From Nitrospirota bacterium (GTDB taxonomy: Bacteria > Nitrospirota > Thermodesulfovibrionia > UBA6902), in the NCBI GenBank assembly GCA_016222905.1, contig JACRPZ010000005.1, positions 142 through 64,141 on the forward strand: a stretch of DNA of 64,000 nt, given 5' to 3'. The notes beneath the pieces are model-generated. The model was not told the origin of the DNA. It was given only the letters and a program-made list of their open reading frames with translations, and did not search any database. Numbering within the stretch: position 1 is the first letter of the stretch; every line of letters starts with the position of its first letter. The position numbers and the translations under genes were made by a program. Shown here one piece after another: positions 1 through 64,000 of the stretch.

Positions 1-19
1 TGTTTAGAAAGTCTTTTTT

Positions 20-55
20 ATTCCCCCTTAGTAAAGGGGGATGAAGGGGGTTGTT
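20..55 (-). repeat. Repeat family 1 copy A (AACAACCCCCT-N2-3-CCCCCTTT-N3-AAGGGGGAAT), reverse orientation
   Basis: The reverse complement of 20-55 aligns with the copies at 155-188 and 32489-32522. It has a CCCCCTT/AAGGGGG hairpin with a second C5 tract upstream. Confidence 0.7.
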
Positions 56-154
56 GTAAAGTAATCAGTATAAAATAATCTTAATACGTACAATTAGCAT
101 CAAGGACTTTACTTTATAAATATCAATATGGTGGACAGCATGAATGCAAGTCAT

Positions 155-188
155 AACAACCCCCTAACCCCCTTTTTTAAGGGGGAAT
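155..188 (+). repeat. Repeat family 1 copy B
   Basis: aacaaccccctaaccccctttttttaagggggaat, a 7-bp stem CCCCCTT/AAGGGGG, sitting just upstream of the sigma-54 regulator gene. Confidence 0.7.
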
Positions 189-217
189 TATTAAACTATG
201 CGCAGGAACTTTAACTT

Positions 218-1549
218 ATGGCTTTTAAGATACTGATAGCAGAAGACGAAGAGATAACTCTGAACAATATTCTGGATACCTTGCAGGATGAGGGATATGA
301 TGTCTCCGGAACAAAGAACGGCGCTGACGCCCTTATGAAGATGGAGAAAGAACATTTTGATCTCCTTATCACCGACATAAAGATGCCCGGCCTCAGCGGC
401 ATGGAACTCCTCGGAAAGATAAAGGAAAAATATCCCGTTACAGAAGTGATCATTATTACTGGCTTTGGAAGCATAGGCTCGGCGGTTGAAGCAATGAAGA
501 AGGGGGCATTGGATTATATCGCAAAACCCTTTGACCTTGATGAATTGACAATGAAGGTCAGGAAGATCATGGACCAAAGCGTCCTGAAGAAAGAACACAG
601 GGCATTAAAGATTTATTTCGGCATGAATAAAAAAATCACCCTGATCGCAAAGAGTGAGGGCATGAAAAAGATCCTGAACACCATTGAAGGGATTAAGGAT
701 TCTGATTTCAATATGCTCCTTACCGGCGAGACAGGGGTGGGAAAAAGCCTAATAGCAAAGGTCGTCCATTCTACAAGCAGAAGACAGGAGAGACCTTTCC
801 TCTCCATTAACTGCGCTACTCTAACTGAAGACCTGCTTGCAAGTGAGCTGTTCGGCCATGAGAAGGGCGCGTTTACCGGCGCCATTACCGCTAAACAGGG
901 GCTCGTTGAGATTGCTGATACAGGGATTCTTTTTCTTGACGAGATTGCCGAGTTGACCCCGAATCTCCAGGCGAAACTCCTGAAGGTGGTTGAAGAAGGC
1001 GAGTTTTATCGGGTTGGAGGCACGAAGCCTCAAAAGGTTGATGTGCGGTTCATAGCAGCCACAAACCAGAATGTGAAGAAGCTGATCTCAGATGGACGGT
1101 TCAGGGAAGACCTTTATTACAGGATGAATATTATGGAAATCTTCATCCCGCCTTTGAGGGAACGTCAGGATGACATAAAACCCCTTAGCGCTTTTTTCCT
1201 TCAAAAGCACCTGCCGAAGTCGAACAAGAAGATAATGGGGTTCTCAGACGAGGCCATGGAGATTCTGCTTCATTACAGCTTCCCCGGCAATGTAAGGGAA
1301 CTTGAAAATATAATCGAACGGGCGATCATCATTGAAAAGAGTCCGGTTATAACGCCTGAGAGCCTGCCTCGCGGAATAAGGGTTTTGGAGATAGCAACTA
1401 TAGACCCGGACAGGATAAAGACAGTTGATGAACTGGTCAAGGAATATGCCGAACAGGTCGTAAAGATGTTAGGCGGAAATAGGACAAGGGCGTCTGAGTT
1501 GTTGGGCATGTCCAGGACAAGCCTCTGGAAGATATTGAAAGAGGAGTAG
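218..1549 (+). CDS. Sigma-54-dependent Fis-family response regulator (NtrC-like)
   Basis: N-terminal receiver domain (DIKMPGLSG), AAA+ Walker A GETGVGKS, GAFTGA motif (GHEKGAFTGA) and a C-terminal Fis-type HTH. Confidence 0.9.
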   Translation: MAFKILIAEDEEITLNNILDTLQDEGYDVSGTKNGADALMKMEKEHFDLLITDIKMPGLSGMELLGKIKEKYPVTEVIIITGFGSIGSAVEAMKKGALDYIAKPFDLDELTMKVRKIMDQSVLKKEHRALKIYFGMNKKITLIAKSEGMKKILNTIEGIKDSDFNMLLTGETGVGKSLIAKVVHSTSRRQERPFLSINCATLTEDLLASELFGHEKGAFTGAITAKQGLVEIADTGILFLDEIAELTPNLQAKLLKVVEEGEFYRVGGTKPQKVDVRFIAATNQNVKKLISDGRFREDLYYRMNIMEIFIPPLRERQDDIKPLSAFFLQKHLPKSNKKIMGFSDEAMEILLHYSFPGNVRELENIIERAIIIEKSPVITPESLPRGIRVLEIATIDPDRIKTVDELVKEYAEQVVKMLGGNRTRASELLGMSRTSLWKILKEE

Positions 1550-1637
1550 CAGGGTGGTTTGTAAGCCAACAAAATTTCTTTTACGCAAAAACTAATCTGC
1601 CTTTAGACTGTAAATTGAGTATTTCCTCAACATCATC

Positions 1638-1994
1638 TCATGCGGCAACGGCATTCTTTGAGTGAGACTTTCTCCTTGATGAGAGCGCATTCAGCCTCTC
1701 AATGGTATCCGGATATTTTCTCACCAGGAGGATCAACGTCGCTGCCTGCACATTCGGCTTTGAAATGCCCTGCTCCCATTTTTCAAGCGTACGAGGGGAC
1801 ACACAGAGTTGATGTGCAAAAACCGCGCGCGAAAGATTCAGACTGTCACGCACTTCCCGTATCATTTTCGAAGTCACAGACGGGGTGAATTGCCCTTCGA
1901 TCTTGTATTCGCGCAGGGTGATTTTTCCCTTACTGTGTTGCTTTATCTCCTCTATACCCTGCGTCAACTCCAGAAATAAATTTCTCTTTCTCAT
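1638..1994 (-). CDS. XRE/HigA-like HTH antitoxin, probably starting at an internal Met (the longest ORF extends to 2033)
   Basis: HTH segment LSRAVFAHQLCVSPRTLEKWEQG. It lies directly downstream of a RelE/HigB-like toxin with a 4-bp overlap. Confidence 0.6.
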   Translation of the reverse strand: MRKRNLFLELTQGIEEIKQHSKGKITLREYKIEGQFTPSVTSKMIREVRDSLNLSRAVFAHQLCVSPRTLEKWEQGISKPNVQAATLILLVRKYPDTIERLNALSSRRKSHSKNAVAA

Positions 1995-2308
1995 AAGTTC
2001 CACTCCTTCACTAATTTCATTAGAGCTTTGCACTCTTTAGTATTCAAATCTGACACTTCATTTTTAGCGTAAAGGGTAAGCAGATAAATTCGGGCGACTG
2101 AGGAGTGAAAATAATAGATAATTCTCACACCGGCTCTCTTACCCTTGCCTTTGGACTTCCATCGCACCTTTCTTAATCCGCCTGTCCTCTGCATGATATC
2201 TCCGGCCTCGGGATTCGCCGCAAGATGCGCTTGGAAATCCTTGTACTCTTCATCCGTCAAGTAATCCGGAAGCAGACGGGTGAATATTCTCGTTTCCACA
2301 AACAACAT
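1991..2308 (-). CDS. RelE/HigB-family type II toxin
   Basis: Conserved GGLRKVRW...GKRAGVRIIYY segment typical of HigB-like killer proteins, ~105 aa, paired with an HTH antitoxin. Confidence 0.65.
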   Translation of the reverse strand: MLFVETRIFTRLLPDYLTDEEYKDFQAHLAANPEAGDIMQRTGGLRKVRWKSKGKGKRAGVRIIYYFHSSVARIYLLTLYAKNEVSDLNTKECKALMKLVKEWNL

Positions 2309-2446
2309 ATTTTAGTATACCCAAGTAGCGTATGATTTACAAGGGTGTGACCATTAACTGTTAAGTAGGTGTCCATGGAATCAGACACACTCCCGTTAAA
2401 TTCTCCTTCTCAATCCTCCAGACTTTGCTGCACGGAACAAGACCTG

Positions 2447-2478
2447 ACCCCATTTGCTTGTGACCCCATTTGCTTGTT
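2447..2478. repeat. Tandem direct repeat 2 x 16 bp (TGACCCCATTTGCTTG)
   Basis: Exact tandem duplication visible in the sequence. Confidence 0.8.
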
Positions 2479-2689
2479 GAGCAGGCGCGAAGCGAAGAGG
2501 AACGCCGGTGTCACTGTACAAACTAATCGTAGCAAAAAAGATAGTGGCGAGACGGCTCAATAAGCCTTATTGTTTCCTTTATTGCAAGAAACAAGACCCC
2601 AATCGCCTTAGCCTAACATCTCAATATTTAAGACTCCTAATTCTTCTCACTTTCCCAAACTAGGTTAGTCTTTTTATCATGCCTTGAAG

Positions 2690-3397
2690 TCATTTGTTGT
2701 TGATACCGACTGTGAGTTTTACTTTTAGTAAGAAGTTCTCTGGAAACTCAACTGCTTGGCATGATTTATCCCATTTTGGCTGGCCAAATAGCCAAGGATC
2801 ATCGGTCCCGAAGTTTTCAGGTCCAATCTCTTTAGAAAAAACTAATTTCTTCTTCTTTATGTCATAGACGTAGGCGTGATAGAGCTCTTTTACGAACGCC
2901 CAATAGGCGACATAATCATCACAGAAAGAATCATATGCAAATCCATTATAACCGGGCAGAACCACTTCGGAAAGAATCCATTTATTGGCAACCTTGCTCA
3001 GCAAATATGACTCCGGTTCGGGATAGCCATATACTGCGCCTTTAGGCGCATCTGCCATTTCAAGAGTATCGCCTACAAGTTTGCCAAGCTTGCATTTATG
3101 CATGACTACAGAATATTTTGTCTTTCTCGCATGATAAATAAAATCTACCTGTTGCCCTTCAATAATCAAGGGTAAGCACGTAGTCCCCTCATTCAGTAAA
3201 TTCCAGAATACCTTCGGCTGGCCGAGTTTTGCTTTTTCAAAATAAGGAAAAGAACCCTGGGCTAATGGGATCTCTGATTCTAATTTAATATCTGCGGCGA
3301 CTGAAATTGAGACGGCTACAAAAGAGAAGAGCAGTGCCAAGATTGTTGTTTTATATATCATTTTCAGGCTACATTTACTTTTATGTTTATTCTGCAT
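2690..3397 (-). CDS. Hypothetical secreted protein (signal peptide; start may be the Met at 3361)
   Basis: N-terminal hydrophobic segment ILALLFSFVAVSISVAA. No recognisable domain. Confidence 0.55.
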   Translation of the reverse strand: MQNKHKSKCSLKMIYKTTILALLFSFVAVSISVAADIKLESEIPLAQGSFPYFEKAKLGQPKVFWNLLNEGTTCLPLIIEGQQVDFIYHARKTKYSVVMHKCKLGKLVGDTLEMADAPKGAVYGYPEPESYLLSKVANKWILSEVVLPGYNGFAYDSFCDDYVAYWAFVKELYHAYVYDIKKKKLVFSKEIGPENFGTDDPWLFGQPKWDKSCQAVEFPENFLLKVKLTVGINNK

Positions 3398-3727
3398 TTT
3401 AGAGAAGTTTATCTCTATGCTACTTTGTATGTCAAGAAAATTATGGGCAAAATACTAGTTACTCGTCTACTGTTAACACTGTTCACATTTTAAACGTTTT
3501 TGTTTTTCTTCTTTACACTTCCTCATTATTCAATTAAAACTTTAAATAACAATATGTTACAACTTATTCCTCCCTTTTCTCAACTTGTCCGCCCTGAAAT
3601 TTCACCGTTCATATTATAAACGCATCTTTCTTGGCTGTCCTAATTATCTTTTAATTTCAATTAGTTACCTTCTGGTATCCTTTATGCTCTTATGAATGTG
3701 TAAATACAAACATTTGGAGGTAGAAAA

Positions 3728-4213
3728 ATGAAGCGCAATCTTTTATTCATAACATCTCGGGAAGATGACTTTGACGATGGGCTTTCTTATGCCCTCGACC
3801 TCGCCAAAATGACGGACAGAGGCATTGCCATCCTTCTGGTACACAAGAAAAGACTGTCAAAAAAGTTTGAAGACCTGATGACAGCGATCACCTTTGCTGA
3901 AGCCGATGAGCATGAGACAGCAAGAGAGATTATGTACGCATCGGAATCAAAGGTAAAAGGAGATGATCTCCAGGAATTACTTAAAGAAAAGTGCGATGAA
4001 TCAGGGGTCGCATCGAGTATTTATACAGGGGTCAGTGACACGGTTTCTGCACTGCGGGATTTTCTGAAACAGAACAAGGGCGTAGATATGGTCCTCTTAA
4101 GCCCGAACATTACTGATAACGGGACCCTGACATCCCGTGAACTGAATCAGCTTTTAAGAACAGCCTCAATGCCGATAGTTACTATGGCAAAACATGCTTA
4201 TGCCGCATCATAA
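3728..4213 (+). CDS. Hypothetical protein, possibly a divergent USP-like fold
   Basis: Good RBS (ggaggtagaaaaATG) and coding-like composition. Lacks the USP ATP-binding motif. Confidence 0.5.
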   Translation: MKRNLLFITSREDDFDDGLSYALDLAKMTDRGIAILLVHKKRLSKKFEDLMTAITFAEADEHETAREIMYASESKVKGDDLQELLKEKCDESGVASSIYTGVSDTVSALRDFLKQNKGVDMVLLSPNITDNGTLTSRELNQLLRTASMPIVTMAKHAYAAS

Positions 4214-4238
4214 AAAAATATAACGGAGGGGTTTTGGA

Positions 4239-5156
4239 ATGTATTTTTATTTACCGGTAGCACTAACCAGCATTAACATATTAATCCCGATAGGACTCGG
4301 CCTCGCGGTGGGGCTTCTTTCGGGTCTTTTCGGAGTCGGAGGAGGCTTTCTGATGACTCCGCTTCTGATAATGTTCGGCATTCCTTCAACAGTTGCTGCT
4401 GCAACGGATTCAAACCAGATTGTTGCCGCATCAACATCAGGGACATATGCCCACTGGAAGGTAGGCAATGTGGACTTTAAAATGGGGCTTTATCTTCTCA
4501 TCGGAGGTTTTGCCGGTGGGCTTTTCGGCGTGCAGTTGATCAAAATTCTCAAGGCGACGGGGAATGCAGACTTTGTTATAAAGATGACATATGTGCTGAT
4601 GCTCGGTATAGTCGGCACATATATGTTCATTGAAAGCCTGAGCAGCATGAGAAAAAAGAAGACTGAAGAGATAAAACCGGAGAAAGAATCGGGAATGGCA
4701 AGATTTCTCAAGTCTCTTCCGCTTCAGACCCATTTTGAAAAATCAGGGGTGACACACTCAGCCCTTCTCCCGATAATCTTCGGAGGCTTTGTCGGCATAC
4801 TCGCCGCGATCATGGGCGTGGGCGGAGGCTTCCTGATGGTGCCTGTAATGGTTTATATCCTGAGAATGCCCATGCATGTCGTAGTCGGAACGAGTCTCTT
4901 TCAGATATTATTTAACTGCATAGAGGTCACCTTTTTACAGGCATATACCAATCACAATGTGGATTTTATCCTTGCTGTTCTTTTGCTTTTGGGTTCAACT
5001 GTCGGAGCGCAGATCGGAGCGGTTTTCGGGAGAAAACTCAAAGGCGAACAGCTCAAGATCATTCTTGCGGCAATAGTTCTCGTAGTGACCGTCAAGATGA
5101 TCTTTGAACTTACATTAAGCCCGTCTATACTTTTATCACAGGCAGGAGGACACTAA
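4239..5156 (+). CDS. TauE/SafE (TSUP, DUF81) family membrane exporter
   Basis: Two internal repeats carrying the GVGGGFLMTP / GVGGGFLMVP signatures, multi-pass membrane protein. Confidence 0.85.
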   Translation: MYFYLPVALTSINILIPIGLGLAVGLLSGLFGVGGGFLMTPLLIMFGIPSTVAAATDSNQIVAASTSGTYAHWKVGNVDFKMGLYLLIGGFAGGLFGVQLIKILKATGNADFVIKMTYVLMLGIVGTYMFIESLSSMRKKKTEEIKPEKESGMARFLKSLPLQTHFEKSGVTHSALLPIIFGGFVGILAAIMGVGGGFLMVPVMVYILRMPMHVVVGTSLFQILFNCIEVTFLQAYTNHNVDFILAVLLLLGSTVGAQIGAVFGRKLKGEQLKIILAAIVLVVTVKMIFELTLSPSILLSQAGGH

Positions 5157-5968
5157 TGAAAAAAGTCAGAAGTCAGAAGTCAGAAGTCAGAAGTTTTAAA
5201 AACATTTTCCTAACAGCTTTCATTATATTTTTGGGAATGATAATGACGGGAACAAAGGCATCAGCGGAATTGACGATAAAGGCAAACCATGACGATATAA
5301 AGATAGACTTCTTCTATAACGGCAGTACCGTGTCTGTTGCCGGAGACGCTGATTCGGGGACTGACCTGATCATTAAGATAGCATCTCCGGAAGGTCACGA
5401 GATACTTAAACAGAAAGGAAAAGTGGCGGGCCTTTTGTGGATGAATACCGGAACATTAAATTTTGAACATACGCCGAACCTCTATTCCATTTACAGCACA
5501 AAAAAGATTGAAGACATACTTAGCGCAGAGGAAGCGGATAAATATGTGATTGGTTACCCCGCGCTAAGCAGGCAGATGGAAATAGCTCCCGTTTCAACCG
5601 AAGATGAACGGTCAAAATGGTTCAATGAGTTTGTGAAGTACAAGGAATCTTCAAACCTTTACACAACTTCTTCCGGCAAGATATTGACCACGGCAAAAGA
5701 CGGCAAACAGGCGTACTATATCCTTACAGCATGGCCTTATCAGGCCCCTCCGGGAGATTATCTCGTCACCGTATATGCGGTTAAGGATAAAAAGGTCATC
5801 GAGAAAGCAGAGTCAAAGGTAATGGTAGAACAGGTTGGCGCTGTAAAGATGCTTGCCGGAATGGCAAAAAATAACGGCGCTTTATACGGGGGCATATCCA
5901 TAATGGCGGCGCTGGCTGCGGGATTCGGAGTTGGCATGATATTCAGAAAAGGTGGAGGCGCGCATTAA
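5156..5968 (+). CDS. Hypothetical membrane-anchored/secreted protein; start overlaps the TauE stop (TAATGA)
   Basis: K/R-rich N-region then hydrophobic h-region (FLTAFIIFLGMIMTG...ASA), C-terminal TM. Contains the heptamer repeat at codons 3-12. Confidence 0.6.
   Translation: MKKVRSQKSEVRSFKNIFLTAFIIFLGMIMTGTKASAELTIKANHDDIKIDFFYNGSTVSVAGDADSGTDLIIKIASPEGHEILKQKGKVAGLLWMNTGTLNFEHTPNLYSIYSTKKIEDILSAEEADKYVIGYPALSRQMEIAPVSTEDERSKWFNEFVKYKESSNLYTTSSGKILTTAKDGKQAYYILTAWPYQAPPGDYLVTVYAVKDKKVIEKAESKVMVEQVGAVKMLAGMAKNNGALYGGISIMAALAAGFGVGMIFRKGGGAH
5164..5191 (+). repeat. Heptanucleotide tandem repeat (GTCAGAA)x4 inside coding sequence
   Basis: Exact 4 units, read directly. The unit length is not a multiple of 3. 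Confidence 0.9.
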
Positions 5969-5970
5969 TT

Positions 5971-6828
5971 ATGTATAAGAAAATATTAGTAGGCTTTGAT
6001 GATTCGGAACACAGCAAGGCGGCGCTCATAGAGGCTTCTAACTGGGTCAAACGGCATGGCGGTTCTGTTATTCTTGCCCACGCTGTCTTTTTTGATCCTG
6101 AGGAGTTTGGAATTGCGCCCGTCCAGTTAGAGAAACGTCTGAAAATAGGTGAAAAAATATGTATTCAAACAAAAGAGATGTTGACTTCCGAATTCGGCAT
6201 AGAAGTGCAATCCCTGCTCTGCGAGGGAGATCCTCCAACGGTCATAGTTGACATTGCAAGAGAAAAGAAAGCGGATCTTGTAATGCTGGGCACATACGGA
6301 AGAAAGGGCCTGAACAGACTGCTCATGGGCAGCGTTACATCGCAGGTTGTTGTAAATTCACCGGTTGATGTGCTTGTGGTGAAAAAACCGTGTACCGAAT
6401 GCACGGGTGAATATAAATCCATTTTAGTCCCATTTGACGGTTCACCGTCCAGCCAAAAGGCATTAGAACGCGCCTGCCATCTGTCAAAGATTGATAATGC
6501 CGAGATAAAGATCCTGTATGTTATTCCCCGTTATGAAGAAATGGTGGGCTTTTATAAAAGCAGCTCAATAAAGAAGAGTCTTTTTCAGGAGGCGCAGAAG
6601 ATCATTGATACCGCAAAGGTAATAACCTCAAAGCTTGGAGTCTCTGTAAAAGATGAGATACAGGAAGGAAATGCGGCGGAGAAGATCGTAGAGACCTCAA
6701 AGAAACTTAAAAACGATTTGATAGTCATGGGAAGTTACGGATATACAGGCGTTAACAAGGCGATCATAGGGAGCACCGCTGAAAGGGTGATAACCAATGC
6801 CGCCTGTCCGATACTTGTGGTGAGGTGA
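5971..6828 (+). CDS. Universal stress protein, tandem UspA domains
   Basis: Two USP domains with G-x2-G-x9-G-S/T-like segments (MLGTYGRKGLNRLLMGSVT; MGSYGYTGVNKAIIGSTA). Confidence 0.85.
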   Translation: MYKKILVGFDDSEHSKAALIEASNWVKRHGGSVILAHAVFFDPEEFGIAPVQLEKRLKIGEKICIQTKEMLTSEFGIEVQSLLCEGDPPTVIVDIAREKKADLVMLGTYGRKGLNRLLMGSVTSQVVVNSPVDVLVVKKPCTECTGEYKSILVPFDGSPSSQKALERACHLSKIDNAEIKILYVIPRYEEMVGFYKSSSIKKSLFQEAQKIIDTAKVITSKLGVSVKDEIQEGNAAEKIVETSKKLKNDLIVMGSYGYTGVNKAIIGSTAERVITNAACPILVVR

Positions 6829-6834
6829 AATATC

Positions 6835-7257
6835 ATGAAAGGTTACAGAAAAATATTAATAGCAGTGAACGGCTCAAAGGATGTTCTTTCGCAAGGTTTG
6901 AGAATGGCGCATGATGAAAAATGCTGGGTAACGGTTGTCAAGGTGCTGCCTCCAAATGAAGGAGACTTGAACCTTGTGGGGATAAAAAACATAGAGGATG
7001 TATTAACCAGCGGCTGCCATAAAGAAAACGCTGAGATAAATTCTATCGCAGAGACCGAAGGAGCGTTGATAAAGACAAGATTTGAAGAAGGCGATGTCTA
7101 TAAAAAGATTCTTGAAGTTGCAGAGGAAGAAAGATGTGATGTCATCATCATGGGATCGCGCCGCAGACGAAACCGGATAAGCAGGTTTTTCGGCGATAAT
7201 GTCGTGGGAAAGGTCATCAATCATGCCCCCTGCCCTGTCTTTGTGGTTGGAACGTAA
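6835..7257 (+). CDS. Universal stress protein (single domain)
   Basis: USP fold signature IIMGSRRRRNRISRFFGDNVVGKV...PVFVV. Confidence 0.8.
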   Translation: MKGYRKILIAVNGSKDVLSQGLRMAHDEKCWVTVVKVLPPNEGDLNLVGIKNIEDVLTSGCHKENAEINSIAETEGALIKTRFEEGDVYKKILEVAEEERCDVIIMGSRRRRNRISRFFGDNVVGKVINHAPCPVFVVGT

Positions 7258-7304
7258 GAAGCTTCTCATCGCAGACACTGTGAAAGCATGTAGTATAATA
7301 TTAC

Positions 7305-7703
7305 ATGCCTGCTTCCCCTGAAGATAAGAGCTCTGCAAAGGTTCGTAACCGACGCGTCCATATGGCAAATGAGAGGACATTCCTCGCGTGGATAAGGACA
7401 AGCATAGGCATCATGGCATTTGGTTTTGTTGTAGAGAAATTTGCCCTGTTTGTAAAACAGCTGTCATATTTTCTGGGTAAAGAGATTACCCCTCCATCTC
7501 ATGGCTATTCGTCAATTTTCGGCATATTACTTGTTGCTCTCGGCGCTTTAATGGGCGCGCTTTCATTTATCAGATACAAGAAAGTTGAGAGGCAGATCGA
7601 TGAGGATACTTATAAACCATCGCTGATTCTTGACATACTGCTTGCCATATCTGTACTTGCAATTGGTATTTTCCTTGTGATTTATCTGATTCACAGCGTA
7701 TAA
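7305..7703 (+). CDS. DUF202/YidH-family small membrane protein
   Basis: NERTFLAWIRTS motif typical of DUF202, two to three TM helices. Start possibly at Met 7359. Confidence 0.7.
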   Translation: MPASPEDKSSAKVRNRRVHMANERTFLAWIRTSIGIMAFGFVVEKFALFVKQLSYFLGKEITPPSHGYSSIFGILLVALGALMGALSFIRYKKVERQIDEDTYKPSLILDILLAISVLAIGIFLVIYLIHSV

Positions 7704-7746
7704 AGACCGGATATGAAAAGTTGCAATGATTTTGACAGGCTAAAAA

Positions 7747-8109
7747 CTATTTAAAGAATTCAAGATATTCTTGAGGCGGAGTCAAAATCTCAATGCTCAT
7801 GGTATCGTGAAGACTGTCAACTTCTAAAAAGCCGCTGATCTCGCACGGAACATTCATAAGATCATTTTTGAAAGGGATAAGCAGATTAATCCACGAATGC
7901 AGGGGAAAGCGGTACTTTGTATCAATACACATGCAGTGTTTGGAGGCTTCTGTAGATGTTCCTAAGGAGAGCAGATTGCCGAAAAAAAGCCTTGCCTTAA
8001 TCTCCATCTGAATTTCACGGCAATCTCTTTTTTCTGAAAGACTACAGATAATCATATTCCCCTCCAATAGGGTTTGTTGGAAAACATTATATATAGCCCA
8101 AAATATCAC
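7747..8109 (-). CDS. Hypothetical protein
   Basis: ORF only; weak PilZ-like hints are not convincing. Confidence 0.35.
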   Translation of the reverse strand: MIFWAIYNVFQQTLLEGNMIICSLSEKRDCREIQMEIKARLFFGNLLSLGTSTEASKHCMCIDTKYRFPLHSWINLLIPFKNDLMNVPCEISGFLEVDSLHDTMSIEILTPPQEYLEFFK

Positions 8110-8241
8110 ATTATGTTTTGTTAGTCAATCTAAATATATTTATGGCCGGATATGTTTTCCATATAATTTGTTTTCGCAATCAGGCAAATATCTTCATGGC
8201 AAGTTACACTTTTTATGGCAGGAATTTGTTAGAATTTATAC

Positions 8242-8958
8242 ATGGATGAAATTCTAAACGAAAAAGAGAAGGCCGCAGCTTTAAAGAAGATTCAACTCTT
8301 CTCGGAACTGTCTGATAAAGAACTGCATCAGATCAACAGCCAAATAGCCTTGAAAATCTTCAGAAAGAACGAGACCATTCTCTATGAAGAAGATACGAGC
8401 GCATTTATGTACATTATTTTATCAGGCAAGGTAAAGGTCATAAAGACAACAGGGGAAGGTAAGGAGATAATCCTTGCAATGCATAATGCAGGAAATTTTT
8501 TCGGTGAGATGTCTTTGATAGACGGCAAAACATCTCCTGCGTCCGTTGTAGCTATAGAGGATTCGATCATATCCATCATTTCAAAAAACGATTTCTATTC
8601 GCTGCTCTTTGCCCACAAGAAGGTATTTGAGAATCTCCTGAAAATATTAAGTTCGAGGCTCCGCTCCTCATGGGATACGATAAAACTGTTGAACTTCAAC
8701 AGCGCCTCGCAAAGGATAAGGACCTTATTCTTTATGCTCTCTGAAGAGCACGGCAAAAGAACCGCCGACGGGATAATATTAAACGCCAATCTCTCGCATA
8801 AGGAGATATCCGAAATGACGGGCCTGACGCGCGAAACAGTGACAAGGGTGATGGATAAGTGGCAGAAAGAAGGCGAGATCGCAATTCTCAAAAACAAAAG
8901 CATACGGCTGAATCCGGCCTTTCATAAGCGCTCTGATTTAAAGGATTTGCAGGATTAA
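8242..8958 (+). CDS. Crp/Fnr-family transcriptional regulator
   Basis: cNMP-binding domain (FFGEMSLIDG) plus C-terminal HTH (ISEMTGLTRETVTRVM). Confidence 0.85.
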   Translation: MDEILNEKEKAAALKKIQLFSELSDKELHQINSQIALKIFRKNETILYEEDTSAFMYIILSGKVKVIKTTGEGKEIILAMHNAGNFFGEMSLIDGKTSPASVVAIEDSIISIISKNDFYSLLFAHKKVFENLLKILSSRLRSSWDTIKLLNFNSASQRIRTLFFMLSEEHGKRTADGIILNANLSHKEISEMTGLTRETVTRVMDKWQKEGEIAILKNKSIRLNPAFHKRSDLKDLQD

Positions 8959-8993
8959 TCATTTTCCATTTTGCTGAAAAAATTTTATAACCC

Positions 8994-10127
8994 ATGGCCA
9001 TCTTCTTAGTAAGCTTCATCCTCATATATGGCGGCATTCACCTCTACGCATTCCTTAAGGTAAAAGCCGCGCTTCTGCCCGGCAAAATGGCTCAGCGGCT
9101 CACGGCTTTCTTTCTCATCGCAATGATCTCAGCGCCCTTCTTCGTCCGCCTTTACGAAAAGAACGGACTTGAAACCTTCGCCTATCTGACAGCACACGTG
9201 GGATTCATCTGGATGGGCATCATATTCCTCTTCTTCATATATGGAGTGCTTATAGATTTCTGGCGCTTTTTAATCTTCACAGCCGGAATTGTGCTAAAAA
9301 AGAATTTCCTCGCACTACGGCCTTCCCCAAAGTTCGCATTCTTCATACCTCTGATCATCTCTATGGCGGTCACGTCTTACGGTTATTTTGAGGCGATGGA
9401 TGTTAAGACGGAGCGCCTGACGATCAGTTCAGCAAAGATACCTCCTGAGGCGGGCAGGATAAAGATAGTGCAGATATCCGATGTCCATCTCGGGCACATC
9501 GTCCGGGAGGCAAGGCTAAAAAATATACTCGATAAAGTTAAGACGGAAAAACCCGACATCTTCATATCAACCGGCGATTTGGTTGACGGCCAGCGGAGCG
9601 AGCTTAACGCTCTCTCAAACCTCTTCAGGGAGATAAATCCGCGATATGGAAAGTTCGCCATAACAGGCAATCATGAATATTACGCGGGACTGGAACAGTC
9701 GCTTGAGTTTACCGAAAAAGCCGGATTCAGGATCTTGAGGGGCGAGGGGCTTACGGTAGGCATTATTAATATAGCAGGTGTTGATGATCAGGCTGGCATC
9801 AGTTCTGGCACTACAAAGAGCGTCAACGAAAAAGAGATGCTCTCAAGACTGCCTAAAGACAAATTCACACTCTTTCTCAAACATAGACCGCTTATTGTTG
9901 AGGATTTAAACGGCCTCTTTGACCTACAGTTGTCAGGTCATGCCCATAAAGGACAGATATTCCCGTTCAACTTTTTCGTCGGCAGGTTCTTTCCTTTTAT
10001 AAGCGGATATCATAAGATAACCGACAAATCTTCAATTTACATAAGCAGGGGGTCAGGCACATGGGGGCCTCCGATACGATTCCTCTCCCAGCCTGAAGTG
10101 ACGGTTATAGAACTGGTAAATAAATAG
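8994..10127 (+). CDS. Membrane-anchored calcineurin-like metallophosphoesterase (paralog 1)
   Basis: Four N-terminal TM helices, then metallophosphoesterase motifs DVHLG, GDLVD, GNHEYY, GHAHKGQ. Confidence 0.8.
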   Translation: MAIFLVSFILIYGGIHLYAFLKVKAALLPGKMAQRLTAFFLIAMISAPFFVRLYEKNGLETFAYLTAHVGFIWMGIIFLFFIYGVLIDFWRFLIFTAGIVLKKNFLALRPSPKFAFFIPLIISMAVTSYGYFEAMDVKTERLTISSAKIPPEAGRIKIVQISDVHLGHIVREARLKNILDKVKTEKPDIFISTGDLVDGQRSELNALSNLFREINPRYGKFAITGNHEYYAGLEQSLEFTEKAGFRILRGEGLTVGIINIAGVDDQAGISSGTTKSVNEKEMLSRLPKDKFTLFLKHRPLIVEDLNGLFDLQLSGHAHKGQIFPFNFFVGRFFPFISGYHKITDKSSIYISRGSGTWGPPIRFLSQPEVTVIELVNK

Positions 10128-10136
10128 CCGATAGTG

Positions 10137-10664
10137 TTAATCGGGCGACAGGTCCGCTTCGAGATTCAGATTGATCCGAACATCTTTGCCCACCATTATT
10201 CCATCTTCCATGAGTTGGTTCCATGTCATGCCGAAGTCTTCGCGATTCAGGTTTGTTGACGCGTTAAATCCTATACAGGTCTCGCCAAAAGGACTTTTTA
10301 TGGGACCGAGGTATTCAAAGTCTAAAGTTATTTGACGGGTAATCCCGTGAATGCTTAAATCGCCTGAAACCTTACCATTACTGAAACCCGTCTTTTCCGA
10401 ATTTTTGCTTTTGAAGATGATCTCAGGAAATTTATCGCTGTGAAAAAAATCTTCGCTTCGGAGGTGCTCATCACGCTTGCTTATTCCTGTAAAGAGACTC
10501 GATACTTCGATCTTTAATTCCGCGGAGAGATTTTTTATATTACCAGTGTCAAATTCAATTGTGCCTGATATCTTATTGAACTGGCCGTGTACATGAGTTA
10601 TCATCATATGCCGGATGGCAAAAGCTGCTACAGAGTGGTCAGGGTCGATTCTCCATTTAGCCAT
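10137..10664 (-). CDS. YceI-family protein
   Basis: WRIDPDHSVAAFAIRHMMITHVHGQF matches the YceI N-terminal signature. Confidence 0.85.
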   Translation of the reverse strand: MAKWRIDPDHSVAAFAIRHMMITHVHGQFNKISGTIEFDTGNIKNLSAELKIEVSSLFTGISKRDEHLRSEDFFHSDKFPEIIFKSKNSEKTGFSNGKVSGDLSIHGITRQITLDFEYLGPIKSPFGETCIGFNASTNLNREDFGMTWNQLMEDGIMVGKDVRINLNLEADLSPD

Positions 10665-10705
10665 AATTTAATCTTTCTTTTTTTCTTCTTCTTGCTTTGG
10701 CATAA

Positions 10706-11764
10706 TCAGGCAGGCCGCCCATCTATTAAATAACATTGTGGGTCTTCCGCAAGATAATCGCTTTGCCCGACTATTTTTGAATAAGCAAAAGCGATGGCTC
10801 TGCAGCCCCTGCAATCCGCCCATCTTTGACAGCTTCCGCATTTCCCCTTATATCTCTTTTTGTCCCGCAGGGCCTGCAAAACTTCGGAAGTGGCCCATAC
10901 CTCTCTTAATGAGTCTCGCCGTATATTGCCTATGGAAATCTCCAACCTTCTGCATGGAAGAAGGGTACCGTCAGAAAGAATGGTGATACCTGATACGCCT
11001 GCCGCGCATCCACCTGAAGGTATGGCGCTGTCATCTCTTTCATATATTTTCGCTATCGATTGTGAAGCAACAGGATCACCCGTGACTATTTCAAGTCCGC
11101 CGGATTCCATGAAAAATATTTTTTTATAAAGCTCTTCCACAGACTCCGTACCCAGCATCTTTTCGGCTATGTCCTTTCCCCTGCCTGCAGGAACGAGTCT
11201 TGAAAAACCGACTCTCTGCACACCAAGGCCAGATGCCAACCGGAGAATGTCCATAAAATGATCCGCGTTTAATTTTGAGAGCGTAACATTCAGTGTCACT
11301 TTCAAACCTGTATCAAGCAGATTTTTAACCCCTCTTACAGAAGCCGCATAACTGCCTTTGCCCCTTATTGTGTCATGCACCTGTTCAGGCCCTTCAATGC
11401 TTACCTGGACGCCTTTTATCCCGGCGGACGCGAGCCGTTCTGCCGCCTCTTTATCAATAAGAGTACCGTTAGTAAGCAGGAACATATCAAATTTATGTTC
11501 AGATATTTCATTGAGAATTTGAAAGAGGTCGCCGCGTAACAAAGGCTCTCCTCCGGTTATGTTGAAGCTTGATGAAAAGTCTATGCCGTAGATCTCTTTC
11601 CATATGTTTATCGTCTCTGATATTTCATCAAGCGCCTCTTTCACTTCAGGGAAAGACATTTCACTTCTTCTGCCATCTGTCTGGTAGCAATGTTTACAGG
11701 AGAGATTGCATCTTTCGGTAAGATGCCACTGTATGAAGAAATCAAAGATATGATTGATAGACAT
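10706..11764 (-). CDS. Radical SAM/SPASM-domain protein (peptide-maturase-like)
   Basis: CNLSCKHC (Cx3Cx2C) radical SAM cluster motif near the N-terminus, and a C-terminal SPASM motif CGSCQRWADCRGC with additional Cys (GGCAAG...PC). Confidence 0.9.
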   Translation of the reverse strand: MSINHIFDFFIQWHLTERCNLSCKHCYQTDGRRSEMSFPEVKEALDEISETINIWKEIYGIDFSSSFNITGGEPLLRGDLFQILNEISEHKFDMFLLTNGTLIDKEAAERLASAGIKGVQVSIEGPEQVHDTIRGKGSYAASVRGVKNLLDTGLKVTLNVTLSKLNADHFMDILRLASGLGVQRVGFSRLVPAGRGKDIAEKMLGTESVEELYKKIFFMESGGLEIVTGDPVASQSIAKIYERDDSAIPSGGCAAGVSGITILSDGTLLPCRRLEISIGNIRRDSLREVWATSEVLQALRDKKRYKGKCGSCQRWADCRGCRAIAFAYSKIVGQSDYLAEDPQCYLIDGRPA

Positions 11765-11798
11765 AATAAAATGTAGAACAGGTCAGGGCATGATTATT

Positions 11799-11863
11799 AA
11801 AAAACAGATATGGCAGAATCCTTTCAGTTTTAATGATAACGCTGTAAGGTTCCGCCATATCTG
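11799..11863 (-). terminator. Intrinsic terminator/attenuator between the small ORF and the rSAM gene
   Basis: On the minus strand, CAGATATGGCGGAA...TTCTGCCATATCTG forms a 14-bp stem with one G-U pair, followed by TTTTTT. Confidence 0.5.
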
Positions 11864-11909
11864 TCTGCCTTAGTTGCTGGACCAGCAACTATTAACTCTT
11901 TCAGCCCTT

Positions 11910-12014
11910 TCACTTGCGGCATACCTTGCCAGGATTCTCCTTGTCTGTCTTCTTCAGACTTTCCCAGAAGGCAGCCTCTTTCTGAAGCGCTTCTTTACTA
12001 AAGGGTTTCTTCAT
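11910..12014 (-). CDS. Small ORF (34 aa, MKKPFSKEALQKEAAFWESLKKTDKENPGKVCRK), candidate precursor peptide
   Basis: Strong Shine-Dalgarno GGAAAGGAGGTGA 6 nt upstream of the ATG. Same strand as, and immediately upstream of, the rSAM/SPASM gene. Not in the supplied ORF track, which omits ORFs under 60 aa. Confidence 0.4.
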   Translation of the reverse strand: MKKPFSKEALQKEAAFWESLKKTDKENPGKVCRK

Positions 12015-12114
12015 CCTGTCCTCACCTCCTTTCCTTGTGACAACTGCCATAATTCAATCATATCAATTACCGTAACAGTAAACAAGGGGTGTATAAGTAG
12101 AAAGAGGCGCGGGG

Positions 12115-12666
12115 TTATTTTATCCTTTTGGAAATCGTTTTAAATTCAGGGGTTCCGGCCTTTTCAAGGAGTTGAAACAAAACTGTCTCAGCGCAGGTTA
12201 TCACAGCTCCGGCATCACGCATCAATTCCATACCTGTCAGATAATCATCCTTCTTTCTTGAGCATATGGCATCGCTCACAAGATGAACGAGATATTTCTC
12301 TTTCAGCAAACTTAAACATGTCTGCAAAACGCAAACATGCGTCTCCATGCCAGTGAGGATGACCTGATTCCTCTTCAGAGAGGCTACATTCTCAAGAAAG
12401 CCGTTGCCTTTACAGCAGTCGAACGTAACCTTCTCAAGCGGTTCATATGAGGGGAGGGCTTCCTTAATTTCATTAATTGTATGCCCAAGACCCTTTGGAT
12501 ACTGTTCTGTAACAATGACAGGGATGTTTAAAAGTTTTGCGGCTTCAATAAGATGAAGGCAGTTATTGACCACCTTCTCTTTTTGTTTCATGACAACAGC
12601 GAGTTTCTCCTGTATGTCCACGATGACGAGAACAGAGTTGTCTTTATCGAGGATGAATTTGTCCAT
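12115..12666 (-). CDS. Isochorismatase-family hydrolase (YcaC-like)
   Basis: VLVIVDIQ...CVLQT segments typical of the isochorismatase fold. Start chosen at the Met preceding the conserved core. Confidence 0.8.
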   Translation of the reverse strand: MDKFILDKDNSVLVIVDIQEKLAVVMKQKEKVVNNCLHLIEAAKLLNIPVIVTEQYPKGLGHTINEIKEALPSYEPLEKVTFDCCKGNGFLENVASLKRNQVILTGMETHVCVLQTCLSLLKEKYLVHLVSDAICSRKKDDYLTGMELMRDAGAVITCAETVLFQLLEKAGTPEFKTISKRIK

Positions 12667-13113
12667 GTGGAAATATAATATCAAATCTATAGCAATTCTG
12701 TTGTATAACACTTATAAGGCCCCTGTATGTCAAGAGACAAATGACACCTAATCAGAAATAAGAAATAAAGAATTCCATTTCCATATTTTTTAAAGACTGC
12801 CAGTCAGTTCTGACTTGATTTCAAAAACGGCGTCAGATTAATATCTGCACCAAACACTTATCGCGGTTCAATAGTCATGAGAAAGAGAACTGTTTTCACA
12901 ATCTTTATCCCTGACGACAGCGGAGGGATCAATCGCCCTTGTTCTCCACGACCTGGAAACAATTTGATACCCTTATGCCGTCCTAATCACAAGTATGGTT
13001 CATCCCGACTGTTCGGGATCGTCCAGTTAATATCAGGCTCGGGTAAGGGGCAGAACCCGTACAATCTCTTATATGTTATGAGGAACCGGATGTCATAATA
13101 CTCTCCTCTTATC

Positions 13114-13153
13114 TGCATGTTTTTTCGGTAACATGCAGATAAGAGTCAACGAT
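13114..13153. promoter_or_regulatory. Perfect 16-bp inverted repeat (CTCTTATCTGCATGTT-N8-AACATGCAGATAAGAG) in the tetR upstream region
   Basis: Read directly. Candidate operator or terminator in the divergent intergenic region. Confidence 0.35.
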
Positions 13154-13221
13154 ATGTCTTATCTTCTCCCTACGGTAACATTTATTGTGAGTCAATTCGC
13201 CTATCCGTCAATATCTTGACA

Positions 13222-13252
13222 AAAAATTAGGCGGTAAATTATACTTACCGGT
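13222..13252. promoter_or_regulatory. Overlapping dyads (CGGTAA-N8-TTACCG; TTACC-GGTA-GGTAA), candidate TetR operator
   Basis: Palindromic elements 35-60 bp upstream of the TetR start. Confidence 0.35.
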
Positions 13253-13284
13253 AGGTAAAACAATTAATTGCGCAAAGAATTTTT

Positions 13285-13914
13285 ATGATAACTAGAAATA
13301 AACGCTCTGCAAAACCTGAAAAGCACGCGGCTCGGGAACGGCTTCTAATTGCTGCCCTTGATATCTTCACAGAAAAAGGATATGCCTCAACCTCAGTACG
13401 GGAGATCGTTGAGGCCGCGAGGGTGACAAAACCGATGCTATATTACTATTTCGGGAACAAAGAAGGCATATATATGGAACTCATGAGGGAACCTTTTAAA
13501 GTTCTTGAGAAGATATTGGTTGAGACCGCGCATGAAGAATTAAGCTCCCGTGAACGCGTGATGCAGATGTATAACCGCATATTCCTCCTCTTCCTCAAAA
13601 ATCTCAAGGCGGCAAGGCTTATGTATTCAATCTATTACGGGCCTCCGCAGGGCGCGCCTTTTATTGACTTTGAGAGTTACCATTTGAAGATAAAAGAGGT
13701 TACGGAGTTAATTGTTAAGGACGGGATTAGAAGCGGCGAATTAAGGGCGGTGAATGCCGATACATTGACATGGGTGTTGATAGGAGCGCTGAACTTCGTG
13801 TTTGAGGAGCAGCTCTGTCACCGCTCTCCGATGATTGACAAAAAAGGACTGGCCGGCATGCTCGATTTAATCTTTGACGGTGTTGCTTCTATAAAATCAA
13901 AAAGGAAAAGGTAA
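13285..13914 (+). CDS. TetR/AcrR-family transcriptional regulator
   Basis: N-terminal HTH AALDIFTEKGYASTSVREIVEAARVTKPMLYYYF. Directly upstream of the RND efflux operon. Confidence 0.85.
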   Translation: MITRNKRSAKPEKHAARERLLIAALDIFTEKGYASTSVREIVEAARVTKPMLYYYFGNKEGIYMELMREPFKVLEKILVETAHEELSSRERVMQMYNRIFLLFLKNLKAARLMYSIYYGPPQGAPFIDFESYHLKIKEVTELIVKDGIRSGELRAVNADTLTWVLIGALNFVFEEQLCHRSPMIDKKGLAGMLDLIFDGVASIKSKRKR

Positions 13915-13965
13915 TTTACTATGCTATTAATCATCAAATATCTTAAAGATAGTTTAATGTTGATA

Positions 13966-14062
13966 TTCCCTCGCCCCTTGAGGGAGAGGGTTAGGGAGAG
14001 GGGTAATTCAATAAGAAAATTCACCCTCCCCTTAATCCCCTCCCCTCAAGGGAGGGGAAATA
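13966..14062 (+). repeat. Repeat family 2 copy 1 (bipartite: half X with G4 motif, then half Y)
   Basis: CCCTCGCCCCTTGAGGGAGAGGGTTAGGGAGAGGGGTAAT ... TCACCCTCCCCTTAATCCCCTCCCCTCAAGGGAGGGGAAAT, matching the copies at 50038 and 52951. Confidence 0.8.
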
Positions 14063-14113
14063 TCATGCGGTCGATAGCCTTTCATGTCTGCAACGATTGG
14101 AATGGAGTTCGCT

Positions 14114-15271
14114 ATGAATAAGAACATACTACTATTTTTTGTATTGCTGACTGCGCTATGGATGTCTGGCTGTTCTTCTAAAAACGCTGACAATAAAAAA
14201 GACGAAAATGCAGGGCCTCCCCCGGTTGCGGTCGAAACCATGAAGGTTGCAGCGGCAGAACTGACCGAAGGTTTGGACGTGGTCGGTTCCCTTACCCCAA
14301 AATTAGAGGCAGAGATAAAGTCACAGATCCCCGGCCTCATAAGCGAGGTTCGTGTTACAGAGTGGGTGAGAGTAAAGAAGAATGATCTGCTGGCCCGGAT
14401 AGATGTGAGTGAGACAGATGGGATGGTAAAAAGGGCTGAGGCCGCGGTTGAATCAGCAAAAGCCGGACTTTTACAGGCGCAGGTTTCTGCCCAGCGCGCA
14501 GAGCGTGACAAGGCGCGTATGCAGCAGCTCATAGAATACGGCCTTGCCACACAGCAGAATTATGACGATGCGGCATCAGAGACAGAGGCCGCGAATGCAG
14601 GCGTTGAAGCAGCGCGCGCCCAGATCAGTGCGGCAGAGGGAGAAGTTCATCAATATCAGGCGCGCCTTGCAAAAGGGCTTATTCTTTCGCCGATGGACGG
14701 GGTTGTTTCCATGCGCGATGTGAATGTTGGCGATCTTGCCAGCGACACAGGAGCGGCCAAAGTGCTCTTTAAGATCGTTGATAACAGGATATTCAACCTT
14801 ACCGTCACAGTCCCATCAGTAGATATGGCTTCCATAAGAATCGGAAATCCTCTGACGTTTACGGTGGACGCGCTTCCCGGTAGGACATTTTCAGGCAAGG
14901 TAATGTACATAAACCCCGCTGTGGATGAAATGGACAGGGCAGTCAAGGTGATCGCTGAAGTTCCCAATGAATCAGGAGAGCTCAAGGGCGGACTTTTCGT
15001 AAAGGGCAGGATTCAGACCGGGATCAGGAAAAATATTATCCAGGTCCCCCGTTCCGCCCTCAGCAGTTTAAATATTGCGGAAAAGAAAGCTGCTTTGTAT
15101 ATTGTAGAAAATGACCTGGCGCATTACAGGGAAGTGGTTACAGGAGCAGTTGCAGGAGATCAGGTTGAGATCGTTTCAGGGCTCAATACCGGAGAATTGC
15201 TGGTTGTACGAGGCGGCTTTAATTTAAAGGACAAAGACAAGGTCATTATCTCCGGCGGACAGGTGAAATAG
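14114..15271 (+). CDS. RND efflux periplasmic adaptor (membrane fusion protein); lipoprotein signal (longest ORF starts 14084)
   Basis: LWMSGCSS lipobox, HlyD/AcrA-like biotin-lipoyl and beta-barrel regions, immediately upstream of the RND permease. Confidence 0.85.
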   Translation: MNKNILLFFVLLTALWMSGCSSKNADNKKDENAGPPPVAVETMKVAAAELTEGLDVVGSLTPKLEAEIKSQIPGLISEVRVTEWVRVKKNDLLARIDVSETDGMVKRAEAAVESAKAGLLQAQVSAQRAERDKARMQQLIEYGLATQQNYDDAASETEAANAGVEAARAQISAAEGEVHQYQARLAKGLILSPMDGVVSMRDVNVGDLASDTGAAKVLFKIVDNRIFNLTVTVPSVDMASIRIGNPLTFTVDALPGRTFSGKVMYINPAVDEMDRAVKVIAEVPNESGELKGGLFVKGRIQTGIRKNIIQVPRSALSSLNIAEKKAALYIVENDLAHYREVVTGAVAGDQVEIVSGLNTGELLVVRGGFNLKDKDKVIISGGQVK

Positions 15272-15274
15272 AGG

Positions 15275-18200
15275 ATGCTGCTTTCAGATCTTTCCATAAA
15301 AAGGCCCATACTTGCAACGGTCATGATGCTGACCCTCGTTGTATTGGGAATATTCTCATACCGCAGGCTCTCCGTTGAAATGTACCCCAATGTAGAGATA
15401 CCGGTTGTCTCGATCGTCACAAAATTCCCCGGCGCATCTCCGGAAAGTGTTGAAAGGGAATTGTCAAAAAAGATCGAGGAGGCGGTAAATCCCATTGCCG
15501 GGGTGAAGCGCGTTATCTCATATTCCCGCGAAGGTGTCTCAACTGTTGTGGTGGAGTTCCGTCTTGAAGAGAAGATAAACGAGGTCGCTCAGGAGACACG
15601 CGCAAAGATAAACGCTGTTCGGGGCGAACTGCCGCAGGGGATAGAAGACCCGATAATACAGAAACTCGATTTCAACGCCATGCCTGTGATCTCGCTTGCG
15701 GTCCGTTCTTCGTCACTCTCAAGCCGCGATCTGACGCTTTTGGTTGAGAAGAAGATAAAGCGCCGTCTTGAAACCGTTTCCGGGGTCGGAAAGGTTTATC
15801 TGGTCGGTTCGGCAAAGAGGGAAGTTAATGTTGTTATAGACCCGATCCGTATAGAGTCTCTCGGCATCGGTGTAGATACAGTAATAAACGGGCTCAAGTC
15901 GGAAAACGTGAATACACCGATGGGAAGGCTGAACCAAGGTAACACAGAGTATCCGCTTCGTATTTCAGGAAAGCCGGACAGGGTGGAAGAGTTCCGCTCT
16001 ATGGTTATAGGTGAACGGGACGGCAGGCCTATAAGGCTTTCAGAAGTTGCTGATGTTGTAGACGGCATTGAAGAGGAGCGTTCCCTTGCGCTGGTAAACG
16101 GTGTTCCGGCAGTGGCGCTCGACATTCAGAAACAGTCCGGCGCGAACATGGTGGAGGTTGTTGACGCGATTATAAAGCGTGTTGCACAGCTTCAGCCTGA
16201 GCTCCCTTCAGGCGTAACACTGGATGTAGTCCGCGACGCATCAACAATGACGCGGGACTCGCTCAGAGACGTGCAGGAGACGATGATCATCGGCGGCATT
16301 CTAACTATCCTTATAGTCTTCTGCTTCATAAACTCATGGCGCTCAACAGTCATCACAGGGCTCACGCTTCCTATATCTGTAATATCATCATTCATTATTA
16401 TGAATGCGTTAGGCATGACGCTGAATATAATGACGCTCATGGCGCTCTCACTTGCAATAGGCCTCCTGATAGATGACGCAATCGTTGTCCGTGAAAATAT
16501 AGTCCGGCATCTTGAAAGAGGGGAAGACCACTTTACTGCAGCGCGCAACGGCACGAGCGAGATCGGGCTCGCAGTCTTTGCCACTACCATGTCTATTCTT
16601 GCGGTATTTGTGCCGGTGGCTTATATGAAGGGTATTGTGGGGCGTTTCTTCTTCTCATTCGGCATCACTGTGGCCTTTGCGGTTGCTGTATCTCTTTTTG
16701 TATCCTTCACTCTTGATCCCATGCTCTCTTCGCGCTGGCATGATCCCTCGATACACAGGGGAGGAAAACGCGGATTCATCTCGCGCATGCTTGACCGCTT
16801 CAATGATTTTTTTGAAATGATAGCTGAGCGTTATCGTCATCTGATAGGCTGGGCTTTGGGACATAGGAAAACAGTTCTCTTCTCTGCGTTGGCCGCCTTT
16901 ATCGCCGGGATTATGATATTCGGCATGCTCGAATCCTCCTTCATGACCAATTTTGACAAGGGTGAATTTCAGGTGAGTTTCAAGACAGCTCCTGACGCAT
17001 CGCTTAACGAGAGCCGCAGCCGTCTAAACGCAATACTTGCAGCGCTCAAAGATATTCCTGAAATAGCTCACACTTATTCAACGGTCGGAGCAGGAGACAG
17101 CGGAACAGTACAGAGCGGAGTGGCCTACATGAAGCTCAAGGAACGCTCTGAAAGAAAAAGGAACCAGGATGCTATCCAGCGGGATGTCCGCGACAGGCTT
17201 CAGCGTATTCCGGGAATTAAGATTTCCATTGAGGAGGCGGGCGGCGTTGGAAGCAGTATTAAACCGCTCGTGGTCAATGTTAGGGGAGAGGATATCGCTT
17301 TATTAAAAAAATATTCAGCCGAGCTGAAAACTGAGATGTTCGGGATCCCCGGTATTGTCGACATTGAAGCGACGTTAGAGAATGACATCCCTGAATACCG
17401 TCTTACAGTGGACAGGGAAAAGGCTGTAAGCGCCGGAATTATGACCGACCGCATCGTCCGCACAGTGAGCGCGCTTGTAGGCGGTGAAGCAGTCTCCACC
17501 TATGAAGACGAGGACGGCGATTCAGTTGACGTGCGGGTCAGGCTGCCTGAGCATCTGCGCCAGGACCCGTCGCAGGTGCAGAACCTGAGGCTTACTGTAC
17601 AGAAGGAAAACCAGCCTTCCGGCCTCATAGCCCTGTCGAACATCGCTTCGTATAATGTTAGCGACTCGCCCTCGGAGATCAACCGGCAGGCCCTCACACG
17701 TGAGGTAGTCATAACTGCCAACCTCGACGGCGTGCCTATCGGGACCGCAGTAAGCAAGGTGCAGAAGGCCGCTGAAAAGATCAAAATGGAGCCCGGCTAT
17801 AAGTTCGTCTTTTCAGGAGAAGCAGAGGACATGGCGGAATCTTTCGGATATATGGGAGAATCTCTTATCCTTGCGGTCATCCTTGTCTATCTCATACTGG
17901 CTGCGCAGTTCGAATCGTTTCTTGAACCGATGGCCATAATGCTTTCTCTGCCCCTTTCCATTGTCGGAATGGCAGGGATGCTTTTCCTGACAGGAGATAC
18001 GATAAATATAATGTCGCTTATTGGGTTGATCATGCTAATGGGTCTGGTCACAAAGAACGCCATTCTCCTTGTGGACTATACAAAGGTGTTGCGGGGACGC
18101 GGCATGGAGAGAAGTGAAGCGGTCGTAACTGCAGGAAGAACAAGGCTCCGGCCTATTCTGATGACAACGCTCGCTATGGTCTTCGGCATGATGCCGCTCG

Positions 18201-18379
18201 CCTTTGCCCTCGGCGCAGGTTCAGAAATGCGCGCGCCTATGGCGCGTGCCGTGATCGGCGGGCTTCTCACTTCTACCGTACTGACTCTTCTGGTCGTCCC
18301 GGTAGTCTACACGGTGCTGGATGATTTCAGCGTCTGGCTGCGGAAACGCTTAAGCTTTAAAAAGGTGGTGACAACATGA
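15275..18379 (+). CDS. RND efflux permease (AcrB/HAE1-like, 1034 aa)
   Basis: 12-TM architecture with large periplasmic loops and conserved AcrB-family segments. Confidence 0.9.
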   Translation: MLLSDLSIKRPILATVMMLTLVVLGIFSYRRLSVEMYPNVEIPVVSIVTKFPGASPESVERELSKKIEEAVNPIAGVKRVISYSREGVSTVVVEFRLEEKINEVAQETRAKINAVRGELPQGIEDPIIQKLDFNAMPVISLAVRSSSLSSRDLTLLVEKKIKRRLETVSGVGKVYLVGSAKREVNVVIDPIRIESLGIGVDTVINGLKSENVNTPMGRLNQGNTEYPLRISGKPDRVEEFRSMVIGERDGRPIRLSEVADVVDGIEEERSLALVNGVPAVALDIQKQSGANMVEVVDAIIKRVAQLQPELPSGVTLDVVRDASTMTRDSLRDVQETMIIGGILTILIVFCFINSWRSTVITGLTLPISVISSFIIMNALGMTLNIMTLMALSLAIGLLIDDAIVVRENIVRHLERGEDHFTAARNGTSEIGLAVFATTMSILAVFVPVAYMKGIVGRFFFSFGITVAFAVAVSLFVSFTLDPMLSSRWHDPSIHRGGKRGFISRMLDRFNDFFEMIAERYRHLIGWALGHRKTVLFSALAAFIAGIMIFGMLESSFMTNFDKGEFQVSFKTAPDASLNESRSRLNAILAALKDIPEIAHTYSTVGAGDSGTVQSGVAYMKLKERSERKRNQDAIQRDVRDRLQRIPGIKISIEEAGGVGSSIKPLVVNVRGEDIALLKKYSAELKTEMFGIPGIVDIEATLENDIPEYRLTVDREKAVSAGIMTDRIVRTVSALVGGEAVSTYEDEDGDSVDVRVRLPEHLRQDPSQVQNLRLTVQKENQPSGLIALSNIASYNVSDSPSEINRQALTREVVITANLDGVPIGTAVSKVQKAAEKIKMEPGYKFVFSGEAEDMAESFGYMGESLILAVILVYLILAAQFESFLEPMAIMLSLPLSIVGMAGMLFLTGDTINIMSLIGLIMLMGLVTKNAILLVDYTKVLRGRGMERSEAVVTAGRTRLRPILMTTLAMVFGMMPLAFALGAGSEMRAPMARAVIGGLLTSTVLTLLVVPVVYTVLDDFSVWLRKRLSFKKVVTT

Positions 18380-19677
18380 AGAAATTATATTACCGTGTAT
18401 TCATATTAATATTGATCACGCTTCTGCTGCCTCTTTTCGCAATGGCTGAGGATGTGAAGGTTTTGACTTTGCAGGATGCTCTTGATATAGCTGCTGACAA
18501 GAACCGTGATATTCAAAAGGCGAGAGAGTACGTCCGCTGGGTTCAGGGGAAATATGTGGAAGAAAGATCTGCTGCATTACCGCAGTTTAGTGTGAACGGC
18601 TCAGCTCTCCTCAGTCAGGACGAGACAGGGATTTATACTGACAGGCAGACGATGTATTCCGGTGAGGTTGGTGTTACCCAGACACTCTTTGCCTGGGGCA
18701 AATTAGGCGCTGCAATAAGGGCTGCGAAAGAGGGGCTCAAGAGCGCGGAAGAGCAGTTAAGACTGTACCGCCAGGCAGCATACAGGGACGTCTCTATTGC
18801 CTTCTACAATGTGCTCCTCGCAAGGGAACTGGATGCTATCGCACGCCAGAACCTTGAGCAGAAAGAACGGCATCTTGAAGAAGCGCACCGTAAATACACT
18901 GCCGGAGTCGCAACGGAATATGAGATATTGGCTGCTGAGGTGGCTGTTCAAAATGCAAAACCTGAGGTCATCCGTTCGGAGAACCGGATACGTGAGGCGC
19001 TTGACAGCCTTCGTTTTCTGCTTGCCTTAGAGAACGGCAGTATCGATGTCACCGGCAGTCTAAAAGCAGAGGATGCCCCGGAGGTGCTCTCTTACGAAAA
19101 TATATATAAAACCGCACTTGAACAGCGGCCTGAAGTGAGAGACCTTCACTACCGTACCAGCATTGCAGGAGAACTCGTTACCATAGCAAATGCCGAAGAT
19201 AAACCACGCCTTGAATTCAGGGGCGGATACGGATGGAAAGATTTCGAGACAAGTGATACGTCCCTTGACGGCAAAGCATGGAACGCCGGGTTATTTCTCT
19301 CTTTCCCGTTCTTTGACGGAATGAAGACAAGGGGAAGAGTTTCCCAGGCTGAAAGCGATCTTCGCAGCATCAGGATAGATGAAGGTAAGCTTGCAGATTC
19401 CATTGCCCTGCAAGCGCGGGAGGCGATGAACGCTTTACAGGAGTCAAAGGAGATAGTTAATGCCCTCTCCGGAACAGGGACACAGGCTGAAAAATTACTA
19501 TTTCTTTCTGAAAAGGGTTATGAGTTGGGAGTTAAGATCAGGCTTGAAGTAGAGGACGCGGAACTGAAACTTCAGCAGGCAAGAGGAAATCTTTCGCAGG
19601 CATGGAGAGACTACCGCGCAGCCCGCGTTAACCTGTTGTGGGTTATGGGTGTACTTGGGGAGAGCGGGTATCAATGA
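18376..19677 (+). CDS. TolC-family outer membrane efflux protein
   Basis: Signal peptide and a duplicated OEP repeat architecture; its start overlaps the RND permease stop. Confidence 0.85.
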   Translation: MKKLYYRVFILILITLLLPLFAMAEDVKVLTLQDALDIAADKNRDIQKAREYVRWVQGKYVEERSAALPQFSVNGSALLSQDETGIYTDRQTMYSGEVGVTQTLFAWGKLGAAIRAAKEGLKSAEEQLRLYRQAAYRDVSIAFYNVLLARELDAIARQNLEQKERHLEEAHRKYTAGVATEYEILAAEVAVQNAKPEVIRSENRIREALDSLRFLLALENGSIDVTGSLKAEDAPEVLSYENIYKTALEQRPEVRDLHYRTSIAGELVTIANAEDKPRLEFRGGYGWKDFETSDTSLDGKAWNAGLFLSFPFFDGMKTRGRVSQAESDLRSIRIDEGKLADSIALQAREAMNALQESKEIVNALSGTGTQAEKLLFLSEKGYELGVKIRLEVEDAELKLQQARGNLSQAWRDYRAARVNLLWVMGVLGESGYQ

Positions 19678-19763
19678 TGATGAATTTGCCAATCACCATT
19701 TGCAAACCCATCCTGAAAGTGTTAAGCTAATCTGACCAGACTGACTAAACTAAGGAGGCTGTT

Positions 19764-20015
19764 ATGACTACATGGCAGTTACAGGAGGCAAAGGCCCGGC
19801 TGAGTGAGGTTATTAAAAAGGCGGCGAAGGAAGGCCCGCAGAATATCACTGTTCACGGACAATCTGCCGCCGTTGTGATTTCAAGAGAGGAGTACGAACA
19901 GCTCAAACATCCGCTGGGGAGTTTCGTAGCATTCATGCGCCGCTCGCCGCTTTACGGTCTGAAACTTAACCTGAAGCGCAAACAAACGCTCACGCGCAAG
20001 TCTGAGGTCTCATGA
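19764..20015 (+). CDS. Phd/YefM-family antitoxin
   Basis: MTTWQLQEAKARLSEVI...AAVVISREEYEQL. Its stop overlaps the VapC start. Confidence 0.75.
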   Translation: MTTWQLQEAKARLSEVIKKAAKEGPQNITVHGQSAAVVISREEYEQLKHPLGSFVAFMRRSPLYGLKLNLKRKQTLTRKSEVS

Positions 20016-20422
20016 GTTATCTGCTTGATACCAATATTTTATCCGAGACAATCTGCCGCAACCCGAATAAGTCTGTGATCTCATGGCTCGAACAACTGTC
20101 CGGTGAGTCGCTCTTTGTGAGCGTTCTGACACTCGGTGAAATCCGCAAGGGCATTGATGCGCTTACTGACGGAAAGCGGCGTGAGAAGCTGCGCCTTTGG
20201 CTGGAGCACGAGCTTCCGGCATGGTTTGATGGGCGGGTGCTTCCGGTTGATATTGCCGTGGCCGACCGTTGGGGCAGGCTGCTTGCAAAGGTCGGTCGTC
20301 CAGTCCCCAGTATTGACAGTCTTCTTGCCGCGACTGCGCTGCATCATGAATTGCGGCTGGTTACGCGGAATGCGAAAGATTTTGATTATTCGGGACTTGA
20401 GGTAATCAACCCTTTCGGGTAA
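20012..20422 (+). CDS. vapC: VapC PIN-domain toxin
   Basis: LLDTNILSE N-terminal PIN signature with conserved acidic residues, ~136 aa. Confidence 0.85.
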   Translation: MSYLLDTNILSETICRNPNKSVISWLEQLSGESLFVSVLTLGEIRKGIDALTDGKRREKLRLWLEHELPAWFDGRVLPVDIAVADRWGRLLAKVGRPVPSIDSLLAATALHHELRLVTRNAKDFDYSGLEVINPFG

Positions 20423-20638
20423 AGTGCTCCTTTCCCCGGCTTATTACACGCCGTCCTATTTCAAAAGTTGAGTTGATTTTTTTACTGCCGAGATAAAAAC
20501 AGTTATAGGCTTTCAGAAAGAATGGCTTAGTAGGTTTTTGTTTTAAAAGAAAATCTGATGTTTCACGACTTGACCCTCGAATTACCCATCCTTAACATTC
20601 TCATTTTGGGATTACAGATTAAAGACGTGACACCATTC

Positions 20639-20983
20639 TCACCATCCGCCGGATGCTTTCCCAGTTAACCGTTTGTCTTTGTCCATTGCACTTAAAAAAA
20701 GCGATAATGCCTTTTGAGCACCGCTGTCAGTTAGGAGTCCCTCTCCTCTGCTTGTCTGAACGCTTAGCTCCGTATAATCTCCTTTATGCGCAATACGTAG
20801 GATGACTTGGGCGGCGTCTGTAAGTAAGCCAACGTTAATCTTCCCTGCAATCGTTCCAGTTTCTCTTGATACGTCAGTGACCTTACCGAGTTTTTTTAAT
20901 ACGTCCTGACACGCCTGTGCTAAAACAACAGGATCGGTTTTATATTCTAACGTTTCCTTTGCGGTAGATTCATGGATAGCCAT
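20639..20983 (-). CDS. Hypothetical protein
   Basis: ORF only. Confidence 0.4.
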   Translation of the reverse strand: MAIHESTAKETLEYKTDPVVLAQACQDVLKKLGKVTDVSRETGTIAGKINVGLLTDAAQVILRIAHKGDYTELSVQTSRGEGLLTDSGAQKALSLFLSAMDKDKRLTGKASGGW

Positions 20984-21000
20984 AGTCTTCCCCTTTCAGT

Positions 21001-21582
21001 TTAGAAGTTGTTAGATATCGTTTTAAATTCCGATATTATGCTTTTAATATCACCTTTTAATTTTTGACGTTGCCAAGACATGGGATGCTTTGGCGTACCA
21101 TCTTTGTTTTTATTTATTTGTACCTCTGGTAAATGAGAAAGATAACTCCTTAAATTACTAATTCGCTTCTTTATGTCGTTGCCTACACCTGGCCGTGTTT
21201 CATAACTACCATATGCGAACAATTTCCCCTTAAACATGTTGAAATTTAGATGCTCATAAACTAATGTATCCCTATCTCTCTTGTCCCATGATTTAAAAAG
21301 GATCTCAGGCGATGTTGTCGCCAAATCAAACAAGTTAATTACAAAAGGATTAAAACCAGTCCCTTGAAATACCTCTCTCAAAATTCTTAATGTTGAATCT
21401 CTTTTTAAATTTCTACCATCATGACTTAAACTTCCTGGATTGAGCATAATTACGAGTATATAGTCAAAATTACTAGGATGCTTTTGTACGCACCAATGCC
21501 TATATTCTTCATGACTCTTCCATGATATTTTCCACTCATCTATATCATGGGTATAGACTCTACCGTCTAAAATTGTTTCCAT
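21001..21582 (-). CDS. Hypothetical protein (AT-rich island gene)
   Basis: ORF in AT-rich DNA next to tRNA-Val. No recognisable domain. Confidence 0.45.
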   Translation of the reverse strand: METILDGRVYTHDIDEWKISWKSHEEYRHWCVQKHPSNFDYILVIMLNPGSLSHDGRNLKRDSTLRILREVFQGTGFNPFVINLFDLATTSPEILFKSWDKRDRDTLVYEHLNFNMFKGKLFAYGSYETRPGVGNDIKKRISNLRSYLSHLPEVQINKNKDGTPKHPMSWQRQKLKGDIKSIISEFKTISNNF

Positions 21583-21789
21583 AAATTATTCTGTACCATA
21601 ACAGTTTTTTTTATGCTTCTTCTATATTTTGTAAAAGTATAACTGCAATCAAGTAGACAATCAACACAAATTATAAAAAAACGCTCAACCGCACGATTCC
21701 ATAAAAAAAGAGGTTGCCACGAATGGCTAACCCCTTGCTTCTAAAATGAAGAAATGAATCAATAAATATCAAAAGCCTTTAAAAGATAA

Positions 21790-22167
21790 TTACATTGTTT
21801 GACCATCTTGTATTATTTCATCAAAAATGTCATCAATCCCATACAATTTTTCAATTATAACTTTATACAATTCAGTAAAGCTTTCAAGAGCTGCACTTTC
21901 TTTTAAACTTTCCGAAGAATAAGCAATAGAAATAGGAGGTGTCAATTTCCAATCAAGATCGTCCATGTTTACTAAATCTTTTACAGTTATGGGCAAATCT
22001 TTTTGAGGGTAAATAGAAAGAATTATGTGGTCATTGTCCTGTTTAAATATTCCCCATAATTGTTCATGCAGATAATTAAACAATATCACATCCTGTTTTT
22101 TTTGCACATTTGTAATTTTACTTGGATTATTTAACATCGTATTAACAACTTGCACAATTTTACTCAT
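21790..22167 (-). CDS. Hypothetical protein (AT-rich island gene)
   Basis: ORF only. Confidence 0.45.
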   Translation of the reverse strand: MSKIVQVVNTMLNNPSKITNVQKKQDVILFNYLHEQLWGIFKQDNDHIILSIYPQKDLPITVKDLVNMDDLDWKLTPPISIAYSSESLKESAALESFTELYKVIIEKLYGIDDIFDEIIQDGQTM

Positions 22168-22222
22168 GATTACCTCTCCTTGTTATTAGTTACAAGTCAA
22201 ATTATAACCCCTTGATTGTAGA

Positions 22223-22297
22223 TGGTGGGCGATGCTGGTTTCGAACCAGCGGCCTCTGCTGTGTGAGAGCAGCGCTCTCCCCCTGAGCTAATCGCCC
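22223..22297 (-). tRNA. tRNA-Val (anticodon CAC)
   Basis: Minus-strand cloverleaf GGGCGATTAGCTCAG...GGTTCGAAACCAGC...CCCACCA, with anticodon loop CTCACAC. Confidence 0.85.
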
Positions 22298-22307
22298 GGT
22301 TATCTTC

Positions 22308-23282
22308 CTAAGCCTTCCATACAAGCTTATCAAGCATTTTCTTGTTCTCAAAGTACCAGTCAACCGTCTTTTTGACGCCGTCTTCAAGCGAAGTTATTGG
22401 CTTCCAGCCAAGTACCTTTTTAGACTTCTCGATATGCGCCCATGTCGCTCTGACATCGGCAATATGCATCTTGAGCCTCTTCACCTTCACCTTTTTCCCT
22501 AGGTGTTTTCCCAGAAGATCAATAACATAATTAAGCTTTACAGGGTGGTCGCCCCCCAGATTGAATATCTCATATCCCACAGGCTTCAATGCGCGGATAG
22601 TCCCATCTGCAATATCGTCAATGTACGTGAAGTCCCTTGTCTGGTTGCCGTCCCCAAAAACAGGAATGGCCTTTCCTGCATCAATGTTCTTGATGAACTT
22701 GAAGATGCTCATATCCGGTCTTCCTGCCGGCCCGTATACGGTGAAGTAACGCAGTACGCTTACATCAATTTTGTACAGGTAGTGATATGCATAGCACAAG
22801 ACCTCCGCGCCTTTTTTGGTTGCAGAGTACGGCGCAAGCGGGGTGTCCGTCCTTGATGTCTCTTCAAACGGCATATTCTCGGAAGCATAAAGACTTGAGG
22901 TGGACGCAAGGACAAACTTCTTCACCTTGTTCCGGACACAGCATTCAAGCAGATTCAGCGTCCCCTTTGTATTCGCGTCAAGATATACCCATGGGTCTTC
23001 TACTGATGCCCTAACTCCTGCTCTTGCGGCAAGGTTGATAACAGCGCTTATATTATTTTCCTGAAAGATATCTTTCAGTTTTTTGTAATTAGCGATATCA
23101 CATTTATAAAAAGTGAAGTCCGGATATTTTTTTAATATGCCGAGCCTCCAAATCTTGAGCTTGGGGTCATAATAGTCGTTCATATTGTCAACGCCTATTA
23201 CCCTGTTCTTCTTCTCAAGCAGTGCTTGAGAGACCTTCCACCCGATGAATCCCGCGCATCCTGTAACAAGTATTGTCTTCAT
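22308..23282 (-). CDS. NAD-dependent epimerase/dehydratase (UDP-sugar 4-epimerase-like)
   Basis: N-terminal Rossmann GCAGFIG, the YxxxK catalytic region and the extended SDR fold. Confidence 0.85.
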   Translation of the reverse strand: MKTILVTGCAGFIGWKVSQALLEKKNRVIGVDNMNDYYDPKLKIWRLGILKKYPDFTFYKCDIANYKKLKDIFQENNISAVINLAARAGVRASVEDPWVYLDANTKGTLNLLECCVRNKVKKFVLASTSSLYASENMPFEETSRTDTPLAPYSATKKGAEVLCYAYHYLYKIDVSVLRYFTVYGPAGRPDMSIFKFIKNIDAGKAIPVFGDGNQTRDFTYIDDIADGTIRALKPVGYEIFNLGGDHPVKLNYVIDLLGKHLGKKVKVKRLKMHIADVRATWAHIEKSKKVLGWKPITSLEDGVKKTVDWYFENKKMLDKLVWKA

Positions 23283-23392
23283 TTAATATTTAGCCTTAGA
23301 TTTGCTGTCTTTAAAAAAAGATATTTAATCATAATTGCTCTAAATTGTAATTTGTAATAATACAATAAAAAAGGGCTTAAAACAATAACTTC

Positions 23393-23431
23393 TTATATGG
23401 ACTTTCTTATATGGACTTCTTATATAAAATT
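23393..23431. repeat. Short tandem direct repeats (TTCTTATATGGAC x ~2.5)
   Basis: cttatatggactttcttatatggacttcttatata, read directly. Confidence 0.7.
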
Positions 23432-23652
23432 TATTAAAGCGCTGGTTCAACAATTAAGTGCAGAACCTGGGGCAGCAGTGCAGGAGTTTTTGTCATTCTA
23501 CTATTTGTTATAATTAAAAATAAAACCTTATCAAGGAGCTGCTTATTCCGTCTGCTTACGGCAATACATCAGGACTTAAGAAGGGCGACCTGAAGGCTGT
23601 CGAGAGGATATACAGAAGGCGTATACCAAGAGAAAAGTTTCTCACCTCCGAG

Positions 23653-25182
23653 ATGGCATGGTATTTAACAGAATGTTCTGTTGCTACAGGCAGGCAGATA
23701 GGCGTTCTGGCAGACCGCAATGGGGACATAGCATATGTAATAGTTGGGGATGCAAAGGGAATTTTGATACCCGAACTGACAGATTATCCTTTGGGAAGAA
23801 GGCCGCTCCGGGGGCTGAGGCTTATACACACGCACCTGAAGAACGAGAAGTTAAGTCAGGATGATATCACAGACCTGTCGCTTCTCAGGCTTGACGCCCT
23901 AATCGCCATAGGCATCAAAGACGATACTCCTACCAATATTTATATTGCGCGCCTTTCAGCCTCGGATTCACAAAATTATGAAATACAGGCTCCTGTCAAC
24001 TTTCAGAGGCTTGATGCATCACTGGAGGACTTTGATGTCATGGTCTCGCTGCTTGAAGAAGAGATGCAGTCGAGAAGAACAGGATTTGATGTTAAAGACG
24101 GGAGGGAGGCGGCTATACTTGTCAGTGTGTCAACAGGGTCTAAATATGATCAGGAAGATTCAATGGAGGAGCTGAAAGAACTGGCAAGTTCAAGCAACAT
24201 TAATGTGCTGGACACAGTTTTGCAGAGAGCAAAGCAGATAAATCCAAAATATCTTATTGGGGAAGGCAAAGTAAAAGAGCTTGTAATCAACGCGCTGAAC
24301 AAGGGCGCAACTCTGCTGATCTTTGATCAGGACCTTAACCCGTCACAAACTAACGCTATAAGCGACATAACAGAATTGAAGGTCATTGACCGTTCACAGC
24401 TTATCCTTGACATATTTGCAAGGCGAGCTCACAGCAGGGACGGCAAAGTCCAGGTCGAGCTTGCCCAACTGCGTTACAGGCTTCCAAGACTCACCGGAAA
24501 AGGCACCGCCATGTCCAGGCTGATGGGTGGGATCGGCGGGAGGGGACCAGGGGAGATGAAGCTTGAGGTAGACAGAAGAAGGGTCAGGGACAGGATAACC
24601 CTGCTTGAAAAACAGCTCGAATCTTTGAGCCTCGCAAGACAGCAGAGAAAGTCGCGCAGGGTCGAACAGGGACTGCCGATAGTATCCATCATTGGTTATA
24701 CCAATGCCGGGAAATCAACACTGCTCAACAACCTGACAAAGAGCGCCACCTTTGTTGAAGACAAGATGTTTGCAACGCTCGATACCGCAAGCAGACGTCT
24801 GAGGTTCCCCAAAGAAAGAGACGTAATAATCACTGATACGGTAGGGTTTATCCGCGACCTTCCCAAAGACCTTTTTACAGCTTTCAAGGCAACGCTTGAA
24901 GAGCTTGAGGATGCTGATCTGCTTTTGCACCTTGTAGACATATCAAATCCGAGATTTGAGCAGCATATAAAGTCAGTTGAAAATATCTTGTCCGAATTAG
25001 GCCTCCTGGAAAAACCTGTGCTTATGGTATTTAATAAAGAGGACCTTGTTGATAAAGAAGAAGTTAACTCTGTCGCTAACAGATTTGACGCAATTTCACT
25101 CTCGGCCTATAGGCAAGAGACCTTAAATAAACTACTCAATGCAATTGAAGCTAAACTCTGGCCATTAACGACCCATGAATGA
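23653..25182 (+). CDS. hflX: GTPase HflX with an extra N-terminal domain
   Basis: G1 GYTNAGKST, G3 DTVGF, and the HflX N-terminal domain (glycine-rich segment). Confidence 0.85.
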   Translation: MAWYLTECSVATGRQIGVLADRNGDIAYVIVGDAKGILIPELTDYPLGRRPLRGLRLIHTHLKNEKLSQDDITDLSLLRLDALIAIGIKDDTPTNIYIARLSASDSQNYEIQAPVNFQRLDASLEDFDVMVSLLEEEMQSRRTGFDVKDGREAAILVSVSTGSKYDQEDSMEELKELASSSNINVLDTVLQRAKQINPKYLIGEGKVKELVINALNKGATLLIFDQDLNPSQTNAISDITELKVIDRSQLILDIFARRAHSRDGKVQVELAQLRYRLPRLTGKGTAMSRLMGGIGGRGPGEMKLEVDRRRVRDRITLLEKQLESLSLARQQRKSRRVEQGLPIVSIIGYTNAGKSTLLNNLTKSATFVEDKMFATLDTASRRLRFPKERDVIITDTVGFIRDLPKDLFTAFKATLEELEDADLLLHLVDISNPRFEQHIKSVENILSELGLLEKPVLMVFNKEDLVDKEEVNSVANRFDAISLSAYRQETLNKLLNAIEAKLWPLTTHE

Positions 25183-26095
25183 ACTGATTAAAAAACTGAG
25201 CGATTACATCGGCAGGGCCATAAAAGGCAAGGAGGAAGCAATAAAATATGCAGTTGTTACTCTTCTATCAAGGGGACATCTTCTTATAGAGGATGTCCCG
25301 GGTGTTGGCAAGACCACCCTTGCCTTTGCTCTTGCAAAGGCAATTGATTGTGATTTTCAGAGGATCCAGTCAACGTCCGATCTCCTTCCGAGTGATATGA
25401 TAGGGGTGAATATCTACAATCCTGAAACGAGAGAGTTTCAATTCAGGAAGGGTCCGCTATTTGCAAATATTGTTCTGGTAGATGAGATTAACAGGACAAG
25501 TCCTAAGACACAGTCAGCGCTCCTCGAGGCTATGAATGAGAGAAGGATTTCAGTAGATCGTAAGACATATATACTCCTTGAGCCGTTTATGGTGATAGCG
25601 ACACAGAATCCTGCAGAGTACCATGGCACATTCCCGCTTCCGGAGAGTCAGCTTGACAGGTTTATGATGCATATAAGGATAGGATATCCTTCTTATGATT
25701 TTGAGAAATTGGCGCTTTCGGAGATGATGGATTTTGATGATATTGATAGATTTGGATATGTACTTAAGAAAACCGATATTCTTAATATGCAGGATGAAGT
25801 TAGAAAAGTAAAAACGGATGGGGATATAATGGATTACATACTCAATATCGTCAACAGGACACGAAATCATGACAATATCAGGCTTGGGGTAAGCACAAGA
25901 GGGGCACAGTTTCTATTGAGGGCGGCTCAGTCTCTTGCCTATGTAAATGGAAGGGACTATGTTCTGCCTGATGATGTTAAAGAGCTCTCTCCTATGGTGC
26001 TCGGACACAGGATAGTGCTTAAAAGCAAGACATATATTTCGGATGCTGACAAGTTAATCAGGGATATGGTTGATGAGATAAGCATACCGCTGTAA
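25175..26095 (+). CDS. MoxR-family AAA+ ATPase
   Basis: Walker A PGVGKTT, Walker B VDEINR, and the characteristic MoxR C-terminal region. Confidence 0.9.
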   Translation: MNELIKKLSDYIGRAIKGKEEAIKYAVVTLLSRGHLLIEDVPGVGKTTLAFALAKAIDCDFQRIQSTSDLLPSDMIGVNIYNPETREFQFRKGPLFANIVLVDEINRTSPKTQSALLEAMNERRISVDRKTYILLEPFMVIATQNPAEYHGTFPLPESQLDRFMMHIRIGYPSYDFEKLALSEMMDFDDIDRFGYVLKKTDILNMQDEVRKVKTDGDIMDYILNIVNRTRNHDNIRLGVSTRGAQFLLRAAQSLAYVNGRDYVLPDDVKELSPMVLGHRIVLKSKTYISDADKLIRDMVDEISIPL

Positions 26096-27108
26096 TGAAC
26101 AAAATCAGTCTCACAAAGGAAGGCAAACGATTTCTCATAGCAGTTGCCCTTATCGGATTTGCCTCTGTCAATACAGGCAATAACCTTATCTATCTTATCT
26201 TCTCCATGATGCTCTCGCTCCTGGTCATCTCTTTTGTAATAGCAGCGATTAATCTGAGGAAGATCGAATGTACAGCCGATTTTGAAGAACCTTTATATGC
26301 CAATACCCCGTTTGAGATAAAAATCGCTTTTCACAATAAAAAGATAATCCCGTCATACTCTATCGCCATCGTCTTTCCACTCGATATATCCCGGCAGTTA
26401 TATATACCTGTAATAAAAAAAGGGCGTAAGACGGAGAACTTTTATAACGTTTTAACAATGAAAAGAGGCAGATATTTTTTGGAGCATCTTAAGTTAAGGA
26501 CCGGCTTCCCCTTTGTATTTATGAATCTCTATAAAGACATGGATTACGGCAAGGAGTTGATAGTCTATCCCGAGATCATAGATGTTTCATCCCTTCTTAA
26601 GGATATTCCCTTGCAATCTTCAGAGAGAGAAGGAATGAGGATAAGCACGGGGGGAGATTTTCTATTGTCAAGGGAATATGTATATGGCGAAGAAAGCAAA
26701 AATATTGACTGGAAGGCAACGGCAAGGACACAAAAGACTATGGTGAAGGAGTTTTCAATGGGCGATAACTTGCTTTCTACCATAATTCTTGATAACAGCA
26801 GTGATGTCCATGATAGTGTCTTTGAGAAGGCGGTATCAATTACCGCCTCCCTCTGCTCAGTGTTTGTGGAGAGAGATTACTATGTCAGGCTTATAACCTG
26901 CGGCAAGGTTGTTCCATTTGGTAAGGGTAAGATGCATTTGTTCAAGATACTGGATATTTTGGCGGGCATCCAAACATTAAAAGTTACAGGATGTACTGTA
27001 GACGAATTAAAGGAAGGAATGAATATATTAATTTTGTCTTCTGAGAATCTCGTGTTTTCCGGGATTGCTTCTCAATGTTCAGGGATTATAGATGCCAGGT
27101 ACATATAA
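26095..27108 (+). CDS. DUF58-family protein (MoxR-associated)
   Basis: Positioned after MoxR, with an N-terminal TM pair and size typical of DUF58. Confidence 0.7.
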   Translation: MNKISLTKEGKRFLIAVALIGFASVNTGNNLIYLIFSMMLSLLVISFVIAAINLRKIECTADFEEPLYANTPFEIKIAFHNKKIIPSYSIAIVFPLDISRQLYIPVIKKGRKTENFYNVLTMKRGRYFLEHLKLRTGFPFVFMNLYKDMDYGKELIVYPEIIDVSSLLKDIPLQSSEREGMRISTGGDFLLSREYVYGEESKNIDWKATARTQKTMVKEFSMGDNLLSTIILDNSSDVHDSVFEKAVSITASLCSVFVERDYYVRLITCGKVVPFGKGKMHLFKILDILAGIQTLKVTGCTVDELKEGMNILILSSENLVFSGIASQCSGIIDARYI

Positions 27109-28999
27109 TTTATTCACTGCGTTAGTAGCTCTGATCGGAAACGTCAGCCTCATGTCCACAGGCGAGATGGACCCCGTATTTTCCATTATCGGCACAGGGT
27201 TATTCTGGGGATACTACAGGACGTTAAGAAGATACCCCTCTTTGCCAAAATGGGCAATTGGGACCCTGACTTCAACAACATTTATCATCTTCCTGATTAA
27301 CCTTTATATAAACAGGGATCTCTTTATCTCAGTTGCGCAGATGACCCTTATCTTCCAGACAATAAAATCATTTGATATCAAGGATCCATGGGATCCGCTT
27401 CAGGTTTTTTTTATGTCCCTGCTTCAATTATTGATGGCATCAGAACTGACAAATACCATATATTTCGGGATAGTATTTGTAGTTTTTGTCATTTTTTTTG
27501 TTATCTCTATTGTATTCGGACACTTTGTGAAAGAAGGGCAAGGGGCATTCAGGCTTTATCAAAAACCTATCGTATTCATTACCATAGTAACTATAATCTT
27601 AACAATTGCTTTTTTCGTATCGCTCCCAAGATTTCGCAGCAGCTTATGGGGCCAGAGTTTCTCCAAGGGAATCAAGACTTCAGGGTTTTCAGATAAGGTT
27701 GATTTTGGTTCGTTTGAAGAGTTAAAGCTTGATGAGACGGTTGTAATGAGGATACTCATAACTCCTCAAGTAAGAGGCCCCCATTATCTGAGAGGTATGA
27801 CTTTTGATTATTTTGACACAGTCGCATGGTACGACACACTTAAGCAATCGAGAAAGATATTCAGGACCGCTGATGATTTCAATGTAGATGTGCCTCCGGG
27901 AGCAAAGAAATATGAGGCGGAAATTTATCTTGAACCAATTGATACAGATGTTATTTTCACATTTAAAAGACCCTATAAAATAGAAGCCCAGGGTTTTTTT
28001 ATGCGAAGTGATAATGCCGGGTCTTTTTACATGAAGCAAAAGGCGTCAAAGAGATTTTTTTATAAGCTCTACAGTATTGACAGTTATTATGATGACAACG
28101 TAGCTATGGATTCTTATCTGCAATTTCCTGATGATACTCCGTCTGTCAAGAAAATGGCTGAGGATATCAGCGCTAAGAGCGACGGCAATCTTAAAAAGGC
28201 AGAAAAGATAAAAGAGTATCTTGTCAGCAATTACAGATATTCACTGTCTGCCGGCAACCCCCCGGAAGGCTCTAATGCGATTGAATACTTTCTTTTAAAA
28301 TCTAAAAAAGGATACTGCGAACACTTTGCGACCGCCATGGTCCTAATGCTGCGCTCCATAAATATTCCGGCAAGGCTTGTTACAGGGTTTCTGAGCAGCC
28401 AAAGAAATGACATCGGCAACTACTATATAGTAAGACAATCCGATTCCCATTCATGGGTTGAGACATTTATAGATGGGAGATGGATAACATTTGACCCCAC
28501 GCCACAGGCGGATATTTCCAGAAAATCCACCCTGCTGCTTTTTCTTGATATGATGAGATTGAACTGGAATAGATATGTTGTTGGTTTCTCCTCTTATGAC
28601 CAGAAAAAGGCGGCCAATTATCTGCTTGGTTTCAGTAAGATAAAGATAAAATTACCGGAGATTCCCTATGCCAGGATTTTTCTTGTTGTGATTGTTATAT
28701 TTATCCTTTTTATTGCCTATAAAACCAGAAAAAAAGGATATGTTCATTTAAAATATGCAGCCGTTTCAGCAGAGTATATAGGGCTGAGAAAAATGATCTC
28801 ACGATATGGCGGAAAGATAACCCCTTCCTCAACCACTGATGATGTTTTTAAAGAGGCAGTTAAAGTAGAAAGGTTTGATACGGAAGAGATAAAAAGGTTT
28901 ATTGATTATTACAGGTTATTAAGATTTTCCGGAAGGAGCGATAAGGATCTTTTGAGGGATTTTCTTCAAAGCGCAAAGGCATTGAAAAAGGCAGAATAA
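27092..28999 (+). CDS. Transglutaminase-like domain membrane protein
   Basis: GYCEHFATAMVLMLRSINIPARLVTGF transglutaminase core with Cys, polytopic N-terminal region. Confidence 0.8.
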   Translation: MPGTYNLFTALVALIGNVSLMSTGEMDPVFSIIGTGLFWGYYRTLRRYPSLPKWAIGTLTSTTFIIFLINLYINRDLFISVAQMTLIFQTIKSFDIKDPWDPLQVFFMSLLQLLMASELTNTIYFGIVFVVFVIFFVISIVFGHFVKEGQGAFRLYQKPIVFITIVTIILTIAFFVSLPRFRSSLWGQSFSKGIKTSGFSDKVDFGSFEELKLDETVVMRILITPQVRGPHYLRGMTFDYFDTVAWYDTLKQSRKIFRTADDFNVDVPPGAKKYEAEIYLEPIDTDVIFTFKRPYKIEAQGFFMRSDNAGSFYMKQKASKRFFYKLYSIDSYYDDNVAMDSYLQFPDDTPSVKKMAEDISAKSDGNLKKAEKIKEYLVSNYRYSLSAGNPPEGSNAIEYFLLKSKKGYCEHFATAMVLMLRSINIPARLVTGFLSSQRNDIGNYYIVRQSDSHSWVETFIDGRWITFDPTPQADISRKSTLLLFLDMMRLNWNRYVVGFSSYDQKKAANYLLGFSKIKIKLPEIPYARIFLVVIVIFILFIAYKTRKKGYVHLKYAAVSAEYIGLRKMISRYGGKITPSSTTDDVFKEAVKVERFDTEEIKRFIDYYRLLRFSGRSDKDLLRDFLQSAKALKKAE

Positions 29000-29184
29000 G
29001 ATATGAATATCAAAGGGACATGCGTGAGAACAAATAGTTTATTGATAAGATGATTTCAGGTCTTGCAAGAATTTTTCCAGATAAAAATATTGAGGTATGT
29101 TAAAATTGTTACCCTGATATTTGATTTTTAATTTTACGGTGGTTTAGAATCTCAGGTGTCAGAATTTATATTTCTTGGCATTGC

Positions 29185-29261
<77 letters not shown>

Positions 29262-29336
29262 TGATAATTGCAGATTTTACAGATTTAATTTATTATATAT
29301 CTGCGCAATTATAAATCCGGGAACTGAATTGAAATA

Positions 29337-29412
29337 GGGGGTGTAGCTCAGCTGGGAGAGCGCCTGGTTTGCAACCAGGAGGTCATCGGTTCGATCCCGT
29401 TCACCTCCACCA
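29337..29412 (+). tRNA. tRNA-Ala (anticodon TGC)
   Basis: GGGGGTGTAGCTCAGCTGGGAGAGC...GGTTTGCAACC...GGTTCGATCCC...CCA. Confidence 0.9.
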
Positions 29413-29471
29413 TAATTTAAATTTGCAATTTTGTTGCATTTAATGTTAAGGTATTTCACTTCGAAAAGATT

Positions 29472-29587
<116 letters not shown>

Positions 29588-29600
29588 TTAATTATTAATA

Positions 29601-29637
29601 AAAGACCCGTTGTTAAAGACGGGTCTTTTATTTTTTT
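29601..29637 (+). terminator. Rho-independent terminator after the 5S rRNA
   Basis: AAAGACCCGT-TGTTA-AAGACGGGTCTTT followed by TATTTTTTT. Confidence 0.75.
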
Positions 29638-29748
29638 GAATGTGGGTTATCTTCATATGGCTATAAGATTTTTAAATTTCTAAATTTGCATCTTGACTTG
29701 ATGGAACAGGCTGGATTACCATAAGCAAATTTTTGCGGGGGGTTATTT

Positions 29749-30435
29749 ATGAAGGAAGTTCCAATAATATTCGGGATAAGCAATTTAATCGCTTTGGGTA
29801 TTCCTCCTTATGTTGCCTTCTCATGGGTTGCAACGGCCATTATTCTTGCAACGGCATTTATTGTAAGGTCATCCATGAAGATCGTGCCTACAGGCACACA
29901 GAATGTTGTAGAAGTAATCTGCGAATTCCTGCTTAACATTGCGGAAACATCCATCGGGCACATGGGCCGGTATTTCTTTCCGCTTATCGCCACGCTCTTT
30001 ACATATATTCTCGTTTGTAATTTTATCGGCCTGATACCGGGATTTGAAGCACCGACAGCGAATCTGAATACAACGGCAGCTCTCGCTCTTCCGGTATTTC
30101 TTGCAACTCATTTTTACGGGATAAAGGTGCATAAGTTTAGCTATCTGAAACATTTTGTCGGACCGATAAGGTCAATAGTCGCGCTGCCTTTAATGATCCT
30201 TATGTTCTGCATAGAGATTATCGGACATATTGCAAGGCCGCTTACTTTATCTGTCAGGTTGTTCGGCAATATGATGGCGAAACATATGCTGATTTTGATA
30301 CTTGCGTCATTGGCGCCGTGGATAGTGCCGATACCGATCCTGACACTCGGCGTGCTTGTAAGCGTAGTTCAGGCGCTTGTTTTCACTCTCCTGACCTCAC
30401 TGTATCTTGCCGGAGCGGTTGAAGAGGCGCACTAA
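29749..30435 (+). CDS. atpB: F0F1 ATP synthase subunit a
   Basis: Conserved LSVRLFGNMMAKH segment carrying the essential Arg, ~5 TM helices. Confidence 0.85.
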   Translation: MKEVPIIFGISNLIALGIPPYVAFSWVATAIILATAFIVRSSMKIVPTGTQNVVEVICEFLLNIAETSIGHMGRYFFPLIATLFTYILVCNFIGLIPGFEAPTANLNTTAALALPVFLATHFYGIKVHKFSYLKHFVGPIRSIVALPLMILMFCIEIIGHIARPLTLSVRLFGNMMAKHMLILILASLAPWIVPIPILTLGVLVSVVQALVFTLLTSLYLAGAVEEAH

Positions 30436-30466
30436 ATAAATAACAGTATTCAAGAAAGGAGGAAAG

Positions 30467-30805
30467 ATGAAAAAAACACTATCAGTAATTCTGCTCTCAT
30501 TCTCATTCGTTTGTATGCTGGCTCCTTTTGCCCTTGCTGCTGAGGAGGGAGCTGCCATAACAGATGCCCAGTACGGCTACTACAGCATGGCGGTTATCGG
30601 CGCCGGAATAGCTGTCGGCATTGCTGCAGTCGGCGCAGGTCTCGGTCAGGGAATTGCCACGGGCAAGGCTGTTGAAGGCATTGCAAGGAACCCGGGAGCT
30701 TCAGGACAGATAATGACACCTCTTATCGTCGGTCTTGCAATGATGGAATCGCTTACAATCTATGGTTTTGTTATTGCTGCGCTTATCCTGTTCGTAAAAT
30801 GGTAA
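30467..30805 (+). CDS. atpE: F0F1 ATP synthase subunit c (with N-terminal signal-like extension)
   Basis: [21 protein letters not shown]...[17 protein letters not shown] hairpin, with the conserved carboxylate Glu in helix 2. Confidence 0.8.
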
Positions 30806-30882
30806 GATTTCCTCATACTGCGGAAGGTGTCTGCTGATCTTGGTTCTTATCAGCAAACTTTGAACATTAATATCATTTATAA

Positions 30883-30910
30883 AAGGCAGGGGTTCTCTCC
30901 TGCCTTTTAT
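30883..30910 (+). terminator. Intrinsic terminator after atpE
   Basis: GGCAGG-ggttctct-CCTGCC followed by TTTTAT. Confidence 0.5.
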
Positions 30911-30959
30911 AATCTGCCATTGAATTCTGCCTTGATTACGCAATTCTTGACGTTGTAAT

Positions 30960-31913
30960 GTGTTAAGCTGGTTCTGGAAAAATCATCCTATTAAGAGGGA
31001 GAAGAACTTGGGATTTTTTGAAAAACTTAAGCACGGACTGTCCAAAACAAGAAAGGCTATTATAGAAAAAGCCGAGGCTCTTTTCCGGGGAAGAGCCGTT
31101 AATGAAGCCCTGCTTGAAGAGCTTGAAGAACTTCTGATAATGGCTGATGTAGGCCCTCAGGCGGCATCTTCCATTACCGGAGCATTGAGAGAAAGGGTGA
31201 AGAAGGGCAAAATTTCAGATGCCGGTCAGCTTGAAGCCGCGATGAAGGAAGAGATCAGAGGAATGCTTAAAGAAGGCCACAGGATAATCTGCTCAGGCGA
31301 AAAACCATATGTGATTCTTACAGTCGGGGTAAACGGGGTCGGAAAAACTACAACCATAGGCAAGCTTGCAAGGCGCTTTACTGATCACGGCTTTACCGTA
31401 ACGCTTGCCGCAGGCGATACATTCAGGGCTGCTGCCATTGAACAGCTTGAGATATGGGCGGAGAGGGCTGGAGCCCAGATTGTTAAACATAGAAGCGGGG
31501 CAGACCCTGCCGCTGTTGCCTTTGATGCTATAGTATCTGCAAAAGCCAAAGGCATTGACGCTGTAATAATAGATACGGCGGGAAGGCTTCACACCAAAAG
31601 CAACCTTATGGAGGAGCTCAAAAAGATAAAACGTGTGATAAGCAAGGAGATGCCTTCCGCGCCTCATGAGATACTGCTTGTAGTAGATGCCACTTCAGGA
31701 CAGAATGCCATTAATCAGGCTAAAGTATTTAATGAAGCGGTTGGTATAACCGGCATAGCTTTGACAAAACTTGATGGTTCCGCAAAAGGCGGGATCGTCC
31801 TTGCAATAAATAAAGAACTCGGTATCCCTGTTAAACTTATAGGCGTAGGCGAAGGAGTTGATGATTTGCAGGACTTTAATGCCGGGGAATTTGCAGATGC
31901 GCTTTTCGGATAA
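30960..31913 (+). CDS. ftsY: Signal recognition particle receptor FtsY (NG domain only; true start possibly TTG at 31008)
   Basis: GFFEKLKHGLSKT N-terminus, G1 GVNGVGKTTT, DTAGRLH, TKLDGSAKGG. Confidence 0.85.
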   Translation: MLSWFWKNHPIKREKNLGFFEKLKHGLSKTRKAIIEKAEALFRGRAVNEALLEELEELLIMADVGPQAASSITGALRERVKKGKISDAGQLEAAMKEEIRGMLKEGHRIICSGEKPYVILTVGVNGVGKTTTIGKLARRFTDHGFTVTLAAGDTFRAAAIEQLEIWAERAGAQIVKHRSGADPAAVAFDAIVSAKAKGIDAVIIDTAGRLHTKSNLMEELKKIKRVISKEMPSAPHEILLVVDATSGQNAINQAKVFNEAVGITGIALTKLDGSAKGGIVLAINKELGIPVKLIGVGEGVDDLQDFNAGEFADALFG

Positions 31914-31931
31914 GATAAGACAGCAGGCGAT

Positions 31932-32375
31932 ATGACCCCCAAATATCACGTAGCTGCTTCTATAACAATATCCGGTATTCTCTTTCTAATCTTCAGATCG
32001 TGGGGACTGGCAATTGCTTCATTTGTTTCAGGAGTATTTATTGACCTTGACCATGTGTTAGATTATATTTTTGAACATGGCCTCCATCTTGATATAAAAA
32101 AGTTCTTCCATTTCTTTTACGGAGAGAAGTACAAGAAACTTACCTTAATACTGCACGGATGGGAATGGCTTGTTCTTCTGGTCATTGTCTCATGGCTGAC
32201 GGACTGGAACCCTTGGGTTACAGGCTTGACGATTGGATGGGGGCAGCATATGCTTTTTGATAGACTGTATAATATTTCAACCTTTGGAACTTATTCCTTC
32301 TTCTGGCGGCTTAAGAAAGGTTTTGACACTAATAAGTTCCTCCTTAAGAACAGGAATAAATATAATCGTAACTGA
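31932..32375 (+). CDS. Hypothetical membrane protein (DUF457-like metal-dependent membrane hydrolase fold?)
   Basis: Three to four TM helices, His-rich segments (DLDHVLDY, HGWEW). Confidence 0.5.
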   Translation: MTPKYHVAASITISGILFLIFRSWGLAIASFVSGVFIDLDHVLDYIFEHGLHLDIKKFFHFFYGEKYKKLTLILHGWEWLVLLVIVSWLTDWNPWVTGLTIGWGQHMLFDRLYNISTFGTYSFFWRLKKGFDTNKFLLKNRNKYNRN

Positions 32376-32488
32376 CAATGGCATTTACTGCTATGAATCA
32401 TATGGCCCATATGAGCGGCGGAATTGTCATTTCGGCTTGTCTGGTCGGAGCGACTCTTCGCAGAGACTCGCTTCGAGAATCTTTCTTT

Positions 32489-32522
32489 AACAACCCCCTG
32501 TCCCCCTTTATTAAGGGGGAAT
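32489..32522 (+). repeat. Repeat family 1 copy C
   Basis: aacaaccccctgtccccctttattaagggggaat, immediately upstream of the second metallophosphoesterase gene. Confidence 0.7.
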
Positions 32523-32536
32523 ATAGAAATAAATAG

Positions 32537-33718
32537 ATGATCATATTTTTATTTTTTCACGGCGCTTACTGGTTAGCGCATTTATACCTCTTCTTTAAAT
32601 TTAGAAATGCCTTCCCTCTTGACATTGCTGGAAGCGCAGTCCTGAGTTTATTTCTTGTCTTTATGGCGCTTTCTCCCATGTCTGCTTACATACTCATATT
32701 AAGAGCAGAACATACCGGCATCAAGAATAGAACTTATGCAAACGCTGTAATGTTTTCGGGATTTATATGGATGGGGTTGCTCATAATCTTCTTCTTTGTA
32801 TCAATCCCGATTGATCTTTACAATCTTGGCGTACGGCTTGCCGGCTTTGCTCTTCATAATGACATCAGCAAGATTATGATCTCTCAATTATCCGCATTCT
32901 TTATCCCTCTTTCCACTTCAATATGCCTTAATATCTACGGCTATTTTGCTGCAGGCGACTTGCGTGTTGAGCGGCTAACCATAAAGACATCAAAGCTTCC
33001 TGAAGACGTTGACAGGCTCACAATTGCTCAGATATCCGATGTGCACCTCGGCATTATGGTAAGGGAGAAGATGCTTGATAAAATTATTGATAATATTCTC
33101 ACAGAAGAGCCTGATCTGATAGTCTCAACAGGGGACCTAATTGATGGAGGGACAAAACATATCCGGCATTTTGCGGAAAAACTTAAAGGGGTCAACGCAA
33201 GACTGGGCAAATTCGCAGTAATAGGGAATCATGAATTCTATTCAGGCATCAAGAACTCAATACAGTTTCTTGAGGATGCCGGGTTCACAGTATTCAGAGG
33301 CCGAGGCGTTACCGCAGGTGGCCTGATAAATATTGCGGGTATAGATGATGCCGAGGGAAGAAGAAAAAATATCGCTGCTGAATCAGAAAAAGAGATCCTC
33401 TCAAGGATGCCTTCTGGATTATTTACATTGCTCTTAAAACATAAGCCGGATGTAGAGAAAGATGCGCTCGGACTCTTCGATCTTCAGCTATCCGGACATA
33501 CTCACAAAGGACAGATATTCCCCATAAATCTTGCTGTAAGGCTCTTTTTCTATCCCCACAGCAGTTACAAAAAACTTTCAAAAGGTTCGGCAATAAATGT
33601 AAGTGGAGGGGCAGGCACCGCCGGGCCTCCGATACGTCTATTCTCTCCGCCTGAAATAACAATTATTGAACTGGTAAATGATAAAATAAATATCAAAGAA
33701 CATAAGGCGTTTGTTTAA
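32537..33718 (+). CDS. Membrane-anchored calcineurin-like metallophosphoesterase (paralog 2)
   Basis: Same architecture as 8994-10127: N-terminal TM helices plus DVHLG, GDLID, GNHEFY, GHTHKGQ. Confidence 0.8.
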   Translation: MIIFLFFHGAYWLAHLYLFFKFRNAFPLDIAGSAVLSLFLVFMALSPMSAYILILRAEHTGIKNRTYANAVMFSGFIWMGLLIIFFFVSIPIDLYNLGVRLAGFALHNDISKIMISQLSAFFIPLSTSICLNIYGYFAAGDLRVERLTIKTSKLPEDVDRLTIAQISDVHLGIMVREKMLDKIIDNILTEEPDLIVSTGDLIDGGTKHIRHFAEKLKGVNARLGKFAVIGNHEFYSGIKNSIQFLEDAGFTVFRGRGVTAGGLINIAGIDDAEGRRKNIAAESEKEILSRMPSGLFTLLLKHKPDVEKDALGLFDLQLSGHTHKGQIFPINLAVRLFFYPHSSYKKLSKGSAINVSGGAGTAGPPIRLFSPPEITIIELVNDKINIKEHKAFV

Positions 33719-33779
33719 AAAAACTGTTATCATTACAAACGGGAAGACTTTCTCTTGAAATTCCTGATAAGGCGATGCA

Positions 33780-34706
33780 ATGAAAAAAATGGTAATCATT
33801 TTATCGGCAGTGGCCGCAGCCGTAATCATCTTTATAATCTTCTCCGCTTATTTTAAAGATAAAGGTTCAGAATCAATCCGCAAATCAGGCATTGTGCAGG
33901 GGACGGAAGTAAACATCACGTCAAACATCCCAGGCAAGATCGCGGAATTGTGCTGTAGTGAAGGAGAGAATATAACGGCAGGTTCCGTTGCCGCATCTAT
34001 TGATAGTGACGATTTGAAAGCAGCAACTGAGCAGGCTGATGCATCTGTTCAAAGAGCAATAGCCGACATAAAAACCTCTGAAGCTAACATAGAGACAGCC
34101 AAGGCGCGCCTTGTTGAGGCAAAGCTTGATAAAGAACGGATGACAAGTCTTTTTCAGGAGAGTCTTGTCCCCCGCGCGAAATTTGATTCGTCTGAAGCAA
34201 ACTTAAATTCTGCCGCTGCAATTCACAAGGCATCTGTAAGCCAGCTTGCCTCCTCAAAGGCGAGACTGAAAGAGGCAGAGGCGATGTTTTCACAGCAAAA
34301 GGCGAGATTAAACGACACGATAATAACAACTCCCATCTCAGGAGTAGTTGTCTTCAAGGCACTGGAGAAGGGGGAATTTGTATCCCCGGGAATCACTATC
34401 TACACGATTGTTGATATGGAAGATCTATGGGTCAGGATAGATGTTGAAGAATCTCTGATCGGGATGATAAATATAGGCGATAACGCCGTCATAACTACCG
34501 ATGCAAAGCCTGACAAGAAGATAGAGGGCAGGGTCTCTGAAATAGGCAGGTATGCGGAATTTGCAACACAGAGAGACGTAAAACATGGCACGCAGGATAT
34601 TAAGACATTTCATTTAAAGATATATTTTACGGATACGGAAAGATTTTTAAAGCCCGGAATGACAGTAAATGTTGAGATACCGTCAGATAAACAAAAGATC
34701 AAGTAA
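33780..34706 (+). CDS. HlyD-family secretion/adaptor protein
   Basis: N-terminal TM anchor, coiled-coil, and a C-terminal beta-barrel region. Upstream of an ABC-2 exporter. Confidence 0.8.
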   Translation: MKKMVIILSAVAAAVIIFIIFSAYFKDKGSESIRKSGIVQGTEVNITSNIPGKIAELCCSEGENITAGSVAASIDSDDLKAATEQADASVQRAIADIKTSEANIETAKARLVEAKLDKERMTSLFQESLVPRAKFDSSEANLNSAAAIHKASVSQLASSKARLKEAEAMFSQQKARLNDTIITTPISGVVVFKALEKGEFVSPGITIYTIVDMEDLWVRIDVEESLIGMINIGDNAVITTDAKPDKKIEGRVSEIGRYAEFATQRDVKHGTQDIKTFHLKIYFTDTERFLKPGMTVNVEIPSDKQKIK

Positions 34707-34753
34707 GAGGTTTCAGTTCCTGGTTCTCCTTCACATTTCTCTTTTTTAAGACC

Positions 34754-35767
34754 ATGCAAAAACCAAATGCCATAGAGGTTTCAGGCCTGACAAAAAAATT
34801 CGGCGATCTTACTGCCGTTGATAATGTCAGTTTCAATGTTTCCTCCGATGAATTTTTCGGGTTTCTCGGCCCTAACGGCGCGGGAAAGACCACACTCATC
34901 AGAATGCTGACCACGCTCCTTAAACCTACAAGCGGCAGGGCTGTAGTGTCATGCTGCGACGTATCGGAAGAACCTAAAAAAGTCAGGGAGAGGATAGGCG
35001 TTGTACCGCAGGCAATGACCAGCGATTTAGACCTCACAGGCTTTGAAAATATGGACCTGTACGGCCGTTTTTACAGCATACCCAACAGGGAGAGGAAGGA
35101 GAAGATAAAGTACCTTCTTGACCTTGTCGGACTTACAGCCAGACAGAATGACCTTGTGGCGACCTTCTCCGGCGGAATGCGCAGGAGGCTTGAGATAGCG
35201 AGGGTGCTGGTACACTCCCCGTCCATACTATTCCTTGACGAGCCGACCATAGGGCTTGATCCCCAGAGCAGAAGGGTTGTCTGGGATTTTCTTGAGAAGT
35301 TCAGGAAGGAGGACTCCATGGCCATATTCTTAAGCACTCACTACATGGAGGAGGCAGAGGCGCTGTGCGACAGGGTCGCTATTATTGATAACGGGAAGAT
35401 AATAGCGCTTGATTCACCCAATGTACTGAAGTCACAGCTTCCGGGCAATGACATAATATCTCTTACAATATCCGATGATTCCAGACTTGAGGAGATTCAG
35501 AATGCTATTAACAGCATCTCATTTGTACATAAAGTGAAGCCGGATGGCCAGACATTACGGGTATACGTGGATAACGGCGCACTCAATCTTACAGCCCTTC
35601 TTGAAAGGGTCAAGGAGGCAGGTGGTGTTGTAACCTCTGTCAGTATACATGAACTGTCGCTGGAGGATGTCTTTATCCATTATACCGGCAAATCAATACG
35701 TGAGGAGGAGGCGAAGAAGGTGAACTTTTTTATCGGCGCCGGCATTCCCCAAAAACTTGGAAGATGA
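34754..35767 (+). CDS. ABC transporter ATP-binding protein
   Basis: Walker A GPNGAGKTT, signature LSGGMRRRL, Walker B LFLDEPT. Confidence 0.9.
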   Translation: MQKPNAIEVSGLTKKFGDLTAVDNVSFNVSSDEFFGFLGPNGAGKTTLIRMLTTLLKPTSGRAVVSCCDVSEEPKKVRERIGVVPQAMTSDLDLTGFENMDLYGRFYSIPNRERKEKIKYLLDLVGLTARQNDLVATFSGGMRRRLEIARVLVHSPSILFLDEPTIGLDPQSRRVVWDFLEKFRKEDSMAIFLSTHYMEEAEALCDRVAIIDNGKIIALDSPNVLKSQLPGNDIISLTISDDSRLEEIQNAINSISFVHKVKPDGQTLRVYVDNGALNLTALLERVKEAGGVVTSVSIHELSLEDVFIHYTGKSIREEEAKKVNFFIGAGIPQKLGR

Positions 35768-36879
35768 TAAAGCTCTTTGCAGTAATAGAGAGGGATATTA
35801 AGAAGTTCAGGCGCAATCCGGTTGTCGTGATGATGAGCCTGCTGATGCCCATAGTTTATCTCATCATTCTCGGCAACTCATTTCAGGGAAAGCTCAAGGA
35901 CCTTCCATTTGCCGTTGTAGATAACGATTCCGGCGTCTACTCAGGAAGGTTGATTGACAATCTCAGGGCAGTAGAGGCCGGGGCAAAGACTTTTTCGCTC
36001 ATCTTCTTGACCGACCAGAAGGCCGCTGTTGACGGCGTGAGAGACGGCATATACAAGGCCGCGCTTATAATCCCGCCTGACTATACTAAAAGGGTCAAAT
36101 TAAAGAAACAAGCTGAGGCAGGACTCTTTCTTGACAATACCGATACAGTATCCGCCGCGAATATAAGGGCGCTTGTCAAAAGCGCGACAGGCAGTATAAG
36201 GGAGGAGTATGTCCCTATAAGGGAAAAACCCGGTGATTCCTATATCAGAGAGATAGACCTTTACAGTATGGTTGATTATTACCAGACGCTTGTTCCAGGG
36301 GTGGTGATAATGTCTATATTCTTAGGCACGATGACTGCCGGTGTATTCAATCTCGTTATGGACAGGTTCCTCGGCATAGATGAGAGCTATCTGCTTTCAC
36401 CTTTATCAAAGACAGAGATAGTATCAGGCCTCGTCATCAGCGGGCTGATCATAACGACAATCATTGCGGTTTTTGTATTCATAGCGAGCATGTTAATCAC
36501 GGGCATACCTTTAACAAGCGGCATAGAGCAGGGTTTCTCCATATTCATTATTATTGTCCTTACAACATTAGCTCTCTTAAGCCTGATGTTCGTAATATTG
36601 GGAAGGGCAGGGCATCCGAGGATAGTCGGCATATTCAGCGGGTTTCTGAATGTCATATTCTTCTTCCCAAGCGGCGCGATATATCCGATTGAGAGTTTTC
36701 CGGGCTGGCTCAGGGCATTCGCAAAGATTAACCCGGAGGCTTATGCCGTGCATGCTTTAAAATCCGTGCTCTTCAAAGGAGCCGGGCTTGGGGTCATTCT
36801 CAGCGATCTGATATTTCTGATAATTTTCACTAATGTGATGATGGTGATAGCGATACTGACATTCAAGAGGAATATGTGA
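35764..36879 (+). CDS. ABC-2 family transporter permease
   Basis: Six TM helices with a large first extracytoplasmic loop, coupled to the ATPase by a start/stop overlap. Confidence 0.8.
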   Translation: MIKLFAVIERDIKKFRRNPVVVMMSLLMPIVYLIILGNSFQGKLKDLPFAVVDNDSGVYSGRLIDNLRAVEAGAKTFSLIFLTDQKAAVDGVRDGIYKAALIIPPDYTKRVKLKKQAEAGLFLDNTDTVSAANIRALVKSATGSIREEYVPIREKPGDSYIREIDLYSMVDYYQTLVPGVVIMSIFLGTMTAGVFNLVMDRFLGIDESYLLSPLSKTEIVSGLVISGLIITTIIAVFVFIASMLITGIPLTSGIEQGFSIFIIIVLTTLALLSLMFVILGRAGHPRIVGIFSGFLNVIFFFPSGAIYPIESFPGWLRAFAKINPEAYAVHALKSVLFKGAGLGVILSDLIFLIIFTNVMMVIAILTFKRNM

Positions 36880-37023
36880 GTTTGTAAATCTTTAATTTTT
36901 GCTCTGCAACGCCATATAATAAGCGAATAAAAATATGACAGGATTAAACGAAGCCGATACATGCCGACCTGCTTTGAAAACAGCAGGCTGGTGTGATCCG
37001 CATTGGCGGATTGCTGAAATCTC

Positions 37024-39981
37024 ATGAATAACCACGCTTTTCTTCAACGATACTTGGCTGAAAAAATAACCCATCAAAAAATGGCTGGGTCTCTGTCAAG
37101 ACTTTCCTCTGTTCTTGCAAAAGCCTCTATCGAATTAAATCCTTACCAGATTTATGCGGCTCTCTATGCTTTTAATAGTCCTCTTCAGCGGGGAGCAATA
37201 CTTGCTGATGAGGTTGGTCTTGGCAAAACAATTGAAGCAGGCATTATTATTTCACAGCTTTGGTCTGAGGGAAAAAGAAGGATATTGATTATTACACCAG
37301 CATCTTTGAGAAAACAGTGGCAGGATGAGCTTTCAAATAAGTTCGGGCTTAATTCAGAAGTTTATGACGGTCCTTCTTTTACAGAAAAAATTAATAACGG
37401 GGAAAGAATCCCGTTTACCTATGAAGGGGTTTTTATAGTCTCGTATCAATTTGCCTATGCGCGTGCCGGGTTAATTGAAAAACAGCCGTGGAATGCAGTA
37501 TTCATTGATGAAGCACACAGAATGCGTAGAGTATATAGAGGACGGGATGCGTCAAAGATGGCATATGAAATAAGAAGAATTATTTCTGGAAAACCCAAGG
37601 TATTACTAACAGCAACACCTCTGCAAAACAACTTGATGGAGCTTTATGGGATTGCCAGTTTTATTGATGATAAGCTTCTTGGTACACCATATAGTTTTAA
37701 AACACGTTTTGTTGATCCTCTTTCAGAAATTAACGAATCAAACAGTGGAAGACTCAAAGAATTAAGAATCTTAATTAAAGGAGAAGACAGCGAAAGTCAA
37801 ACAAGTATCTCAGGAATCTTAACAAGAACGCTTAGAAAAGACGTGCTTGAATATGTACGCTTTACTGCCCGCAAGTCAATGACATTTGATTTCACGCCTT
37901 CAGATGAAGAAGTTGAGCTTTACGAAAAGGTTTCCTCGTACCTCCAGCGAGATGAAGTTGCAGCGATCAAAACAACACAGAGAAACCTAATGATACTTGT
38001 TTACAGAAAGCTACTTGCAAGTTCTTCCTTTGCGATAGCCGGAACCCTGAAGAAGCTGATTGAAGCATTGGAAAAAGAATTAAGTCTCAGAGCTAAAGAA
38101 GATACTTATCAGGATAGCACAGCATTTACTTCAGAAGAAGTGGAAGATGAAGGGATAGAGGAAGAGCTTGAAGAATCCGAACTCGACATGGCTGAACAAA
38201 TACAAAAAAAAGAAAAGCCGAGAATTAATCGGGAAAAGTTCAGTAATGAAGACATTCAGAAAGAAATAACCGAATTGAAAAGCTACTACGATCTTGCGGT
38301 ATCAATCGAGAAGAACAGCAAGGGCGATGCCCTGATTAGGGCGCTTAAATCAATGTTCAATTTAGCAAGAGAAAAAGGTTGGCCACAGAAGTCTGTTATA
38401 TTTACAGAGTCGAGAAGAACGCAGGAATACATAGCCGGTATCTTAAAAGACAATAATATAACCTATACTTTATTTAACGGCTCGAATGCTTCATCGGATG
38501 CAAGGTTGTCTTATGAGAAGTGGGGGAAGGAGTTCCCTGAGTTTGCGTCGTCCGGTTCTTTCTCAGCAAACATGAGGCAAGCTCTGGTGCATAATTTTGA
38601 AAAGAGTTCGCAGATCTTATTGACAACTGAGGCTGGCGCTGAGGGATTAAATTTGCAATTCTGCAATATAGTTATCAACTACGACTTGCCGTGGAATCCG
38701 CAAAGAGTTGAACAGAGGATAGGAAGATGTCACCGTTACGGGCAAAGATATGAAGTTCTTGTTTCCAATTTTCTTAATACAAGAAATAGGGCTGATAGAC
38801 GCCTTCTTGAGCTTCTTCAAAGTAAGCTGAATCTGTTTGACGGACTATTCGGGTCTTCGGATGAAATTCTCGGCGCTCTCGAATCGGGAATTGATTTTGA
38901 AAGAAGAATACTTGAGATATACCAATCATGCAAAACGCCGGAGGAGATAGATGCAGCTTTTGACACCCTCCAGGAATCCCTGCAGGGCAAGATATCTGAC
39001 AACATATTAAAACTTAGGTCGTATCTCACGGAATTTGATGAGTCCGTTAAAGGTCTTTTTAAAAGAACAAAGTTCGATATGGAGAATGCCTTGTCTGAAT
39101 TAGACAATGATCTTGTAAGATTATGCGATCTGGCCCTTGACCACGGAATAAAGAAGACAGACAATGATGGCGTATACGAAATATCCTGCAATGGCGATAA
39201 GCATCTGATGGCCTTTCGTAATTTAAAAGAAGATGAGATAGGCAAAATTCCACGCGCTCATAGAGAACATCCTGTCTTAAATAAAATAATAAATGAATCC
39301 TTATCTATTGAAACAAACCCGATACCATCAATTGTTTTTGATTACTCCAGCGCCAATAAAAAAATATCGCAATTAGAGTCTTTATTGAACAAAGATGGAT
39401 TCATGTTTCTCTTTAAACTTAAGGTGAATGGAATAGAAACAGAGGATATCCTTGCACCACTTTCATTTATTAAAGAGAAAAAGGAATTTAAGCCTCTTGA
39501 TCTTCCGACAGCAAATCAGGTACTTTCTCTTAATATTTCAAAAGATGCATGTTTTGACGCAATATCAGAGCTTCCATTTTCAAGAGAAGAACTTTTATCA
39601 TACTGGAACAACTGGAAGTCTCAGTCCCTGGAGATTTACCAGAAAAAAAATGAACGGCTCTATGACAGGGAAATAGACCGGATAAACCGTTATTATCAGG
39701 ACTATTCATTAAAGGTTGATGATAAAATTGCTAAACTGGAAAAGGAATTATCCGAGTTCAACAGAAAGAGAGATAATTCAGCAGACCTTGCCGAGCGAAG
39801 AGACCTGCATAAGAAGATTCAGAAACTGGGGCTTGATATTGAAAAGTTGCGGATAGAACAGATAAAGCTTAAGGAGGAGGCCTTTACGAAAAAACAGAAA
39901 GACCTCGAAGAACTTGAGATAAAATTTGAAATTGCAACGGAAGAAAAAATGATAGCCATAACACATTTTAGAATTATATGA
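37024..39981 (+). CDS. SNF2-family helicase/ATPase with an uncharacterised ~400-aa C-terminal extension
   Basis: Motif I DEVGLGKT, DEAH box FIDEAHRMR, TATPLQNNLMELY, helicase-C motifs TEAGAEGLNLQ and QRVEQRIGRCHRYGQ. Confidence 0.9.
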   Translation: MNNHAFLQRYLAEKITHQKMAGSLSRLSSVLAKASIELNPYQIYAALYAFNSPLQRGAILADEVGLGKTIEAGIIISQLWSEGKRRILIITPASLRKQWQDELSNKFGLNSEVYDGPSFTEKINNGERIPFTYEGVFIVSYQFAYARAGLIEKQPWNAVFIDEAHRMRRVYRGRDASKMAYEIRRIISGKPKVLLTATPLQNNLMELYGIASFIDDKLLGTPYSFKTRFVDPLSEINESNSGRLKELRILIKGEDSESQTSISGILTRTLRKDVLEYVRFTARKSMTFDFTPSDEEVELYEKVSSYLQRDEVAAIKTTQRNLMILVYRKLLASSSFAIAGTLKKLIEALEKELSLRAKEDTYQDSTAFTSEEVEDEGIEEELEESELDMAEQIQKKEKPRINREKFSNEDIQKEITELKSYYDLAVSIEKNSKGDALIRALKSMFNLAREKGWPQKSVIFTESRRTQEYIAGILKDNNITYTLFNGSNASSDARLSYEKWGKEFPEFASSGSFSANMRQALVHNFEKSSQILLTTEAGAEGLNLQFCNIVINYDLPWNPQRVEQRIGRCHRYGQRYEVLVSNFLNTRNRADRRLLELLQSKLNLFDGLFGSSDEILGALESGIDFERRILEIYQSCKTPEEIDAAFDTLQESLQGKISDNILKLRSYLTEFDESVKGLFKRTKFDMENALSELDNDLVRLCDLALDHGIKKTDNDGVYEISCNGDKHLMAFRNLKEDEIGKIPRAHREHPVLNKIINESLSIETNPIPSIVFDYSSANKKISQLESLLNKDGFMFLFKLKVNGIETEDILAPLSFIKEKKEFKPLDLPTANQVLSLNISKDACFDAISELPFSREELLSYWNNWKSQSLEIYQKKNERLYDREIDRINRYYQDYSLKVDDKIAKLEKELSEFNRKRDNSADLAERRDLHKKIQKLGLDIEKLRIEQIKLKEEAFTKKQKDLEELEIKFEIATEEKMIAITHFRII

Positions 39982-41015
39982 ACTCAGTAATAGAAAAAAG
40001 GAGAAAACAGGATTTAGGCATATTTTACACAAGGCCTGAAATTGTGGATTTTATCTATGACATACTCCTTGTCTGGAAAGAGAAAGAGGATAAGGATGCC
40101 AAACGATGGGAGTTGCACAAACCCAAGCATTACCCATCAGTTATTGACCCAACTTGCGGTGAGGGGATCTTCTTAAAGAAAGCCATTGAAAGGAAATTCA
40201 CAAAGGCTGATTGGGTTTTTGGGATGGATATAGATGAAGAAGTTGTTAATAGATGGCCAAGTATCAACCTTCTCGAGGCATTCGGTAATGATGAGGCGAA
40301 ACTGAAAGCGCACTTCTTTCATCAAAACGGTTTGCTGCCGATTGAGTGGGAACAACACAAAGGCCTGTATTATGGAAACCTCAAAAAAGAGGATATCAGG
40401 AACGGACAGTTTAATCTTGTAACCGGAAACTTTCCCTATGGCGGAATTGGCGTGGATTTCTCAAATCATCCGACTCCGGAAGGACGGAGGCTATTAGATT
40501 CACTGCGCACTTTTCGGATATTCAATTATAAAAACAAAAAAAGAAATAATGGGAATAATGGAAATAAGCCTGTGAATGGGTTGTTTGATGCCCTTGTTTC
40601 TGAGCCTTCTTCTTCTTATTCAATCGTAAATCCAAAAGAAGCGGAGTCTATGCCGATAGAGGTTTTGTTTATAGAAAGGTTTATTCAGTTATGCAAAGAC
40701 GGAGGATGGATAGCAGTAATAATCCCTGATGGCATATTGGCAAATTCCAATATGCAATATGTGAGAGAGTTTATTGCTGATAACACAAAAGTTGAGGCAA
40801 TAGTTTCCCTTCCACGAGACGCCTTCAAGCACGTGGGCACATCAGCAAAGACAAGCATTCTGTTTCTGAAAAAGAAGAAAATGGAAAATCTTAACTATCC
40901 TGTTTTCCTTGCGTCTCTGAACAAGATGGAAGAAAAAGGACTGAAAATAATATCAGAACAATATGAGGAGTTTTATTATGAGTCAAAACTTAAACACATC
41001 GAAGACAGTTTATGA
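39978..41015 (+). CDS. Gamma-class N6-adenine DNA methyltransferase (HsdM/Eco57I-like)
   Basis: Motif X GIFYTRPEIV, motif I DPTCGEGIFL, motif IV-like GNFPYGG, and the C-terminal GGWIAVIIPDGIL...SLPRDAFK...TSILFLKK region. Its ATG overlaps the SNF2 stop (ATGA). Confidence 0.85.
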   Translation: MNSVIEKRRKQDLGIFYTRPEIVDFIYDILLVWKEKEDKDAKRWELHKPKHYPSVIDPTCGEGIFLKKAIERKFTKADWVFGMDIDEEVVNRWPSINLLEAFGNDEAKLKAHFFHQNGLLPIEWEQHKGLYYGNLKKEDIRNGQFNLVTGNFPYGGIGVDFSNHPTPEGRRLLDSLRTFRIFNYKNKKRNNGNNGNKPVNGLFDALVSEPSSSYSIVNPKEAESMPIEVLFIERFIQLCKDGGWIAVIIPDGILANSNMQYVREFIADNTKVEAIVSLPRDAFKHVGTSAKTSILFLKKKKMENLNYPVFLASLNKMEEKGLKIISEQYEEFYYESKLKHIEDSL

Positions 41016-41796
41016 AAATGATTTTATTATGGTAAGAGTTGATAAGACTCTTAAAGAAATGATGGAGGAGAAACCATCGAGTAGATGGGATCCAGGTTAT
41101 TGGGAGCCAAAATATGATCAAGTACTTTCGCAGATAAGCAAAACTTATAAAATTGACCCCCTTAGAGAATTGCTTTCGATTCCCATTATTGCCCCTGACC
41201 ATGTTCGAGCAAGTAAAGGTGAATATATAGGTAAAAAGTACTCGTGCGAATATAGAACATTAAAGGATTTATTATTTACAGGGTTAAATTATGCAAATAT
41301 TAATTATTGTTCTGATAATGCATTTCAACGCTTGATACGGTCACAGCTTCAAGTTGGTGACATTCTTTTCGCAGGTTCAGGCATCGGTGCCATTGGTCGT
41401 GTTGGGTTCGTTGATAAAGTTTCAAAAAAATCATGTGTTGGAGACTTATTTATTATTCGAGAACCTAAAATCAATAATTATTATTTATATATTTTTCTTT
41501 TATCTCTATTTGGACAGGCTCAAATTGAAAAAATCTATCACGGAATCCAATCAGCAAAAATAAGTACACCAGAAATTGCGGAAATAAAGATAGTATTAAT
41601 CCCAAATAAAGTTCAAAAACACATCGAAATAGAATACAAAAAAATGGCTTCTCATCATGATAAAGCTATGGAAGCCAAGGCTAAAGGCAGTGATACAGGG
41701 TACAAAAAAAACATCGAAATTGCAGAGGCAATGTTGAAGGACTTGATTGCTAAGACTGAGACAGTAATTAGGGGTGAGCAGGAGGATATTATTTAA
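40978..41796 (+). CDS. Restriction-modification specificity (S) subunit-like protein, single target-recognition domain
   Basis: Size and composition of a half-HsdS/BcgIB-like TRD with a coiled-coil C-terminal region. RBS GAGGAG sits 8 nt upstream of ATG 40978. Overlaps the MTase 3' end. Confidence 0.6.
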   Translation: MSQNLNTSKTVYENDFIMVRVDKTLKEMMEEKPSSRWDPGYWEPKYDQVLSQISKTYKIDPLRELLSIPIIAPDHVRASKGEYIGKKYSCEYRTLKDLLFTGLNYANINYCSDNAFQRLIRSQLQVGDILFAGSGIGAIGRVGFVDKVSKKSCVGDLFIIREPKINNYYLYIFLLSLFGQAQIEKIYHGIQSAKISTPEIAEIKIVLIPNKVQKHIEIEYKKMASHHDKAMEAKAKGSDTGYKKNIEIAEAMLKDLIAKTETVIRGEQEDII

Positions 41797-43595
41797 TGCC
41801 GAATCGCTCTGAAGATTCCTATATAGTTCATGACATTATTCCCTTATTATCCAAACTTGGTTATCCGGGTACAGGAGATCATGAAAGAGTCAGAATTAAG
41901 GATGTACCGATATATCGTCCGGGCGGTGGTAAAGCCGGCGCAATGGACATAGTGTATTATCATAATGACGAACCGGTATTGCTTGTTGAAGCAAAGAGAG
42001 AACATAAGACACACGAAACTGCTCTTTCCCAGGCACAGAATTACCTCAAAAACTTCCCGGTAAAATATAAAAAATATGCTGCATCAGGCAGAGCGCCTTT
42101 ATATGTTGCCACCACAGTTGGCAGGGAAATAAAGTTTTACAGAAATCGCTACGAGATTGTTGATGATCAGATAATACAGACTGCCGAACAGGTTGAAATC
42201 TTACCCTTTGATGAATTGCTTACAGAATATGGTCTTACATCTGGATACAAAGCTAAGCCTCTTGATGCCGAATTATTCAGAAGAGATTTCATCCCGGAAC
42301 TGGTATCTGTGTATAACGTTTCAGAAGATGGCAGAATAACGCCGGATGTTATAAAAAAAGTCTCAAGCCATATACTAAACTATCTCGAAAACCGGCACAC
42401 TTATGACACCCGGTCACCCTTTGTTGAGCTTAAAAAAGCTCTTTTCAGGCAGGAGCACATCAAAGACCTTCACAGACGTTTTGATTTAATAAACTCATTA
42501 GGCCCTGATATTGCCGAGCAGTTCAGAAGTTTTATTTTAAGATCATTTCAGGGGAATGAATTTAATCAATATCTTACTGAACAGTGCATCATTGCTTTCA
42601 TGTTTGACCTGATTGGAGAGGTAAAAAGCAAATGGAAGGTTCTTGACCTTGAGTGTGGGAGCGGCGGTTTTCTGTCGGCAGCAGCCAAAAAAAATATTCC
42701 TTTAGAAAATATGCTGGGCGTTGATATTGACAGCCTTCCTTTCACAATCGCTACAACGTATCTTGCATTATATTTTTCTAAAACAGGGAAAGAAATTTCC
42801 CAAATACCTGTAAAAGAGACTAATGGATTATTTTATTTAGGCGATGACTGGGATTTGGTTGTCGGCAATCCTGCAGGAAGTCATCAATACGAAAGAGGCA
42901 ATTTAGAAGATGTTTTAAAAAATCTTGAACGGGATATTAATCAGGACGGCAGAGATGATAAATTTTCTGAATATAATTTTTCTGTTCAGCAGGCTGTAAG
43001 GTCATGTAAGGTTGGCGGGAAACTTTGTCTGTTTCTTCCAGAAGGTTTCTTCTCTAACTCTCAGGATGAATTCTTAAGGAAGTATGTTGCCAAATACTGC
43101 CGAATTCTGGCGATTGTTAGTCTGCCAAGAGGTGTTTTCAAAAAAGGCACTTCAACTAAAACAATCAACACAGGCAGTCAAGGCTCTTCACAGAAAATGT
43201 CAATTCTTTATGCCGAGAAAATCAGGGCCGTCAAAGATGGAGAAGGCATTGAGATTGATAAAATAAAGCTCGAATATCCTGTCTTCTTAGCCAACATATC
43301 CAAGCCCGAATCAACAGCAGGTGAGATAAGCAACTGGCTTGAACCAAGACTTCGCCTTGTATTAGAAGAATGGAGAAGCTGGCAAGATAAAAAGGAATTC
43401 GTGGAGTTAGATGAATCCCTATTGAAGGAAGCGTTTGATACTTCAAAGGCAGCTAAGAAAACAAAAAAATCTAAAAAAGAGGATATGCAAATGGAACTAA
43501 TATTGGACGAACCTATTGCAAGCAAAAAGCCCAAAACCGTCAGCACAGAAATCAGTATAAGCGAGAGCCTAGATAAATTGTTTAAAAAGAGATAG
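41796..43595 (+). CDS. Type IIB (BcgI A-subunit)-like protein: N-terminal PD-(D/E)xK nuclease domain fused to an HsdM-like MTase domain with degenerate catalytic motifs
   Basis: The D...EAK motif (MDIVYY...LLVEAKRE) is nuclease-like. MTase motif I is LDLECGSGGFL and the C-terminal region is GGKLCLFLPEGF...SLPRGVFKKGTSTKT. However, motif IV reads GNPAGS (not NPPY/F) and motif X reads QYLTEQ. Its ATG overlaps the S stop (TAATG). Confidence 0.75.
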   Translation: MPNRSEDSYIVHDIIPLLSKLGYPGTGDHERVRIKDVPIYRPGGGKAGAMDIVYYHNDEPVLLVEAKREHKTHETALSQAQNYLKNFPVKYKKYAASGRAPLYVATTVGREIKFYRNRYEIVDDQIIQTAEQVEILPFDELLTEYGLTSGYKAKPLDAELFRRDFIPELVSVYNVSEDGRITPDVIKKVSSHILNYLENRHTYDTRSPFVELKKALFRQEHIKDLHRRFDLINSLGPDIAEQFRSFILRSFQGNEFNQYLTEQCIIAFMFDLIGEVKSKWKVLDLECGSGGFLSAAAKKNIPLENMLGVDIDSLPFTIATTYLALYFSKTGKEISQIPVKETNGLFYLGDDWDLVVGNPAGSHQYERGNLEDVLKNLERDINQDGRDDKFSEYNFSVQQAVRSCKVGGKLCLFLPEGFFSNSQDEFLRKYVAKYCRILAIVSLPRGVFKKGTSTKTINTGSQGSSQKMSILYAEKIRAVKDGEGIEIDKIKLEYPVFLANISKPESTAGEISNWLEPRLRLVLEEWRSWQDKKEFVELDESLLKEAFDTSKAAKKTKKSKKEDMQMELILDEPIASKKPKTVSTEISISESLDKLFKKR

Positions 43596-43758
43596 GGAAT
43601 CCGCTTTGCCCTCACTTCCTTATAAGGATTCTGAGAAAATTACAAGCAGTTGCGCGAAAAAGCATCCGGCAGAGCAAAGAGTAAACTAATATGCTGCTGC
43701 AAGCGGCTTTGAGGGAGGCGTTACAGCCGAAGGAAGAAAGAGCAGGAGCTTACAGATA

Positions 43759-44298
43759 ATGGAAATCAAAATAAACAAAGGCATATTATCATTGGTTGAA
43801 GGAGATATAACAAAGCAGAGTACGGATGCGATAGTAAATGCCGCGAATAAAAGTCTCCTCGGCGGAGGCGGTGTTGACGGGGCAATCCATAGGGCTGGGG
43901 GGCCCAAGATACTTGAAGAATGTATAAAGATAGGCGGCTGCGAGACTGGCGAGGCGGTAATTACAACAGGCGGGAATCTTAAAGCCAAATACGTTATTCA
44001 TACGGTTGGCCCAATATACAGAGATGGACTTCACAATGAGCCTAAACTACTTGATAATGCTTACCGGAACTGTCTGAAACTCGCATCATCAAAAGGCATA
44101 AAGAGTATCGCGTTCCCTTCAATAAGCACAGGCGCATACAGGTATCCGCTTTCCGATGCCGCAGAGATTGCGCTAAAGACAGCGGTCGAATATCTAAAAG
44201 AGCATACGGATATTGAATTGGTGCGCTTTGTTCTTTTCGGGCAAAAGACCCTTGAGGTTTATGAGAAGGTATACGCCCTTATTTCAACTGATCACTGA
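43759..44298 (+). CDS. Macro-domain protein (O-acetyl-ADP-ribose deacetylase, YmdB-like)
   Basis: VNAANKSLLGGGGVDGAIHRAGG and GNLKAKYVIHTVGP macro-domain signatures. Confidence 0.85.
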   Translation: MEIKINKGILSLVEGDITKQSTDAIVNAANKSLLGGGGVDGAIHRAGGPKILEECIKIGGCETGEAVITTGGNLKAKYVIHTVGPIYRDGLHNEPKLLDNAYRNCLKLASSKGIKSIAFPSISTGAYRYPLSDAAEIALKTAVEYLKEHTDIELVRFVLFGQKTLEVYEKVYALISTDH

Positions 44299-44716
44299 CC
44301 GCCTTATTTAAGGCATTCTGCGCTTTTATAAGTTTTTTATATTTTGACTCTGTTTTTGCCATGTTTTTTGAAATCACTGCTTTTAGCAGGTCCCCCTCGA
44401 TTTCAGCAACATCGAGCCGTTTGTAGTAATCCATTGTCTCATTAAGATGTGCAATAACTATCTTGCCTGTCAGGATCGGATGATTGTTGGTCACATTTGC
44501 CTCTTCATACATTGTTCCATGCTCAAGCTCAACTTCCAGCCCCTGCATAAAATCTTCAAGAGGGACCCTCATCTTCTTTGTATTCACGATCTTAAGGATC
44601 CTGGATGCTTCAGCTTTTGATACAGTCGGCTTTTTTATTTTAGACCAGTCCCTGAAACCCAACTCCTTACATACCCTCCTTACCTCAGCGGCCGTAACAT
44701 ATTCCGGTAATTCCAT
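44279..44716 (-). CDS. Hypothetical protein
   Basis: ORF with coding-like composition. Family not recognised. Confidence 0.5.
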   Translation of the reverse strand: MELPEYVTAAEVRRVCKELGFRDWSKIKKPTVSKAEASRILKIVNTKKMRVPLEDFMQGLEVELEHGTMYEEANVTNNHPILTGKIVIAHLNETMDYYKRLDVAEIEGDLLKAVISKNMAKTESKYKKLIKAQNALNKAVSDQLK

Positions 44717-44848
44717 CTGTTTCTCCTTTAACTTAAATTGATCTTCCCTGTGGCAAGACCACAGGGAATCTAATGCAATGACTCTTAATTATTACATTCG
44801 CTCGTTAGACCCATGGCAGAGACCACGGGGAATACACTCGCTTTCCAT

Positions 44849-45535
44849 TTAATAATTTGCCTGAACTTCACTTTCCACTAATTCTTTTAATTGGTTGGCG
44901 CCAAAGCTTGGAAGCGGCCTCCCGTTTACAAAAAATTCAGGTGTCTGCCTGACATTGAGAGTCTTGGCATCCGCAAGGTCCTGCTCAATATGCTTAGCGA
45001 TTTCAGGATCATTCATATCATTTCTGATCTGTTCAACATTTAGTCCTGCCTCAGGAAGAAATTGCCATATTAATTCAGGCTGGGGACGATGATGGCTTGC
45101 CCAGTAATGCTGGTATTTATACATAACCTCCAGAGTTTCCCAATACTTTCCCTGTTTTCTTGCCGCTTCAAGTATCTTTACAAAATAATCTGAGCCTTCA
45201 TGAAACGGGGCATACCTTACAACAAGTTTTGTTTTGCCCTGGTGGGCAGCCATTAAGTTTTTTACGAGAGGATAAAAATCTCTGCAGGTTTCGCACGCGG
45301 GGTCAAAAAATTCTACGATATAAACTTTTGCGTCATCACTGCCGTGTGTCAGTGAATAATCTCTGACAAAGGTTGAAGCATTTTCTCTCGCCATAAAGTC
45401 GAGCTTCTTGGCCTGCTGGCTTTTATATAAATAACCGCCAAGCACAAAAAAAATTATCAGGCAAACAGCTGAAATTAAAACTATGTTTTGTTTCTTCTTT
45501 GGTTTCTCTTTTTTCTTTATTTTTTGCTTTTTCAT
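44849..45535 (-). CDS. DsbA-like thiol:disulfide oxidoreductase (membrane-anchored)
   Basis: N-terminal TM anchor and a thioredoxin fold with CETC active site (FFDPACETCRDFYP). Confidence 0.75.
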   Translation of the reverse strand: MKKQKIKKKEKPKKKQNIVLISAVCLIIFFVLGGYLYKSQQAKKLDFMARENASTFVRDYSLTHGSDDAKVYIVEFFDPACETCRDFYPLVKNLMAAHQGKTKLVVRYAPFHEGSDYFVKILEAARKQGKYWETLEVMYKYQHYWASHHRPQPELIWQFLPEAGLNVEQIRNDMNDPEIAKHIEQDLADAKTLNVRQTPEFFVNGRPLPSFGANQLKELVESEVQANY

Positions 45536-45969
45536 TTAGAAAGTCTCCTTTTTAATATAAATAATAATACTGCTATGGCTGAAAATGCCATTAACGACAG
45601 CATAGGAATTGTGAAAATACCGAACAAGTTGATGTAGTCCTCCGTGCATGAAACGCCCTTGCTGCAGGGTTGTACGCTTTCCGGAATTATCCCCGTGTAA
45701 AGAAGATTGTGATAAAAAGCGATAAGCCATCCTGCCAAAGCTAAAGGAAGGGCAAACTTAACAACGCTTTTATCAAATGAGAAGAGTGCCGTTGATAAAA
45801 TTAAGACTAAGGGAAACAAACAAATTCTTTGATACCAGCATAAAACACAGGGAGCAAATTTTATTATTTCGCTAAAAAACAGGCTTCCCAGTGTAGAGAT
45901 ACTGGCTATCAGCCAGCATATAAAAAGAATAGTCCAGTTTGAAGTGGTCGTTTTATCTGTATGAGTCAT
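45532..45969 (-). CDS. Disulfide bond formation protein B (BdbC/DsbB-like)
   Basis: CVLCWYQR motif and four TM helices, translationally coupled to the DsbA-like gene. Confidence 0.8.
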   Translation of the reverse strand: MTHTDKTTTSNWTILFICWLIASISTLGSLFFSEIIKFAPCVLCWYQRICLFPLVLILSTALFSFDKSVVKFALPLALAGWLIAFYHNLLYTGIIPESVQPCSKGVSCTEDYINLFGIFTIPMLSLMAFSAIAVLLFILKRRLSK

Positions 45970-46618
45970 CCCTATTATTTCCCAACAAATGAGAACCTCG
46001 CATTAAGGAATTTTTCATTGTGTAAGCTCATCTATCTGTGGCTTCTCCTCTTCCGGAAGTTTCTCCTGATCTTCCCCGATATTATCAGTAAGAATATTAG
46101 TATACTCACTCATTGTACTGTTTTCACTTGGTTCAGATATAATCAGGAGCGTTATAAAAATAAATAATCGAATAATCATTTATTTCACTAAGTGTATCAT
46201 CTATTGCCTTGATTTTTAAAGTGGATGAAATCTAAGAGAAAAACCGCACCCAGAAAAAGAGCCTTCTGAACCATTAAGTTGATGCTTGTAACGGCCACAT
46301 TCATAGCTTTTTTGTGCAGTGGATGAGGCCTCAGCAGTTAGCAAGAATATTAAAACCGCCCTTGCTTCCGGCAATATTAAATTATCGCTTGAAGGGATAG
46401 AAGACAGTGAACAGGTAAACAAAGCCTTGTGATCGAGGCAGTTCCTTATTGGAAATATTGGAGCATCAGAGCAAAGTTAGGATGAATAAAAATGAATCCT
46501 TAAATGTAGGACTGAGACTTATAAGAATATCGGACTAATTCCTACTTGATTCTATTATCTAAATTCTGTATCTTAACAATGCACACTTTTTCCTTACTAA
46601 TAACGGAGGTCTTGTCTA

Positions 46619-46921
46619 ATGAAATTAAATTGTTGGGAGTTTAAGAAATGCGGGAGAGAAGTGACCGGCGCACATGTGATTGAATTTGGGGTATGTCCGG
46701 CGTGTGAAGAAAAAAAACTTAATGGTATTCACGACGGTACTAACGGGGGCAGGGCCTGCTGGGCAATTGCAGGAACCATGTGCGGCGGAAAGGTGCAGGG
46801 CACTTACGCAGAGAAGGAGAAGAACTGCCAGATCTGTGATTTTTATAAATCAGTGCAGAAAGATGAGTTCGGCAAATTTCATATGATAATGGAACTGCGG
46901 AAGATGTTAGGCCATATTTGA
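46619..46921 (+). CDS. Small cysteine-rich protein (10 Cys; CWEFKKC, CPAC, ACWAIAGTMCGG, CQIC)
   Basis: ORF with an RBS (aacggaggtcttgtctaATG). Likely metal-binding. Family not assigned. Confidence 0.5.
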   Translation: MKLNCWEFKKCGREVTGAHVIEFGVCPACEEKKLNGIHDGTNGGRACWAIAGTMCGGKVQGTYAEKEKNCQICDFYKSVQKDEFGKFHMIMELRKMLGHI

Positions 46922-46937
46922 AATTGCCTGACGGCTG

Positions 46938-48239
46938 TCATCTCTTCTTCAATGCCTCTTCAACTGTTTTTATAGCGCAGAAATCTCCGCACATGCTGCA
47001 TACATGAGACTCGGTCGGCGGGACTTCGGCGCGCCACTGTCTCACTTTGTCCGGATTCAATGACAAAGCTATCTGACCGTTCCAGTCGAGCGCTTTTCTC
47101 CTCTTTGCCATTTCAATGTCGAGGTCTATCGCGCCTTTGACGCCCTTTGCAATATCTGCTGCATGAGCCGCTATCTTTGATGCGATGACGCCTTCTTTCA
47201 CGTCTTCAATATTCGGAAGTCTGATATGTTCGGCAGGCGTAACGTAGCAAAGGAAATCCGCTCCCGCCGCTCCGGCGATAGCTCCGCCTATGGCAGCGGC
47301 GATATGATCATAGCCCATTGCAATATCAGTCACAAGAGGGCCGAGCACATAGAACGGCGCGCCTTTGCAGATCTCCTTCTGCATTTTGATGTTCAGCTCA
47401 ACCTGATTGATCGGTACGTGACCGGGGCCCTCGATAATCACCTGCACGCCTGCCTTAACAGCCCTCTCCTGTAACCCGCCGAGTGTCAGCAGTTCATCTA
47501 TCTGCGTTCTGTCAGTTGCGTCTGCGATGCATCCGGGACGCGCGCTATCGCCGAGACTCAATGTGAGGTCATACTTTCTTGAAATCTCAAGAAGCCTGTC
47601 ATAATCCTCATAAAGCGGATTTTCCCTGTCGTTGTATATCATCCACTCAACAAGAAACGCACCGCCTCTGCTGACAATATCAAGTATCCTGCCCTCGTTA
47701 CGCAGTGTCTCTATAGTCCTTCTCGTAAATCCGCTGTGGACCGTTACAAAATCCACACCCTGTTCAGCATGTTCTTCTATGACTGTGAAAAGGTCGTCAG
47801 CGCTCATTTTTGAGATCGAGCCTCTCTCTTCAGCGGCCTTTGCAACCGCTTCGTAAATCGGAACTGTCCCGACCGCAACAGGAGATTTTCTGAGGAGCAG
47901 CTTTCTGATGTCCCTTATCGGGCCTCCGGTAGAGAGATCCATAACAGCATCAGCGCCGTATTTCACAAGCACGTCGAGCTTTTCCATCTCATCATCAAGA
48001 GAGATCTTGTCCTTTGACGTGCCGATGTTCGCGTTTATCTTTGTCCTTAACCCTCTGCCGATGCCGAGAGGCTTAATGTCGTGGAAAGCATTCCGAGAGA
48101 TGACTGTAAATCCTGACGCAATATCCTGTGATAATTTCTCAGGCTCAATGCCCTCATCAAGCGCAACCTGCTTCACCTCTTCAGTGATGATGCCCTTCTT
48201 TGCGATATCTATCCTTGTTTCTTTTATATCTCCGGCCAT
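46938..48239 (-). CDS. thiC: Phosphomethylpyrimidine synthase ThiC
   Basis: Conserved ThiC core (KINANIGTS, radical-SAM-like C-terminal CSMCGDFC). Confidence 0.9.
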   Translation of the reverse strand: MAGDIKETRIDIAKKGIITEEVKQVALDEGIEPEKLSQDIASGFTVISRNAFHDIKPLGIGRGLRTKINANIGTSKDKISLDDEMEKLDVLVKYGADAVMDLSTGGPIRDIRKLLLRKSPVAVGTVPIYEAVAKAAEERGSISKMSADDLFTVIEEHAEQGVDFVTVHSGFTRRTIETLRNEGRILDIVSRGGAFLVEWMIYNDRENPLYEDYDRLLEISRKYDLTLSLGDSARPGCIADATDRTQIDELLTLGGLQERAVKAGVQVIIEGPGHVPINQVELNIKMQKEICKGAPFYVLGPLVTDIAMGYDHIAAAIGGAIAGAAGADFLCYVTPAEHIRLPNIEDVKEGVIASKIAAHAADIAKGVKGAIDLDIEMAKRRKALDWNGQIALSLNPDKVRQWRAEVPPTESHVCSMCGDFCAIKTVEEALKKR

Positions 48240-48240
48240 T

Positions 48241-48876
48241 TCACTCTCCTAAAATATTTATTAGTTCTCTTGTCTTTTCTTTTATATCATCGGCACATAA
48301 TATCTCGGATATCATGGCCGCCCCGTATGCGCCGGACTTCTTCACTTCATCTATATTTTCAGACTTTACACCGCCAAGCGCTAAGACAGGTATACTCATC
48401 TCCTTGCAAACATTCTTCAGCCTGCTTAATCCAAGAGGCGTGCCGTACTTTAATTTTGAAGAAGTTTTGTAAAGAGGCCCGAATGTTACGAAATCAGCCC
48501 CGCCCTGCTCAGCCTCTTTTGCCTCTTTCAAAGAATGAGTTGAAACTCCAATCATCAATCTCTTCTTCACAACCTTTCTCACTGCATATGCTGGAATACT
48601 GTTCTGTGTAAGATGAACTCCATCTGCTCCGACTGCGAGCGCAATGTCAAGTCTGTCATTGATGAAAAGTCTCGCTTCATATTTCATAGTCAACTCTCTC
48701 ATTCTGTATGCCAGCTTCAACAACTCCCGCATCTCCAAATCTTTCTCTCTAAGTTGTACCACCTTCACCCCGCCTTTCAACGCCTGCCTGACGGCAGCAA
48801 TGAGCGAATAGCTATCAGCAATCAGTTTTCTGTCCGAAATTAAATAGAGATTGAAGTCTATGTTTCTCTTTTTCAC
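48241..48876 (-). CDS. thiE: Thiamine-phosphate synthase ThiE
   Basis: LYLISD N-terminus, TIM-barrel ThiE signatures (VQLREK, GADGVHL, LALGGV). Confidence 0.85.
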   Translation of the reverse strand: MKKRNIDFNLYLISDRKLIADSYSLIAAVRQALKGGVKVVQLREKDLEMRELLKLAYRMRELTMKYEARLFINDRLDIALAVGADGVHLTQNSIPAYAVRKVVKKRLMIGVSTHSLKEAKEAEQGGADFVTFGPLYKTSSKLKYGTPLGLSRLKNVCKEMSIPVLALGGVKSENIDEVKKSGAYGAAMISEILCADDIKEKTRELINILGE

Positions 48877-48895
48877 TCTTAATTTTTAACTGTTT

Positions 48896-49702
48896 TTAAA
48901 GCATTCCCTGTATCGGACTGCTTGCAGTCGCATATAGCTTTCTCTCTATCCTGCCCGCCTTATATGAAAGGCGTCCTGCCATTACGCCATACTTCATGGC
49001 TGTTGCCATTGCAATAGGGTCTTTCGCTCCTGCTATCGCGGTATTCAGCAGCACAGCATCACATCCAAGCTCCATCGCTATCGCAACATCAGAAGCAGTG
49101 CCAACACCTGCGTCAACAACAATAGGCACTTTCGCCTGTTCTAATATTATTTTTATGTTGTATGGATTTCGTATTCCAAGTCCCGAACCTATCGGAGCGG
49201 CAAGCGGCATGACAGCAGCAGCGCCAGCATCTACAAGACGCAATGCCATAACAGGGTCATCATTAGTATATGGAAGGACAATGAACCCCTCTTTCGCAAG
49301 TATCTCAGTCGCCTTGAGTGTTGCGCATGCATCAGGGAAGAGCGTCTTCTCATCACCTATGACCTCAAGCTTTATCAGGTCAGAGACCCCGGCCTCTCTC
49401 GCAAGTCGTGCATATCTCAATGCGTCTTCCATTGTATAGCAGCCTGCTGTGTTGGGAAGTATCTTGTACTTTTTGGGGTCTATGTAATCAAAGAGATTCT
49501 CTGATTTATTGTCAAAGATATTGGTACGTCTTACGGCAACGGTGACAACGTCAGCGCCCGATGCCTCGATGGCCTTTGCTGTCTCTTCAAAGTCTTTATA
49601 CTTCCCGGTCCCGACCCAGAGACGGGATTTGAATTCAATGCCTTTAATAACCAGTTTATCTTCCATACGTTCTCCGATTTTTATATTTTGTTTTAACTCC
49701 AA
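48896..49702 (-). CDS. thiG: Thiazole synthase ThiG
   Basis: LWVGTGKY...KLEVIGD...[13 protein letters not shown] ThiG signatures. Confidence 0.9.
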
Positions 49703-49726
49703 ACTCTAAACTCTCAACTGTCTTTT

Positions 49727-49927
49727 CTATCCTCCTCCGACAAAATTTACTATCTCTACCGCATCGCCGTCTTTCAGAGCGTGTTCATTGAAATTGCACT
49801 TCTTCACGATCTGCAAATTCACCTCAACGGCAACCCGCGCAGGTTCGATCTTCAGGGTTTCAAGAAGTCCTGAAACCGTGAAGCCGTCCTGCATTTCTGA
49901 TTCTGTCCCGTTTATTTTAAGTTTCAT
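49727..49927 (-). CDS. thiS: Sulfur carrier protein ThiS
   Basis: 66 aa, ubiquitin-like, ends in GG. Confidence 0.8.
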   Translation of the reverse strand: MKLKINGTESEMQDGFTVSGLLETLKIEPARVAVEVNLQIVKKCNFNEHALKDGDAVEIVNFVGGG

Positions 49928-50037
49928 ATTAATTACCGAGCAAAGTTTTTATTATCTCTGTTTAGCTGTCATTCCGGCTTGCCTGTGCCCTATGTTTGGG
50001 TATCCAGAATCCTTCCTTAAGAAGGAGCATAAAAATA

Positions 50038-50128
50038 TCACCCTCCCCTTAGTCCCCTCCCCTCAAGGGAGGGGAATTGAAAGAGTCCCCTCGCCCCTTG
50101 GGGGAGAGGGTTAGGGAGAGGGGTATTT
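50038..50128 (+). repeat. Repeat family 2 copy 2 (halves in swapped order: Y then X), between thiH and thiS
   Basis: TCACCCTCCCCTTAGTCCCCTCCCCTCAAGGGAGGGGAATT ... CCCCTCGCCCCTTGGGGGAGAGGGTTAGGGAGAGGGGTATT. Confidence 0.8.
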
Positions 50129-50149
50129 TCGGTTCAAGGACACCCCTGG

Positions 50150-51457
50150 TTAAATATGTATATCCCTTTCCCCCGATTCTATCAACTTAAATTTCTCAGC
50201 CAGCCCGTTTGAGCTTTTTGCTATCTCTTCATCAAGCACCTTCTTTAATTTTTTCTTTACTTCGCCTGAAGCGCAGTCTTCAAGATATTCTTTCAGGCTC
50301 AACATCGCATTCTCGTGACAAAAATTTTTAATGCCCTCTTTCTCCGCAAGCTCTCTGAATCTCCCGCCGCTTCTGCCTTCCCTGTAACATGCGGTGCAAA
50401 GACTCGGCACAAGCCCGAGACTGACTATCTTATCTATAACTTCCTCCAAACTCCGCGCATCTCCTATCTCAAATTGTTCCGTATCGCCGTCGTGAAGATA
50501 GCCTGAGGGGCTTGTCTTTGAACCTGCAGATATCTGTGATGCACCGGTTGAAAGCAGTTCGTCTCTCAATTGAGCCGGCTCTCTTGTAGAGACAACAACT
50601 CCGACATACGGAAGCGCAAGCCTGTAGATAGCGACTATCTTTTTCAGATCATTATCAGATACTTTATGCTTCCAATTTATCCATGACCCTTGTGCAGGTT
50701 GAAGCCTCGGCACTGAGAGCGTGTGCGGCCCGAAGCCATATTTATTGATCAATCTGCGGCAGTGTGAGATCAATGCAGCAGCCTCCCACCGCCAATCATA
50801 AAGGCCGAGCAGCACGCCCATTCCCACGTCCTCAAAGCCAGCCTCAATCGCCCGGTCTATGACGCCGAGCCTCCAGGCGTAATCCGATTTAGCGCCGATT
50901 GGGTGCATGTGCCTGTATGTGGGGATGTGATAGGTCTCCTGAAAACACTGATACACGCCGATGCCCGCGCTTTTCAGCTTCCTGAAATCTTCCACGCTCA
51001 TCGGCGCAGTGTTAGCGTGAAGAATACGGATGTCCGTATTTTTGTAAATGGCATTTGCAACCTGCCCGATATAATCAATGCCTGCAAGTTTTGCGTGCTC
51101 GCTCGTTACGAGCAGAAGTCTCTTGTAGCCTCTGCCCGCAAGCAGTTTCGCTTCCTGAACCGCCTCGTCCACGCTAAGGGTTTTCCTTACTGCGTCTTTA
51201 TTGCCCTTTCTGAATCCGCAGTAGAGGCAGTCATTGGAGCACTCATTAGAAAGATAAAGCGGGGCAAAGAGAACTATACGTTTTCTGTAAACTTTCTCTT
51301 TGACCTTTCGGGCTGTGTCAAAGACCTCATCCCATAAAGCCTTATCCTCAAGTGCGAGAAGGCTTGACACCTCAGTCATATCAAGCACCCGAAGCTCAAG
51401 AGACTTGGCAAGTATCTCGCGGATGAAAGAAGGGTCAGTGTTTATATGTTTATTCAT
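50150..51457 (-). CDS. thiH: Radical SAM tyrosine lyase of the ThiH/HydG family (ThiH context, HydG-like C-terminal CX2CX22C motif)
   Basis: The radical SAM cluster motif reads CSNDCLYC (CxxxCxxC). The gene is the first in the TPP-riboswitch thiSGEC operon. The C-terminus reads CTAC-x22-C. Confidence 0.8.
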   Translation of the reverse strand: MNKHINTDPSFIREILAKSLELRVLDMTEVSSLLALEDKALWDEVFDTARKVKEKVYRKRIVLFAPLYLSNECSNDCLYCGFRKGNKDAVRKTLSVDEAVQEAKLLAGRGYKRLLLVTSEHAKLAGIDYIGQVANAIYKNTDIRILHANTAPMSVEDFRKLKSAGIGVYQCFQETYHIPTYRHMHPIGAKSDYAWRLGVIDRAIEAGFEDVGMGVLLGLYDWRWEAAALISHCRRLINKYGFGPHTLSVPRLQPAQGSWINWKHKVSDNDLKKIVAIYRLALPYVGVVVSTREPAQLRDELLSTGASQISAGSKTSPSGYLHDGDTEQFEIGDARSLEEVIDKIVSLGLVPSLCTACYREGRSGGRFRELAEKEGIKNFCHENAMLSLKEYLEDCASGEVKKKLKKVLDEEIAKSSNGLAEKFKLIESGERDIHI

Positions 51458-51550
51458 AATTATTGAGGCACAAAGGCACAGAGTAGCAAAGGGACAAAGT
51501 AAAAACTTTGAGCCTCAGTGCCTTTGTCTCTCTGCAACTTTCTTTAAAAA

Positions 51551-51695
51551 ATAAAAAACCGTATCCCTTGGTATTGAACCTAAAGGAATACGGTGAATGA
51601 TTCTTCATCCCTTTCCTCCGCCGGCATTATCCGGTTCAGGTTCGCGGGGTCTTCCCGAAACATCGGGAACTCTCAGGCTAATGCCTCCCCCAGGG
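51551..51695 (-). ncRNA. TPP (THI-box) riboswitch with terminator-type expression platform
   Basis: Minus strand reads GGGGAGGCATTAGCCTGAGAGTTCCC...GACCCCGCGAACCTGAACCGGATAATGCCGGCGGAGGAAAGGGA (aptamer). A CCGTATTCC...GGATACGG + T-run terminator follows at 51551-51600. A TTGACA-N18-TATACT promoter lies upstream at ~51704-51733. Confidence 0.85.
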
Positions 51696-51884
51696 TATTT
51701 AAAGTATATCTTCTCTCATAGAAAAGTGTCAACGATAAGAGAAAAGTCCCGCTGTTAGACTTTTGGGATAAGCCGTGCTACATTGTATAATTAACAATTT
51801 CATTGATTCCCTGAAGTCCGTGCCTATTTTTACTTCTTAAGGAAGGTCTAAACTGTAAACGCTTTTAGTGATTTCTTTACCTTA

Positions 51885-52880
51885 TTACGCCCCCACCAGA
51901 TGCTCAAGCGCTTCAAGCTGCTTTGTCTCTCCCATTGCAATAAGGGTGTCTCCCTGCTTTATGACGCTTGCCGAGGTCGGGTTAAACTCCATGTCGCCTG
52001 CTGCTCTCTTTATTGCAACGATTATTATTCCCAAATCCTTCCTTATTCCGCACTCATCAAGCCCTCGCCCCACAATATTAGAACCTTCTTTGACCTTGAT
52101 CTCTTCTATCTGAAGCTCAATGTTTCTGCTCCGTGTGGCAAATTCAATAAAATCAACAACAGCAGGCTTTAAGACCGTATGAGCTATCCTTACTCCGCCG
52201 ATATGGTATGGCGAGATAACATTATCAGCTCCCGCCCGAACCAGCTTATCCTCAACCCCTTCCTCGCTCGCTCTTGCCACGATCTTGAGTTTCGGGTTAA
52301 GGCCCCTTGCGGAAAGCACCACATAAAGGTTCTCAGCATCCGATGAAAGCACCGAGATTAAAGCACTCGCTCTCTCAACTCCCGCAGTTTTCAGAACAGA
52401 ATCCTGAGTTGCATCTCCCTCAAGCACAAGGATATCCTTGTCAACAGAGTTAAGTATTCCGGAGGTCTTTTCAATAACTACAAAAGAAGCGTTGTTCTGC
52501 ATCATCTCTTTGCATATTATCTTTCCCATTCTTCCGTAACCGCAGATAATGTAATGATTTTCTATCTTCTCGATCTTCTTATTCAATTTTTTCCTCCCTA
52601 AGATTTCTCTTATTTCTCCCTCGAAAATTACCCGTGCCGCAACGCCCAGCGCATAGAACATGGCTCCGACACCTGAGAGTATCAGGAGAATTGTAAATGC
52701 TCTGCCTGTATTGGTCAAAGCATGCACTTCTCCATATCCTACGGTAGTCAGAGTGATAATCGTCATATACAGCGAATCGAAAAAGTTCCATCCCTCTATC
52801 ACTGAGTAGCCGATTGTTCCAAAGGATATGACCCCAATTATGGCAACAATAGGGTATATTATCCGGAGTTTCAAATCCAT
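51885..52880 (-). CDS. Potassium channel with RCK (TrkA-N) domain (MthK-like)
   Basis: Selectivity filter TVGYGE, two TM helices plus a pore, and a C-terminal Rossmann-like RCK domain (IICGYGRMG). Confidence 0.85.
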   Translation of the reverse strand: MDLKLRIIYPIVAIIGVISFGTIGYSVIEGWNFFDSLYMTIITLTTVGYGEVHALTNTGRAFTILLILSGVGAMFYALGVAARVIFEGEIREILGRKKLNKKIEKIENHYIICGYGRMGKIICKEMMQNNASFVVIEKTSGILNSVDKDILVLEGDATQDSVLKTAGVERASALISVLSSDAENLYVVLSARGLNPKLKIVARASEEGVEDKLVRAGADNVISPYHIGGVRIAHTVLKPAVVDFIEFATRSRNIELQIEEIKVKEGSNIVGRGLDECGIRKDLGIIIVAIKRAAGDMEFNPTSASVIKQGDTLIAMGETKQLEALEHLVGA

Positions 52881-52950
52881 GAGTAATTATAAAGAATTAC
52901 GCTGTGCTTTAGCCATAAATGCTGATATTTCTTGTAATCTTACTACAGTT

Positions 52951-53046
52951 TCCCCTTTCCCCTTGAGGGAGAGGGTTAGAGTGAGGGGTAATTTAACAAG
53001 ACTTTTCACACTTCCCTTAATCCCCTCCCCTCAAGGGAGGGGAGAT
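52951..53046 (+). repeat. Repeat family 2 copy 3 (X then Y)
   Basis: TCCCCTTTCCCCTTGAGGGAGAGGGTTAGAGTGAGGGGTAAT ... CACACTTCCCTTAATCCCCTCCCCTCAAGGGAGGGGAGAT. Confidence 0.8.
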
Positions 53047-53069
53047 AACTTACGGTCATTACCAGGGAT

Positions 53070-54386
53070 TTAACCGACTTTTTTGATCAAGCTGAATAAC
53101 TTATCTGCCAGCTTGGTATTAATGGTCTTCAGCGTCTTATATTTTTCGAGGGCTGCGCCTTTATCGTTCAGGAATAAATAGACAATGCCGAGATTGTAAT
53201 GCGCTTCAGCGTAATCGGGCCTGTATTTTAAAACCTTTTGAAAGGCCGAGGCTGCTTCGCGGTAGGAAGCTGATTTTTCATAGGCGATTCCGAGGTTGTA
53301 GTGTGCGTCCGCAAAATCAGGTTTAAGCATAACAGCCTGTTTGCCTGCCTCGATCCCCTCTTTGTACATGCCGAGCTTCCCATAGGCAACGCCTAAATTG
53401 TAATACGCATCCGCAAAATCAGGTTCAAGCCTTACAGCCTGCTTCAATACTTCCACAGCCTCTTTATACATGGCGAGTTTTCCATAGGTAATTCCGAGAC
53501 TGAAGTGAGCGTCTGCAAAATCAGCGTTTAATTTTATCGCCTCCCTGTAATCCCTTGCAGCCTCTTTATACTTACCCCTATTTTCATATGCTACGCCTCG
53601 ATAATAGCGGGCATCCGCAAAACCGGGCTTCCGACTTATCGCCTCTGTGAACACATCTATTGCATCTTTATGCGCTCCAACCTCGGAGAGATAATAGCCG
53701 AGATAAAACCAGTACTCTGCTGTATTACGGTAATTTTTTATTATGCTCTCTATTGCGGTAACCGCCCCACTGATCTTCAATTTGTCTCTAATGACATCCG
53801 CAGGCATTGCAAGGATGAGGTTTTCTGTTCTTTTTATGAGAAATGTTGTCATGCCGATAACCTCACCGTTCTTGTTAAATAAGGGGCTGCCGCTGCTTCC
53901 ATGCGAAACCGGAGCAGTAATCTCGACAACCTTTCGTCCTGGAGAGATTATCCTCATCCTCCTGAATGTGCCTTTAGAAATAGTATTCCCGGAATCTTTC
54001 GAGCTGCTTATGATATAAACTTTCTCGCCTGAATTTATCTGCCCGGCATCTCCGAATTTTACGGGATGCAGATCTTTCCCTTTTACCCTGAGTATCACAA
54101 AATCGTTTTCCTTGTCTGCGTACATCACTCCTTCAACATCCAGAACCTTGATACCCGACCTTATCTTTATATCCTTTGCAATACCTATAACATGATAGTT
54201 TGTAATCACCGCGCCATCCGCGCTTGCGATAAATCCTGTCCCTTCGGTAAGCGGCTCGCCTTTTTTGTTATACGCTGTAACAACAACTATTGACTCTTGA
54301 TTCTCCCTGAAAACCGTGTAGTTATCAGCGGAAGAGAGAGAGGGAAACAATAATAATGCGATCAGCAGCAGGAATTTTTTCACCAT
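53070..54386 (-). CDS. Trypsin-like serine protease fused to TPR repeats (secreted)
   Basis: Signal peptide. S1 protease motifs around His (TNYHVIG) and the active Ser (GSSGSPLF). Six or more TPR repeats (AxxYxxLGxxY pattern). Confidence 0.8.
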   Translation of the reverse strand: MVKKFLLLIALLLFPSLSSADNYTVFRENQESIVVVTAYNKKGEPLTEGTGFIASADGAVITNYHVIGIAKDIKIRSGIKVLDVEGVMYADKENDFVILRVKGKDLHPVKFGDAGQINSGEKVYIISSSKDSGNTISKGTFRRMRIISPGRKVVEITAPVSHGSSGSPLFNKNGEVIGMTTFLIKRTENLILAMPADVIRDKLKISGAVTAIESIIKNYRNTAEYWFYLGYYLSEVGAHKDAIDVFTEAISRKPGFADARYYRGVAYENRGKYKEAARDYREAIKLNADFADAHFSLGITYGKLAMYKEAVEVLKQAVRLEPDFADAYYNLGVAYGKLGMYKEGIEAGKQAVMLKPDFADAHYNLGIAYEKSASYREAASAFQKVLKYRPDYAEAHYNLGIVYLFLNDKGAALEKYKTLKTINTKLADKLFSLIKKVG

Positions 54387-54432
54387 CAGATTATAACAGT
54401 ATGGAAAATTTATTTAAGGACAGAGGGGGGTA

Positions 54433-55218
54433 TCATCCGATTATATCATTTAGGGTTACAACACCTCTACATGGTTCTATCTTGTTGATCAGAACGGGTG
54501 TTGTCTGAAGATACGTTATAAGACCTTTAACTTCACCGCCTGTAATAAAAAACGCCCTGCCGCCATATGGGATACCTTTCTTTTTAATGCGCGGAAGTCT
54601 TATATATCCGTGAGCGCGTGTGGCTACATATCCTGTTGTATAGCCAGGGTTGTCCGAGATGCAAAGTTCGCCGAGTATCATTGGATGGCGATGCACCTTA
54701 CTTACAAGTATCAGCGCCTCTTTTACTGTACTATTGTTAATGCCGAGTTTTCCTAATTTCATAGAGAGGTCTGCTGAAGCCTCTTTTGTTATGCCCATTC
54801 GCGTAACCCTGACACCTCTTAAAAGGTCCGGCTCCAGTCTTACACCTTCAATATCCAGCAGCATAGCACCTCTCATGGTAATCCCAAGGGTGAGACATTT
54901 AAACGCCTCCTCTATGGCCCTCTCGGTAATGCCTACTGACGAGAGTATTTTAGAGGATGCCCTTTTTGCTGCTTCGGCATTTCTTGTGTTTAGAGTGTAA
55001 AGCGGCAGAGAATGGATTCTGACGGGTTTCTCTTTAAGCTCTTCAACAATAATCCTTATCTCCTCAGCTCTCCCCTTTTCATGCAAAAAAGTCCTTTTTG
55101 TATATTCCTGAACTATAGTTACAACATCATCCTTATCATATATGCCTTCGGCGCCAGATATATGCATGCTGCCTCTGGACGCCCTCATCCTGACGCTGTA
55201 GAAAGTTAGTTTAGGCAT
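54433..55218 (-). CDS. bioW: 6-carboxyhexanoate-CoA ligase (pimeloyl-CoA synthetase) BioW
   Basis: TFYSVRMRAS...HISG...VRVTRM...KEALILVSKVHRHP...ELCISDNPGYTTGYVA closely follows the Bacillus BioW pattern. Adjacent to bioB. Confidence 0.8.
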   Translation of the reverse strand: MPKLTFYSVRMRASRGSMHISGAEGIYDKDDVVTIVQEYTKRTFLHEKGRAEEIRIIVEELKEKPVRIHSLPLYTLNTRNAEAAKRASSKILSSVGITERAIEEAFKCLTLGITMRGAMLLDIEGVRLEPDLLRGVRVTRMGITKEASADLSMKLGKLGINNSTVKEALILVSKVHRHPMILGELCISDNPGYTTGYVATRAHGYIRLPRIKKKGIPYGGRAFFITGGEVKGLITYLQTTPVLINKIEPCRGVVTLNDIIG

Positions 55219-56177
55219 TACAATTCAAGTCCCATATCTTTGATCATCTGTATATCTTCCGCAGGATCTCCTCCTGATGTAGTCAGGTAATTGCCGATCA
55301 GAAGTCCATCGGCTCCGGCCAAAAAAAGATGAGAGGTAAGCCCTCTTAAAGTTGAACGCCGTCCTCCGCATATCCTGATTTCACGGTCAGGCATTATAAT
55401 CCTGTAGATCGCTACTATTTTCAGCGCCTCCATAGGAGAGAGCGTTTGGCTGTTTCCCATAGGTGTTCCGGCTATCGGCGATAAGAAGTTTATCGGCACA
55501 GAGTCAGCGCCTGTATCCCTGATTGCAAAAGCCATATCAATACGGTCCTCCCATGACTCTCCAAGTCCGAATATACCCCCGCTGCATACTGAAAGACCAA
55601 GAGATTTGGCGCAGTTAATGGTCCTTAATTTGTCTTTATATGTATGCGTAGTGCATATCTCTTTAAAGAAGGCTTCAGAAGTCTCAAGGTTATGATGATA
55701 TCTGTGAAGTCCCGCGTCTCTTAACCGGCTTAACTGATATTCATCAAGCATGCCGAGTGTAGCACATGGTAACAGACCCATGAGGCTTATATCTGAAATA
55801 AGATCGCATATTTTATCAAGTTCGCTTGCAGATGTTTTTTTGCCGCTCGTTACAATGCAGAAACGCCTGGCTCTATTTTCTTTGGCTGAGAGCGCGGCCT
55901 TAAGTATCTCTTTTTTCTCAAGCAGCGGATAAACCTTTGCGGCTGTCCTGCTGTGAGCGGACTGCGCGCAGAACGAGCAGTCTTCAGGGCACGCCCCTGA
56001 TTTGGCATTTATAATTGAACATAAATCAACCTTGCTGCCTTTGTGCTCTATCCTCAACTTGTTGGCAATATAAAGAAGCTCATATATTTCCGCCCCTTTC
56101 ATGGTTGAGAAAGAGAGGGCGCTCTTTTTCTCAATTATATGCTCCGTACTATACTTTGTGACCGTTTTGGCTGGCAT
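55218..56177 (-). CDS. bioB: Biotin synthase BioB
   Basis: The radical SAM cluster motif reads CPEDCSFC (CxxxCxxC); BioB family length and context. Confidence 0.9.
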   Translation of the reverse strand: MPAKTVTKYSTEHIIEKKSALSFSTMKGAEIYELLYIANKLRIEHKGSKVDLCSIINAKSGACPEDCSFCAQSAHSRTAAKVYPLLEKKEILKAALSAKENRARRFCIVTSGKKTSASELDKICDLISDISLMGLLPCATLGMLDEYQLSRLRDAGLHRYHHNLETSEAFFKEICTTHTYKDKLRTINCAKSLGLSVCSGGIFGLGESWEDRIDMAFAIRDTGADSVPINFLSPIAGTPMGNSQTLSPMEALKIVAIYRIIMPDREIRICGGRRSTLRGLTSHLFLAGADGLLIGNYLTTSGGDPAEDIQMIKDMGLEL

Positions 56178-56251
56178 CGTGTATTATTTACATGAATTGC
56201 GGACATTGTCAATATTTGGGAAAACAAGCTTGGGCAGATAATGTAGAACTT

Positions 56252-56533
56252 TCAGTAGCCGTATCTTATATCAAAGCGGTCAAATTCACCGGTATATTCA
56301 TCCCATTTTTCTTCAATTTTTGAGACATAGGCGCCCGAAGGGCCATTCCGGCACCACTGCAAAACCTGAGTAAGATCCTTTTCATGACCTTCGAAGAGAG
56401 CCTCAACAGAGCCGTCAGGCATATTTCTTACCCATCCTTTCAGGCCGAGCTTTACCGCAATGTCCCTTGTGCTTGCCCGATAGAGTACGCCCTGGACACG
56501 TCCCTTAATAATCAGATGAAGTCGCTTTTGCAT
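56252..56533 (-). CDS. acyP: Acylphosphatase
   Basis: IKGRVQGVLYR and GWVRNMPDGSVE acylphosphatase signatures, 93 aa. Confidence 0.85.
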   Translation of the reverse strand: MQKRLHLIIKGRVQGVLYRASTRDIAVKLGLKGWVRNMPDGSVEALFEGHEKDLTQVLQWCRNGPSGAYVSKIEEKWDEYTGEFDRFDIRYGY

Positions 56534-56674
56534 ATAAAAGTAAAGAAATCTTTCCGTTTGAATATAGCAGAAAAATGCAAAAAGTTCTTGACAATCGGAT
56601 CCGCATATGCTTTAGTAATAGTTACAATATAATAATCATTCTATTTAACTAAACTAAAAAAGGAGGGCGGAGAA

Positions 56675-57295
56675 ATGACGGAAATATGCGAATGTTTAGG
56701 GTGTAATGTGGGGGCCAAGGTGCCGGATTTTCAGATGGAGACTTATGAGCCGGCAAAGGCGGATTTTGGGGAGATAAGCCTCAGGAACCTCATGAAGAAC
56801 AAGAAGTGGACAATACTCTTCTTCTATCCGGCCGACTTCACTTTTGTATGCGCAACAGAATTTGCAGCTTTAGCTGATGCGTACAAAGAGATCAAAAAAC
56901 TCGGGGCAGAGGTCATCACCGTCAGCGCTGATACGAAATTTGTACATCTTGCCTGGCAGAGGGAGGAGAAACAGCTTGAGAAGGTTTTATACCCTATGGG
57001 TTCAGACACAACCGGCAAGGTTTCAAAAATGTTCGGTGTTTATGACAGCGCGACAGGGCTTGCGCTGAGGGGAACATTTATCATAAGTCCTGAAGGCAGT
57101 CTTGTCAGTTCTGAGGTAAACTATTATAATGTGGGAAGAAACATTGACGAACTGCTGAGAAAGCTTAAGGCTAATATATATGTTTCAAAGTATAGCGATC
57201 AGGTCTGCCCGGCTTCATGGAAAGAGTCAGGAGACAAAACACTTAAGCCCTCAGCAAAGCTTGTCGGCAGAGTTCATGAGGCTTTAAACAAATAA
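56675..57295 (+). CDS. Peroxiredoxin (AhpC/TSA family, 2-Cys)
   Basis: FFYPADFTFVCATE peroxidatic Cys region with a resolving Cys near the C-terminus. Confidence 0.85.
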   Translation: MTEICECLGCNVGAKVPDFQMETYEPAKADFGEISLRNLMKNKKWTILFFYPADFTFVCATEFAALADAYKEIKKLGAEVITVSADTKFVHLAWQREEKQLEKVLYPMGSDTTGKVSKMFGVYDSATGLALRGTFIISPEGSLVSSEVNYYNVGRNIDELLRKLKANIYVSKYSDQVCPASWKESGDKTLKPSAKLVGRVHEALNK

Positions 57296-57370
57296 AACAA
57301 GAGAAGATGCAACCTTCATGGATTCTGAGAGGCAGTGAAAGAGATAACAGTTGAGGAGTAAATAATATCT

Positions 57371-57417
57371 TCATAAGGCATAACATGAGCTGGAAAGCTT
57401 TATGTTATGCCTTATGA
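57371..57417. promoter_or_regulatory. Perfect 16-bp inverted repeat (TCATAAGGCATAACAT-N15-ATGTTATGCCTTATGA) upstream of the flavodiiron gene
   Basis: Read directly. Lies 26 bp before the GTG/ATG region of the FDP gene with no adjacent T-run, so it is more likely an operator than a terminator. Confidence 0.4.
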
Positions 57418-57442
57418 AAAAATGGCATTTTAAGGAGGAAGT

Positions 57443-58660
57443 GTGAAGGCTGTTGAGATAAAACCTGATATCTACTGGACAGGAGCGGTTGATTGGGCTG
57501 TAAGGGACTTTCACGGTTATGTGACCCCGCGGGGAACGACGTATAACAACTATCTTATAAAAGATGATAAGATCACGCTTATTGATACTGTCAAACATGA
57601 CTTCTCAAGCATCACCATAGATAATATCAAGAGCGTTGTTGACCCTTCAAAAATAGTTAATATTGTGATAAATCACATAGAGCCTGACCATGCCAGTTCT
57701 TTAGGCGAGATAATGAAACTTGTGCCCGATGCAGATATTTATATCACAGGGAAAGGCAAGATCGGCCTTGACAGGCATTTTGATACCTCTAAGTGGAAGA
57801 TGAATATTGTTAAGAGCGGTGATACTATAAATACCGGCAAATATAATCTTCTCTTTCTTGAAACCCCCATGCTCCATTGGCCTGACTCGATGATGACCTA
57901 TGTAAAGGAGGCAAAGCTGTTAATCAGCCAGGACGCATTTGGACAGCATATCGCCTCATCATCAAGGTTTGATGATGACTTCACATCATGCGCCTCAGCA
58001 TCAGAACTTGAAGACGCGGTAGTTGAATACTATGCAAATATCCTGATGCCGTTTGGAGCATTAATAAAGAGCAAGATTGCCGAGATAGAGAAACTCGGGC
58101 TTGATATTGATATGATCGCGCCCGACCACGGTATTATATGGAGAAGAGAGCCTCAAAAGGTCTTAAAGATGTACCTTGATATGGCTGAAGGTAAAGCTGA
58201 TCCGAACATCGTGATAATTTACGATACGATGTGGCACAGCACAGGAAAGATGACTTTACCGATCTCACAGGGCATACAGGATGAGGGAATTGACTGCAAG
58301 GTAATAAAACTGCGCGCAACTCCGATGAGCATCGCCATTAAAGAGTTCTGGAAATCAAGAGGAGCTCTTATAGGCAGTCCTACCCTGAATAATCTTTTGT
58401 ATCCATCCGTAGCAGAGTTTCTGACACATCTCAGGGGCCTGCGCCCAAAGAATAGAATTACAGGGGCTTTCGGGAGTTACGGATGGGGAGGTGGGGCAGT
58501 AAAGAACGCTTACGAGGAATTTAAAAGCATGAAGTTAGAGACGGTTGAACCCGGACTTCAAGTACATTACAAGCCTGATCTTAATGACGAGACCAAATGC
58601 TATGAATTCGGCAGGAATTTTGCTAAAAAGGTCAAGGAATACCATCAACAGTTTGAATAA
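57443..58660 (+). CDS. Flavodiiron protein (FprA / rubredoxin:oxygen oxidoreductase family)
   Basis: N-terminal metallo-beta-lactamase-like diiron domain (HxExDH: NHIEPDH) plus a C-terminal flavodoxin-like domain. Confidence 0.9.
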   Translation: MKAVEIKPDIYWTGAVDWAVRDFHGYVTPRGTTYNNYLIKDDKITLIDTVKHDFSSITIDNIKSVVDPSKIVNIVINHIEPDHASSLGEIMKLVPDADIYITGKGKIGLDRHFDTSKWKMNIVKSGDTINTGKYNLLFLETPMLHWPDSMMTYVKEAKLLISQDAFGQHIASSSRFDDDFTSCASASELEDAVVEYYANILMPFGALIKSKIAEIEKLGLDIDMIAPDHGIIWRREPQKVLKMYLDMAEGKADPNIVIIYDTMWHSTGKMTLPISQGIQDEGIDCKVIKLRATPMSIAIKEFWKSRGALIGSPTLNNLLYPSVAEFLTHLRGLRPKNRITGAFGSYGWGGGAVKNAYEEFKSMKLETVEPGLQVHYKPDLNDETKCYEFGRNFAKKVKEYHQQFE

Positions 58661-58711
58661 GAACATTTCATAAAAAAATTTTTTGCGGCAGATAGAATAC
58701 AGGAGGTAATT

Positions 58712-58843
58712 ATGTGGCGATGTACTATATGCGGTTATGAATATGATGAGGCAAAGGAAGGCATAAAATTTGAAGATCTTCCTGATGATTGGAAATGCCC
58801 TGTATGCGGCGCTCCAAAAGAATCATTTGAAAAAGTAGTATAA
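58712..58843 (+). CDS. Rubredoxin (43 aa; absent from the ORF track, which omits ORFs under 60 aa)
   Basis: [13 protein letters not shown]...[19 protein letters not shown] carries two CxxCG knuckles. RBS aggagg. Confidence 0.85.
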
Positions 58844-59055
58844 TGCGCAAAGGAATTACTGAGAAAGATGTCATGGAAATTCTGGAAAGCATAAAAAGCC
58901 AAGTGAACGCACACGATGGTTTTATAGAGTTAGGGGAGATAAAGGATAATAAAGTGGTGATACACTGCGGGGGCGAGTGTGCTCCTTGTGATAATAAATG
59001 TATTGAAGAAGCGCTCAAACATAAGATTCCTGATATTGAGGTAATATTCCGGTAA
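58843..59055 (+). CDS. NifU-like (Nfu C-terminal domain-like) small Fe-S protein
   Basis: HCGGECAPC motif. ATG overlaps the rubredoxin stop (TAATG). Confidence 0.55.
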   Translation: MRKGITEKDVMEILESIKSQVNAHDGFIELGEIKDNKVVIHCGGECAPCDNKCIEEALKHKIPDIEVIFR

Positions 59056-59141
59056 AGTGTCTGCCATGCGGACACGAATCAAAATATTTTATAGTAAAAT
59101 ATGAAGAATATTAATATAGCTACTTGAAAAAGGAGGAAACT

Positions 59142-59267
59142 ATGGCGGTCAAAGATGTTGGAGAAAACTATAAATGCAATATCTGCGGAAATGAAGTAAC
59201 TGTCACAAAAGCCGGTGGAGGCACTCTGGTCTGCTGCGGTCAGGATATGGAGTTGATTTCAAAATAA
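59142..59267 (+). CDS. dsr: Desulforedoxin (41 aa; absent from the ORF track, which omits ORFs under 60 aa)
   Basis: [27 protein letters not shown] matches the desulforedoxin Cx2C...CC Fe(Cys)4 pattern. RBS aaaggagg. Confidence 0.8.
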
Positions 59268-59345
59268 ATTTAATCAATCGTCAAGCCTGTCCGTCAAGCA
59301 AACTTGACAGTAGGATGCAGTGTTATTTCCCAATTGGGTGGGGAA

Positions 59346-60044
59346 TCAGTGTTTTATGCTTGTGTTCTCAATAATGACCGCATATTTATAACCGCCGCCG
59401 AAATCCTTGTTGTTGTATAAAGTGCCGCTTGCGGTCACCACATCCCCGACTGATGGAAGGTCATTGCTGGTCATCACAAGGTCATTACTCCCTGTTTTTG
59501 CATCACCACTGCCATCCTGAATGTGGATCCAGTTCTTTTTCATGACACCGGCAGAAACCTTAACCACCGTCCCTTTTACTATGACTTTTTTATTTTCGAG
59601 CTTATTCCCGTTCTTGTATATTTCCGCGACCGTATATGCGTTCGTACCAGAAGCTTTCTCCACTTTTACCTTCTCAGTTGCAGTAACAGCGTTCTTTTGG
59701 CTGACAATGGATTTCGTCTCGCTTCCCTTGCCAGTCTGCTCAACAACACCGCCTGAAAAAATTATCCTGTCAAATGTGCGATTCATGGTCTTGCTCTTAA
59801 AATCCTGCATCTCTGCCCCGGGAGCAAAAGATATACTTTGCCCCTTGACCACCTTTGTTGACGGCACCGCCACCCAAGTCTTCTTACCGCTATTTTCGAT
59901 CTGAACATAGGTATATCCACCGCTGTCCATAGTTTCAATCACCTTACCCGTCAGAGCATCCTCTGCAAAAGATGAAAGGACACCGCCAGGTACCAATAAT
60001 GCAAGCGCCAGAAAGATCAACGTTATTCTCAGAAAAGTTTTCAT
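59346..60044 (-). CDS. Hypothetical secreted protein (signal peptide; longest ORF extends to 60146)
   Basis: MKTFLRITLIFLALALLVPGGVLSSFA signal peptide. No recognised domain. Confidence 0.55.
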   Translation of the reverse strand: MKTFLRITLIFLALALLVPGGVLSSFAEDALTGKVIETMDSGGYTYVQIENSGKKTWVAVPSTKVVKGQSISFAPGAEMQDFKSKTMNRTFDRIIFSGGVVEQTGKGSETKSIVSQKNAVTATEKVKVEKASGTNAYTVAEIYKNGNKLENKKVIVKGTVVKVSAGVMKKNWIHIQDGSGDAKTGSNDLVMTSNDLPSVGDVVTASGTLYNNKDFGGGYKYAVIIENTSIKH

Positions 60045-60464
60045 TATAAAGCTCCTTTTAATTGTAATAGATTTTACCTTGGTCTCCGAATGAAAACTAT
60101 AAGGTGGTTTATTATAACTTTTTTTAAAGGAATAAAGTAGAAGCACAGAATCAGATTGTTTCTTGCAAAACCTGCCATAATTTCTGCTTGTGCATTCCAG
60201 TTATTGACATAGTTACTTGGCATGCGTAAACTAAACATGCATAATGCGCGGCTTTAATGCAGAAAAAGTTTGACCAGAACAGTAGATGAAGAGATTTATG
60301 AAGGTCTTCATAAGAGCATATGTCCTCATAAAATCAGTACATTTGTTGAGGAATTAGTTCGCCCAAATAACATCCAACTTGATATTTACTGACGGAACAC
60401 TAATAGTCAAATCCATCGGATGCGGTGAGAATACGCCGTTTAATAATTCAACAAAGGAGGAAGT

Positions 60465-60872
60465 ATGCAAAAGAACAAGCTTTACGTAGGAAACTTATCT
60501 TATTCAGTGGACGAGTCACAATTGAAGGATTTATTTACTTCATATGGTGAAATCAATGAGGTAACACTGATAAAAGATAGGGATACCGGAAGATCAAAAG
60601 GGTTTGCTTTTATTACTTTTGCCACCACCGAAGCAGCGGAAAAAGCCCTGGAGCAGGACGGCAAGGAGCATGATGGCAGACCTTTAAAAGTAAATGCAGC
60701 CCAGGAAAAAGAACGAAGTGACCGTGGCGGCAGAAGCGGTGGTTTTGGCGGAGATAAACCGGGAAGCAAACGCGGTGGTTTTGGCGGCGGTAAACCGGGA
60801 AGCAAACGTGGTGGTTTTGGCGGGGGCGGTGGCAAACGCGGTGATCGTAGTAATGATCGTAATCGGTGGTAA
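60465..60872 (+). CDS. RRM-type RNA-binding protein with Gly/Arg-rich repetitive tail
   Basis: RNP2 LYVGNL, RNP1 KGFAFITF, and a C-terminal (GGFGG[D/G]KPGSKR) repeat. Confidence 0.85.
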   Translation: MQKNKLYVGNLSYSVDESQLKDLFTSYGEINEVTLIKDRDTGRSKGFAFITFATTEAAEKALEQDGKEHDGRPLKVNAAQEKERSDRGGRSGGFGGDKPGSKRGGFGGGKPGSKRGGFGGGGGKRGDRSNDRNRW

Positions 60873-60945
60873 CAGCGGGAAATATTTTATGATGTGAACG
60901 TGCTGTTTACCATTATTCAATATTTTACTGAAGGCTCTATAGCTG

Positions 60946-61797
60946 TCAATAAAACTCTTGCAGAATATGTGCGGCCTTTAATTTATCAAAAGGCTGTTTC
61001 ACTAATGGATTATCCTTAATGACAGGAATCCTCTCCTCAAAAATCGGGCGATGGTTTTTATAAATAATGCCTATGGGAATTTTATCTCCCCATTCAAGCG
61101 CCTTCTTGAACGCTTCTATTTTATCCTCAGGATTATATTCAGGTTCTATGTGGTAGACCCTTTGTCTATACCAATCATACGTATTGATTTTATTGAAAGT
61201 AATACACGGCTGAAGAATATCAAGAAGGGAAAAACCCTTATGGCTTATCGCCTCTTTTATCAAAGCTTTCAGATGAATTATGTCGCCCGCATAACCTCTG
61301 GCTGCAAAACTGCAATCAAGCGCAACTGCCAAAGCCATTGGGTTAAGCTGTTCTGAAAAAACACCGAACGGCTGGTTCTTTGTTGTCATGCCTTCCGTGC
61401 TTGTCGGTGAAGCCTGGCCTTTTGTAAGCCCGTATATCTGATTGTCATGAACAAAGAGTTTTACGTTTATGTTTCTTCTCATCGCATGAATCAGATGATT
61501 TCCGCCTTCACCGTAACAGTCGCCGTCTCCCGCAACAGCGGCAACAAGCATATTATGATTGGAAAGCCTTATCCCTGTTGCAACAGGAAGGGTTCTTCCA
61601 TGCAGACCATTAAATGTATTGCATTTCAGGTAATGCGGGAATTTCCCTGCCTGCCCTATTCCGGAGACTATCGTGAACTGATGCGGCTCTATCCCAAGTT
61701 CAACAATCGCAGACTTGAACGCATTAAGAATACCGAAGTTACCGCAGCCTGTACACCATGCAGGTGTCTGTCCTTTATAATCTTCCAATGAGGGCAT
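60946..61797 (-). CDS. korB: 2-oxoacid:ferredoxin oxidoreductase beta subunit (TPP-binding)
   Basis: WCTGCGNFGIL Cys motif, TPP-binding GDG...N region. Confidence 0.85.
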   Translation of the reverse strand: MPSLEDYKGQTPAWCTGCGNFGILNAFKSAIVELGIEPHQFTIVSGIGQAGKFPHYLKCNTFNGLHGRTLPVATGIRLSNHNMLVAAVAGDGDCYGEGGNHLIHAMRRNINVKLFVHDNQIYGLTKGQASPTSTEGMTTKNQPFGVFSEQLNPMALAVALDCSFAARGYAGDIIHLKALIKEAISHKGFSLLDILQPCITFNKINTYDWYRQRVYHIEPEYNPEDKIEAFKKALEWGDKIPIGIIYKNHRPIFEERIPVIKDNPLVKQPFDKLKAAHILQEFY

Positions 61798-63499
61798 TTA
61801 TTTCTCCTGTTAGTTCTTCCAATAAAAACGGTCTTCCATCAAATCTGTTAATCTGTGCCTTGAACTCAAAACCTGTTTCCGTCCTCATGAGCCTTGCAAA
61901 CTGTCCTGTTGCATTGTTTTCTATACAGACAGCCAGTTTTGCATTACCCAATAATTTCAGATAATCAAACTTGTCCGTTGACGGAAACGGATAGATCTCG
62001 CTGAAATGAAGCATCGCTATCTTCTTATTAGCAGAAAGCATATCAACAGCCTCCTTCATAACTCCATAATTTGAACCCCATCCGACGATCACTATTTCAG
62101 GAACAGGATCACCGTAAAGAACAGGTGGTTCAATCTCCTGTTTTATCAAAGGTAATTTCCTGAGCAGCCTCTTATTTACCATCTTGATCCTTGTCTCCGC
62201 ATCTTCAACAATATGCCCTTCTTCGTCATGCTCATCGCTGTCAGTCACAACAAGATGCCTTGAATATCCGGGCACGCCGAGCGGAGAAACACCGTTTTCA
62301 GTAAAGGCATGTCTTTTGTATTCAGGAAGGTTATGAAACGCATCTCCCCTGAGCCTGTAATCATCGTATTTAATTTTTTCGATATCAAATCCCTCATAAG
62401 TCCATTCTGAATCCGCAAGATAAGTGTCAAAGATTACAATGGCCGGAATCTGATATTTTTCCGCAAGATCAAAAGCCTTGTTGGTAAGATAAAATGCCTG
62501 CTCAGGAGTTCCCGGGGCAAATATTACCCTCGGGAATTCGCCGTGGGCTGTGTACAGCGCAAAGTTAAGATCGCCCTGCTCTGTCCTTGTGGGTAATCCC
62601 GTTGCAGGGGCAGGCCTCTGTCCAAGCGCAATAACAACAGGCGTCTCTGTCATCCCTGCAAGAGAAAGACCTTCGACCATCAGGGCAAAACCGCCTCCCG
62701 CGGTCCCTGTCATTGCGCGCACACCGGCAAAAGATGCTCCGAGAGCCATATTAATTGCGGCTATTTCATCTTCAGCCTGTTCTACTATTATTCCATATTC
62801 CTTCCCCTTGCCCGCAATATAGTTCATAATGCCCGTTGACGGCGTCATTGGATAAGCCGAATAGAACTTGCAGCCGGATGCGATTGCGCCAAGGCCGATA
62901 GCATCAACCCCTGATATCAGCATCTTCGGTTTTGACGGTTGCGCTAAAGAAAATGAGCATTTAGTGCAGTTCTTAACAGCGAAATCATGACCTGTTACTG
63001 CGGCATTTATATTGCCTTCCATCACCTTCCCGCCTTTCTTCTGGAAGGCCTCATTTAAAATACCCTTAAGAATATCTACATCCATTCCCAATAAACCAAG
63101 CACCGCTCCGGTGGCAACGGTATTGGACATTATCTTCTCTCCGCCGTGCTCTTCAGCAAGTTTTGAGAACGGCACATCGAGAAAAGAAGGTTCATCGTGT
63201 TTCTGCTTTAATGAAGATGAATCGTAAATGATCAGCCCGCTCCCAGAAAGTTCATTCTTGTGAAGAGCTATGCTTTCATGATCAAGGGCCACCAAGATAT
63301 CAATCTTCTCTCTTGATGCGGTAACGGGATTCTCAGATACTCTTATCTGGAAAAAGTTATGTCCGCCTCTTATGCGGGATTCATAATCCTGATGGGTAAA
63401 GACGTGATAGCCGGTCCTTGCAAAGACCTTTGCAAGAGTATCTCCTATAGTCTGTATGCCCTGCCCTGCTTCACCGCCTATTTTAATCGTATAGTCCAT
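61775..63499 (-). CDS. korA: 2-oxoacid:ferredoxin oxidoreductase, fused gamma/alpha subunit
   Basis: N-terminal gamma-like GGEAGQGIQTIG, then the alpha domain (YPMTPSTGIM..., GGGFALM). Confidence 0.85.
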   Translation of the reverse strand: MDYTIKIGGEAGQGIQTIGDTLAKVFARTGYHVFTHQDYESRIRGGHNFFQIRVSENPVTASREKIDILVALDHESIALHKNELSGSGLIIYDSSSLKQKHDEPSFLDVPFSKLAEEHGGEKIMSNTVATGAVLGLLGMDVDILKGILNEAFQKKGGKVMEGNINAAVTGHDFAVKNCTKCSFSLAQPSKPKMLISGVDAIGLGAIASGCKFYSAYPMTPSTGIMNYIAGKGKEYGIIVEQAEDEIAAINMALGASFAGVRAMTGTAGGGFALMVEGLSLAGMTETPVVIALGQRPAPATGLPTRTEQGDLNFALYTAHGEFPRVIFAPGTPEQAFYLTNKAFDLAEKYQIPAIVIFDTYLADSEWTYEGFDIEKIKYDDYRLRGDAFHNLPEYKRHAFTENGVSPLGVPGYSRHLVVTDSDEHDEEGHIVEDAETRIKMVNKRLLRKLPLIKQEIEPPVLYGDPVPEIVIVGWGSNYGVMKEAVDMLSANKKIAMLHFSEIYPFPSTDKFDYLKLLGNAKLAVCIENNATGQFARLMRTETGFEFKAQINRFDGRPFLLEELTGEINALIGRL

Positions 63500-63511
63500 T
63501 ATGATATTAAA

Positions 63512-64000
63512 TCAATTTTTAAATTTAATCTCAATAAAATTCTCTAAACCAACGGGATCAGCGATCGGTTCAAAACAGGTATTGCCGATGCACGGGATGA
63601 TACACCTGTTATCGTCCCCAAATACAATTGATTTATAAGGCCGAAAAACTGATAATGCAGACTTTGCCAATTCGCTGTCAGGAAGTGTCTGTATCGTAAG
63701 CTTAAGCATGTTAAAGCTTGCATCAAGAGCTATGAAATAATAAGCTGAGTGAATGCCCAGCTCCTGTGCCTTTACTGAAAAGTATTTCAATGACGAGTCA
63801 GCATAGCTCTTATATTTTTCATCTTCGGTTATATGATACAGCTTCATTAACAGGATTACCGCTATCGAATTAGAGGAAGGGTGAGGCATATCTTCGATGC
63901 CTTTTATTCGTATATCGAGCAGGCTGTCCGCGGAATCAAAGAATCCGCCATTTTCGCTGTCCCATAAACGGTCAATGCAAACATTCATGATCTCTTCAGC
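63512..64000 (-). CDS. Partial CDS (5' end beyond window): DUF255/YyaL-like thioredoxin-domain protein, C-terminal portion
   Basis: DRLWDSENGGFFDS...PHPSSNSIAVILLMKLY matches the six-hairpin glycosidase-like C-terminal part of the YyaL family. The ORF runs off the window end. Confidence 0.5.
   Translation of the reverse strand, partial: AEEIMNVCIDRLWDSENGGFFDSADSLLDIRIKGIEDMPHPSSNSIAVILLMKLYHITEDEKYKSYADSSLKYFSVKAQELGIHSAYYFIALDASFNMLKLTIQTLPDSELAKSALSVFRPYKSIVFGDDNRCIIPCIGNTCFEPIADPVGLENFIEIKFKN

Follow-up and report, generated by a model that had tools for sequence, protein, structure and literature searches.

The window analysed here comprises 64,000 nt from a Nitrospirota bacterium (GCA_016222905.1, contig JACRPZ010000005.1, positions 142-64,141 of the forward strand), of the lineage Bacteria; Nitrospirota; Thermodesulfovibrionia; UBA6902. 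Its minus strand carries, in this order, a Shine-Dalgarno sequence, a short open reading frame (ORF) of 34 codons, hairpins with a U run, and the gene of a 352-aa enzyme (Table 1). A previous sequence-only reading had described this stretch as a candidate locus of the RiPP type, and every element that it described is found in the window, all on the minus strand. The gap between the ORF and the enzyme gene, which it had given as 100 nt, measures 145 nt from the ORF stop to the enzyme start. The intrinsic terminator that it had placed after the ORF does correspond to a long hairpin with a U run, but there are two hairpins, and the first of them is SECIS-like.

Table 1. Features of the locus, in window coordinates
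Feature	Position	Strand	Remarks
Shine-Dalgarno site GGAAAGGAGGTGA	12022..12034	minus	7 nt 5' of ATG 12014; read directly
Small ORF MKKPFSKEALQKEAAFWESLKKTDKENPGKVCRK, 34 sense codons to the first TGA	11913..12014	minus	Homologs in 57/60 loci
Probable Sec tail, TGA AAG GGC TGA AAG AGT TAA (U-K-G-U-K-S-stop)	11892..11912	minus	Decoding inferred
UGA1; UGA2; TAA	11912..11910; 11903..11901; 11894..11892	minus	Codons of the probable Sec tail
SECIS-like hairpin UAGUUGCUG-GUC-CAGCAACUA, loop 11882..11880	11871..11891	minus	Conserved in 57/57 loci
Long hairpin and U6, intrinsic-terminator-like	11799..11866	minus	Fold z = -6.8; function inferred
Radical SAM/SPASM enzyme, 352 aa	10706..11764	minus	Pfam Radical_SAM and SPASM
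YceI-family protein, no signal peptide	10137..10664	minus	Pfam YceI, E 2e-48; recurrent, non-universal
Overlapping reading frame MPQVKGLKELIVAGPATK...	11830..11922	minus	Its AUG joins the TG of the Cys codon to the preceding base

The peptide gene and its neighbourhood

The short ORF is a real gene and is coupled to the radical SAM/SPASM enzyme. The check for co-conservation that the earlier reading had suggested was run on 60 species-level loci from Nitrospirota and Syntrophales-type Desulfobacterota, and a homologous ORF of 30-36 codons lies upstream of the enzyme gene in 57 of the 60, at a distance of 27-440 nt and in both phyla. The two genes adjoin in about 60 genomes of anaerobes; the hosts appear to be Thermodesulfovibrionia-type Nitrospirota, Syntrophales and some Geobacteraceae, many of them subsurface anaerobes. 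There are 53 unique peptide sequences among the 57 loci, and a pN/pS of 0.35-0.42 indicates purifying selection on the peptide ORF. The peptide frame contains no in-frame stops, the other two frames having 199 and 69, and the divergence of the peptide is correlated with that of the enzyme (rho 0.73).

The strong ribosome-binding site reported before the ORF is present, and a perfect GGAGGT stands at the same distance from the peptide start in nearly all 57 related loci. A mechanical ORF list opens the small ORF at an upstream ATG (12050), giving 46 aa; the start at 12014 was preferred because the start and the position of the Shine-Dalgarno sequence are conserved. Glu, Trp and Cys are the conserved residues of the 34-codon part, the single Cys being invariant (TGC in 47 loci, TGT in 10) and always third from the UGA, and Trp being nearly invariant; no Lys position is invariant in the first 34 residues.

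Among 5.8 billion proteins the peptide gene has been called in only two clusters, both unnamed or 'hypothetical', and 24 further called cluster representatives carry E-x-x-[FYL]-W and a C-x-K end. No match was found in NCBIfam or Pfam to the peptide, whether taken as 34 aa, as 46 aa or in the extended form with U replaced by C or X, and a full-text search found no description of the family in the literature. The large multi-hit proteins that the representative search also returned are repeat proteins of a eukaryote-like kind carrying the motif DWExLxxLxxENPGKIC, and their resemblance was judged to be due to chance.

A second reading frame runs across the 3' end of the peptide gene. Immediately 5' of the Cys codon, 52 of the 57 loci have an A, compared with 18% in the background, and the resulting AUG frame reads into the enzyme in Syntrophales-type loci (MLQLKEVKRQIVAGPATKTFDFFIQWH...); in the window it stops inside the loop of the terminator-like hairpin. 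The string 'VAGPAT' after the peptide was considered as a conserved protein and rejected in the window's lineage, where indels in the loop shift the frame and the hairpin is kept.

The peptide ORF is the only conserved neighbour of the enzyme gene, and four close enzyme homologs lack an adjacent peptide (L010, L014, L020 and L065). Other neighbours are mostly housekeeping genes which differ between lineages. As the earlier reading had noted, the system lacks a PqqD-like protein, a protease and an exporter: none is conserved, and a PqqD-like gene is absent from the recurrent neighbour clusters. A RiPP recognition element is not universal among the peptide maturase systems of the radical SAM/SPASM type. 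A YceI gene is adjacent and on the same strand in 10 loci, from both Nitrospirota and Syntrophaceae, and a functional link of its protein to the pair is speculative. At 1.3-8 kb from the pair the window has a TetR gene and an RND efflux operon. Neither is conserved with the pair, nor are the isochorismatase and the metallophosphoesterase, and the operon and these last two were rejected as parts of the system on that ground. An MFS transporter was seen in 12 loci, but it is encoded on the opposite strand and its side differs between the two phyla, and it was too weak a candidate to include.

In-frame UGA codons and the downstream hairpins

The first stop of the small ORF is TGA in all 57 loci, against a TGA background of 43%. 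A second in-frame TGA follows 9 nt after the first in 56 of them, the exception (L039) having TAA at this position, and each TGA is followed by AAR with A/G wobble at the third position. In alignment A1, T1, G2, A3, A4, A5, T10, A12, A13 and A14 are invariant, and G11 is found in at least 90%. The tail takes the form U-K-x-U-K-x(-x), 6-7 codons and then TAA or TAG, in 48 of the 57 loci, and in all 57 a stop codon closes the frame at the foot of a hairpin. If read through, the peptide of the window would end in C-R-K-U-K-G-U-K-S. The same tail and hairpin occur on two further metagenome contigs.

This hairpin lies 18-21 nt after UGA1 in 57 of 57 loci, and none of its core pairs is broken in any of the 34 distinct hairpin sequences. 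Compensatory changes are many at pairs 1 and 6 and are seen as single cases at pairs 2, 5 and 7, and the G.U wobbles of the hairpin pair on the sense strand only. The published bSECIS model has a loop of 3-9 nt with G in its first two positions, a stem of 4-16 bp, a distance of 16-37 nt from the UGA and a minimum free energy of at most -7.5 kcal/mol (PMC13188914). Loop, stem and distance lie within this model in all 57 loci, provided that the eight 2-nt 'GT' loops are taken instead as a GGTC loop on a 6-bp stem; the distance to the loop is 25-33 nt from UGA1 and 16-24 nt from UGA2. The energy of the bare hairpin ranges from -5.4 to -12.9 kcal/mol, and when the lower stem is left out 21 loci are weaker than the -7.5 limit. 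As computed, 35 of the 57 loci fall within the model on all four counts. The variant at locus L037 agrees with the minimal SECIS of E. coli at 16 of 17 bases and carries one inserted base. In E. coli an untranslated SECIS functions for Sec near the C-terminus, and SaoC has a C-terminal Sec, encoded as UGA-UAG, with its SECIS downstream.

From these sequence patterns we infer that the UGAs are most likely decoded as selenocysteine. The 34-aa peptide ending in GKVCRK of the earlier reading holds up as a conserved coding gene, but not in its length, as it probably continues ...VCRK-U-KG-U-KS to about 40 aa. The homology past UGA1 that bears on a Sec reading is thin, at 6-7 codons. Pairs of Sec and Cys homologs are the usual proof of a selenoprotein family, and no Cys-for-Sec homolog was found among the 57 loci, the 24 called peptides and the 2 extra contigs, which sample fairly close relatives. 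The hairpin motif was found nowhere else in about 0.8 Mb scanned on both strands, so that this sequence holds no independent SECIS example beside other genes. Rfam returned nothing relevant at gathering score, nor at E up to 1 over 500 nt, and at E up to 10 over 91 nt gave only a chance miRNA match. No selA, selB, selD or tRNA-Sec was found in the 64-kb window, the larger ORFs having been scanned for sel genes. The lineage of the window has been reported to use Sec (PMC13188914), and we assume Sec use by the source organism from its lineage only.

The intergenic stretch of 148 nt has a folding energy of -54.9 kcal/mol (z = -6.8 relative to shuffled sequences). It contains a 65-nt hairpin at 11866..11802 followed by T6, and Nitrospirota-type spacers share its arms, GGCAGAyATGGC...GCCATrTCTGCC, usually with a T run after them; the long hairpin is absent from the overlapping Syntrophales-type loci. 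The hairpin with its U6 looks like an intrinsic terminator, a role that we read from its sequence. It escaped a consensus terminator scan, probably because its apical loop is longer than the 8 nt that the scan allows, and a promoter consensus scan gave no more sites than in shuffles.

The enzyme and competing explanations for the pair

The enzyme is a radical SAM/SPASM protein, as had been read from its CNLSCKHC motif and C-terminal Cys cluster (Pfam Radical_SAM PF04055, E 6e-26; SPASM PF13186, E 5e-11). Ten Cys are conserved, namely the invariant C19, C23 and C26 of the radical SAM motif and seven of the SPASM region (C253, C271, C309, C312, C318, C321 and C344), each present in at least 95% of the family and spaced C253-x12-G-x4-C271, C309xxC312x5C318xxC321 and then C344. 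It starts 18 residues before the first cluster Cys, and an N-terminal recognition domain is absent. Its gene had been reported to have no ribosome-binding site, which is true in the window and in nearly all Nitrospirota-type relatives. An AF2 model (pLDDT 87.5, pTM 0.88) has its nearest solved folds in SuiB, anSME, SkfB, ChlB and PqqE, the top ones being mostly peptide or protein modifiers. In NCBIfam the enzyme and its relatives fall below every family cutoff; membership of a non-peptide family, which the earlier reading had considered, was looked at, and no cutoff of such a family is reached. An exact look-up found no record of the 352-aa enzyme, and close relatives are recorded only as calls of 312-317 aa from Met36, which lose the radical SAM motif.

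The explanation that we favour, with somewhat better than even confidence, is a two-gene cassette consisting of a small Sec-containing peptide and a radical SAM/SPASM enzyme that modifies it. The strongly translated small gene would give a basic peptide of about 40 residues, whose N-terminal KEAAFWxxLKK resembles an amphipathic recognition helix and whose tail would read C-x-x-U-K-x-U-K-x, both U being Sec inserted at the in-frame UGAs under the direction of the E. coli-like SECIS hairpin that starts right at the true stop. The weakly translated enzyme would bind the peptide directly, without a separate recognition-element protein, and would modify the Cys/Sec tail by radical chemistry. That the two are enzyme and substrate, and what chemistry links them, we infer; the most likely reaction would be either cross-linking through a thio/selenoether or oxidation of the Cys/Sec side chain, the chalcogen being bound to an auxiliary Fe-S cluster. 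The thioether or Lys-Trp link suggested earlier is only one of several possible chemistries. A Trp-centred three-residue cyclophane was not favoured, as the positions +2 from Trp/Phe are unconserved and a paralog (L053) has Leu in place of Trp. In the window's lineage the terminator after the SECIS may hold peptide mRNA in excess of enzyme mRNA. In the Syntrophales lineage, by contrast, the two genes overlap at the end of the peptide gene, an arrangement that would imply translational coupling.

If the peptide were a plain 34-aa Cys peptide, with UGA as its stop, the second UGA as a back-up and the hairpin as an mRNA stabiliser or processing site, the stop should vary between TGA, TAA and TAG, and the 57 of 57 TGA stops against the 43% background argue against this. 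Such a peptide, of which the enzyme would modify the single Cys, or Trp or Lys, does accommodate the conserved Glu, Trp and Cys, all of which lie within the 34 codons, and the habit of gene callers of stopping the ORF at the first TGA; hairpins after precursor genes are also common, and the searches for Cys-for-Sec homologs and for Sec machinery in the window came back empty. It leaves unexplained, however, the invariant TGA-AAR-NNN-TGA-AAR, the TAA or TAG at the hairpin foot, the SECIS-type G[G/U] loop, the SECIS distance and the near identity to the E. coli element, and we regard it as unlikely. Less likely again, and in our view improbable, is that the small (seleno)protein is no substrate and acts as a partner of the enzyme or as a free-standing redox or metal-binding peptide, co-expressed because its CxxUxxU tail binds metal or delivers electrons or selenium. 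CxxUxxU does resemble a metal-binding motif, and UxxU metal-binding selenoproteins have been listed (PMC13188914). The housekeeping surroundings, with no conserved protease or exporter, suit an intracellular role, and a cytosolic YceI-type binding protein recurs beside the cassette. Strong expression of the peptide and weak expression of the enzyme, together with tight pairing to a SPASM protein, is nevertheless the look of substrate-enzyme pairs; the nearest solved folds belong mostly to peptide modifiers, and we know of no radical SAM enzyme with a 40-aa peptide as its redox partner.

A place for the enzyme in a cofactor pathway (AhbD/NirJ), with the short ORF as a regulatory upstream ORF only, seems very improbable. 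The top NCBIfam scores are indeed those of NirJ2 (199.7 bits) and AhbD (199.3), with NirJ at 158.9 and NirJ1 at 152.5, but they are far under the AhbD/NirJ cutoffs of 500-650 bits and near the scores of a dozen peptide-maturase families; the relatives score 161-181 for AhbD. JGI labels some homologs as 'AdoMet-dependent heme synthase', and heme genes lie 3-4 kb away at one related locus, yet no ahb or nir genes are conserved nearby, none being found among the annotated recurrent neighbour clusters. Nor would a regulatory ORF conserve a Cys/UGA tail and its amino-acid sequence in both phyla.

Comparison with known systems and significance

The closest precedent for a cassette of a Sec peptide and its modifying enzyme is SbtM, which modifies a Sec-containing peptide, and which its discoverer described as the first of its kind and as limited to Geobacter and relatives (PMC9204691). 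SbtM is the only radical-SAM-modified Sec peptide system in the literature that we searched. As is proposed for the present cassette, SbtM is a radical SAM/SPASM enzyme whose gene neighbours that of a short peptide, and the peptide gene has in-frame Sec codon(s) with a SECIS immediately after it; the hosts include anaerobic Desulfobacterota, and at least two Sec are expected in the peptide (PMC9204691). Against the SbtM profile (TIGR04082, cutoff 350 bits), the window enzyme scores 129.9 bits and its relatives 128.9-142.6; of the 516 positions of the profile the window enzyme covers only 199-503, the N-terminal region being absent. The peptide families are unrelated, the Sec context being K/S-U-K here and a GGUG motif in SbtM peptides (PMC9204691), and the host range here reaches Nitrospirota.

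Among the thioether-forming SPASM/Twitch maturases, SkfB gives the best sequence match to a solved structure (E 4.7e-19), CteB (5wgg) also matches, and SkfB, CteB/Tte1186 and PapB all act on Cys-containing precursor peptides, as is proposed here. PapB and Tte1186 have been probed with Sec-substituted peptides, showing direct substrate contact at an auxiliary cluster. The present enzyme differs from these maturases in its HMM scores (PapB 96 against a cutoff of 340, StsB 108 against 625), in lacking an N-terminal recognition domain, and in that no acceptor residue is conserved. It is similar in size to anSME (about 370 aa), which is also among its top fold matches (TM 0.67-0.71) and which acts on a Cys side chain and does so without a recognition-element protein, but the sequence match is weak (E 2e-8), no sulfatase is encoded nearby, and the enzyme here has a dedicated small peptide partner.

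MftC/MftA and PqqE/PqqA likewise combine a small conserved peptide with SPASM modification at a fixed distance from the C-terminus, and the mycofactocin and PQQ systems yield intracellular products rather than antibiotics. MftC (TIGR03962) gave the highest ratio of score to cutoff, 154 of 265 bits, and thus missed its cutoff, and the window's pair lacks an MftB/PqqD chaperone, a Val-Tyr or Glu/Tyr motif and genes of a downstream pathway. On the selenoprotein side, UxxU and UXX-star proteins have been listed (PMC13188914). The proposed peptide resembles 'UXX-star', KCU-star and SaoC in having Sec two or three residues before the true stop and the SECIS after it, and the UxxU selenoproteins in having two Sec three positions apart with one SECIS. 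Those proteins are larger or have no link to a radical SAM enzyme, and no NCBIfam model fits the peptide.

We suggest, tentatively and with a little less than even confidence, that the cassette represents a second natural class of ribosomal selenopeptides, with a much wider range of hosts than the first: a CxxUxxU peptide of about 40 residues and a radical SAM/SPASM enzyme that is free of a recognition element, in a core cassette of two genes. As there is no exporter or protease and the neighbours are housekeeping genes, the product may be an intracellular selenium cofactor or a metal or redox peptide, and not an antibiotic. With a hairpin this close to the E. coli SECIS, the cassette should lend itself to direct tests in E. 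coli. If the proposal is true, a selenoprotein family would be gained that gene prediction systematically misses or cuts short, labels such as 'heme synthase', assigned automatically to hundreds of metagenomic proteins, would be corrected, and the handling of Sec by SPASM enzymes could be studied in a compact system of two genes. A second family, unrelated to SbtM, would mean that the maturation of selenopeptides is not a one-off.

The peptide gene and its pairing with the enzyme

The elements named in the sequence-only reading, a strong ribosome-binding site, a 34-codon ORF and a radical SAM/SPASM gene lacking such a site, were all found on the minus strand of the window. The ORF does lie upstream of the enzyme gene, although the gap measures 145 nt rather than 100 nt, and the proposed terminator, a long U-tailed hairpin, shares this highly structured spacer with a second, smaller hairpin. 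The spacer has a fold energy of -54.9 kcal/mol (z = -6.8 against dinucleotide shuffles). The probable reason why a simple terminator scan did not report the long hairpin is a loop larger than the scan allows. The start and sense codons of the ORF stand as first described, and its end at the TGA is put in question by the UGA-UGA-stop pattern that follows it.

Layout of the cassette and its immediate neighbours in the window
Feature	Position	Strand	Detail
Isochorismatase-family gene	12711..12115	-	
Shine-Dalgarno site	12034..12022	-	GGAAAGGAGGTGA
Small ORF	12014..11913	-	34 codons, ATG at 12014, last codon 11915..11913; product MKKPFSKEALQKEAAFWESLKKTDKENPGKVCRK
TGA after small ORF (UGA1)	11912..11910	-	
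Spacer between small ORF and enzyme gene		-	145 nt, highly structured
Small hairpin	11891..11871	-	9 bp, within spacer
Long hairpin	11866..11802	-	65 nt, then six U, within spacer
Enzyme gene	11764..10706	-	352 aa; no Shine-Dalgarno site ahead of it
YceI-family gene	10664..10137	-	

Two paralogous membrane-anchored metallophosphoesterases, YaeI/LpxG-like but below cutoff, occur at 8994..10127 and 32537..33718; the first adjoins the cassette on the opposite strand in the window and in two related loci (L001 and L003), but not in most loci. Further away, tRNA-Ile(GAT), tRNA-Ala(TGC) and 5S rRNA are grouped at 29185..29588, the usual rRNA-operon spacer tRNAs beside a 5S without large rRNAs, as an Rfam scan of the whole window found neither 16S nor 23S rRNA. 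A likely defence island (37024..43595) carries an SNF2-like helicase resembling DISARM DrmD (613 bits, cutoff 950), after which DNA methyltransferase and specificity-subunit-like genes weakly match a methylation-associated defence system. A macro-domain protein, ADP-ribose-binding or hydrolase, is encoded at 43759..44298. The radical SAM gene at 50150..51457 clears the NCBIfam threshold of HydG, a hydrogenase maturase (419 vs 312 bits), but lies directly downstream of a TPP riboswitch (51596..51701) and near thiC and thiE; given this context it may be a ThiH-type thiamine enzyme, for which the family name could mislead. A trypsin-like protease region with TPR repeats (53070..54386) matches the magnetosome protein MamA below threshold (144 vs 200 bits), a hint of a possible relationship between the organism and magnetotactic Nitrospirota.

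Co-conservation of the short ORF with orthologous radical SAM genes, the check proposed for the original reading, was examined in 60 loci with a full-length or near-full-length enzyme homolog (L005-L062 and the window's own lineage; one genome per species scanned), drawn from Nitrospirota, Syntrophales/Syntrophaceae, Geobacteraceae and Syntrophorhabdales bins. Of these, 57 carry a homologous ORF, 30-36 codons long, upstream of the enzyme gene and on its strand (53 distinct sequences). One Glu and one Cys are invariant, the Cys always third from the TGA, and the Trp is missing only from L053, a second copy in one bin (56/57), giving the family pattern E-[AK]-x-[FYL]-W ... C-x-x. Almost all copies have a perfect GGAGGT at constant distance from the ATG. 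Coding selection is evident from pooled pN/pS values of 0.35 and 0.42 (two length classes), from nine synonymous and two non-synonymous changes between the window and the related locus L004, and from the absence of stops in the peptide frame, where the two alternative frames contain 199 and 69. Peptide divergence follows enzyme divergence (Spearman rho 0.73).

No other conserved neighbour was found among the loci. Neighbours are lineage-specific and mostly housekeeping, e.g. G6PD, 6-phosphogluconate dehydrogenase, ribose-5-phosphate isomerase, EngA and a UbiA-family prenyltransferase, and a YceI gene adjoins the cassette on the same strand in 10 loci, with both phyla represented. The peptide matched only two clusters of a 5.8-billion-protein collection, one labelled 'hypothetical', and an exhaustive search of 1.84 billion representatives added 24 small peptides that all share the family's motifs. 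Five large, apparently eukaryotic repeat proteins (P0123, P0126, P0127, P0129, P0149) contain many DWExLxxLxxENPGKIC copies that mirror the peptide's FWESLKKTDKENPGKVC, including the Trp-to-Cys spacing; this was judged chance or convergence.

Four close enzyme homologs (L010, L014, L020 and L065, ~60-66% identity) lack the peptide gene, the UGA tail and the hairpin in the DNA examined around each, therefore the pairing is very strong yet not absolute. In L010 and L065 Leu replaces the Trp of the enzyme's N-terminal FDFFIQWH motif. Immediately upstream of the enzyme gene, L065 has a Phage_holin_4_2-family membrane gene and L014 a hydrophobic ORF. We are highly confident that the peptide gene and the enzyme gene form a real functional unit.

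In-frame UGA codons and a SECIS-like hairpin

The codon ending the 34-codon ORF is TGA in all 57 loci, against 43% for the long ORFs of the same loci. In an alignment of the 47 nt downstream, T1 G2 A3 A4 A5, T10 and A12 A13 A14 are invariant and G11 is at least 90% conserved, i.e. TGA-AAR-NNN-TGA-AAR in the frame of the peptide. The last base of the AAR codon after each TGA is A or G, a change which is silent for Lys in this frame. With TGA read as selenocysteine (U), the tail becomes U-K-x-U-K-x(-x), with 6 or 7 codons closed by TAA or TAG in 48/57 loci (U-K-G-U-K-S-TAA in the window). In six of these 48 the final tail codon is a third TGA directly followed by TAG, and in eight of the other loci it is a third TGA (a fourth in L059) that occupies the closing site at the foot of the hairpin. 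L039 carries TAA instead of the second TGA. In all loci the frame closes no more than ~4 nt away from the small hairpin's 5' foot, and two extra contigs reached via called peptides (L066 and L067) have the same arrangement. The small ORF thus probably continues past the TGA. One public gene call, P0138 (49 aa), evidently translated with a TGA=Trp code, happens to display the in-frame tail, with three TGAs read as Trp (...VCHK-W-KS-W-KS-W-SCRSATRH).

The small hairpin lies 18-21 nt past UGA1 in 54/57 loci and up to 26 nt in the remaining three; a comparable hairpin occurs in 132 of 1140 random 40-nt windows. All six core pairs are intact throughout the 34 distinct sequences of the hairpin. Pair 1 is G-C (22), A-U (10) or G.U (2), pair 6 is C-G (21), U-A (12) or A-U (1), pairs 2, 5 and 7 each show single double changes, and the wobble pairs are viable on the sense strand only. 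Conservation at the protein level, through an overlapping 'VAGPAT' frame, was ruled out in the window's lineage, where loop indels shift the frame and the stem is kept.

The bacterial SECIS model requires a stem of 4-16 bp, a UGA-to-loop distance of 16-37 nt and an MFE of at most -7.5 kcal/mol, with a loop of 3-9 nt that has G in its first two positions as the fourth criterion (PMC13188914). Stems here are 6-9 bp, and loops (GUC, GUU, GGUC(A/G), AGUUC, GGU, GGA, UGGAU) lie 25-33 nt from UGA1 and 16-24 nt from UGA2. Energies of the bare hairpin range from -5.4 to -12.9 kcal/mol, and 21 loci miss the limit unless a lower stem is counted. The E. coli minimal SECIS, GGTTGCAGGTCTGCACC, is functional untranslated for Sec near the C-terminus (PMC3834832). 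The L037 hairpin, GTTGCAGGTCTGCAACC, matches 16 of the 17 E. coli bases with one base inserted; for several other variants the difference from it is mainly a single compensated pair. Both strands of ~0.8 Mb (window and loci) contained no further copy of the motif. Precedents include selenoproteins of the UxxU type and 'UXX-star' families, where Sec is close to the C-terminus (PMC13188914), and SaoC, in which UGA-UAG precedes a 7-bp hairpin whose loop is GGU.

Several results count against the Sec reading. No homolog with Cys in place of the putative Sec was seen among the 57 loci, the called peptides and L066/L067, no sel genes or tRNA-Sec occur within the 64-kb window, and no Rfam family matched; the very short tail after UGA1 is a weak point. 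Overall, the hairpin resembles a SECIS element in its behaviour, and we consider it likely that the UGAs encode Sec.

The enzyme and its expression

The enzyme has Radical_SAM (E 6e-26) and SPASM (E 5e-11) Pfam domains and ten Cys conserved family-wide, C19, C23 and C26 plus a seven-Cys SPASM set (C253, C271, C309, C312, C318, C321, C344). As the cluster motif starts at residue 19, there is no N-terminal recognition domain. Its SPASM relatives number in thousands; the best 120 clusters are 59-100% identical, and the source-named ones among these are Nitrospirota or Thermodesulfovibrionales metagenome bins. No NCBIfam model reached its cutoff for the window enzyme or for Syntrophales-type and Geobacteraceae-type members; window scores (bits, cutoff in brackets) were NirJ2 199.7 (500), AhbD 199.3 (500), ACGX-system enzyme 165.8 (400), MftC 154 (265), GeoRSP-system enzyme 151.9 (400), SbtM 129.9 (350) and PapB 96 (340). 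The 'heme synthase' labels on some homologs are unsupported. The top sequence matches with solved structures are SkfB (E 4.7e-19), PqqE, MoaA, CteB and anSME. An AlphaFold2 model (pLDDT 87.5, pTM 0.88) best matches SuiB, anSME, SkfB, ChlB, a cyclophane synthase (PMC12912966), and PqqE (query-normalised TM 0.64-0.76). These are peptide- or protein-modifying SPASM/Twitch enzymes, and therefore, judging by sequence and model, the enzyme is an unclassified radical SAM/SPASM protein whose substrate is most likely the peptide encoded next to it.

Two gene architectures were seen. In Syntrophales-type loci the enzyme frame begins within the 3' end of the peptide gene, at an AUG formed by the base before the Cys codon and its TG or at a NUG overlapping UGA1, and passes through the tail and hairpin as MLQLKEVKRQIVAGPATKTFDFFIQWH...; L066 has an equivalent overlap via GTGA. 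Nitrospirota-type loci, including the window, instead have a 113-440 nt spacer with the long hairpin, which has conserved arms (GGCAGAyATGGC...GCCATrTCTGCC) and in most cases a U run behind it, and a separate enzyme start (MSINxxFDFFIQWH) without a Shine-Dalgarno site. Public calls for the closest relatives (P0001, P0002, P0003, P0005) start at Met36 (312-317 aa) and so lack the CxxxCxxC motif; the presumed cause is the missing ribosome-binding site at the true start. The strong peptide-gene signal and weak enzyme-gene signal would set a high peptide:enzyme ratio, as expected for substrate and enzyme. An A precedes the Cys codon in 52/57 loci (background 18%), creating an out-of-frame AUG. The window's lineage keeps this A too; the resulting ORF (11922..11830, minus strand, in the window), variable in length and end, runs into the SECIS-like hairpin and putative terminator. 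A role of this AUG in translational coupling or anti-termination is possible.

Proposed mechanism and relation to known systems

Radical SAM/SPASM enzymes with a short precursor are a known type of system, and one precedent, SbtM, shares the scheme with a selenoprotein as its peptide substrate (PMC9204691). The cassette family is distinct from all curated families tested: its enzymes form a separate clade reaching no HMM cutoff, the peptide and the motif of putative Sec differ, there is no recognition element, and the genes overlap or have a putative terminator between them. Its host range reaches well past Geobacter and relatives. A full-text literature search found no description of the family.

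The analysis establishes that the gene pair is conserved, that there is coding selection, that the UGA-UGA-stop pattern exists and that the hairpin covaries, together with the fold class and the asymmetric expression signals. In the mechanism we propose, SelB-dependent insertion of two Sec would yield C-x-x-U-K-x-U-K-x, the KEAAFW helix of the peptide would be bound by the enzyme, and the Cys/Sec tail would be modified by radical chemistry. The leading options would be a thio/selenoether link or SbtM- or anSME-like side-chain oxidation. Work with Sec-substituted peptides found that substrates of PapB and Tte1186 touch an auxiliary cluster directly, and the favoured chemistries fit both this contact and the seven-Cys SPASM motif. 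As a whole we moderately favour this mechanism. The conserved-neighbour survey bears out the initial remark that no protease or exporter accompanies the cassette, which together with the housekeeping surroundings suggests, speculatively, that the peptide product is intracellular. It is likewise a speculation that the recurrent cytosolic YceI protein might bind this product.

Follow-up and report, generated by a model that had tools for sequence, protein, structure and literature searches.

The window (the whole 64,000-nucleotide stretch of DNA that was analysed) carries a self-contained cassette of four genes whose neighbours are unrelated housekeeping genes. A RapA/DrmD-like SNF2 helicase gene comes first, followed by a small γ-class methyltransferase (MTase), an S subunit with a single TRD and, last, a fusion of a nuclease with an MTase-like domain (MTase*):

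37024..39981, + strand: SNF2 (RapA/DrmD/BrxHII-like) helicase, 985 aa (Pfam SNF2-rel_dom 1.3e-31, Helicase_C)
39978..41015, + strand: stand-alone γ-class N6-adenine MTase, 345 aa, the predicted protective methylase (Pfam N6_Mtase 2.2e-17, Eco57I)
40963..41796, + strand: half-size S subunit, about 272-277 aa (NCBIfam MAD5 1.7e-12, PADLOC Specificity_I 3e-13)
41796..43595, + strand: nuclease-MTase* fusion (R~γM*), 599 aa, the predicted restriction subunit (Pfam HSDR_N 3.4e-7, N6_Mtase 3.9e-13)

The stop codon of the helicase gene overlaps the start of the small-MTase gene, and the four genes are translationally coupled and constitute one restriction-modification (RM) cassette. An earlier note on this DNA had called the 345-aa MTase adjacent to the fusion; the S gene (40963-41796) in fact stands between them, and both this S subunit and the SNF2 helicase had been overlooked as parts of the system. 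Comparison of related loci shows that the cassette is kept across Nitrospirota, CPR phyla, Omnitrophota, Planctomycetota, Gammaproteobacteria and Actinomycetota while the flanks are unrelated; it occurs in many uncultivated phyla, and all known family members are MAG sequences. A tblastn search against plasmids returned distant generic MTases only.

The S subunit is encoded by the most divergent gene of the cassette, with a start probably at 40978 or 41029. Its product has one TRD (~60-212) followed by a helical hairpin (helices 215-240 and 244-269; AF2 pLDDT 87.8) and resembles half of an HsdS, the Foldseek matches being to the S subunits of PacII (best), BsaXI and EcoKI. In three related cassettes (L003, L030 and L123) M and S are fused into one protein.

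The 599-aa fusion protein, whose motif coordinates (like those of the small MTase) were checked by translation, contains the following elements:

41796..42200, + strand: N-terminal PD-(D/E)xK nuclease domain, aa 1 to ~135, catalytic columns E6, D51, E65 and K67 invariant
42564..42581, + strand: position of motif X, aa 257-262, NQYLTE in place of (G)xFYTP (by hhalign); NQY(L/M)TE is conserved in the family
42642..42674, + strand: motif I (SAM-binding loop), LDLECGSGGFL, aa 283-293, 9/10 columns invariant in 117 homologues
42867..42890, + strand: position of motif IV, N358-P-A-G-S-H-Q-Y365, aa 358-365, position 4 without an aromatic residue, Tyr at position 8 conserved
43413..43592, + strand: C-terminal Lys-rich disordered tail (pLDDT <50 for aa 550-589) ending in a short helix (590-596)

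The AF2 model of this protein (pLDDT 80.4, pTM 0.80) has BsaXI, BpuSI, DrdV, MmeI and HsdM as its top Foldseek matches, with BsaXI RM the best (E 9e-16) and BpuSI the fourth. The nuclease set is E6, D51 and E65-A-K67, the stretch from D51 to K67 lying at nt 41946-41996, and its D-x13-EAK pattern recurs across loci.

The earlier reading of NPAG where NPPY/F is expected and YLTE where FYTP is expected is correct, as judged by translation and by the profile-profile register: in an hhalign comparison of the fusion family with the small-MTase family (probability 99.8%) GNPAG aligns to GNPPY and NQYLTE to GIFYTP, and in a PDB profile search the same columns are occupied by SNPPF of BsaXI. Motif I is also present as had been reported. 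A canonical tetrapeptide elsewhere in the protein had been named as a point to check, and no other (D/N/S)PP(Y/F/W) is found anywhere in the 599 residues. Two family members do contain an NPPY string, but at residue 206, which belongs to the helical linker and lies outside the MTase fold; the string is therefore not a hidden motif IV.

These altered motifs had, however, been termed degenerate, and this description does not fit their conservation. Of 120 homologues, 117 have NP(A/S)G together with a Tyr at position 8, and NP(A/S)G stands at motif IV in all 35 genome loci; the altered motifs are a conserved derived signature and not the product of random decay. The Tyr four residues past the missing aromatic is found in every NPAG member (117/117) and in 42 of the 48 NPPG/NPPA members, and is variable in NPPF relatives. 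The N-P pair of motif IV (N358 and P359) does not vary among homologues, motif II Asp310 and motif III N343-x-L345 are conserved, and no other region of the fusion, the nuclease domain included, is as well conserved as the MTase-like core (49/246 columns invariant). The fixed Tyr, the invariant motif I and N-P and the strongly conserved core point to a functional ligand-binding pocket rather than a relic, and the description of a dead MTase scaffold is not supported as worded. Such a pocket, with its Tyr, would fit a SAM-binding, base-probing sensor or a residual activity.

The same evidence bears on the proposal that the MTase-like domain is a pure scaffold, which would bind no SAM and no flipped base and would only tether the nuclease to M-S, comparable to the second HsdM of an M2S assembly or to METTL14 as the support of METTL3. 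An S subunit with one TRD and its own helical hairpin would suit this arrangement, as a real MTase would take up that TRD; M-S fusions occur, and in PacII two different M-type subunits share one S (PMC9613975). However, a scaffold would require much less conservation than is seen at motif I, Asp310, N343-x-L345 and N358-P359, and the core exceeds the nuclease domain in conservation; we consider a pure scaffold improbable.

Comparison of clades bears on the division of labour that the earlier note had proposed. In the family of the window and in an NPPG/NPPA sister clade, fusions without the motif IV aromatic are always accompanied by a separate GNPPYGG γ-MTase and a half-size or fused S. In the sister clade motif IV is NPPG/NPPA in 48/51, and the NPPY MTase precedes the fusion, with S separate or fused. 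(A metagenome scan with the NPPG-clade alignment yielded mostly generic γ-MTases, the back-translated NPP and CGSG patterns being insufficiently specific, and covered the nuclease part only in L043 and L044; the NPPG/NPPA relatives were instead collected by profile protein search and contig look-ups.) The nearest canonical fusions, by contrast, have NPPF in 19/20 and belong to BcgI-like two-gene systems that lack an extra MTase and have an S of 455-471 aa with two TRDs, both features of context being known from two loci only. This agrees with the behaviour of BcgI-type enzymes, which work as 2RM:1S and need no accompanying MTase (PMC3874165). A division of labour between small MTase and fusion is thus supported by the co-occurrence pattern, and protective methylation is most likely carried out by the separate small MTase.

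The small MTase itself departs from its family at one place. Its orthologues carry GNPPYGG, DPxCGEG and FYTP. The window protein carries IFYTRPEI, in line with the FYTR motif given for it in the earlier note; the NFPY that the note took for its normal state is an outlier, as 28 other orthologues have NPPY:

40428..40439, + strand: motif IV of the small MTase of the window, N-F-P-Y, a singleton departure from the family NPPY

The TTT codon responsible lies at 40431-40433, and the protein bearing NFPY is identical in two independent read-set assemblies.

That the fusion does not transfer methyl groups is plausible. In PacII the motif IV aromatic contributes to the base cage, and methylation is lost in APPA mutants (PMC9613975, PMC5100572). 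In Eco57I and BpuSI (Type IIG), on the other hand, the MTase of the RM protein stays active despite companion MTases (PMC3874165), so a companion MTase alone is no proof of inactivity. An alternative is that the fusion still methylates as well as cuts, like Eco57I and BpuSI, its motif IV being rearranged to NPxG-xxx-Y so that Tyr365 would stack on the flipped base, and the small MTase being a second enzyme, partly redundant or strand-complementing. The Tyr is fixed exactly in the clades without a position-4 aromatic, which it could structurally replace; N358 and P359 are retained, as is the near-invariant motif I; the loop bearing Tyr365 is flexible in the AF2 model (363-365 are of low confidence); and lmo1582 (2f8l), which has the same fold, shows a displaced-aromatic arrangement, DLPVGYY, at the equivalent place in the PDB profile search. 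Yet the loss of the aromatic is perfectly correlated with the presence of a separate NPPY MTase, which the NPPF relatives lack (two loci); in the family of the window the second Pro is gone as well (NPAG), and motif X has changed from FYTP to YLTE. We know of no active amino-MTase with Gly or Ala at position 4 of motif IV, and literature searches yielded none. An active fusion is in our judgement unlikely, though it is a more serious contender than the pure scaffold.

The helicase has intact ATPase motifs (GLGKT65, DEAH162, QRIGRCHRYGQ564), and its gene has been kept in front of the other cassette genes in 19 loci. Its presence follows that of the C-terminal tail of the fusion, whose terminal helix has the motif [IV][SND]xxLxx[LI][FL] (ISESLDKLF in the window): 19 loci have both tail and SNF2, none has SNF2 without the tail, seven have neither and there is one orphan (Fisher p=9e-6), and in L030 tail and SNF2 have been lost together. 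We infer from this that the tail may be a docking element for the SNF2 helicase.

Against NCBIfam and PADLOC models, the best matches of the helicase are to DrmD (DrmD_b, NF038318, 613 bits against a cut-off of 950; PADLOC DrmD 1e-185) and to BrxHII (across aa 510-961), with RapA at 3e-44, and both MTase-type proteins and S weakly match the MADS models MAD2 (96 and 54 bits, cut-off 720) and MAD5 (47 bits, cut-off 400). These matches could suggest that the cassette, instead of being an RM system, belongs to DISARM, BREX/BR or MADS as a fragmentary or variant form whose proteins have other roles. The DrmD_b, MAD2 and MAD5 scores are, however, all far under the curated cut-offs. DISARM comprises DrmD together with DrmA, DrmB and DrmC/DrmE; no DrmA/B/C-like genes occur in the window flanks or related loci, neither do the other mad genes, and the neighbourhoods contain no DUF499, BrxC or PglZ gene, the BREX type 3/BR systems being defined by a BrxC or DUF499 ATPase and PglZ or BrxXI beside a BrxHII-type helicase (PMC12839542). 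The cassette is moreover self-contained among its housekeeping neighbours, and membership in any of these systems is very improbable.

The architecture, motif states, conservation, gene-neighbourhood correlations and folds were computed here, and from them we infer which subunit methylates, the binding of SAM, the sensing of methylation status, the docking of the helicase on the tail and the mode of cleavage. The explanation we favour, with moderate confidence, is that the small MTase writes the mark and the fusion is a SAM-binding restriction subunit that docks on S and recruits the SNF2 motor by its tail. The small γ-MTase and the single-TRD S would together write a protective N6-methyladenine mark. 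The 599-aa protein would be the restriction subunit, its MTase-like domain, having lost the motif IV aromatic, no longer a protective methylase and presumably held by strong selection as a SAM-binding module. This domain would dock on the S shared with the small MTase and engage the target site, where it would most plausibly probe the flipped target adenine; target engagement would then position and license the fused PD-(D/E)xK nuclease on unmethylated DNA. The C-terminal tail would bring in the SNF2 translocase as an ATP-driven motor, as HsdR is in Type I, and the helicase-less relatives, which also lack the tail, would presumably cut locally. One point against this explanation is that the M-S fusions complicate access of the fusion protein to S. 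A more specific proposal is that the aromatic-less SAM-binding fold is a dedicated reader, which flips the adenine, senses its methylation and only then licenses the nuclease and recruits SNF2 by the tail; its pocket could hydrogen-bond N6 through N358 and P359 and yet not methylate. This proposal is possible but doubtful, and is put forward tentatively.

In classical Type I, IIB, IIG and ISP systems a single MTase domain both writes the protective mark and reads the status of the target, and this coupling lets phage DNA sometimes escape, methylated by the restriction complex itself. The present cassette appears to separate writing and reading into paralogous proteins and to add a chromatin-remodeller-type motor by a short tail. 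If true, such a hard-wired writer/reader split would define a class of RM systems that has had no name so far, widespread among uncultivated bacteria and existing with or without a motor. Confirmation would provide a natural case of an MTase fold turned into a sequence-specific, non-modifying sensor, a clean system in which to study the part played by the MTase domain in restriction, and a modular nuclease/S/motor toolkit; hundreds of genes annotated "N-6 DNA methylase" in CPR, Nitrospirota, Omnitrophota and other MAGs would then probably encode restriction subunits rather than methylases.

Among Type IIB/Type I-like RM systems the cassette is a variant not described before in this form; literature searches on its architecture or on the NPPG/NPAG motifs returned no relevant work, the results being swamped by a gene that is called NPPA. 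In Type ISP systems one polypeptide unites the nuclease, helicase, MTase and TRD, where the cassette has four separate genes, and ARMADA (DISARM-related arrays) is built around YprA/DrmA helicases, which are absent from it. Eco57I and BpuSI likewise combine an RM fusion with a stand-alone γ-MTase, but their RM protein includes both a TRD and an NPPY MTase that is active, and they have no SNF2 partner. M.AhdI ("Type 1 1/2") is, like the small MTase with S, a methylase of M and a half-size S (2M+2S; PMC3874165). Unlike the cassette, the AhdI nuclease is an unrelated Type II enzyme, and there is no SNF2 partner. The concept of a pseudo-methyltransferase is shared with METTL14, the partner of METTL3, which carries EPPL. 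In the Type III enzyme EcoP15I one MTase-fold Mod subunit similarly aids recognition or assembly while another catalyses (PMC4490356). Both METTL14 and EcoP15I belong to unrelated families, however, and the two Mod protomers have the same sequence, whereas the cassette splits the roles into two genes, one of them nuclease-fused. PacII-type systems (M1M2S) also encode two paralogous M-type subunits with one S, but both keep the aromatic (NPPF and NPPY), both methylate (m6A and m4C; PMC5100572, PMC9613975) and neither is fused to a nuclease.

The closest likenesses are to Type IIB and Type I. With BcgI and BsaXI the fusion shares an N-terminal PD-(D/E)xK nuclease, a helical linker and a γ-MTase fold joined in one RM subunit, together with a separate HsdS-like S, and BsaXI RM is its best PDB match in both sequence and fold. 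BcgI-type RM subunits, however, have NPPF/Y, methylate both strands themselves and assemble with a two-TRD S at 2RM:1S (PMC3874165); a canonical NPP(Y/F) without an accompanying MTase and a two-TRD S, both characteristic of Type IIB, are replaced in the cassette by NPAG, a separate NPPY-family MTase and a one-TRD S, to which the SNF2 helicase is added. With Type I the cassette shares an HSDR_N-type PD-(D/E)xK nuclease, an SF2 ATPase motor, a γ-MTase and an HsdS-like TRD subunit, and the restriction complex probably still binds SAM, as in Type I. Unlike Type I, where nuclease and SF2 motor form one polypeptide (HsdR), the nuclease is here fused to an M-like protein and the motor is a separate RapA/DrmD-type SNF2; S is half-size, there are two different M-type proteins, one without the catalytic aromatic, and scores stay below the Type I family thresholds (TIGR00497 hsdM 30.7 bits, cut-off 242.75; S against NF007278 16.9, cut-off 662). 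The origin of the cassette would lie in BcgI-like (Type IIB) and Type I machinery.

The fusion protein is encoded by the last of four overlapping genes, flanked by genes for an ABC-2 permease and a Macro-domain protein. The genes and their motifs, the latter checked by translation, are as follows.

37024-39981 (+): SNF2 helicase gene
39978-41015 (+): small γ-MTase (M) gene, product containing IFYTRPEI
40428-40439 (+): NFPY of the small MTase
40963-41796 (+): half-size specificity subunit (S) gene
41796-43595 (+): fusion gene, product of 599 aa
41946-41996 (+): fusion nuclease residues D51...E65-A-K67
42564-42581 (+): fusion NQYLTE
42642-42674 (+): fusion motif I, LDLECGSGGFL
42867-42890 (+): fusion motif IV position, NPAGSHQY

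Every motif string quoted in the earlier note, from the fusion and from the 345-aa MTase, was recovered. Pfam gives the fusion an N-terminal HSDR_N-type PD-(D/E)xK nuclease (E 3.4e-7) and assigns aa 246-456 to N6_Mtase (E 3.9e-13). The AF2 model (pLDDT 80.4, pTM 0.80) runs from a nuclease domain through a helical linker and a Rossmann MTase fold to a C-terminal helix, with low confidence in the loop directly after NPAG (363-365), the loop at 450-464 and the tail at 550-589, which is followed by a short terminal helix at 590-596; its top Foldseek matches are BsaXI, BpuSI, HsdM proteins, DrdV, PacII M and MmeI. For S the model (pLDDT 87.8) has a single TRD and then a pair of long antiparallel helices, and it is matched by half of PacII S, of BsaXI S and of EcoKI S.

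The register of motif IV was fixed by aligning a profile of 117 fusion homologues with one of 29 small-MTase orthologues, which at 99.8% probability pairs the fusion GNPAG column for column with GNPPY, and NQYLTE with GIFYTP, of the small MTases. The SNPPF of BsaXI falls on the same columns as NPAG in a profile search of PDB sequences. No (D/N/S)PP(Y/F/W) occurs elsewhere in the fusion when the whole protein is scanned, and an 'NPPY' seen in two family members lies at residue 206, in the helical linker. With the register fixed and no alternative motif in the protein, the reading of an altered motif IV withstands the sequence comparison.

The same note had called these motifs degenerate and the domain a dead scaffold. 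Homologues of the fusion number in the hundreds (the identical one is from a Nitrospirota MAG). Among the best 120, motif IV is NPAG in 114 and NPSG in three, and every one of these 117 has Tyr at position 8, with the Asn as position 1 (Tyr365 in the fusion); 35 genome loci show the pattern too, at identities as low as 38%. Motif I (DFECGSGG), motif II Asp310, N343/L345, N358, P359, G361 and Y365 are essentially invariant. Per-domain statistics put conservation highest in the MTase-like core (aa 255-500), with 49/246 invariant columns and a mean entropy of 1.05 bits, versus 19/135 and 1.21 bits for the nuclease domain. Conservation of this kind indicates purifying selection that maintains a particular derived pocket, and not decay; neither 'degenerate' nor 'dead scaffold' describes the domain well. 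Its invariant SAM-binding motifs make a purely structural role improbable.

Relatives were gathered by exhaustive search of representative proteins and aligned to the family HMM; the census separates three nested groups by motif IV.

Motif IV and position 8 in the three groups of fusion relatives
Window's family: NP(A/S)G; position 8 Tyr in 117/117
Sister clade (about 500-590 aa, nuclease + MTase-like; n=51): NPPG 37, NPPA 11; position 8 Tyr in 42/48
Third group (HSDR_N_2 + N6_Mtase + MmeI_Mtase): NPPF in 19/20; position 8 variable

In each of three sister-clade loci a separate GNPPYGG MTase gene stands immediately upstream; in L123 it is joined with S, in L124 a 273-aa S comes next, and in L125 it is joined with a DprA-like domain. 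Two genes, for RM and a full-size S (471 or 455 aa), make up the system in each of two NPPF loci, and no extra MTase was found in these two; theirs is the arrangement of BcgI/Type IIB enzymes, which are 2RM:1S with no accompanying MTase (PMC3874165). Judged from these differing gene contexts, with two loci on the NPPF side, a fusion that has lost its motif IV aromatic goes with methylation outsourced to a separate canonical MTase and with a halved S. Comparative genomics backs the proposed division of labour, in which the small MTase methylates and the fusion cuts, and so bears out the note's interpretation in part; loss of catalysis in the fusion is plausible.

In PacII the motif IV aromatic helps to cage the flipped base, and methylation is lost in APPA mutants (PMC9613975, PMC5100572), which supports the importance of the residue missing in the fusion. 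In M.TaqI the NPPY Asn side chain and Pro main chain hydrogen-bond the N6 amino group (PMC3874165), and retention of both N358 and P359 fits a fusion pocket still able to receive adenine. The main rival explanation, that Tyr365 functionally substitutes for the missing aromatic and leaves the domain able to methylate, draws on the covariation of Tyr8 with that loss and on the DLPVGYY arrangement of lmo1582; we regard it as unlikely. The latter protein (PDB 2f8l), an uncharacterised Listeria class I MTase aligned with fusion aa 355-365, has D-L-P-V-G-Y-Y at the NPPY site; it is a further example of a displaced aromatic in this fold and could shed light on the Tyr8 question.

Motif IV is GNPPYGG in 28 other small-MTase orthologues, and the window's protein alone departs from this, with NFPY (TTT codon, 40431-40433). 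Assemblies of two independent read sets (L040, L041) give the same NFPY protein, which excludes an assembly error, and since the nuclease and helicase genes appear intact the substitution is probably tolerated. In rRNA adenine MTases of the Erm/KsgA type, an N-x-P-Y motif supports catalysis.

The fusion's C-terminus follows the helicase. Seven loci (L008, L013, L022, L024, L031, L034, L038) consist of M, S and fusion genes only, and their fusions (526-563 aa) lack the Lys-rich tail ending [IV][SND]xxLxx[LI][FL]. Among non-redundant loci with enough upstream sequence, 19 have both tail and SNF2, seven have neither, none has SNF2 with a tail-less fusion, and one tailed copy is an orphan (p=9e-6, Fisher's exact test, not corrected for phylogeny); the state lacking both occurs in at least four separate lineages of a neighbour-joining tree. 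In L030 an M-S fusion and a fusion protein without the tail are preceded by a decayed C-terminal SNF2 fragment with an internal stop (5393-6391), which looks like loss of helicase and tail caught in progress. This co-occurrence, together with L030, suggests that the tail is a helicase-docking element. The orphan (L019:3743-9782), without M, S or SNF2, adjoins a 970-aa protein resembling an amino-MTase fused to a C5-cytosine MTase, and an AlbA_2-like regulator.

The gene order SNF2-M-S-fusion is repeated, between unrelated neighbours, in CPR bacteria, Omnitrophota, Planctomycetota, Gammaproteobacteria, Actinomycetota, Elusimicrobia and Nitrospinae, and also in one bin labelled Methanosarcinales (L010, contig CAZIEE010000120.1), where M, S and fusion are 68-76% identical to the window's, which means transfer between domains or an error in binning. 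Of the cassette genes S diverges most across loci, in keeping with a role in determining specificity. A single gene encodes M and S in some loci (L003/L018:6407-8146; L123:5380-7011; L030:6400-7971); listed with these is L125:928-3885, whose MTase carries the N-terminal DprA-like (DNA_processg_A) domain, and L003 has a DUF3800 gene inserted ahead of the fusion gene. G+C of the cassette (38001-42000) is 0.376-0.385, against about 0.42-0.46 in the surroundings, consistent with horizontal acquisition.

Directly downstream of the cassette is the Macro-domain protein (43759-44298, +; Pfam E 3.7e-48), then a convergent DUF5661 protein (44279-44716, -); the Macro gene follows the cassette also in L040 and L041, from the same population, and not in other lineages. 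Elsewhere in the window are a 100-aa Cys-rich ORF with several CxxC-like pairs and no Pfam match, adjoining thiC (46619-46921, +), a TPP riboswitch (51596-51701, -; 67.6 bits) upstream of minus-strand thiamine biosynthesis genes, two tRNAs and a 5S rRNA (29185-29588, +) and a further tRNA (22226-22297, -).

The reading we favour, and consider rather probable, is that M plus S would write methylation and the fusion would be the restriction subunit. Its MTase-like domain would no longer give protective methylation, having been kept as a module that binds SAM, docks on S, engages the target and positions the nuclease, and the SNF2 motor would be brought in through the tail. The helicase, of an architecture covered in PMC12839542, has intact ATPase motifs and resembles DrmD, RapA and BrxHII at scores under curated thresholds; assignment to DISARM, BREX/BR, MADS or ARMADA fails on both defining components and score thresholds. 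No description of the cassette or of an NPxG motif IV was found in the searchable literature, and no member in annotated plasmids; all members come from metagenome assemblies, annotated simply 'N-6 DNA methylase'. We would place the cassette among Type IIB-derived systems, as known RM machinery in a new form: writer and putative reader are split, and the SNF2 motor may be present or absent.
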